Of a stretch of 64,000 nt of DNA, positions 1-64,000 are shown in pieces. The notes under the pieces are model-generated. The model did no database searches and had not been told where the DNA came from. It saw only the letters and a program-made list of their open reading frames with translations. Source of the DNA: Gammaproteobacteria bacterium CG11_big_fil_rev_8_21_14_0_20_46_22 (GTDB lineage Bacteria > Pseudomonadota > Gammaproteobacteria > UBA12402); contig PCWT01000051.1 in NCBI GenBank assembly GCA_002796245.1, positions 71,954 through 135,953 on the forward strand, read 5' to 3'. Every line of letters starts with the position of its first letter. Position 1 is the stretch's first letter. A program made the translations under genes and the position numbers.

Positions 1-726
1 AATCTCTAAACTTAGGCGACCCAAAAAAGCTTCTTCGTCAGCCGTTAAATCATTCGGGCATTCATAAACGGTGCCACACACTGTGTACTTCGCCGTTAAA
101 TCATAAAACTCTCGATTGGGCGTGCTGATTTTAATCGATGGCAGCGCACGACCCGCAATAATCGGCACCGTGTACTCTCCACCGATAATCCACTCTTCAA
201 TCAACACATCATCATGATAACTGCTGGCTTTTTCAATTGCCGCTTCAAGTTCTTCAATGGCGTTCACGCGTGAAACACCAAAACTGGAACCTTCGTGCAC
301 AGGCTTAACGGCCAGTGGAAAATGAAAATCATCCAGTGCGGATAACGTCATACCCTTTTGCCAAAACAAAAAGCGCGGTGTTTTAAAGCCCGCACCTTGC
401 GCGATCAACTTCGTGCGGTATTTATCCATCGCCAACGCGCTGGCGGCGATACCACTACCGGTATACGGAATACCCAAGGTTTCAAGCACAGCTTGAATTT
501 TACCGTCTTCGCCATCGCGGCCGTGCAAAATGACAAACGCACGATCGAATTGACCAGCTTTAAGTTCATCAATACTGTCTTGGCCGACATCAAGCTTATG
601 CGCATCCACGCCAGCATCGAGCAAAGCTTGCAAAACCCCTTGCCCACTGGATAAAGAAATCTCGCGCTCCGTGCTGGTACCGCCCATCAGCACCGCGACT
701 TTGCCAAACGCTTTCACATCACGCAT
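1..726 (-). CDS. ddl: D-alanine--D-alanine ligase (3'-truncated by window edge; N-terminus [25 protein letters not shown]...)
   Basis: Reverse-strand translation from ATG at 724-726 gives the classic Ddl N-terminus ([17 protein letters not shown]). The start overlaps the murC stop (719-721) and the position is the expected dcw order after murC. This frame has no internal ATG start, so it is absent from the ORF track. Confidence 0.8.
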
Positions 727-2152
727 TCACTGTCTCCGCCAAATTTGCTAAGCGCACAGAACATAAACCAATATCACCTGCGCCGGCTAAAATTAACAAA
801 TCGCCCTCGCCGACCACACTCGACAACTCATCAAACAAAGCATCTTTTGAGGTAATACGACGAAGTTTAAAGCCAGCGTTTTTATCCGCAATGACACTGG
901 CCAAGGCATCGCTGTTCGCCCCTTCAATCACAGTTTCACCTGCGGTATAGACATTCAACAACAAAAGCTCATCCACAGTTGATAAGACATCGACAAAATC
1001 ATTAAACAAATCGCGCGTACGGGTAAAACGGTGCGGCTGAAAAGCCATGACCAAACGTTTATCCGGGTATGCACTGCGCGCAGCCGCAATGGTTGCGGCC
1101 AATTCGCGAGGATGGTGCGCGTATTCATCGACCATATCGACCATGCCCCGTCCAAAGTCAAACCGACCCAAGCGCTGGAAACGGCGCCCCACACCGGAAA
1201 ATTGTGTTAATGCTCGCACCATGGCCTCATCACTCACACCCAATTCGGTGCCGACGACAATCGCCGCCAGTGCATTTAAGACATTGTGTCGGCCCGGCAT
1301 GCTAAATTGTACATTTAAAGGTTCACGATCTTTACGATGAACAGTAAAACAGGTCAAACCGTTTTCGTAGTGTATATCTGTCGCATACACATCGGCTTGA
1401 TTGCTTAAGCCATACGTTAACGTTGGGCGCGCCACACGAGCGATCACATCGCGCACACCTTTGTCTTCGATACACAGGATAGCCAGACCATAAAACGGCA
1501 AGTGATGCAAAAAATCTAAAAAGGTCTGTTCAAGCTTTGCCATATCGCCGCCGTAGGTGTCCATATGGTCTTCATCAATATTTGTGACCACCGTCATCAT
1601 CGGTAATAAATGTAAAAATGAGGCGTCGCTTTCGTCAGCTTCTGTCACCATATAACGACTCTGACCCAAACCGGCATTCGCACCCGCACTATTGAGTTTA
1701 CCGCCAATCACAAAGGTCGGATCCATACCGCCTTCAGCTAACACGGTTGCCACCAAACTCGTGGTCGTGGTTTTACCGTGTGTACCGGCAATCGCAATGC
1801 CGTAGCGTGAACGCATGAGTTCAGCCAGCATTTCAGCTCGACGCACGATGGGAATGCGCAAATCACGAGCCGTTTGAATTTCCACATTATCGTGCGCAAT
1901 GGCAGTGGATTGAACCACCACATCCGCACCGTGCACATTCTCGGCTTTATGACCAATATGAATCACGGCACCTTGAGCTGACAAAGCATGCACTGCATCA
2001 CCCGCGCGCTGATCAGAACCTGAAATCTGATAGCCTTCATTTAATAAGACTTGCGCAATACCACACATACCTGAGCCGCCGATACCGACAAAATGAATGC
2101 GTTTGATGCGTTCACAGCCTGGCGCACCCAACAAGGTTTTAAAATGGTTCAT
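719..2152 (-). CDS. murC: UDP-N-acetylmuramate--L-alanine ligase
   Basis: 477 aa; Mur ligase P-loop [13 protein letters not shown]; N-terminus [16 protein letters not shown] typical of MurC; position between murG and ddl. Confidence 0.9.
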
Positions 2153-3213
2153 AGGTAATCCTGTATTGCATTGAGTAGTTGTTCTTCAGTGTTTTTTGGG
2201 CGTATGGCATACGCGCGCGCGGCCATAATATGCAAAGTCTCGCGGTTTTGGCAAAGGGTTTTTAAACGATTTAGCACTACCTCATCATCAAAGCTTTTTT
2301 CGGCCACCAGCTCAGCTGCTTCGGCCTTGACTAAACACTGTGCGTTTTTAGTTTGATGATCATCCACCGCAAAGGGCAAAGGAATTAAAAGGCTCGCAAC
2401 ACCGGTGTGCATGATCTCCGTCACTGTCATGGCGCCCGCTCGGGCGATCACCAAATCGGCCCAGGCAAAGTCTTGATCCAATTGATCGCGGTAGGCACTG
2501 ACCTCAACGTCGAAACTCGCACTAGCATAGGCCGCTTTCACAGCATCAAACGAGGAAGCACCCGATATATGCGCCACCGTAATGGGCGCAGTTCTGGCTA
2601 AGGATTCAAACAAAACAGGAAAACGTTGATTGAATATGCGCGCACCTTGACTGCCACCAAACACCAAAACCCGAATCGGCCCCTGGCGTTTGCCATAGCG
2701 TTCATCTGGTGATGGTAAACGTTTGAATACATCGCGCACCGGATTACCCACGGTCATCACTTTAGACCCAGAAAATGCGCCCTCAAAGCCTAAAAACACT
2801 TTCTTCGCCAATCTGGCCAACAAACGGTTAGTCCAGCCCGCTGCGGCATTTTGCTCATGAAGCACCAAAGGAATACCGAGAGATTTCGCCGCAAGACCAC
2901 CGGCTGCGCTGGCGTAGCCGCCCATCGCAATGACTAGCGTGGGTTTGATGTGGCGCAGTAAGCGGCGCGCTTGAGAAACGGCTTGAAATAATTGCCACAA
3001 GGCATGAAATCGGGCGATGATACCGCCCTGGCGAACCGGGTTTAAATGCAAAAGATGCAGTGGGATATCGGCTTTTGGCACCAAGGTTTTCTCCAGACCA
3101 CGCTCAGCACCCAGCCATTCGACAGCCACACCCTGCTCACGTAAACGTTTCGCCAAAGCAATACCCGGATAAATATGGCCGCCCGTACCGCCACCTGTGA
3201 TCACAACCGTCAT
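2149..3213 (-). CDS. murG: UDP-N-acetylglucosamine--N-acetylmuramyl-(pentapeptide) pyrophosphoryl-undecaprenol N-acetylglucosamine transferase
   Basis: 354 aa; N-terminal [15 protein letters not shown] glycosyltransferase-28 signature; 4-bp ATGA overlap with murC. Confidence 0.9.
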
Positions 3214-3357
3214 CGCGCACCCCTCATTGACTCACGCTATAGTAACGTAAGCGCTTGGGCAGCTCAATGAGGCACCAAAAAAGATCAGCGCTCTTTCGCC
3301 ATGCGGTAACCTTAAGCAACAGGGTACGGCAAGCCTAAGCGCAATACCTTGACAGTG

Positions 3358-3951
3358 TTAAACAGCTGCGCGGTAAGCAGCGTTCTTATGAATCTCCTGC
3401 ATCTCCTGACCGTTCCGACCATCCCTAACTGGCGGTTGCGGGGCTGCTGCCGGCTGAGCAGCGGCTGGAGCATCAACAATATGATTTCTAAGAGCTGAAG
3501 AAATTGTAGGAGCAAAGAGTTTACTCATGGCTAACAGAACCACACCGGCCGTGTTATAGGAAAAGTTTGGTGTACCACCAAACTGCAGCCGATTACTTTC
3601 AAATAAAAGGCTACTACCAGTAATAGAACTTATAATGGAAAATAGAATGATCAACGACCAATTTACAGGATAATCGTACTTTTTCACCTCCGCTGTATTT
3701 TCGGTATTGTGTTTTCTTGCGTACATAACCCGACCAAAAACAATAGCCAGAAGCGCAAGAGAAACCACTGAAGCAGCCAACTCTCCCGCTGAAATGAGAT
3801 CGTTTGATATCCCCTTATTATTGTCGGCGGTCAATTGATCAAAAGCAAAGCCCGCAAGAGTTGACAAGCCATCAGCGACAGCCAAAACCCCAGACCATGT
3901 TAACAGTTTGCTCAGCCCGTCCTTAGTCTCTGGTCGCACAAAAAAATACAT
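3358..3951 (-). CDS. hypothetical multi-pass membrane protein inserted between ftsW and murG
   Basis: 197-aa ORF with about 4 hydrophobic segments; GAGGGAG Shine-Dalgarno 5 nt upstream of the ATG; visibly AT-richer than the flanking dcw genes; no recognisable family. Confidence 0.5.
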   Translation of the reverse strand: MYFFVRPETKDGLSKLLTWSGVLAVADGLSTLAGFAFDQLTADNNKGISNDLISAGELAASVVSLALLAIVFGRVMYARKHNTENTAEVKKYDYPVNWSLIILFSIISSITGSSLLFESNRLQFGGTPNFSYNTAGVVLLAMSKLFAPTISSALRNHIVDAPAAAQPAAAPQPPVRDGRNGQEMQEIHKNAAYRAAV

Positions 3952-4045
3952 AAAACTCCCTCTCTATTTAAACAGACCTAGTGAAATACCAAGCGTAGGC
4001 AAAACGATAAAGCCAGAAGCTTAAGGAAATATTAAGGAAGCAGGA

Positions 4046-5254
4046 TCAACGCTGTTTCGCCATGCGGTGCTCGGCCATCGGGCCTTCTTGAAACGCTTCG
4101 TGATCAATGCGCAAAAGCATGCCCATCACGATACAATCAATGACAATACCGCTGCCACCATAGCTCATCAGTGGCAACGTTAAGCCTTTGGTCGGCAGCA
4201 AACCCGAGGTCACGCCCATATTCACAGCCGCCTGGATCGCCATCCAAATCGCAAAACCGTAAGCCATCAGCGCGCCTTCGTTCAAACCGGCGGCCTGTGC
4301 ACGCCGGCCAATGAGCAGTGAACGCCAAACCAATAGCACGTACAATAACATCGTCGCCACAATGCCAATCAAACCTAGCTCTTCAGCCAAAACCGAAAAC
4401 AAAAAGTCGGTGTGAGCTTCAGGCAAGTAAAAAAGCTTTTGCACACTGCCACCTAAACCCACACCAAAAATGCCTCCGCGACCAAAAGCGATTAATGATT
4501 GTGTGAGCTGGTAGCCGCTACCATAGGCATGCGCCCAAGGATTTAAATACGTGGTTAAACGCTCCAAACGATACGGCGATGAAATCGCAATCACTGCTAA
4601 CGCTGCAACGATTAATGCCGCCAACACCGCAAAAGGCCAAACTCGCATACCGGCAATGAACATCATGCATAACACGGTCACCGCGACCACAGACAATGCA
4701 CCAAAGTCCGGTTCTTTTAACAAGAGCACGGCAATAATGCCTAAGATGAAGATGGGTTTCAGAAAGCCAACCATTGTGGTTTTCAATTCATGATTGCGGC
4801 GAGTTAAATAACCGGCCATAAAAATCACCATCGCAAGTTTCACAAATTCAGATACCTGCAAGTTCACAGGGCCAACACCGACCCAACGTGTACTGCCGTT
4901 GATATGACGGCCCAACCCTGGCACCAACACAACGAGCAATAAAAACAAACCAATGAGCAGCAGCAAACCACTTTTTGCTTGCCAGCGCTCGACCGGGATA
5001 CGCAAAACATACAGGCCCGCACACACACCGAGCACCACATACACCAACTGGCGCATCAAAAAATGAAACGGTGAATGGTACAAACGCTCAGAAATGGCCA
5101 TGCTCGCAGAAGACACCATCACCAATCCAAAGAGCAATAAGGCAACGATCGCGAACACAAAATATTTATCGGTATGAAATTGTGGCAAACCCGGCTTTGG
5201 CTTTGCTGTGCGAAAATCGCGCTTATAAGGCTTTGACAGACTCACAGAAAACAT
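4046..5254 (-). CDS. ftsW: peptidoglycan glycosyltransferase / lipid II flippase FtsW
   Basis: SEDS-family sequence with about 10 TM segments and a C-terminal PTKGLTLPLMSYGGSG motif. The longest ORF (to 5362) overlaps murD by 140 nt, so the start is placed at the internal Met (MFSVSLSK...). Confidence 0.8.
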   Translation of the reverse strand: MFSVSLSKPYKRDFRTAKPKPGLPQFHTDKYFVFAIVALLLFGLVMVSSASMAISERLYHSPFHFLMRQLVYVVLGVCAGLYVLRIPVERWQAKSGLLLLIGLFLLLVVLVPGLGRHINGSTRWVGVGPVNLQVSEFVKLAMVIFMAGYLTRRNHELKTTMVGFLKPIFILGIIAVLLLKEPDFGALSVVAVTVLCMMFIAGMRVWPFAVLAALIVAALAVIAISSPYRLERLTTYLNPWAHAYGSGYQLTQSLIAFGRGGIFGVGLGGSVQKLFYLPEAHTDFLFSVLAEELGLIGIVATMLLYVLLVWRSLLIGRRAQAAGLNEGALMAYGFAIWMAIQAAVNMGVTSGLLPTKGLTLPLMSYGGSGIVIDCIVMGMLLRIDHEAFQEGPMAEHRMAKQR

Positions 5255-6548
5255 CACCCCGGTGTTCGTAATTGTTAAACATATCAAAACTCGCGCAAGC
5301 TGGCGAGAGCAAAACGCTATCGCCACGGACAGCCGCAAGCTCTGCAGCTTGCACAGCTTCATCCATTGAATTCACACGCACCGTTTTCACCACATCTGCA
5401 AACAAGCGCTCAAGCTGATCCGCCACCTCGCCCATGAGAATCACTTCTCGCACATAGCGTTTAACCAGTGGGCGCAAAGGAGAAAAATCCGCACCCTTAC
5501 CCTGCCCGCCTGCGATCAAAATCAGCTTACCCTTCGTTTTTTCACCCAAGGTTTGAATCGCAGCCAAGGTCGCACCCACGTTTGTGCCTTTGGAATCGTT
5601 ATACCAAGTCACACCCTGCATTAAGCGCACCCATTCACAACGATGGCGAATACCGCGAAACTTACGCAGAACATCGAGCATCGTGGCAATATCCAAACCC
5701 AAAGCATCGCCTGCAGCCAGACAAGCCAAGGCGTTGGCCACATGGTGCCTACCCTCTAAAAACAAGCGACTACTCGGCATTAAACGCTGAGTGCCTTTGG
5801 CTAAATAGGTTTTATCGTCATGATCAATTAAACCGAACTCACCTTCTTTGGGCTCATCACAAGCAAAGCTTACAGTCTGCTTGCCAGCAGGCGGCGTGGT
5901 CCACGGGTCTTCTCGATTATACACACAGATCTGTGCATGCTGGTAAATGCGTTGTTTCGCGGCTGCATAATCTGCCAAACTGTCATAGCGATCCATGTGG
6001 TCTTCGCATAAATTCAAAAACACAGCCACACGCAGTTTTAAGCTTTCTATCCGCTCAAGCTGAAAACTGGACAACTCCAAGACATACAAATCGGGCAGCG
6101 TTTCCTGTGCCAAACTGTCCAGCACTGACGTACCGATATTGCCGGCCACAACCACACGCTGACCACACGCTCTGGCCATCTCGCCGATCAAACTCGTGAC
6201 CGTGGTTTTACCGTTTGAACCGGTGATGGCGACCACGGGGCGTTTTGCCACCCGTGCAAATAATTCCAAATCGCCCAATAGGGTTTTACCCTGTTTTTTT
6301 GCCTCAAGCAAAGCGGGCTCTTTCAATGAAACACCCGGGCTGACGATCACCTCATTGGCATCCAGCATGGCATCCAACGAAAAACCGCCTAAAAAAAACG
6401 GCGTATTCGGCGAAAGCGCCTGCACTGTCTCAAGGCCTGGCGGCTGATCACGTGAATCCGTAATGGAAAAACTGTAACCTTGACGAAGGCAATACTTTGC
6501 CGCTGCAAGCCCAGAAACGCCTAAACCAACAATGCAAAAATCGACCAT
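5223..6548 (-). CDS. murD: UDP-N-acetylmuramoylalanine--D-glutamate ligase
   Basis: 441 aa; N-terminal Rossmann-like IVGLGVSGLAAA; Mur ligase P-loop ITGSNGKTTVTS. Confidence 0.9.
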   Translation of the reverse strand: MVDFCIVGLGVSGLAAAKYCLRQGYSFSITDSRDQPPGLETVQALSPNTPFFLGGFSLDAMLDANEVIVSPGVSLKEPALLEAKKQGKTLLGDLELFARVAKRPVVAITGSNGKTTVTSLIGEMARACGQRVVVAGNIGTSVLDSLAQETLPDLYVLELSSFQLERIESLKLRVAVFLNLCEDHMDRYDSLADYAAAKQRIYQHAQICVYNREDPWTTPPAGKQTVSFACDEPKEGEFGLIDHDDKTYLAKGTQRLMPSSRLFLEGRHHVANALACLAAGDALGLDIATMLDVLRKFRGIRHRCEWVRLMQGVTWYNDSKGTNVGATLAAIQTLGEKTKGKLILIAGGQGKGADFSPLRPLVKRYVREVILMGEVADQLERLFADVVKTVRVNSMDEAVQAAELAAVRGDSVLLSPACASFDMFNNYEHRGDVFCESVKAL

Positions 6549-6558
6549 GGTAAAAACT

Positions 6559-7644
6559 TTATCGTAATTTTAATGTGGCCAAACCACACAAGACCAACAC
6601 AAAGGTAATAATCCAAAAACGGACAATCACCTTCGGTTCTGGCCAACCTTTTAATTCAAAATGATGATGGATCGGCGCCATTTTAAAGATACGCTTGCCG
6701 CGCAACTTAAATGATCCAACTTGCAACATAACGGACAGCGTTTCAACCACAAACACACCACCCATGATAAATAACACGATTTCTTGGCGCACAATAATGG
6801 CAATCACACCCAAAGTTGCGCCCAAAGACAGTGAGCCCACATCGCCCATAAACACTTCAGCCGGGTAGCTATTAAACCAGAGAAAACCCAAACCCGCACC
6901 GACTATGGCGCCGATAAACACGACAAGCTCTCCCGCACCGGGCACAAACGGCACATGCAAATATTCGGCAAAATAAAAGTTACCGCTGACATAGGCAAAA
7001 ATACCCAGTGCTGCGACCACCATCACCACCGGCAGAATGGCCAAGCCATCCAAACCGTCGGTTAAGTTCACCGCATTACTGGCGCCCACCAGCACAAAAT
7101 ACGTTAAAACAAAAAAACCACCGACACCCAACACAACCGGCCAGTGCTTTAAAAACGGCACCACCAAACTGGCATCCGCTGAAGCTTTCACAAAAAAGTA
7201 TAAATACGCTGCGACTAAAAGCGCGACCACCGACTGCCAGAAAAACTTCCAACGACTGGCCAAACCTTTGGGATTTTTTAACACCAGCTTTCGAAAATCA
7301 TCGACTCCGCCGATAAACCCATAAGCGAGCATCACCAATAAGCACAAATCCACATAGCGCTCATTGAGATTACCCCAGAGTATTGTCGATAATGTGACGC
7401 CCAGCAAAATCATAATGCCGCCCATGGTGGGTGTGCCGGTTTTGGATAAATGCGACTGCGGGCCATCGTCTCTGACGACTTGCCCCACCTTAAAATGGCG
7501 AAGCTGGCGAATAATGCGCGGCCCAACGAACAAGACAAAAAACAATGCCGTCAGACTTGAGAGAATCATGCGCAGCGTTAAATAATGAATCACTGAGAAA
7601 AAATGACAATAGTGTTCCAACCACTGTGCCAACCAAAGTAACAC
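6559..7644 (-). CDS. mraY: phospho-N-acetylmuramoyl-pentapeptide transferase
   Basis: 361 aa polytopic membrane protein; conserved MraY motifs ([14 protein letters not shown]-terminal HHHFE). Confidence 0.9.
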
Positions 7645-7646
7645 GA

Positions 7647-9083
7647 CTACCCCTCCAATGCTGCGCTCACACAGGCCGCGTCACTAAAGGCATAACGCGC
7701 ATCACCTATGATTTGATAGTTTTCATGGCCTTTGCCGGCAATCAACACAATATCACCTGCTTTTGCCTCATGAAGGGCGAAAGCAATAGCCTCACGGCGG
7801 TCTAACATCACTGACGGCTTCAAACCCGAAAACCCGGCTAGGATATCAGAGACTATCGCCTCTGGCGACTCCCCCCGGGGGTTATCGTTCGTCAAAATCA
7901 CCACATCAGCCTGCTTTTGTGCAATCGCCCCCATCAAGGGACGTTTGCCGGCATCGCGATCCCCCCCGCAACCAAACACGCAGTACAAGCGGCCTTGTGT
8001 AAATTCACGCAAAGCGGTCAATACAGAAGATAGCGCTTCTGGTGTGTGCGCATAGTCAACCACTGCCAAGGGTTTACCTTCGACTTGAAACACTTGCATA
8101 CGACCCAAAGGCGGTTTTAAAGATGGAATGAGTTCGCTGAGTGTTTCGCCTTCGAAACCGAGGGACACCAAGGCAGTGATCACCGACAATAGATTGTAAA
8201 GATTAAAACGGCCTATGAGCAGGGTGCGTGATGCAAAGCGCTGAGTGCAGCCTTCAAACTCAAAGCGCTGCGGCAGCGTTGCCAAGTTTTGTAGACTGAG
8301 TTTCGCGTCGGCTTCACGATCCAAACCATATCGCAAAAGTCTAGGCCCGTTCTTTGGCCAAGCCTCTATCCATTCGTGCCCGATCTCATCATCGACATTG
8401 ATCACGGCAAGCTGCATGGGGCAATCAAAAAATGAGCGCTTAGCGTTAGCATAGGCCTGCATGGTGCCGTGGAAATCCAAATGATCGCGGCTTAAATTCG
8501 TAAAAATGCCTACAGCAAATTGCACACCGCGCACACGGCCTTGCACCAAACCGTGCGATGACACTTCCATCGCCACGTAATCCACACCGGCATCCACATA
8601 CTCGGCGAGCTTAGCCTGAAGCTCAAACACGCCCAGTGTCGTGAGTGGTGACTCGATTAAATCCGGCCAAATGCCGTTGCCCGCCGTACCCAACACCGCC
8701 GATTTCTTCCCAAGGTGGGTCAATGCTTGTGCCAGCAAGTGACACACCGAGGTTTTACCGTTCGTGCCTGTGACACCGAGCACTTTAAGTTTTTGACTAG
8801 GGTCATCATACAAACGACACGCAATATCAGCCGCCTGCTCAATTAAACCCGGACATTCAATGATCGCAGATTGTTTTTCCAAAGCCTGCTTGGGGTCAGC
8901 CATCACACACAACGCGCCGCGATTTATCGCATGCGAGCTGTAACGTTTAGCATTCTCTGCATTCGGCGTTAAGCAAATAAACACATCGCCCGGCTCAACC
9001 AAACGGCAATCCGTTTTGATTTGCGACAATGCCACATCGTGATCGTGTTCAAACACTTGTTGAAACAGTTGGCTGAGTTTCAC
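7647..9083 (-). CDS. murE: UDP-N-acetylmuramoyl-L-alanyl-D-glutamate--2,6-diaminopimelate ligase
   Basis: 478 aa; [10 protein letters not shown]-loop, [30 protein letters not shown] and AGKGHENYQ are MurE-type motifs rather than MurF-type; directly abuts mraY. Confidence 0.85.
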
Positions 9084-9269
9084 AGTAAAATCCGCTTAGG
9101 TTCACAGCGTTTAGCCGTGCGCAATTTCGCGAGGGATTTGCGTTGCCGGGGCTTGTGGAGGCAGGATGCCGGAACAGAGCGGCCAGGATGGCGAAAAGCG
9201 TCCCCGGCAAGGCAAAGCCGGAGGGAAATATTCAGCACGGCGAAAAAATCAAACGTATCTTTCATAAGT

Positions 9270-10805
9270 TTAAACTCTAAAATGCCGCAATCGCACACCG
9301 CTTAAAAATAAGGCCAGACCATAAATGAATAGCGCAGCAAACACACATTCTGTTAAATGTTCAGCTTGTGCAGGCCAATGCCAAACTAACCATTGCGACA
9401 TCGCAGGTGTTAAGAAAAACAAAGCGGCGATCATGATCGCATTGGCCACAAACAATTGAAGAAAAAATTTCGCCCAACCGGCTTGCGGGGTGTAAATGCC
9501 GCGTTTTAGTGCGAACACCAACAAGCAACCGGCGTTGATAAAGCCTGAGATCGAGGTCGCCAGCGCAAGACCCGCGTGCGCCAGCGGGCCGATCAGCGCA
9601 AAATTTAGCCCCATATTGCACAGCATCGAAAAGGCCGCGACTTTCACCGGAAATTTAATGTTTTGCCGTGCATAAAACGCGGAAGCCAACACCTTGACCA
9701 GCATAAACGCCTGCACGCCCACGGCAAAGGCCATCAAGCTTCGCGTGGACATTAGTACATCGTGGTGCGTGAACTTACCGTGACCGAACAAAGTCGCGAT
9801 CATGGGACCCGCCAACATTAGCAAGCCAATTGAGGATGGCACACCAATGAGCAGCAGCAGGCGCAAGGCCCAATCAAACGTTTGATTGTAGCGCTCTTGA
9901 TCTTGACTAGCCGCACCGCGCGACAAATACGGCAAAATCACAGTGGCAATGCCCACGCCAAATACGCCCAAGGGAAAGTTCATCAAACGTTCAGAAAAAT
10001 ACAACCACGTCACGCTGCCTTTTGGCAAGAACGAAGCAAAGACAGTATCAATTAACACGCTTAACTGAGCCACCGACACGCCAAACAAAGCCGGCACCAT
10101 GAGCTTTAATACGCGCCTCACATCGGGATCATGCAAACGCGGGTTGGGCATCACCAGCAAACGCTTTTGCCACAAAAACGGCAGCTGAAAGAAAAACTGA
10201 GCAATACCGGCTGCCAACAAACCCCAGGCTAATGCTTCGACCGGTATCGCAAAATGTGGCCCCAAATACACGGCGGCTAAAATCAAACACACATTAAACA
10301 ACACTGGCGTAAACGAAGGAATACCATAGTTGCCATACGTATTAAGCACCGCACCAGACAGGGCGACCAGGGAAATAAATAATAAATACGGCGCGGTAAC
10401 ACGCAACATGTGCGTGGACAGCTCATAGCGCACACCGTCCCAATGGAAGCCTGGCGCAAATAATGAAATCAACAGGGGTGCGCAGAAAAAGAAAATAATC
10501 ACTGTGATCACCAGCGCGACCGTGAGCACACCACTCATATGCGAGATAAAGGTTTTAACGTCGTCCAAGCTGGTTTTGGTTTGCTTTTCAGCCAGCACCG
10601 GCACAAAAGCTTGAGCAAAGGCGCCTTCGGCGAACAAACGGCGCATAAAATTGGGCAAGCGAAAGGCGATAATAAAGGCATCAAACGCAGGGCCCGCGCC
10701 AAAGGCTTGCGCCCAAATCATGTCTCGCACAAAACCCAAAATGCGCGAGAGCATGGTATTGCCTGAGACCAAAGATGTGGAGCGAAGCAAGCCGCGTTTT
10801 TTCAC
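9270..10805 (-). CDS. murJ: lipid II flippase MurJ (MviN)
   Basis: 511 aa, about 14 TM segments; N-terminus SGNTMLSRILGFVRDMIWAQAFGAG is the MurJ signature. Confidence 0.85.
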   Translation of the reverse strand: MKKRGLLRSTSLVSGNTMLSRILGFVRDMIWAQAFGAGPAFDAFIIAFRLPNFMRRLFAEGAFAQAFVPVLAEKQTKTSLDDVKTFISHMSGVLTVALVITVIIFFFCAPLLISLFAPGFHWDGVRYELSTHMLRVTAPYLLFISLVALSGAVLNTYGNYGIPSFTPVLFNVCLILAAVYLGPHFAIPVEALAWGLLAAGIAQFFFQLPFLWQKRLLVMPNPRLHDPDVRRVLKLMVPALFGVSVAQLSVLIDTVFASFLPKGSVTWLYFSERLMNFPLGVFGVGIATVILPYLSRGAASQDQERYNQTFDWALRLLLLIGVPSSIGLLMLAGPMIATLFGHGKFTHHDVLMSTRSLMAFAVGVQAFMLVKVLASAFYARQNIKFPVKVAAFSMLCNMGLNFALIGPLAHAGLALATSISGFINAGCLLVFALKRGIYTPQAGWAKFFLQLFVANAIMIAALFFLTPAMSQWLVWHWPAQAEHLTECVFAALFIYGLALFLSGVRLRHFRV

Positions 10806-11578
10806 GGACGCAGTCCACTATGATTTTTAAGGGTGTTCAAAGCCACACAATAAACCGTAATATTCAACGCAATTAACAACACAATGGATGTGAGCAAATG
10901 CGCGCCAGGAATACCGGCCAAAGCGTATTTAAACGAGGCGACGATGTAAAAAATCGGGTTGAAGTGTGTGATCACTTGCGCCCAATGCGGTAATAAATCC
11001 ACCGAATAAAACACACCGCCCAAATACGTTAACGGGGTTAACACAAAGGTTGGGATAATGGTCACACTATCAAAGGACTTGGCAAAAATACCATTAACCA
11101 AACCCAGTCCCGCAAAGAACAAAGACGTCAGCACCATAATGAACAAGCTTAAGAAAATATGCGCCACAGTAAAATGCACAAAAAACAGCGAAACGATAAA
11201 CACCAAAACACCCGCGATGATGCCGCGCAACATCGAGCTCGCTAAAAAACCACAGAGAATCGCATTGTTTGACATCGGCGACATCAACAACAGCTCAATA
11301 CTGCGCTGAAATTTCGATGAGAAAAACACGAAGGAGCCATTACTGTAAGCGCTTGTGATCACTGGCATCATGATCAGACCTGGCACGATGTAGAGAATAT
11401 ACGGCGTACCGCCCATGTGCCCTAAGCGTGAGCCAATTACCCGACCAAAAATCATAAAATACAAAAACGAAGTCACCACGGGCGGCAAAAACGTTTGAAT
11501 CCAAATACGCTTAAGGTAGCGATCCACATCGCGCATCACCAAGGTTTTAATGCCGAGCCAAGTCGCTTTATTAAACAT
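10802..11578 (-). CDS. ABC-2 type transporter permease
   Basis: About 6 TM segments, ABC-2 family-like. Start placed at the internal MFNKATW, which overlaps the upstream ATPase stop by 8 nt; the longer ORF (to 11692) would overlap by 120 nt. Confidence 0.7.
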   Translation of the reverse strand: MFNKATWLGIKTLVMRDVDRYLKRIWIQTFLPPVVTSFLYFMIFGRVIGSRLGHMGGTPYILYIVPGLIMMPVITSAYSNGSFVFFSSKFQRSIELLLMSPMSNNAILCGFLASSMLRGIIAGVLVFIVSLFFVHFTVAHIFLSLFIMVLTSLFFAGLGLVNGIFAKSFDSVTIIPTFVLTPLTYLGGVFYSVDLLPHWAQVITHFNPIFYIVASFKYALAGIPGAHLLTSIVLLIALNITVYCVALNTLKNHSGLRP

Positions 11579-31743: not shown

Positions 31744-33273
31744 TTAGAAGTAGATACCTAACTGTGCAGTGATCGCATTCGAGCTCTTACCAAGCGCAGA
31801 CGGATCGTAGGCGGTTTGAATCGTGCCGGCTTCGTTGTGTGTGGCCGAACTGCTCTTACCGTAGTTAGTGTCATGACGGAATTCAAACGTTAACAAGGTG
31901 TAACGTCGAATCGCCAACTGCAAAGCAGCCAAATAACGTGCTTCAGGAATATTAAAGCCCAACGCTTGGTATGAACGACCGTAGCTCAAACCAAAAGTCA
32001 CCGGCATATTTAACATGTGGAAGTTGTAATCGCCTTCGACTGTGTACGCACTTGGCTTCGCACCACGACCATTATAAGAAATATCATTCGCAGAGAAGCG
32101 GCGCAAGGCACTTAAGTACTCAGCTAAAACGGTGAAATTCCCATAACCCAGGTTCGTGTGCACATCAGCCGCGTGCACGACGTGATCAATATTCTCAGCC
32201 GTTGAACTTTGATTAAAGCCTGTAAAGGCAGCTGAAGAACCCGTGTCTTGCATGCCATCAACATCGGCCATATTGCGTACCGCACTCACACCCACGTTCG
32301 CCGTAAACTTGCCGACTTTTCCATTGTAGCCCACATCCACACCACCATTATTGATGCGCGGGTCAGAACTTGTCGAGGCCGCACCGCGATACACAAAGGC
32401 TTCGGCGTAAGGACGGTTGTCATGTTGTGAACGGTAACCCACTTCCAGCGCACGCGCTTTGGTTTTACCCAAATATTTGGTGAGCGGATCGCTGATCATG
32501 ATACTTGAATAGCGGCCAAATGGCACATACAACTGACCCAAGGAGCCAAAAATCGGCGACTTCATAAAGTTACCAATCGTCACGTAACCTTGATTTAAGT
32601 AAATGCGTGAATTATCTAAACCACGATCGGTATCCACAGCCGCAGAGTTATCATACGAAAACTCCATCAAACCCGAGACCCACGGCGTTACGACAGCTTG
32701 CGCCATTAAGTCCGCACCCGTCAAATCGATATCGCTGTTGGATTTACCTTGGTACGTGTTTGAGTACTGAGCGATACCCACAACGTCACCACTTAACACC
32801 AAACGCGGCAAGGATGGCCATTCACCCATTTCTTTTTTGTAGTACTCCATCGCCTTCTTCGTACGGTTAAGTAACTCAATATTTTCATTGATACTTGGCG
32901 CATTAATAATAAAGCTAGAACCGTCGTAGTGAGCCGGCACACCTGTCGCTGGCGCCAATACCACAGAGTTACCAAAATGAACATAACCCGGCGTGTTCAC
33001 CACATAATGCTTCTGAGCACCCTTAAGGTGACCGTATTCTGTTTTCACATCTGTGGTGTTATGTCGAGCACGGTTGACGTGTTGCCGATGTTTCAGCTGA
33101 GCTTTTAAAGTACCCACTTGTTGTTGCAAGGCAGCCATTTGCTTTTGCATGGCCTGCATTTCTTGGGTCACTTCTTTTAGGGCGGCCGCATCCTTGCTTG
33201 AGCCATCGGCCGCCAGCACCGCTGTACTCACGGTGGCTAAACTAATAGCAGCAACTAAGGCCTTGATTCTCAT
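31744..33273 (-). CDS. putative outer-membrane beta-barrel porin with N-terminal coiled-coil segment
   Basis: 509 aa; signal peptide; a Q/A-rich helical stretch, then alternating-hydrophobic beta-strand pattern rich in Y/G/N/S; C-terminal ...QLGIYF (terminal Phe). Confidence 0.65.
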   Translation of the reverse strand: MRIKALVAAISLATVSTAVLAADGSSKDAAALKEVTQEMQAMQKQMAALQQQVGTLKAQLKHRQHVNRARHNTTDVKTEYGHLKGAQKHYVVNTPGYVHFGNSVVLAPATGVPAHYDGSSFIINAPSINENIELLNRTKKAMEYYKKEMGEWPSLPRLVLSGDVVGIAQYSNTYQGKSNSDIDLTGADLMAQAVVTPWVSGLMEFSYDNSAAVDTDRGLDNSRIYLNQGYVTIGNFMKSPIFGSLGQLYVPFGRYSSIMISDPLTKYLGKTKARALEVGYRSQHDNRPYAEAFVYRGAASTSSDPRINNGGVDVGYNGKVGKFTANVGVSAVRNMADVDGMQDTGSSAAFTGFNQSSTAENIDHVVHAADVHTNLGYGNFTVLAEYLSALRRFSANDISYNGRGAKPSAYTVEGDYNFHMLNMPVTFGLSYGRSYQALGFNIPEARYLAALQLAIRRYTLLTFEFRHDTNYGKSSSATHNEAGTIQTAYDPSALGKSSNAITAQLGIYF

Positions 33274-34760
33274 GGGTTTAACTCCTCATTATTTAAAAGA
33301 TAACGCCGCACCACGTTTCGCGACACGACAAAAATACCAGCAAACGCGAAAAGCGCAATGGCTGAGTTCAAAAACAGCGTTTCATAGATATGGCAGGCTT
33401 TAAAAATGGCCGCTTGAGAGTCCAGCTTGAACGAGATTTGACCATATTTTGACAGCACGCCGGTTAAAAATCCGGCAACGGCATTCGATAACATCCAGAT
33501 GCTGACCAACAGTGTCTCCTTGCCCCTGGGCGCGAGCTTCGTGACCAAGGCCAAACTGATCGGCACCATGCACAACTCACCCATCGGGAAGACAAAATAC
33601 GCTACCACCACAAAAAACGGTGAAGCATGACCGTGAACCAAGGCTGATTTCGCCGCGAAAACGAAGATCAAGAAGCCCAAACCCAGCATAGCCATACCCA
33701 AGGCAAACTTATCCGTGACCAAGGGTGAGCGCTTTTGCTTGGATAAATTCACCCAAAGTGTTGCCAAGAACGGACCGATGATCAACATAAAAATGGGATC
33801 CAAAGCATAAAACGCTGAGGTCGGAATCGTCGTACCCATCACCTTGCGATCAATAATACGCTGAATAAACAAATTCAACGTGGTACCGCCCATATTCAGC
33901 ATGGCCTCAAACACGATCACACCTATAATGCCGATCAATATTAACAGCAAGTTTTTGCGCTCAGCCTGCGTACCTTTGATAAGCAATCGCGCCATCATGA
34001 GTAGTACAACGGCAAACGAGACCACCATCAAACTCGTGTCTAAATTTTTATACAACATCACATAGCACACCGGCACCATGCAGGCCAGCAAGCCATACAC
34101 CAAGGTTTTCGATTTGAAACGCTTGTGTGGCGTGACCTGCCCTGTGGCACTGGGCATGCGGAAAAACGCCTGCAAGTGTTTTTGCCCCAAGATAAAAACG
34201 AGCAAACCCGAGGCCATCCCCACACTGCTTAAGATAAAGGCATAGTTCCAGCCAAAATGCTCACCCACAAAGCCGCAAGCAATCGGCGCCAACAACGCAC
34301 CGACGTTTTTACCTAAATAGTAAAAGGTGAAACCCGCATCACGCTTATGTTCATTATTTTTGTACATTGCACTCAGTAAAGGCGGCAAGCTGGGTAAAAA
34401 CAAGCCATACCCCACGGTGACAATGGCCAGGCCAATATACACCACGTCTGGCGCAGGCAATACCATTAAGGCATTGCCGATCGTCATGAGGCTCGCCCCC
34501 AAAATAATGGCCACTCGCGAGCCAAAGTAGCGATCAGCCAAATAACCGCCCACAATGGGTGTGCCAAAAATCAGCGCCATAAAGGTGCTGTAAACACTAA
34601 ACGCGTGGCTGTCAGCAATATTAAAGGTGTGCGTAAGATACAGCACCAATAAGGCCGTGATACCAAAACGACCAAAGAGCTCCCACATCTCGGTGTAGAG
34701 CACCACATAAAAGCCTGGCGGGTTTTGCCTCAATCGAGACCTTAAAAGATTAAGCAACAT
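33270..34760 (-). CDS. POT/PTR2-family di-/tripeptide:proton symporter
   Basis: 496 aa, about 14 TM segments; N-terminal EMWELFGRFG motif matches the POT signature ExxERFxYYG; 4-bp overlap with the porin gene. Confidence 0.8.
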   Translation of the reverse strand: MLLNLLRSRLRQNPPGFYVVLYTEMWELFGRFGITALLVLYLTHTFNIADSHAFSVYSTFMALIFGTPIVGGYLADRYFGSRVAIILGASLMTIGNALMVLPAPDVVYIGLAIVTVGYGLFLPSLPPLLSAMYKNNEHKRDAGFTFYYLGKNVGALLAPIACGFVGEHFGWNYAFILSSVGMASGLLVFILGQKHLQAFFRMPSATGQVTPHKRFKSKTLVYGLLACMVPVCYVMLYKNLDTSLMVVSFAVVLLMMARLLIKGTQAERKNLLLILIGIIGVIVFEAMLNMGGTTLNLFIQRIIDRKVMGTTIPTSAFYALDPIFMLIIGPFLATLWVNLSKQKRSPLVTDKFALGMAMLGLGFLIFVFAAKSALVHGHASPFFVVVAYFVFPMGELCMVPISLALVTKLAPRGKETLLVSIWMLSNAVAGFLTGVLSKYGQISFKLDSQAAIFKACHIYETLFLNSAIALFAFAGIFVVSRNVVRRYLLNNEELNP

Positions 34761-35028
34761 AACAATTGTCCCAAAGTCGTTTAATAAAAAATGAAAGAAA
34801 ACGCGGATACGAAAAAATTAGGCCCTGGCAGGCCACCAATAACAATAAGACTGTAGGACGTCTGTGTGAATCACTGGAACATTACCGCTTGATTGAAAAA
34901 ACACGATACCAGATTTTACCAGGCCGTCAACCCGAAGATGCGGCGTGCTCCAAGCGCCGCCATTTACTTAAGGATATAAAAAATGTGCCGAATTTTGAGC
35001 AAAAAAAAGCAGCGAGGATAACCCGGGT

Positions 35029-35511
35029 TTAGTCTCGAAAGTTATCAAACTGCACGGGAAAATCAATTTTCGCCTCACGCAACATCGCGATCACATCTTG
35101 CAAATCATCACGTTTTTTACCGGTCACGCGGACTTGTTCACCTTGAATCTGCGCCTGCACTTTAAGCTTGCTGTCTTTAATCAATGTCGTGAGTTTTTTC
35201 GCCTGATCGCGATCGATACCCTGCTTCAAGGTCAACACTTGTTTGGCTTCACTTAAATTCGTGTGGATATCACCTGCCTCATAACAACGACCATCCAGCC
35301 CACGCTTAATCAGCTTACCCACCAAAATATCCAGCATTTGCTTGACCTGAAAATCACTGGGCGCCTTCAATGTGATTTCTTTATCCGTGTGCTCAAAACT
35401 CGCATTCGTGCCTTTAAAGTCAAACCGCTGACTCACTTCGCGATTCGCCTGATCCACAGCATTCGTTAATTCGTGATGATCGATTTCTGACACAATATCA
35501 AATGATGGCAT
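35029..35511 (-). CDS. yajQ: YajQ-family (UPF0234) nucleotide/c-di-GMP-binding protein
   Basis: 160 aa; N-terminus MPSFDIVSEIDHHELTNAVDQANREVSQRFDFKG is the YajQ family signature. Confidence 0.85.
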   Translation of the reverse strand: MPSFDIVSEIDHHELTNAVDQANREVSQRFDFKGTNASFEHTDKEITLKAPSDFQVKQMLDILVGKLIKRGLDGRCYEAGDIHTNLSEAKQVLTLKQGIDRDQAKKLTTLIKDSKLKVQAQIQGEQVRVTGKKRDDLQDVIAMLREAKIDFPVQFDNFRD

Positions 35512-35781
35512 AGTGCTCCCTCCTTACAATCTGCGCTCAGTGTAAACGAAATAGCGTGAACATCAAGGTGACGGGGGTCTATTGCCCCCGATCTTGAGCA
35601 AGCAGCTCATGAATCAGATTAAATAGCTGCGTATTCGGGTAAAAATACGGCTCATGCCAACCTTCAGCAAGCAGTGACTCAAGCTGATCATCGCTAATCT
35701 CTCCATAGAGAAACGCCTTTAAAGCCGCTTGCACTCACCTGCCGGCAGACATACACTGTTCGCCACACACAGGAGTCGCCC

Positions 35782-36489
35782 ATGATTGAACTCATTCAAT
35801 TTTACCCGGCCTGGAATATTCCCAATGCCAGTCCATTTTGCATGAAGCTTGAAACCTACCTCAAAATGGCGAGCATCCCGTATCAAAACGGCTACACCAA
35901 TGACCCGCGCAAGATGCCTAACGGCAAACTGCCTGCCATCAAAGACAACGGCAAGCTGATTGTCGACAGTCGCCTGATCATCACTCACCTGGAAAACACT
36001 CATGGCCAGCCGCTAGATGGTCACTTAAGTGCCAGCGAAAAAGCCACGGCGCACGCTTTTGGCCGCATGATCGAAGAACATCTATATTGGGGCATGGTGT
36101 ATAGCCGATGGATCATGCCTGAGAATTTCTCGCGACTTTGCCAAGATTGGTTTAGTGTACTGCCTTGGCCATTGCGTCTTTTCATCCCTAAAAAGCTGCA
36201 GAAAAATGTGCGCGCACAACTCAATGGCGCGGGCCTTGGTCGCCTCACCCACGAGCAAATCATCACCTTGTGCCAGCAAGACATCGACGCCCTGGCCGAT
36301 TTTCTCGGCGACAAAACCTTTTTCATGGGTGAGCAGCCTTCCAGTATCGACGCTTGCGTACATGCAATCTTAGTGGGCCTGATGAACGTACCCATTGAAT
36401 CTGAAATCAAAACCCATGCGCTATCAAAAACGAATTTAACGGCTTATTGCCAACGCATGAACCAACGTTACTGGGCAGACAAGGCTTAG
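35782..36489 (+). CDS. glutathione S-transferase-like (thioredoxin-fold) family protein
   Basis: 235 aa; N-terminal GST_N-like beta-alpha-beta region with cis-Pro (KLPAIKDNG) pattern; helical C-terminal domain. Confidence 0.55.
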   Translation: MIELIQFYPAWNIPNASPFCMKLETYLKMASIPYQNGYTNDPRKMPNGKLPAIKDNGKLIVDSRLIITHLENTHGQPLDGHLSASEKATAHAFGRMIEEHLYWGMVYSRWIMPENFSRLCQDWFSVLPWPLRLFIPKKLQKNVRAQLNGAGLGRLTHEQIITLCQQDIDALADFLGDKTFFMGEQPSSIDACVHAILVGLMNVPIESEIKTHALSKTNLTAYCQRMNQRYWADKA

Positions 36490-36490
36490 C

Positions 36491-37990
36491 ATGAAACGCC
36501 TGACGATCTCACACGTTTTATCTGCGCTGATCGCAGGCTGCCTTTTGCCTTTTGCCTTTTCACCACACGGTATCTGGCCGCTGGCCATCGTGTGCCCTGC
36601 GGTTTTATTACACGTCTGGCTTAAACAAAATGCCCGCCAAGCCTTCATCAGCGGCTGGCTATTTGGCTTAGGTTTTTTTGCCGTAGGCGTGTGGTGGGTC
36701 TTTATCAGTATACATGAGTTTGGCAACACCAATGCCGTGCTCGCCTTCCTGCTCACCGCACTGTTTGTGATCTTCTTAGGCTTTTGGTTTGGTGTGCAAG
36801 GCGTCCTATTTCACTGGCTGAACCGCAGCCGTTTAGCGCTTTGGTTTGTGCTGCTTTTTCCAGCAAGCTGGCTCTTTTTTGCCTGGCTGTTTGAATGGGT
36901 GCTCACAGGCTTTCCCTGGTTACAGCTGGGCACGAGTCAAGTCGCAAGCCCTTTGGCGGGTTATTTGCCGCTCTTTGGTGTTTTGGGTACCAGCGGTATT
37001 GTCGCGCTGTGCAGCGCCTTATTGGTGTCAATCATTGAATCACAGATCACATTAAAAACAAGAATTACTTCATTGTTTTTATTTATAATTATATTCGCTC
37101 TCGGCGGCCTGTGCCGCACCATCAGCTGGAGTGGCCAGCTGCCTGGCAAACCGATGAACTTCGCACTCGTGCAAGGCAATATCGCCCAAAGCCTGCGCTG
37201 GGACCCGAACCACGTCGATGCCATTTTGGCCAAATACCGCCGCATCAGTACCCCATACTTCAAGCACAATACGCTCGTGGTTTGGCCGGAAAATGCCCTG
37301 CCTATTCCGGCAAGCTATGCGGGTGGTTACTTATACCAGCTCCATACGCTGGCTAAAGATCACCAAACCACCCTCATGACGGGCATGCCGGTGGCTCACC
37401 AAGAAGACTATTACAATGGCCTACTCATGCTCGGCCAGCACACCGGCTATTACTTCAAACGCCACTTGGTGCCCTTTGGTGAATACTTACCCTACGATAA
37501 CTATCTGCGCGGGCTCATCAATTTTTTCAACATCCCCATGTCGAATTTTGTGCCGGGGCCTGCCAACCCAGCACCGCTGACTGTGGGCAACCTCGTCATT
37601 GCACCGCTCATTTGCTATGAAATTGCCTACAGCTCACTGCTACGCACCGACTTACCAAGCGCCGATATCATACTGGTGATCAGCGACGATGCTTGGTTTG
37701 GTGATTCAGCCGCGGCCAGCCAACAAATCGAAATTTCACGCGCGCAAGCCATCGCCTCGGCAAGACCGCTGCTCGCGGCGAGCAATAACGGCATCACCGC
37801 GGTGATCAGCCCGAAAGGCGAGATCACTCAACGCGCACCGCGCTTTAAAACGGCCATTCTCACCGGCACATTAACCGGCTATCGCGGCGCCACGCCCTGG
37901 GTGGCTTGGGGCAATTCACCGGTGATGTTATTCATTGTGATCGTATTTATCGCGAGCCTTTTCACGCGACGCAAACGCAAAAACGCTTGA
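36491..37990 (+). CDS. lnt: apolipoprotein N-acyltransferase
   Basis: 499 aa; N-terminal multi-TM region plus a C-terminal CN-hydrolase domain with the catalytic Cys in LICYEIAY. Confidence 0.85.
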   Translation: MKRLTISHVLSALIAGCLLPFAFSPHGIWPLAIVCPAVLLHVWLKQNARQAFISGWLFGLGFFAVGVWWVFISIHEFGNTNAVLAFLLTALFVIFLGFWFGVQGVLFHWLNRSRLALWFVLLFPASWLFFAWLFEWVLTGFPWLQLGTSQVASPLAGYLPLFGVLGTSGIVALCSALLVSIIESQITLKTRITSLFLFIIIFALGGLCRTISWSGQLPGKPMNFALVQGNIAQSLRWDPNHVDAILAKYRRISTPYFKHNTLVVWPENALPIPASYAGGYLYQLHTLAKDHQTTLMTGMPVAHQEDYYNGLLMLGQHTGYYFKRHLVPFGEYLPYDNYLRGLINFFNIPMSNFVPGPANPAPLTVGNLVIAPLICYEIAYSSLLRTDLPSADIILVISDDAWFGDSAAASQQIEISRAQAIASARPLLAASNNGITAVISPKGEITQRAPRFKTAILTGTLTGYRGATPWVAWGNSPVMLFIVIVFIASLFTRRKRKNA

Positions 37991-38100
37991 CCCGAGCACG
38001 CCAAACCGTAAGATAGTTTGCGGGCACAGCCTAAAAAGCAACATGACCTTGCAACTTCAATCGCATGATGCACATCCAAAATAATAAAACAACGAGGTAT

Positions 38101-39231
38101 ATGAGCATGACAAAGCACCGTGGGACGGGCAAAAAACGCAGACAAATAGACGCAAATAAAGCTGAACAAAGGTACAAGGCCCTCACAGCGGATCAAGACC
38201 GTCTAGTGCAAGAAAAACGGCGAGAACAGCTCGGGCAAAGAGCCCTCGCGCTTCGAAGCCAAGCGCCTCCACCGGCCGCGACAGGTGTCCAAGCTAATAC
38301 AGAAAGCCCTTTCGAGCTCCATAGAACCATCGAGCACCTTAAAAAGCGCCTCGACGATTCACGAGCCACACAAACTCGCGAGGCAGACGAGCACCTAGTG
38401 AGGTCTAACAGACAGCTGTCTGAAATCTCAGCGCTTAAAAGAGAGCTCACCGCTAAAAATCAACGCATCAGCACGCTTGAAGCTCAGTTAGCACAAGTAG
38501 AACGCAATTTAAACAGCGCGAACGAAAGCAATGCTCAGGCTGCGCAAGCTCAGACTGAGCAGGCCCAGAGCACCATAGAAAAACTAGAACAGGGATTAAC
38601 TGAACTCCGAGCAGAAAACTCTCAAGCACTACACAAAATTAGACGCCTGGAGCAGGCATACAGCCTCAGCCAACACGAGCACAAGGAAGCCACAGCAGCC
38701 CTGCAACAAACACACGCAACTGAGCTCGCCATCACCGCCGCTCAAAACCAGGCGTGGATTCTCCAAGTCGTCACATTACAAAGTCAGCACACCTCTTTAA
38801 AAAGACGTTTTTCAGAGCAAAAAAAGCTTTTAAACAATGCGCACCCAACACATCATGAGCTGCATAAAACAAAGCCAAATAACTCTGCTTCACCTGCTGA
38901 TCGACCACCACCGGCCAACTCAAACAGCGAAAACTATGACGGCCTCATTTTAACACTGATTCAGCAGGTCGATGAACTCACCAAGAGCAAGAAAAATGAA
39001 CAGCAAAAAAATGAAGAACTTAAAAGGAGGCTAAGTACACTTGAAGCACGACTTGCGCTCTATGAAACCACACCACCCCCAGAGTTCTCGCCATTTACAG
39101 GCATGTGTTTTTTTAACGAGAGACGCGGCTCTCTTGCCTCAGATAGATCAGATACACCGGATGCACAAAACCACACAACAGGTTCCCCCATAGGCAGCAG
39201 ACCTTCGCCAAGCTCAACCGGTTCAGACTGA
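38101..39231 (+). CDS. Gln/Ala-rich coiled-coil hypothetical protein (eukaryotic-like; candidate effector)
   Basis: About 376 aa from the ATG preceded by GAGG; long heptad/Q-rich helical region and Ser/Pro-rich C-terminus; no enzymatic motif. Confidence 0.5.
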   Translation: MSMTKHRGTGKKRRQIDANKAEQRYKALTADQDRLVQEKRREQLGQRALALRSQAPPPAATGVQANTESPFELHRTIEHLKKRLDDSRATQTREADEHLVRSNRQLSEISALKRELTAKNQRISTLEAQLAQVERNLNSANESNAQAAQAQTEQAQSTIEKLEQGLTELRAENSQALHKIRRLEQAYSLSQHEHKEATAALQQTHATELAITAAQNQAWILQVVTLQSQHTSLKRRFSEQKKLLNNAHPTHHELHKTKPNNSASPADRPPPANSNSENYDGLILTLIQQVDELTKSKKNEQQKNEELKRRLSTLEARLALYETTPPPEFSPFTGMCFFNERRGSLASDRSDTPDAQNHTTGSPIGSRPSPSSTGSD

Positions 39232-39310
39232 GCGAGCCAGCGCCTGCCCCTTGTCGTTGCGGCTTGAAAAGAGTATCCTTGCGAGCTCTTAATTAACAAG
39301 CCGCAAAGTC

Positions 39311-41803
39311 ATGATAGACGAACACTATAACCCCCAGGCCATAGAAGCCACCATCCAGACACTTTGGGAAGAAAAACAATCCTTTAAAGCCACCGAGGAC
39401 TTTAGCAAAGAGAAGTTTTATTGCCTGGCCATGTTCCCTTATCCTAGCGGTTATTTGCACATGGGCCATGTGCGAAACTATGCCTTGGCGGATGTCATCG
39501 CACGCTTCCAACGTCTACAGGGCAAAAACGTACTTCAGCCCATGGGCTTTGATGCCTTTGGCTTACCGGCTGAAAACGCTGCCCTAAAACACGGCGTGTC
39601 GCCCGCAAAATGGACTCGTGACAACATCGACCATATGCGTGAGCAACTCAAAAGCTTGGGCCTGGCTTACGACTGGAGTCGCGAAATTAAAACCTGCGAC
39701 CCAGAGTATTACCGCTGGGAGCAATGGCTGTTCTTAAAACTCTATGAAAAAGGCTTGGTGTATCGAAAAAATGCCGTGGTTAACTGGGACCCGGTGGACA
39801 ACACGGTACTGGCCAATGAGCAAGTCATTGATGGCCGTGGCTGGCGCTCTGGCGCGCTCGTCGAACAGCGCGAAATACCTCAGTGGTTTATTAAGATTAC
39901 CGCCTATGCCAATGAATTATTGGAAGATTTATCTGAACTTGAAGACTGGCCCGAGCAAGTGCGCACCATGCAGCGTAACTGGATTGGCCGCTCTGAAGGT
40001 GTGCGTGTCAGCTTCACCGTCGCCAGTCAAGACGCGCCCCTGAACGTCTTCACCACACGGGCCGACACTCTATTTGGCGTAAGCTACATCGCCCTTTGCC
40101 CAGAACATCCCTTGGCCAAACACGCAGCCCTCAGCCAACCTGCTGTCGCAGAACTCATTGAAGCCTGCAAACACACCAAAGTCTCCGAGGCTGACCTAGC
40201 CACCCAAGAGAAAAAAGGGGCGGACACAGGGTTAAAAGCCAAACACCCACTGACCGGGCAAGATATCCCGATCTGGGTCGCTAACTATGTGCTCGCCGAC
40301 TACGGCAGCGGCGCGGTCATGGCCGTACCCGCACACGACGCACGAGACTTTGAATTTGCAAAACAATACAATCTAGAGATCGTACCCGTTATCTCAGCGC
40401 CCGAAGAACACGACTTCAGCCAAGCTGCTTACACCGGCCCAGGTCAACTGATTCACTCTGGCGAATTCGACGGCCTAGACAGCACAAAAGCTAAAGACGC
40501 TATTGCCAAGCAGCTAGAAAGCAGCCATGCCGGCATGCGCGAAACCAACTTTCGCCTGCGTGACTGGGGGGTGTCTCGCCAGCGCTATTGGGGCACGCCG
40601 ATCCCGATCATTTATTGCGAAAGCTGCGGCGCCGTGCCTGTGCCGGAAAGCGAGCTTCCCGTCGTTCTACCCGAAGACCTTGAACTGCCCGAAAGCGGTT
40701 CAGCCTTAAAAGCGAGCCCCAGTTTCTATCAAACCGGCTGCCCGAAATGTAAAAAACCGGCCAAGCGCGAAACAGACACCTTCGACACCTTCATGGAATC
40801 GTCTTGGTATTTCGCACGCTTTGCCTGCCCCGATCAACACAAAGCCATGCTCGATGAGCGCGCCAAATACTGGATGCCGGTGGATCAATACATCGGTGGC
40901 GTTGAGCATGCTGTGCTTCACCTATTATATGCACGCTTTCTGTTCAAAGCACTGCGCGACGAAGGTTTTTTCCAAAGCAGCGAACCGTTTAAAGCCCTGC
41001 TTACACAAGGCATGGTGCTCAAAGACGGCACGAAAATGTCAAAATCGAAAGGCAACACGGTCGACCCGAAAGCCATCATAGAGCAATACGGTGCTGATAC
41101 GGCACGCTTTTTTAGTTTGTTTGCCGCCCCACCTGAGCAATCACTGGAGTGGGCCGACAAAGGTGTGGAAGGCGCTTACCGCTTCCTTAAACGTGTCTGG
41201 CAATTTGCGTATCAGCACGAGGACACGATCAGCGAAGAAAACATTGCACAAAAAGCTGATTCCATCACCGACATTCATTGGGATGGCATCGATAGTAGTT
41301 TAAAAGATATCCGCCGTGAAGTGCACACCTGTTTAAAACAAGCCACATTTGATATGCAGCGCCTGCAAATCAACACCGTGGCTTCGGCTTGCATGAAAAT
41401 GCTCAACACCCTGCAAACTTTGCCCGATATCGAGACCGATGACACACAAGCTAAAAACGCGATCCTTTGGGAAGGCGTGAGCATTTTGTTGCGTATTTTA
41501 AGCCCTATCTGTCCGCACATCTCACACTACTTGTTTAAACAATTAGGTTACGGCGTCATTTCAAAATCCAAATGGCCAAAAGCCAGCAACGCTGCGTTAA
41601 AGCAAGACAGCTTAAAATTAGCGGTGCAGGTTAACGGCAAAGTGCGGGACACCATCGAGGTGGCCGCCGACGCAGATAACGCAGCCATCGAGCGTTGCGC
41701 ACTATCCTCTGACAACGTGCAAAAGTTTATCGATGGCAAAGCAGTTAAGAAAGTGATTGTCGTGCCCAAAAAACTGGTGAGCATTGTGGTGGGAGATGCC
41801 TAG
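39311..41803 (+). CDS. leuS: leucine--tRNA ligase
   Basis: 830 aa; class-I HIGH (PYPSGYLHMGH) and KMSKS motifs. Confidence 0.95.
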   Translation: MIDEHYNPQAIEATIQTLWEEKQSFKATEDFSKEKFYCLAMFPYPSGYLHMGHVRNYALADVIARFQRLQGKNVLQPMGFDAFGLPAENAALKHGVSPAKWTRDNIDHMREQLKSLGLAYDWSREIKTCDPEYYRWEQWLFLKLYEKGLVYRKNAVVNWDPVDNTVLANEQVIDGRGWRSGALVEQREIPQWFIKITAYANELLEDLSELEDWPEQVRTMQRNWIGRSEGVRVSFTVASQDAPLNVFTTRADTLFGVSYIALCPEHPLAKHAALSQPAVAELIEACKHTKVSEADLATQEKKGADTGLKAKHPLTGQDIPIWVANYVLADYGSGAVMAVPAHDARDFEFAKQYNLEIVPVISAPEEHDFSQAAYTGPGQLIHSGEFDGLDSTKAKDAIAKQLESSHAGMRETNFRLRDWGVSRQRYWGTPIPIIYCESCGAVPVPESELPVVLPEDLELPESGSALKASPSFYQTGCPKCKKPAKRETDTFDTFMESSWYFARFACPDQHKAMLDERAKYWMPVDQYIGGVEHAVLHLLYARFLFKALRDEGFFQSSEPFKALLTQGMVLKDGTKMSKSKGNTVDPKAIIEQYGADTARFFSLFAAPPEQSLEWADKGVEGAYRFLKRVWQFAYQHEDTISEENIAQKADSITDIHWDGIDSSLKDIRREVHTCLKQATFDMQRLQINTVASACMKMLNTLQTLPDIETDDTQAKNAILWEGVSILLRILSPICPHISHYLFKQLGYGVISKSKWPKASNAALKQDSLKLAVQVNGKVRDTIEVAADADNAAIERCALSSDNVQKFIDGKAVKKVIVVPKKLVSIVVGDA

Positions 41804-42319
41804 ATGAAAAGCATCAGGCAGTTTCTGATCGCAGGCGCGTGCCTATTGCTCGCAGCCTGCGGTTTTCACTTAGCCAATAGCACACAAGCGCCGCCTGTCT
41901 TTAAGACGTTAAAGCTTGAAAGCAATGACCCGAATGGCGACTTCAGCAAGCTTGTTCGAAGTAATTTAAAACTTCAGGGGGTGAACATCAACCCCAAAGC
42001 GCCGATTACTCTAAAGCTTGAGCTGCCAAGCGCGACATACTCACAAGCCACATCAGGCTCGTCGCAAATTTCGCGTGACTACACTGTCGTTCAAAACGCG
42101 AGCTTTACGTTTATCAACAGCAAAACGCACAAAACAATTGATTCACGTGAATTCAGTGTTTCGCAATCATTGACACTCTACGCAGGCCAAATCATCAATA
42201 ACACTTCGCAGTTACAGTCGACCATCTCTGTATTAAGACGCAGTGTTCTAAACCAATTCTTTTTCTACCTTGAGTCTTCCGACCTTGTCAAGGCGGCAAA
42301 GGCTAGCCTGAAGCGATGA
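41804..42319 (+). CDS. lptE: LPS-assembly lipoprotein LptE
   Basis: 171 aa; lipobox LLAAC; conserved position between leuS and holA. Confidence 0.75.
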   Translation: MKSIRQFLIAGACLLLAACGFHLANSTQAPPVFKTLKLESNDPNGDFSKLVRSNLKLQGVNINPKAPITLKLELPSATYSQATSGSSQISRDYTVVQNASFTFINSKTHKTIDSREFSVSQSLTLYAGQIINNTSQLQSTISVLRRSVLNQFFFYLESSDLVKAAKASLKR

Positions 42320-43314
42320 AGGTTTATCCCGAAAAACTGAGCGCCGCGCTGAAGGCACACGCCCCAAACGTGTTAACCATCAGCAGCGATGAGCCTTGCC
42401 TTCATGAAGAAGCACTAGACACCGCCCTACATTTCGCACGTGCACAAGGTTTTGATGAGCACGACAAGCTAAGCGTAGACAACAAATCTGACATCGCTGA
42501 GGCGAATGCATTACTGAACAATTTGAGCCTGTTTGGCACACAAAAAATCGTTGAGCTTCGCTTTAACGACAAGCCCAACAAAAGCTGGCAAGGCTTTTTA
42601 AGCGATTACACCAAGCAAGCCGAAGCCTCCATTTTCTTAATCGTGAGATTACCCAAACTCGAAAAAGCACAACAAAACGCGAAATGGTACCAAGCACTGG
42701 ATAACGCGGGCCTTTCACTGACTCTTTGGCCACCCAAGCCCGAAGAGTTCAAAGCCTGGCTACGCACGCGCGCCAGAGCACTGAAGCTAGACTTATCCGA
42801 CGACATGATCGGCATGATTGCTGAGCACACCGAAGGCAACCTGCTGGCGGCCAAACAAGCGCTACAAAAACTCAGCTTTGTCACGCCGCTCACGCCGGAG
42901 GCTGTTAAAGAGCAATTAAGCCATGATGCACGCTTTGATGTGTTTGCCTTGGTCGATGCAATATATGCCGGAGACATTACCCGCACGGGCAGCATATTGA
43001 ACACCTTAAAGCTCGAAGGCCAAGACCCCATCTTGATACTCTGGGCAATCAATCGTGAAGTGCATTTACTGCTTGGCATTGTGCAAGCCAAACACGCCGG
43101 TCAATCCATCGATAGCTATTTCAGATCACAAAAAATTTGGCCCCAAAAACAAGCCTTGATGCGCCGTTTTTTTCAGCAGGCGAAAAAAGGCGTGCTCTAT
43201 GACGCGATCAGCGATGCCCAGCAAATCGATGCCTGCATCAAAGGCGCGGCGCGCGGCGATGTGTGGCAAGGCTTACTTATACTGTGTTTAAAGCTACAAG
43301 GCGTGCAAGTATGA
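42316..43314 (+). CDS. holA: DNA polymerase III subunit delta
   Basis: 332 aa; conserved lptE-holA-nadD context; AAA-lid-like helical C-terminus. Confidence 0.75.
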   Translation: MKVYPEKLSAALKAHAPNVLTISSDEPCLHEEALDTALHFARAQGFDEHDKLSVDNKSDIAEANALLNNLSLFGTQKIVELRFNDKPNKSWQGFLSDYTKQAEASIFLIVRLPKLEKAQQNAKWYQALDNAGLSLTLWPPKPEEFKAWLRTRARALKLDLSDDMIGMIAEHTEGNLLAAKQALQKLSFVTPLTPEAVKEQLSHDARFDVFALVDAIYAGDITRTGSILNTLKLEGQDPILILWAINREVHLLLGIVQAKHAGQSIDSYFRSQKIWPQKQALMRRFFQQAKKGVLYDAISDAQQIDACIKGAARGDVWQGLLILCLKLQGVQV

Positions 43315-43907
43315 TAGGCGTCTTAGGTGGCACATTCGATCCAATTCACCGCGCGCACCTAGCCATTGCACACAAAGCTTTGGAAGCTGCAAACCTCTCA
43401 CGTGTCTTGTTTATCCCCTGCAAAACACCTGTGCACCGAGCCGAAGCGATGGCAAAAGCCGATGATCGCCTAGCCATGGTAAAACTCGCCATTCGTGACG
43501 AGCCCCTGTTTGAAGCTGACGACCGCGAAATCACACGAAGCACTCCCTCGTACATGGACGAAACCCTCAAAAGCCTACACAAGGACTACCCAAACGAAAA
43601 ATTTGCTTTCATTATGGGTTATGATGTGTGGGAAAACTTCACACGCTGGCACCATTGGCAGGAAATCATTCAACAAAACACCCTGATTATCATTAAACGA
43701 CCAGGGTACACACTGGCTCACCCAAAACTGATCGCGCAATACAAAGCCATCATTATTAATGACAATGAGAGCACGCTGTCAGCCACCGATATACGTCACG
43801 CCGAGCTATCCCGAGATGATGCGCGACTCAAACAAGCCCTGCCTCAAGCGGTGATCGACTACATCAAAAATCACGCGCTTTACAGGGACGCCAACAGCCA
43901 GGTATAA
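43311..43907 (+). CDS. nadD: nicotinate-nucleotide adenylyltransferase
   Basis: MIGVLGGTFDPIHRAHL contains the (H/T)xGH nucleotidyltransferase motif. Start placed at the internal ATG, giving a 4-bp overlap with holA. Confidence 0.85.
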   Translation: MIGVLGGTFDPIHRAHLAIAHKALEAANLSRVLFIPCKTPVHRAEAMAKADDRLAMVKLAIRDEPLFEADDREITRSTPSYMDETLKSLHKDYPNEKFAFIMGYDVWENFTRWHHWQEIIQQNTLIIIKRPGYTLAHPKLIAQYKAIIINDNESTLSATDIRHAELSRDDARLKQALPQAVIDYIKNHALYRDANSQV

Positions 43908-43937
43908 TCGGCGCAAATTTTAAAGAATGACAACACG

Positions 43938-44288
43938 ATGCTCACACCCGAAAAACTTTGCGATATCGCAACCCTAGCCCTAGAAGACGTTAAAGCCAAA
44001 GACATTAAAGTACTGAATGTCCAAGGACTCACCTCTATCGCCGATTACATGATCATATGCTCTGCGACCTCATCACGACAGCTGCAAGCGCTGGCCAACA
44101 ACGTGGCCAAAGAGGCAAAAGCACAAGGCGCTCGACCCTTTAACCGCAATTTTACAGACCAGAATGAATGGGCGCTGGTTGACTTAGGTGATGTGATCGT
44201 TCATGTCATGCTGCCTGAAACCCGCGAATACTACGCACTGGAAAAACTCTGGGAAAATGTGAAAGGCGATGAAGATCACACTGATTAG
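43938..44288 (+). CDS. rsfS: ribosome silencing factor RsfS (Iojap)
   Basis: 116 aa; DYMIICSATSSRQ is the RsfS signature. Confidence 0.85.
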   Translation: MLTPEKLCDIATLALEDVKAKDIKVLNVQGLTSIADYMIICSATSSRQLQALANNVAKEAKAQGARPFNRNFTDQNEWALVDLGDVIVHVMLPETREYYALEKLWENVKGDEDHTD

Positions 44289-44730
44289 CATCGGCAGTAA
44301 AATGCCTGCTTGGGTCCAAGCAGGTTTTGAAGAATACCAAAAGCGTTTACAGTCTGACTGGCCTTTAACCCTTATTGAAATCCCCCTCGCTAAACGCCAA
44401 AAAAACAGTGAAAACCTTGCCCTCATCAAAAAAGAAGGTGAGAAGATGCTTGCAGCCATTCCTAAAAATAGCTTTGTGATCACACTGGAAATTGGCGGAA
44501 AACGTTTAAGCACCGAGGCCCTAGCAAAGACCATTACCGATTCGCAAAGTGCACACTTATGTTTTTTGATTGGTGGGCCAGAAGGTTTGGCCCACGATGT
44601 GCTCAAACGCTCTGACGCGAAAATTTCGCTCTCAGATCTCACACTGCCCCACCCCCTGGTGCGTATCGTGCTGGCCGAGCAGCTTTATCGCGCCCTTACC
44701 ATCACGCAAGGTCACCCCTACCATAAATAA
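44269..44730 (+). CDS. rlmH: 23S rRNA (pseudouridine1915-N3)-methyltransferase RlmH
   Basis: 153 aa SPOUT-family protein; MKITLISIGSKMPAWVQ N-terminus. Confidence 0.85.
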   Translation: MKITLISIGSKMPAWVQAGFEEYQKRLQSDWPLTLIEIPLAKRQKNSENLALIKKEGEKMLAAIPKNSFVITLEIGGKRLSTEALAKTITDSQSAHLCFLIGGPEGLAHDVLKRSDAKISLSDLTLPHPLVRIVLAEQLYRALTITQGHPYHK

Positions 44731-44796
44731 TTCATCACGCAGGCTCGCTACCCCAACACAGACTTCACTGCTACAATACTCGCACTGATGTAGCTA

Positions 44797-44855
44797 AAAC
44801 CCGGGTTATCAATGCTTCGCATTTCAACCCAGGCTACGTAAGATAGTGGCTACTT
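44797..44855. repeat. third copy of the short dispersed repeat (AAAACCCGGGTTATCAATGCTTCGCATTTCAACCCAGGCTACGTAAGATAGTGGCTACT)
   Basis: Shares AAACCCGGRTTATC...GCTTCGC...CCAGGCTAC...GCTACT blocks with the copies at 19114 and 30291. Confidence 0.6.
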
Positions 44856-44881
44856 CATGCGAATCAACACAAGGATTTACA

Positions 44882-45364
44882 ATGAGCAAGATCGCAGTCT
44901 ACCCCGGCAGCTTTGACCCCATCACGCTGGGCCACATCAATCTAATCGAACGAGCCTACCATTTGTTTGACGAAGTCATTGTGGCTGTAGCTCAAGGCAC
45001 GCACAAAAACCCACTATTTTCTTTGGCTGAACGCGTCAACCTAGCCCACGAAGCGCTATCTCAACGCAAGGGTGTGCGAGTTGAACCCTTTGAAGGTTTA
45101 TTAGTTGAATTTGCTGAATCGCACGGCGCCGATGTCATTTTGCGCGGCGTGCGAGGCACAGACGATTGGGAATATGAAAAGCAACTCGCCTTTATGAATA
45201 AGAAACTCTCACCGAAGCTTGAAACCTTATTTTTATTGCCGGACACGGCTTATCAACACATCGCCTCTAGCTTAGTGAAAGACATTGCACGCCATCAGGG
45301 CGACATTTCAAGCTTTGTACCCGTCTGTGTCAATAGCGCCATTCAAAGCAAACTTGCTCGTTAA
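44882..45364 (+). CDS. coaD: phosphopantetheine adenylyltransferase
   Basis: MSKIAVYPGSFDPITLGHINLIERA contains the HxGH motif; about 160 aa from the internal ATG. Confidence 0.9.
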   Translation: MSKIAVYPGSFDPITLGHINLIERAYHLFDEVIVAVAQGTHKNPLFSLAERVNLAHEALSQRKGVRVEPFEGLLVEFAESHGADVILRGVRGTDDWEYEKQLAFMNKKLSPKLETLFLLPDTAYQHIASSLVKDIARHQGDISSFVPVCVNSAIQSKLAR

Positions 45365-45379
45365 TAAGGAAACACCGAG

Positions 45380-45910
45380 ATGGAACTCATGACCGTTCGC
45401 CGACTCATCAAACGTTTTTCTATCGTGCTCTGCGTACAAACCGGTGGCGCAGGCGTGATCAGCGTGTGGCTCGGTACCTTGCTTGCCACCGCTTTTGGCC
45501 TAAAAGAGGCTTTAATTGGCGGCATGTGGTGTGCGATTTCAGCAGCGATTGTGATCAACGCTGAAGAAAAAAGTGCCTTTGAAGCCGCATTGCTGCGCTT
45601 TGTGGCAAGCTTAGTCGCCTGTGTTTTATCGGGCGCCATTGTCTCAGGCCTAGGCTACGGTTACGCCAGCCTTTTGCTGGTGTTGGTATTAAATGTCGCG
45701 CTCATTTCACTGATCGGCTTTCGAGAGGGATTTCGACAATCCAGCATCGCTATTTTCGTGATCTACGCCACTGGCGCCATGCAACCGGACTTAAGCGTGT
45801 GGCTTAATGCGCTCGGCAGGCTTGCCGAGTCCGCTGTAGGTATCCTTGTGGGCTTATGTTTTGTCTTAATATTCATACCCCTTAGGCGCTGGTTAGCAAG
45901 CCTTAACTAA
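45380..45910 (+). CDS. hypothetical 4-TM membrane protein (FUSC/ArAE-like N-terminal fold, tentative)
   Basis: 176 aa, 4-5 hydrophobic helices; loose resemblance to the N-terminal domain of fusaric-acid-resistance-like exporters. Confidence 0.5.
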   Translation: MELMTVRRLIKRFSIVLCVQTGGAGVISVWLGTLLATAFGLKEALIGGMWCAISAAIVINAEEKSAFEAALLRFVASLVACVLSGAIVSGLGYGYASLLLVLVLNVALISLIGFREGFRQSSIAIFVIYATGAMQPDLSVWLNALGRLAESAVGILVGLCFVLIFIPLRRWLASLN

Positions 45911-45975
45911 CCCATCAAACCTCAATTGAGGCTAGACATTTTTAGCCTAGTTTGTTAGAGTGCGCACCGATAACA

Positions 45976-46005
45976 AATAATAATAATAATAACAATAATA
46001 AAATA
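45976..46005 (+). repeat. (AAT)5-AAC-(AAT)2 trinucleotide microsatellite immediately 5' of the ATG at 46006
   Basis: AATAATAATAATAATAACAATAATAAAATAATG read directly; it encodes the poly-Asn run if the longer ORF (start 45952) is used. Confidence 0.7.
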
Positions 46006-46383
46006 ATGTTCTTTACCCATGATACTTGTGCTATCAACGATCAGCTTATTGCCATCGAAACCTTGATAGAACAGCCCATTTTCACATCGCTTAAAACGCT
46101 AGAAGCACTTGCCCAAAAAGACAGTGCGTTTAAAGAAAAATTCAAGCTCGAAAAAGCGTATTTGCTCAGGCAAATGGCGGCACAAGCAAGGCTCAGAAGT
46201 CTTCCAGGGCATAGTGCGATCACAACAACCTTAAAAAGTGTTCACAAAGAAATGCTTGATGGCGACCAGCTGGCAGAGGCGCTCAGTGGACTAAAAACAT
46301 ACGACTCAGAAGAAGGCACCACCCCTTGGCAACAAAGCGACGAGGCGATAACGCTACAGCAAGAGTCGACGCACTCAATGTGA
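46006..46383 (+). CDS. hypothetical protein (helical, acidic)
   Basis: 125 aa from MFFTHD. The alternative upstream start at 45952 would add MLECAPITNNNNNNNNKI. Confidence 0.4.
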   Translation: MFFTHDTCAINDQLIAIETLIEQPIFTSLKTLEALAQKDSAFKEKFKLEKAYLLRQMAAQARLRSLPGHSAITTTLKSVHKEMLDGDQLAEALSGLKTYDSEEGTTPWQQSDEAITLQQESTHSM

Positions 46384-46461
46384 ATTTAATACAAAAACTG
46401 TTCATCCCGACTAGCTTAAAAGAAACTGATTCAAATAAAAATACAACAAAGGATCATCGAC

Positions 46462-48258
46462 ATGACAAACCCCTCCACGAATGCTATTAACGCAGTAAAA
46501 AGCAATATTGAAAAGCTCCTAAACGAATTTCAGACTTTAAGCAAACAAATTGAGCTACAAGACGGCATAGAAGGTTATATAGCTCGGATAGAGGCTATCA
46601 CCGAAGAATATAAAAGCTTCAAAACAGACATCCTAACTATACGACTTAGAGCAGGCTTACTAGACAAACACTCAACCAAACTCTCAGAAGATTACAGGCA
46701 ACTTTCCGCTATCGAGAGTGCCGTCTTGGCAGTAAATTGCGAACTAAAACTCAAACTGTACAGCCTATCAATACAAATGATACTAGACAAACTTAACGAT
46801 TTAAAAGACGAAGACAAAGCTGAGCTAGAAGCGTTACTGACTATCGTCAAGACGACAAGCACAAGTGATTTAATGAACGCTTACAAAAATAATGCAGGCA
46901 TAGAAAAACTTAATGCGTTTACAGCGAGACTCAGGCGGGCTAAAGACAAGGCTGTCGATTATTTTTTGGCAAAAAACCATGAAATCACCATTAAAACAGC
47001 CAATCTTCGAAGGCGCTTTGAAAACCCAAATGAAAATATCAACGCCAGCTTAGCACTGCATAAAGAACTGACCGCCTTAGAACAAAATAGACTGGGCCTA
47101 AGGCTATGGAGAGACGATAACCGACACAGAGGAAGTAACTTAGTAAGACAAGCCTCAATCACAAGAGCATCGCTAATAGTCTTTACATTGAAAAATCAGG
47201 AGAGCATTATTAACTCCGTAAACAATACGCTTCAAAAAATTCTTCTTAGCCTTATTCACTCACACCTCAAAAACACGGCTAACAGAAAAAGCATTCCCGA
47301 ATCACAGAGAGCTTGTATTTATAATGAGCTAAGTGAGTTATTCATCAGATTAAAATCAAAAGACACGCCTCCGGCGATACAACGCCATAAGAACACTACC
47401 GACATGTATAATGAAATCAACGACTGCCGTCGAATGCAAGAAATCATAATACAGGCATCCCTGCTTGAGCCAGACACTTTAGATATTTACAAAGACCTGC
47501 TTAACGACTTGCTAAAAGCCATGCAAGACATACTCACTGAGATTTACAAAAATACAGCTAGCGAAACCCTGGTTAATGCATTTAACCTCATCGCCTACTG
47601 GGCACGCGAACTATACACTTTATATTTTGAAATAAGGCATCAAGAAGCCCCCGCCACCTTAACAACAGCACCCAGCGATCGCCCTCAATCCCCGTGCTCT
47701 TTTGAAAGCAGTCTTGAAAACAGCAACGATGACGACGACATTGCCCAAGATACACAGCAGCAGCAAGCACAACAACCTCCACCGCCGCAAGTGGCGCGAG
47801 CAACAGTCACCACTCAACGCAGTATACTTGCAGAGCTTAGCGCTGTTGCAACACAACAAGCACGCCTAATTCAAGCCACGCAAGCATCTACCGTCGCAGT
47901 AGCAAATGCTAATACCGCAAACAACAGACCCATTCTCACCGCTTTATTTCCAAGGCAAGATAATTTAAGGCCTCCTACCGGAAGAAACTCAACTGAAATA
48001 CCGCGTCATTACACCTTCCCAAAAGGTGAAGCCGCTAGGGTTGCAAGGGTTCTGTTCAGCCAGTCTCACGCTCAAGCCCAGCACATGCCGAGGATTGGCT
48101 GGGCAAGACCCGCCAGTGACTTAGAGGGAACGGAAGAAAATCCGACAAGGCGACAAAGACTGGATAACCCAGAAACAACACCAGAACAAGCAGTGCCAGA
48201 AACGCCACCAAGCGCTGCAGCACCCCAATCGCCTCAAACACCGAGGCGGGGTTTGTAA
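46462..48258 (+). CDS. large coiled-coil hypothetical protein with Gln/Pro-rich C-terminal low-complexity tail (eukaryotic-like; candidate effector)
   Basis: 598 aa; long alpha-helical, heptad-like N-terminal 400 aa; QQQQAQQPPPPQ and a P/T/S-rich tail. Confidence 0.55.
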   Translation: MTNPSTNAINAVKSNIEKLLNEFQTLSKQIELQDGIEGYIARIEAITEEYKSFKTDILTIRLRAGLLDKHSTKLSEDYRQLSAIESAVLAVNCELKLKLYSLSIQMILDKLNDLKDEDKAELEALLTIVKTTSTSDLMNAYKNNAGIEKLNAFTARLRRAKDKAVDYFLAKNHEITIKTANLRRRFENPNENINASLALHKELTALEQNRLGLRLWRDDNRHRGSNLVRQASITRASLIVFTLKNQESIINSVNNTLQKILLSLIHSHLKNTANRKSIPESQRACIYNELSELFIRLKSKDTPPAIQRHKNTTDMYNEINDCRRMQEIIIQASLLEPDTLDIYKDLLNDLLKAMQDILTEIYKNTASETLVNAFNLIAYWARELYTLYFEIRHQEAPATLTTAPSDRPQSPCSFESSLENSNDDDDIAQDTQQQQAQQPPPPQVARATVTTQRSILAELSAVATQQARLIQATQASTVAVANANTANNRPILTALFPRQDNLRPPTGRNSTEIPRHYTFPKGEAARVARVLFSQSHAQAQHMPRIGWARPASDLEGTEENPTRRQRLDNPETTPEQAVPETPPSAAAPQSPQTPRRGL

Positions 48259-48282
48259 TAAAAAACGAAAAGATCTTAATTT

Positions 48283-48489
48283 ATGCAAAAAAACACATTA
48301 AAAATCCAAAATGAGTTGCTCAGCATTGTCGGCAATCAAAATGAAAAACTTCGGCACGCCATTAGATCGATACAAATAGAGCAGCCCGATCTAACACACC
48401 AAAACTTAGACGACAGGGAGTCCATGATGGGGCTTTGTGAAGAAGCTGTATTAATCCTCAACAGTGAAGCTCAGGAAGGCGAGATTTAG
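48283..48489 (+). CDS. small hypothetical protein (68 aa)
   Basis: ORF 25 nt downstream of the 598-aa gene; no motif. Confidence 0.3.
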   Translation: MQKNTLKIQNELLSIVGNQNEKLRHAIRSIQIEQPDLTHQNLDDRESMMGLCEEAVLILNSEAQEGEI

Positions 48490-48599
48490 GATAGCCACCG
48501 GGGCACACTTTCTTGCAAGGCCCGAAGAAGCCCCCTGCTTCTTTGCTGAAACAAACCTAGCAGGCCTGTGACAAGAATAAAAAAACAGGCAAAAAGTCA

Positions 48600-48628
48600 T
48601 TGACTTAAACGATTTTTGGCCTTAGTAT
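48600..48628 (+). promoter_or_regulatory. sigma70-type promoter for the tRNA pair: TTGACT - 17 bp - TAGTAT
   Basis: Consensus -35 (48600-48605) and near-consensus -10 (48623-48628) with a 17-bp spacer, 14 nt upstream of the tRNA-Ala 5' end. Confidence 0.6.
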
Positions 48629-48642
48629 TCTCACCCTCGATC

Positions 48643-48718
<76 letters not shown>

Positions 48719-48745
48719 GTAAGCGATCGCAGAAACCAACCTAGG

Positions 48746-48821
48746 GTCCCCTTCGTCTAGAGGCCTAGGACACCGCCCTTTCACGGCGGCAACAGGGGTT
48801 CGAATCCCCTAGGGGACGCCA
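48746..48821 (+). tRNA. tRNA-Glu (anticodon UUC)
   Basis: 76 nt, GTCCCCTTCGTCTAGAGGCCTAGGACACCGCCCTTTCACGGCGGCAACAGGGGTTCGAATCCCCTAGGGGACGCCA; near-identical to enterobacterial tRNA-Glu. Confidence 0.95.
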
Positions 48822-48839
48822 TTTAAAAACGCAAGCCTA

Positions 48840-49649
48840 TTAAGACAAATGCAAATTTAATAAGTAAAAAATAATCTCTAGGCAAATCAAAAAGACGATA
48901 ATGACCTCTAGGCGATGAGAATGTTTATTTTCCGAATAACTGTTACACATCATAAAAATCTCGCTTAAGGTATCAAGCTGGTGATTTACCACTTTTGCGC
49001 GCTCCACGATATCCATATACCGTTTTACCATGACAAAATATTCTTCCAAGGAAGGGTGTTGCCAAAAAAACTTCGGCATATACAAAAAACTACTATTTAG
49101 ATTAATGCGGCTTTTAAACATCAAGATATCACCAATAATTTGGCGAATTTTGCGTTGAGACAAGCCCAGCTCACCCGAGCCACTCAAGGTTGCCACGATC
49201 GGATTATATTTTTCGATCACGGCCTCAAGATCATTCTCATAAGCCTTAAGTTTAGTAGACAAAGAAATACCATACGCAAGACTGAGCTTCAAATCATCGT
49301 CATCGCTTTCCATCGTAATACACTCCACATTGAAATAATCATGCGGATATATCCTGGTTTTATCGGAAAATCGACAGCTAAAACCATCAAACACAGGGGC
49401 TTTAAACCAGCTTGTCGTAGCGGCTTGTAAAATAGCCAGAATAGGTTTCAATTCATAACGCTTAAACCCCCAAGTGATCAGCGTTCCATTAAAAAACACA
49501 TAAAGCGAACTTTTTCGATCTTTAAAAATGACCTCAAGCACTCGATCGTGGCGATCGATCATGATGGAATACTTCTCCTTCAAAGCTTTTTCAACCGACC
49601 CTAAATCAAATTTTTCCGCAAGAGCATAGCTTAAACATTCCATAATCAA
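48840..49649 (-). CDS. RMD1/Sif2-family (DUF155) protein with C-terminal TM helix
   Basis: 269 aa; N-terminal CLSYALAEKFDL and FFNGTLITWGF resemble DUF155 conserved blocks; hydrophobic C-terminal tail; 4-bp overlap with the FGase gene. Confidence 0.5.
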   Translation of the reverse strand: MIMECLSYALAEKFDLGSVEKALKEKYSIMIDRHDRVLEVIFKDRKSSLYVFFNGTLITWGFKRYELKPILAILQAATTSWFKAPVFDGFSCRFSDKTRIYPHDYFNVECITMESDDDDLKLSLAYGISLSTKLKAYENDLEAVIEKYNPIVATLSGSGELGLSQRKIRQIIGDILMFKSRINLNSSFLYMPKFFWQHPSLEEYFVMVKRYMDIVERAKVVNHQLDTLSEIFMMCNSYSENKHSHRLEVIIVFLICLEIIFYLLNLHLS

Positions 49650-50350
49650 TATTCCTCCATCGTGCTAACCAGGCTCTGCTTAAGCAAGCTGATAATCTTT
49701 GTTTGACAGCGCCCATCTCGCGAAAAATGCCGCTGGTTCACCTCTAGCTCAACACCCATATAGTTTGGATTGAGCTGGCTTTTTCGGATTGCGGTGGGCA
49801 AGCCATCGCTCGTGCCTAAATAGGGATAATTCATACGAACCTTTAAATCTGATCCTAAAACTAAAAGGTTCGCGCGCCATCGCTCGCAAAAAGCTTTTTC
49901 ACCAATCGACCTTGGATCATATAAAAACCCCACATCGTTATCGCGAATCTGACCACCCAAAACCGGTGTAAAGGTGTGAGAAGCAATATGCAAAGGGTTC
50001 TTTAGCCTTACAACCTCAGATAAAACCGTATCACGATAAGGTTGATAGACCTCACTAACAAGCCTAAGTTTTTTTTCAGGCGATAAGCTGCTAGAAAACT
50101 CGGAAAAAACGGCCTTGTGATTCAAAGAGCGATTGAGATCAATGAGCAAACGGCTGTATTGTGCCGCGATAGAAAAATCAGAAAGTGGCTTGAGCGCCGT
50201 ATATACAGCCAAAGCGCCAATATCATAACCGCGATGCGTGGACAAAACACGCTGCGCTTTTTCAAAGCAAGCCGAATAAGGGGCAGGAATCGCCCTGCTC
50301 GCATGTTCACAAGTAAGCAGCAATGAAAGTCTAGACATAAAACAATTCAT
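49646..50350 (-). CDS. N-formylglutamate amidohydrolase (FGase) family zinc hydrolase
   Basis: 234 aa; LLLTCEHAS N-terminal motif typical of the FGase family. Confidence 0.7.
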   Translation of the reverse strand: MNCFMSRLSLLLTCEHASRAIPAPYSACFEKAQRVLSTHRGYDIGALAVYTALKPLSDFSIAAQYSRLLIDLNRSLNHKAVFSEFSSSLSPEKKLRLVSEVYQPYRDTVLSEVVRLKNPLHIASHTFTPVLGGQIRDNDVGFLYDPRSIGEKAFCERWRANLLVLGSDLKVRMNYPYLGTSDGLPTAIRKSQLNPNYMGVELEVNQRHFSRDGRCQTKIISLLKQSLVSTMEEY

Positions 50351-51560
50351 TAGACCTCAAGCAGTCACAAAGCTGGCGATAAACGTCAAACATCGCAGCT
50401 TCATTAGCCCCACTTTTATCATAAGCTCGCAGCAAACGCTCAGACAAATTACCTTCCGAGAGAGTGTGTGCTATCGCGTCACGATATTCTTCGTGAATTT
50501 TGCCCGATATCTTTTCAAATAACGCTTTAAGCACTGCATTGGTCGAGGAGGCTTTGACCTCACAACCCAAAACCTCAAGATAAGTGGCATGATTAATTTC
50601 ATAATGCATACCTTGCTCGATTGCCCCAAGATACATCGCTTTTAAATCAGGCAGGGCGACCTCACTCATTCGCTCAGCACTCACAGAACTTGCCAAGTCA
50701 CGCACCAGTTCAGCAATAAAGTTTGCGCAGGCAATATCGGCCAACGGACACTCCTGCGAATCCATGATCCGAATTTCGATGGCATTACGATCAAAACGCG
50801 CAATCGCACCGCGAGAATTGAGCCATTCATACTGCAAAACCTTATTGGGATCATGACTGCTAATCGCCTCATACATCGGCATTAAAATATCCGCCTGATA
50901 TTGATCTTTTGAGTGAACAGACTCAGGGATAACCTCGCCAGCAATAGCCGGGATCGCCTTTTGGTTCTTACCATAGAACTCAAGTCGCGTGTCTTTCACA
51001 CCCGAAAGCTTAGCTTGCTTAAAGGGAGTGCTGGCGGCAAGCGCTGGAATCAGGGGTAAAACCAAACGAATCGCCGCATGCAAGACTGAAAACTCTTCAT
51101 CGTTAGCAAATGGTAAATTGATGTGCGTACTTTGCAAGTTCGACCAACCATGCCCGCTGCAATTGAAAATTTTATGGTAAGTGTTGTAAATCGTTTTATC
51201 GCCATGCGGCCACAAACAAAAACCCGCCTCTGGATCAAACCAAGGATGCATACCCGTTGGCATCAAACAAGCGCCTTCTTCTCTTAAGCACGCTTGAAGA
51301 GTTTTAACGGTTTCATGAAAATCACCCGACAAACCGGACAAAGAGGCCCTAGGCCCATTGGTTTTGATTTCCACTACATGCAAAGCGAGCTCATTGCTGA
51401 CCGCGACCCGACCAAGCTCGACTTCGTTTTCCATTTTGCCCGCAAGCTTCAGTAATAATTTATCGCAGATAGGCAATACATTAAGGTGTTCGACATCGAC
51501 AATCATGTACTCTATTTCGATACCATACACGGAAAACAATGAATACGGTTTACTGGCCAT
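50331..51560 (-). CDS. GCS2-family carboxylate-amine ligase (YbdK-like glutamate--cysteine ligase family 2)
   Basis: 409 aa; N-terminal GIEIEYMIVD and HVVEIKT blocks and general GCS2 layout. Confidence 0.75.
   Translation of the reverse strand: MASKPYSLFSVYGIEIEYMIVDVEHLNVLPICDKLLLKLAGKMENEVELGRVAVSNELALHVVEIKTNGPRASLSGLSGDFHETVKTLQACLREEGACLMPTGMHPWFDPEAGFCLWPHGDKTIYNTYHKIFNCSGHGWSNLQSTHINLPFANDEEFSVLHAAIRLVLPLIPALAASTPFKQAKLSGVKDTRLEFYGKNQKAIPAIAGEVIPESVHSKDQYQADILMPMYEAISSHDPNKVLQYEWLNSRGAIARFDRNAIEIRIMDSQECPLADIACANFIAELVRDLASSVSAERMSEVALPDLKAMYLGAIEQGMHYEINHATYLEVLGCEVKASSTNAVLKALFEKISGKIHEEYRDAIAHTLSEGNLSERLLRAYDKSGANEAAMFDVYRQLCDCLRSNELFYV

Positions 51561-64000: not shown

Follow-up and report, generated by a model that had tools for sequence, protein, structure and literature searches.

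An orphan gene for a predicted inner-membrane protein, bordered by a 25-nt direct repeat, between ftsW and murG of a gammaproteobacterial dcw cluster

The ftsW-murG junction and its direct repeat

The window (the whole 64-kb stretch of DNA analysed here) carries, on the (-) strand of its first 11 kb, the genes murJ, murE, mraY, murD, ftsW, an orphan open reading frame (ORF), murG and murC. The orphan ORF begins 94 nt after the ftsW stop codon and ends 144 nt before the murG start, within an ftsW-murG gap of 832 nt (Table 1), and the ftsW product scores 423.6 bits against TIGR02614 (cutoff 337.5). The arrangement proposed in a first-pass annotation made from the letters, a 197-aa frame between ftsW and murG with all three genes co-oriented, was borne out, all of them being read from the (-) strand.

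The surrounding dcw cluster (window 719-10805) is itself non-canonical: murJ lies directly upstream of murE (TIGR01085, 500 bits), which is followed immediately by mraY, no murF was found between murE and mraY or elsewhere in the 64-kb window, and the mraZ/rsmH/ftsL/ftsI block is absent upstream. L001 has a convergent bioY, not ftsZ, after ftsA. L095, a contig of the sister species described below, also has murE next to mraY, as apparently does the relative L009, where a partial upstream gene aligns to the window murE region.

Table 1. Features of the ftsW-murG junction, in window coordinates
Feature	Position	Strand	Description
ftsW	4046..5254	(-)	402-aa form of the public annotations, open frame to 5362; Pfam FTSW_RODA_SPOVE, 2e-106
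Repeat copy A	4044..4068	(-)	ACCGCATGGCGAAACAGCGTTGATC; final 7 ftsW codons (HRMAKQR), stop codon and 2 nt
Inserted segment	3308..4043	(-)	736 bp, or 761 bp including one repeat copy; missing from the sister species
Insert leader	3952..4043	(-)	92 nt; carries GAGAGGGAG; no sigma-70-like promoter predicted; fold z = 0.34, not unusually stable
Orphan ORF	3358..3951	(-)	ATG start; 197 aa/codons
Hydrophobic helix 1 (predicted)	3841..3906	(-)	residues 16-37, includes D27; Kyte-Doolittle; helical in low-confidence AF2 model
Hydrophobic helix 2 (predicted)	3724..3798	(-)	residues 52-76, includes E57; followed by a basic loop, residues 76-95
Hydrophobic helix 3 (predicted)	3598..3666	(-)	residues 96-118; Kyte-Doolittle
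Hydrophobic helix 4 (predicted)	3487..3552	(-)	residues 134-155, includes K144; Kyte-Doolittle
C-terminal tail	3361..3474	(-)	Pro/Ala-rich DAPAAAQPAAAPQPPV (residues 160-175), then a short predicted helix (181-196; AF2, low confidence)
Insert 3' tail	3308..3357	(-)	50 nt; no attC-like or terminator structure; fold z = 0.09
Repeat copy B	3283..3307	(-)	ACCGCATGGCGAAAGAGCGCTGATC; non-coding remnant of the ftsW end, with an in-frame TAA before it; weak terminator-like hairpin (3301..3286) together with the T-run that follows
Ancestral ftsW-murG spacer	3214..3282	(-)	69 nt; holds the murG Shine-Dalgarno (GAGGGG)
murG	2149..3213	(-)	Pfam Glyco_transf_28, 1.1e-41 (N-terminal), and Glyco_tran_28_C, 1.8e-34 (C-terminal)

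The extra DNA is delimited by two copies of a 25-nt sequence, identical at 23 of 25 positions and 761 nt apart, and the upstream one, copy A, provides the functional end of an ftsW that stays intact. Within the 64 kb this repeat is found at the two insert borders alone (0/100 shuffles), and homology stops abruptly at the edges of the 25-mer, the sequence beyond being indistinguishable from shuffles (P = 0.88 and 0.48). A tandem duplication of the 3' part of ftsW or the 5' part of murG was rejected, there being no similarity to FtsW, murG or the window, and none beyond the 25-mer; so was the idea that the 25-mer is a regulatory motif or a repeat scattered over the window, given its presence solely at the two borders. 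Subtraction of one 25-nt copy and the 736 nt leaves an ftsW-murG spacer of 69 nt, near the 53 nt seen in L009. Two bases shared by copies A and B differ from the sister-species copy, and each copy has in addition one private change: that of copy A is synonymous for FtsW (CGT vs CGC), and that of copy B would be Gln to Glu, which fits a non-coding relic. This pattern, at only 2 + 2 sites, appears to favour duplication of a host target rather than an att/attP sequence brought in by an element.

Other parts of the window also hold genes of no recognised family. A giant orphan ORF on the (+) strand (19404-30104; 3566 aa, GC 0.41, GC3 0.36) has no Pfam match and is flanked on either side by copies of a REP/MITE-like palindromic element, and further ORFs of 143-674 aa without a Pfam family (13563-14198, 14266-14805, 14802-16274, 38065-39231, 45952-46383, 46462-48258 and 54749-56773), three of which also lack an NCBIfam family, are interspersed among housekeeping genes. 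The latter ORFs have lower GC3 and low coding scores, and neither they nor any other orphan gene of the window shows flanking direct repeats comparable to those at the ftsW-murG junction. Lineage-specific genes of this compositional class, to which the dcw ORF also belongs, seem to be abundant in the genome. A (-)-strand gene at 31744-33273 encodes a siderophore porin of the LbtU family (NF033652, E = 6e-90), which was first described in Legionella, and the named sequences most similar to Ffh, at 66-68% identity, belong to MAGs that bear the labels Legionellaceae or Legionellales and Methylophaga. Finally, the region 48643-53744 carries tRNA-Ala(GGC) and tRNA-Glu(UUC), followed on the opposite strand by a lower-GC cluster with DUF155, N-formylglutamate amidohydrolase-like and GCS2 glutamate-cysteine ligase-like genes, a RimK-like ATP-grasp gene with an RLAN domain and a C39-like peptidase gene, which may represent a peptide-ligation or modification cassette.

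Reading frame, composition and predicted product

The stop-free run that contains the orphan ORF spans 201 codons and 81% of the insert, a length matched in 0.03% of insert shuffles (P = 3e-4), and the good ribosome-binding site proposed in the first pass is indeed present as a purine-rich, Shine-Dalgarno-like GAGAGGGAG (containing GAGGGAG) at 3964..3956, 4 nt 5' of the ATG. Coding potential was scored with a 3-periodic Markov model trained on the genes of the 64-kb window. The annotated frame scores slightly negative at -0.04 bits per codon and tops all six by at least 0.23 bits per codon; as the remaining five frames of the insert score far lower (-0.27 to -0.53), it is clearly the coding one. 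Its score is also at the bottom of the 43 scored window genes (mean 0.16, sd 0.08; z about -2.5), as expected of a recent arrival. GC by codon position is 0.53/0.44/0.39, and both GC3 (0.39; z about -1.6) and synonymous-codon scores (z about -1.4) group the ORF with other orphan genes of the window, not with the housekeeping genes.

Bulk composition tells a different story from codon usage. The GC content is 0.455 for the ORF and 0.448 for the insert, as compared to 0.49-0.52 for the flanking dcw genes and a window mean of 0.468. The first-pass description of a markedly AT-richer gene is overstated: the ORF lies 4-6 GC points below its neighbours, but within the window the insert is at the 29th percentile of same-size stretches by GC, and 35-36% of such stretches deviate as much or more in di-/trinucleotide signature. 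The proposed GC and codon check gave a similarly divided answer, with ordinary bulk GC, di- and trinucleotides but atypical GC3, codon and Markov coding scores. Because the composition of the insert is ordinary for the window, AT-richness provides no evidence of foreign origin here, and we rejected GC, di- and trinucleotide signatures as proof thereof and relied on comparative evidence instead. So host-like a signature fits an intragenomic origin or a young gene as well as it fits transfer.

The gene is a strict orphan. A word-indexed search of 5.8 billion clusters matched the protein only to its identical copy, an exhaustive phmmer (HMMER) scan of 1.84 billion cluster representatives recovered only the protein itself, and the sole database match is the identical PIQ44261.1/PIR10812.1, a single-member cluster from MAGs whose names begin with Gammaproteobacteria bacterium CG11_big_fil_rev_8_21_14_0. 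In agreement with the first-pass view of a protein of no recognisable family, nothing above noise was found in NCBIfam, PHROGs, PADLOC or PDB sequences, and the top Pfam match is a partial one to the integral membrane protein family DUF2269 (PF10027) at 14.4 bits and E = 0.039, against a gathering threshold of 28 bits. Searches of Pfam, NCBIfam and the PDB returned no similarity to known division, peptidoglycan-synthesis or immunity families, and the protein resembles neither FtsW nor any window gene, MurG included. No homologue was detected in other organisms or in the sample holding the sister species and L009, and queries with the protein and with the 761-nt DNA against viral contigs, metagenome contigs, plasmids and phages yielded no match and no source. 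The literature search returned no mention of a gene between ftsW and murG, nor of the assembly accession.

Kyte-Doolittle analysis delineates four hydrophobic segments, in line with the approximately four transmembrane helices counted previously, and lysines plus arginines number 11 in the segments predicted to be cytoplasmic as against 2 in the pair of predicted periplasmic loops. This bias suggests that the protein spans the inner membrane with four helices in an N-in/C-in topology, leaving the C-terminal tail in the cytoplasm. An AF2 model computed without an alignment is all-helical with a pLDDT of 47.5, too poor for fold comparison. An internal duplication of two-helix halves was considered and found not to be significant, and glutamates at positions -12 and -15 from the C-terminus are not diagnostic of a Dot/Icm-type translocation signal, which was looked for in view of the Legionella-type LbtU porin and the number of orphan genes. 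With its four helices, the colicin A immunity protein is about as large as the orphan protein, and immunity proteins to pore-forming colicins, as well as the division inhibitors SidA and DidA, are small inner-membrane proteins that are often orphans. The resemblance of the orphan protein to these families is one of size and topology only: it gives no match to them at E up to 1, and its gene has no adjacent toxin gene and no SOS or phage context.

Several of these properties would also suit an insert that is junk, either a decayed mobile-element remnant or a filler-DNA repair product, in which the 197-codon frame is nonfunctional even if passively transcribed: the lack of a homologue among about 15 billion proteins, the slightly negative coding score, the lowest in the window, the poor confidence of the single-sequence AF2 model (pLDDT 47), and the clonality of the available copies, which carry no record of selection. 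We consider this unlikely in view of the length of the stop-free run relative to shuffles, the clear lead of the ORF frame over the other five, the correct spacing of the Shine-Dalgarno-like sequence, and the four regularly spaced hydrophobic helices with their positive-inside bias, all in a frame that is still intact while the flanking repeats have gained 2/25 differences. An intact gene for a membrane protein is the reading we retain in what follows.

Occupied and empty sites in the population and its relatives

We compared the junction with a reference set of 80 Gamma- and Betaproteobacterial loci retrieved by a MurG profile. The ftsW stop and the murG start are at most 90 nt apart in 77 of them, with outliers at 154 and 343 nt, and none of the 80 has a gene at this position, the largest gap (343 nt) being devoid of a credible one; the premise of the first-pass annotation that the two genes are almost always adjacent is thereby upheld. 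A survey of fragmented dcw clusters likewise gives 'ftsW, murG' as a normally retained sub-cluster (PMC9395523).

In the population from which the window derives, the insert is identical in 10 of the 10 contigs examined, which come from independent assemblies and samples of one near-clonal population and hence argue against an assembly artefact; those compared with the window are at least 99.97% identical to it. The orphan gene is fixed in the sampled population. An exact pattern for the unoccupied junction had no match in JGI metagenome contigs, and all ten population contigs are occupied. In one short contig of the same population (L097 173-1015; ENA ERZ27293396), the C-terminal part of FtsW is joined to an unrelated N-terminus of 43 residues (P0126), which probably reflects either chimeric assembly or a rearrangement, and the orphan ORF follows this fused ftsW at the usual 94 nt.

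An empty site is found in a sister species, represented by contigs L094 and L095 (run SRR14597287), which were reached from the 90% clusters of MurG and FtsW through their variant members and are 87.6% and 86.4% identical to the window at the nucleotide level (the latter over murE-ftsW). In the single contig L095, ftsW ends with one copy of the repeat, ACCGTATGGCCAAACAGCGCTGATC, that runs straight into TTTTTGATGCCTCATTGAGCTG...CTTACGTTACTATAG; L095 5140-5209 aligns with window 3307-3237 at 86%, featuring a single 25-mer with the spacer directly after it, and the 69-nt spacer of the window is homologous to L095 5165-5209 and L094 ~116-147. Two further, more distant relatives also have ftsW followed by murG and no gene between: in L009, at about 70% nucleotide identity, the called genes are separated by 53 nt with no ORF, and in L013 by about 180 nt. 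As the sister species, L009 and L013 are all unoccupied, parsimony places the insertion in the window lineage after the split from the sister. The first-pass annotation had reasoned that the same gene across the family would speak against a gene wedged into the cluster; its absence from these three relatives, the empty site and the 25-nt target duplication instead bear the wedged-in gene out, and by sequence comparison the inserted-gene reading of the orphan ORF is supported. Its description as foreign, in the sense of a distant donor, finds no support in the bulk composition, which looks host-like.

The sister spacer is not untouched. It is occupied by a REP/MITE-like palindromic element with the core GTAGCCTGGGTTGAGCGAAGCGATAACCCGG ... 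CCGGATTATCGC ... CTCAATCCAGGCTAC (L095 5211-5254 and L094 1-115), which split the assembly into two contigs overlapping by 23 nt and which recurs on the (-) strand of the window at ~19119-19146 and ~30250-30330, as one partial and one fuller copy. More distantly, among relatives with 51-53% MurG identity, the gene upstream of murG is a divergent 429-aa gene rather than ftsW in L010/L011, and a DUF2807 gene in L012, so that the ftsW-murG link has been broken repeatedly in this clade though it is intact in 80/80 reference loci. The uptake of an unrelated element by the sister spacer and the broken link in these relatives together point to a permissive junction rather than a functional address.

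The protein might be a partner of the lipid II machinery or modulate it, its gene being kept in place for stoichiometric co-expression with FtsW and MurG. It might then act as a membrane regulator that binds FtsW or MurG, or confer immunity, as an orphan, to a toxin aimed at the membrane or at lipid II. Such a function would be in keeping with a gene that is fixed in the population, that sits exactly inside the sub-cluster usually surviving dcw fragmentation (PMC9395523), and that encodes a predicted inner-membrane protein whose flexible Pro/Ala-rich stretch and terminal helix could dock a cytoplasmic partner. Such a role nevertheless appears improbable: the protein resembles no known division, peptidoglycan or immunity protein in sequence or structure, the closest relatives divide without the gene, the sister spacer accepted an unrelated non-coding element, and distant relatives broke the ftsW-murG link altogether. 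Membership in the core dcw cluster or divisome receives no support from family matches or from a position that is conserved neither in relatives nor in the 80 loci, and absence of the gene from close relatives makes a core division role unlikely. Least credible is an ancestral gene lost from the sister and, independently, from other relatives by recombination between the 25-nt repeats, which would yield exactly the single-copy structure of L095 but requires the gene to have been lost precisely and independently no fewer than three times (sister, L009, L013) and is at odds with the lack of a homologue in any other organism, the sample with the sister and L009 included, with a closer match between copies A and B than of either to the sister copy, and with a coding score atypical for the genome.

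Mode of insertion and presumed place in the dcw transcript

The preferred reading, a recent insertion, raises the question of the element involved. No transposase domain is present in the insert, the 197-aa membrane protein being its sole substantial ORF, and no integrase (tyrosine or serine recombinase) or transposase was found in it or among window ORFs of at least 120 aa. Terminal inverted repeats are also lacking, with just an 8-nt CCTTAAGC/GCTTAAGG match at unequal offsets. The 25-nt direct repeat at both borders does provide the target-site duplication expected of an insertion sequence (IS) or transposon, though at a length far above the 2-14 bp that IS elements typically duplicate; as at att sites, the repeated bases are those of the 3' terminus of a target gene, ftsW, that remains intact. 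Integron attC sites are imperfect palindromes of R''/L''-L'/R' organisation with GTTRRRY, located downstream of the cassette ORF. A GTTTAAC at the stop codon of the orphan ORF has no partner GTTRRRY, and the 3' fold is like that of shuffles. Xer-dependent modules are flanked by 28-bp dif-like XerC/XerD sites. No match to E. coli dif within 3 mismatches was found across the window, where the dif of the host itself may differ, and the 25-mer, examined as a flanking XerC/XerD site, is ftsW coding sequence. The features of a MITE or REP are those of the sister-spacer element, which is short, non-coding, palindromic and multi-copy; the insert is 736 bp long, coding and present in the window as a single copy. 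An integron cassette, a Xer/dif module, an IS element, a MITE and a prophage moron were each rejected for want of their defining features, and no standard element accounts for a 25-bp duplication that comes with neither a recombinase nor terminal repeats. A plausible explanation is an illegitimate insertion, a rare event that survived because its long staggered duplication regenerated the C-terminus of FtsW.

Known systems share some of these features. The minimal mobile elements of Neisseria are single-gene cassettes between conserved flanking genes that are exchanged by homologous recombination without target duplication. The insert is similar in that a single gene without mobility function lies between conserved neighbours and in that the content of the site varies (the ORF here, the REP/MITE-like element in the sister, nothing in L009), but differs in its 25-nt target duplication, which marks an illegitimate or site-specific insertion. 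Phage morons are extra single genes between conserved adjacent genes in prophages, usually with their own promoter and terminator; the orphan gene recalls them as a co-oriented gene of atypical codon usage between genes that are adjacent in relatives, but it resides in an essential chromosomal operon, with no promoter or strong terminator predicted and no PHROG match. Integrative islands and their integrase-less remnants provide a parallel for direct repeats that equal the 3' end of an intact target gene, whereas the insert measures only 736 bp, has no integrase within it or in the window, and is bordered by repeats that carry host-lineage bases. IS1634 and IS1549 are insertion sequences making long target duplications of tens of base pairs, as seen here, but the insert lacks a transposase and terminal inverted repeats and its cargo is a non-transposase membrane protein. 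Lastly, the dcw cluster of Neisseria contains lineage-specific extra ORFs (dca and others). Like that cluster and the fragmented dcw clusters surveyed elsewhere (PMC9395523), the present locus tolerates non-division genes or breaks inside dcw; unlike the fragmented clusters, it is the normally retained ftsW, murG pair that is interrupted, and in one uncultivated species only.

A consensus scan of the (-) strand between ftsW and murG detected no promoter-like site, and only weak hairpins are present in this interval, at 3584-3564 inside the orphan ORF and at 3301-3286 (copy B with a T-run). As the essential genes murG, murC, ddl, ftsQ and ftsA are downstream of the orphan ORF in the same orientation, transcription is expected to cross it, and most probably the gene is read through with the dcw operon, in keeping with the co-transcription presumed in the first pass from co-orientation.

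Taken together, these data lead us to a model in which a 736-bp segment would have entered ftsW within its final 25 bp once the lineage had separated from the nearest sampled sister species, with duplication of the 25 target bases such that copy A completes ftsW and copy B persists as a relic before the old 69-nt spacer. The segment would have brought one intact gene with its own ribosome-binding site and without a detectable promoter, strong terminator or mobility function, and the dcw mRNA would read through it to reach murG, murC, ddl, ftsQ and ftsA. Translation would yield the predicted 197-aa N-in/C-in four-helix inner-membrane protein with its Pro/Ala-rich cytoplasmic tail, a putative lineage-specific accessory (passenger) membrane protein tied to dcw expression rather than a core divisome or peptidoglycan-synthesis component. 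We assign this full account, from recent insertion through dcw read-through to an accessory passenger protein, a probability of roughly 0.7.

Orphan gene islets in conserved operons are a known phenomenon; what is unusual here is the 25-nt target duplication and the position inside ftsW-murG. A more far-reaching proposal is a long shot: the protein would be a new kind of modulator, or an immunity factor, that acts from the inner membrane on the FtsW/MurG lipid II machinery, and it would have arrived through an undescribed, recombinase-independent mode of single-gene insertion that duplicates ~25 bp. If true, an insertion of this type could strike an essential gene at its end and leave it intact, and any action of the protein on FtsW or MurG would offer a new handle on septal peptidoglycan synthesis. 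The locus captures gene gain within one of the most conserved gene pairs of bacteria, with occupied site, empty site and duplication all visible, and allows the event to be dated after a split at about 87% nucleotide identity. The ftsW-murG junction tolerates 761 extra bases and an additional membrane-protein gene in what is presumed to be the same transcript, and, with an independent insertion in the sister species and a broken link in distant relatives, it constitutes a soft spot of the dcw cluster in this lineage.
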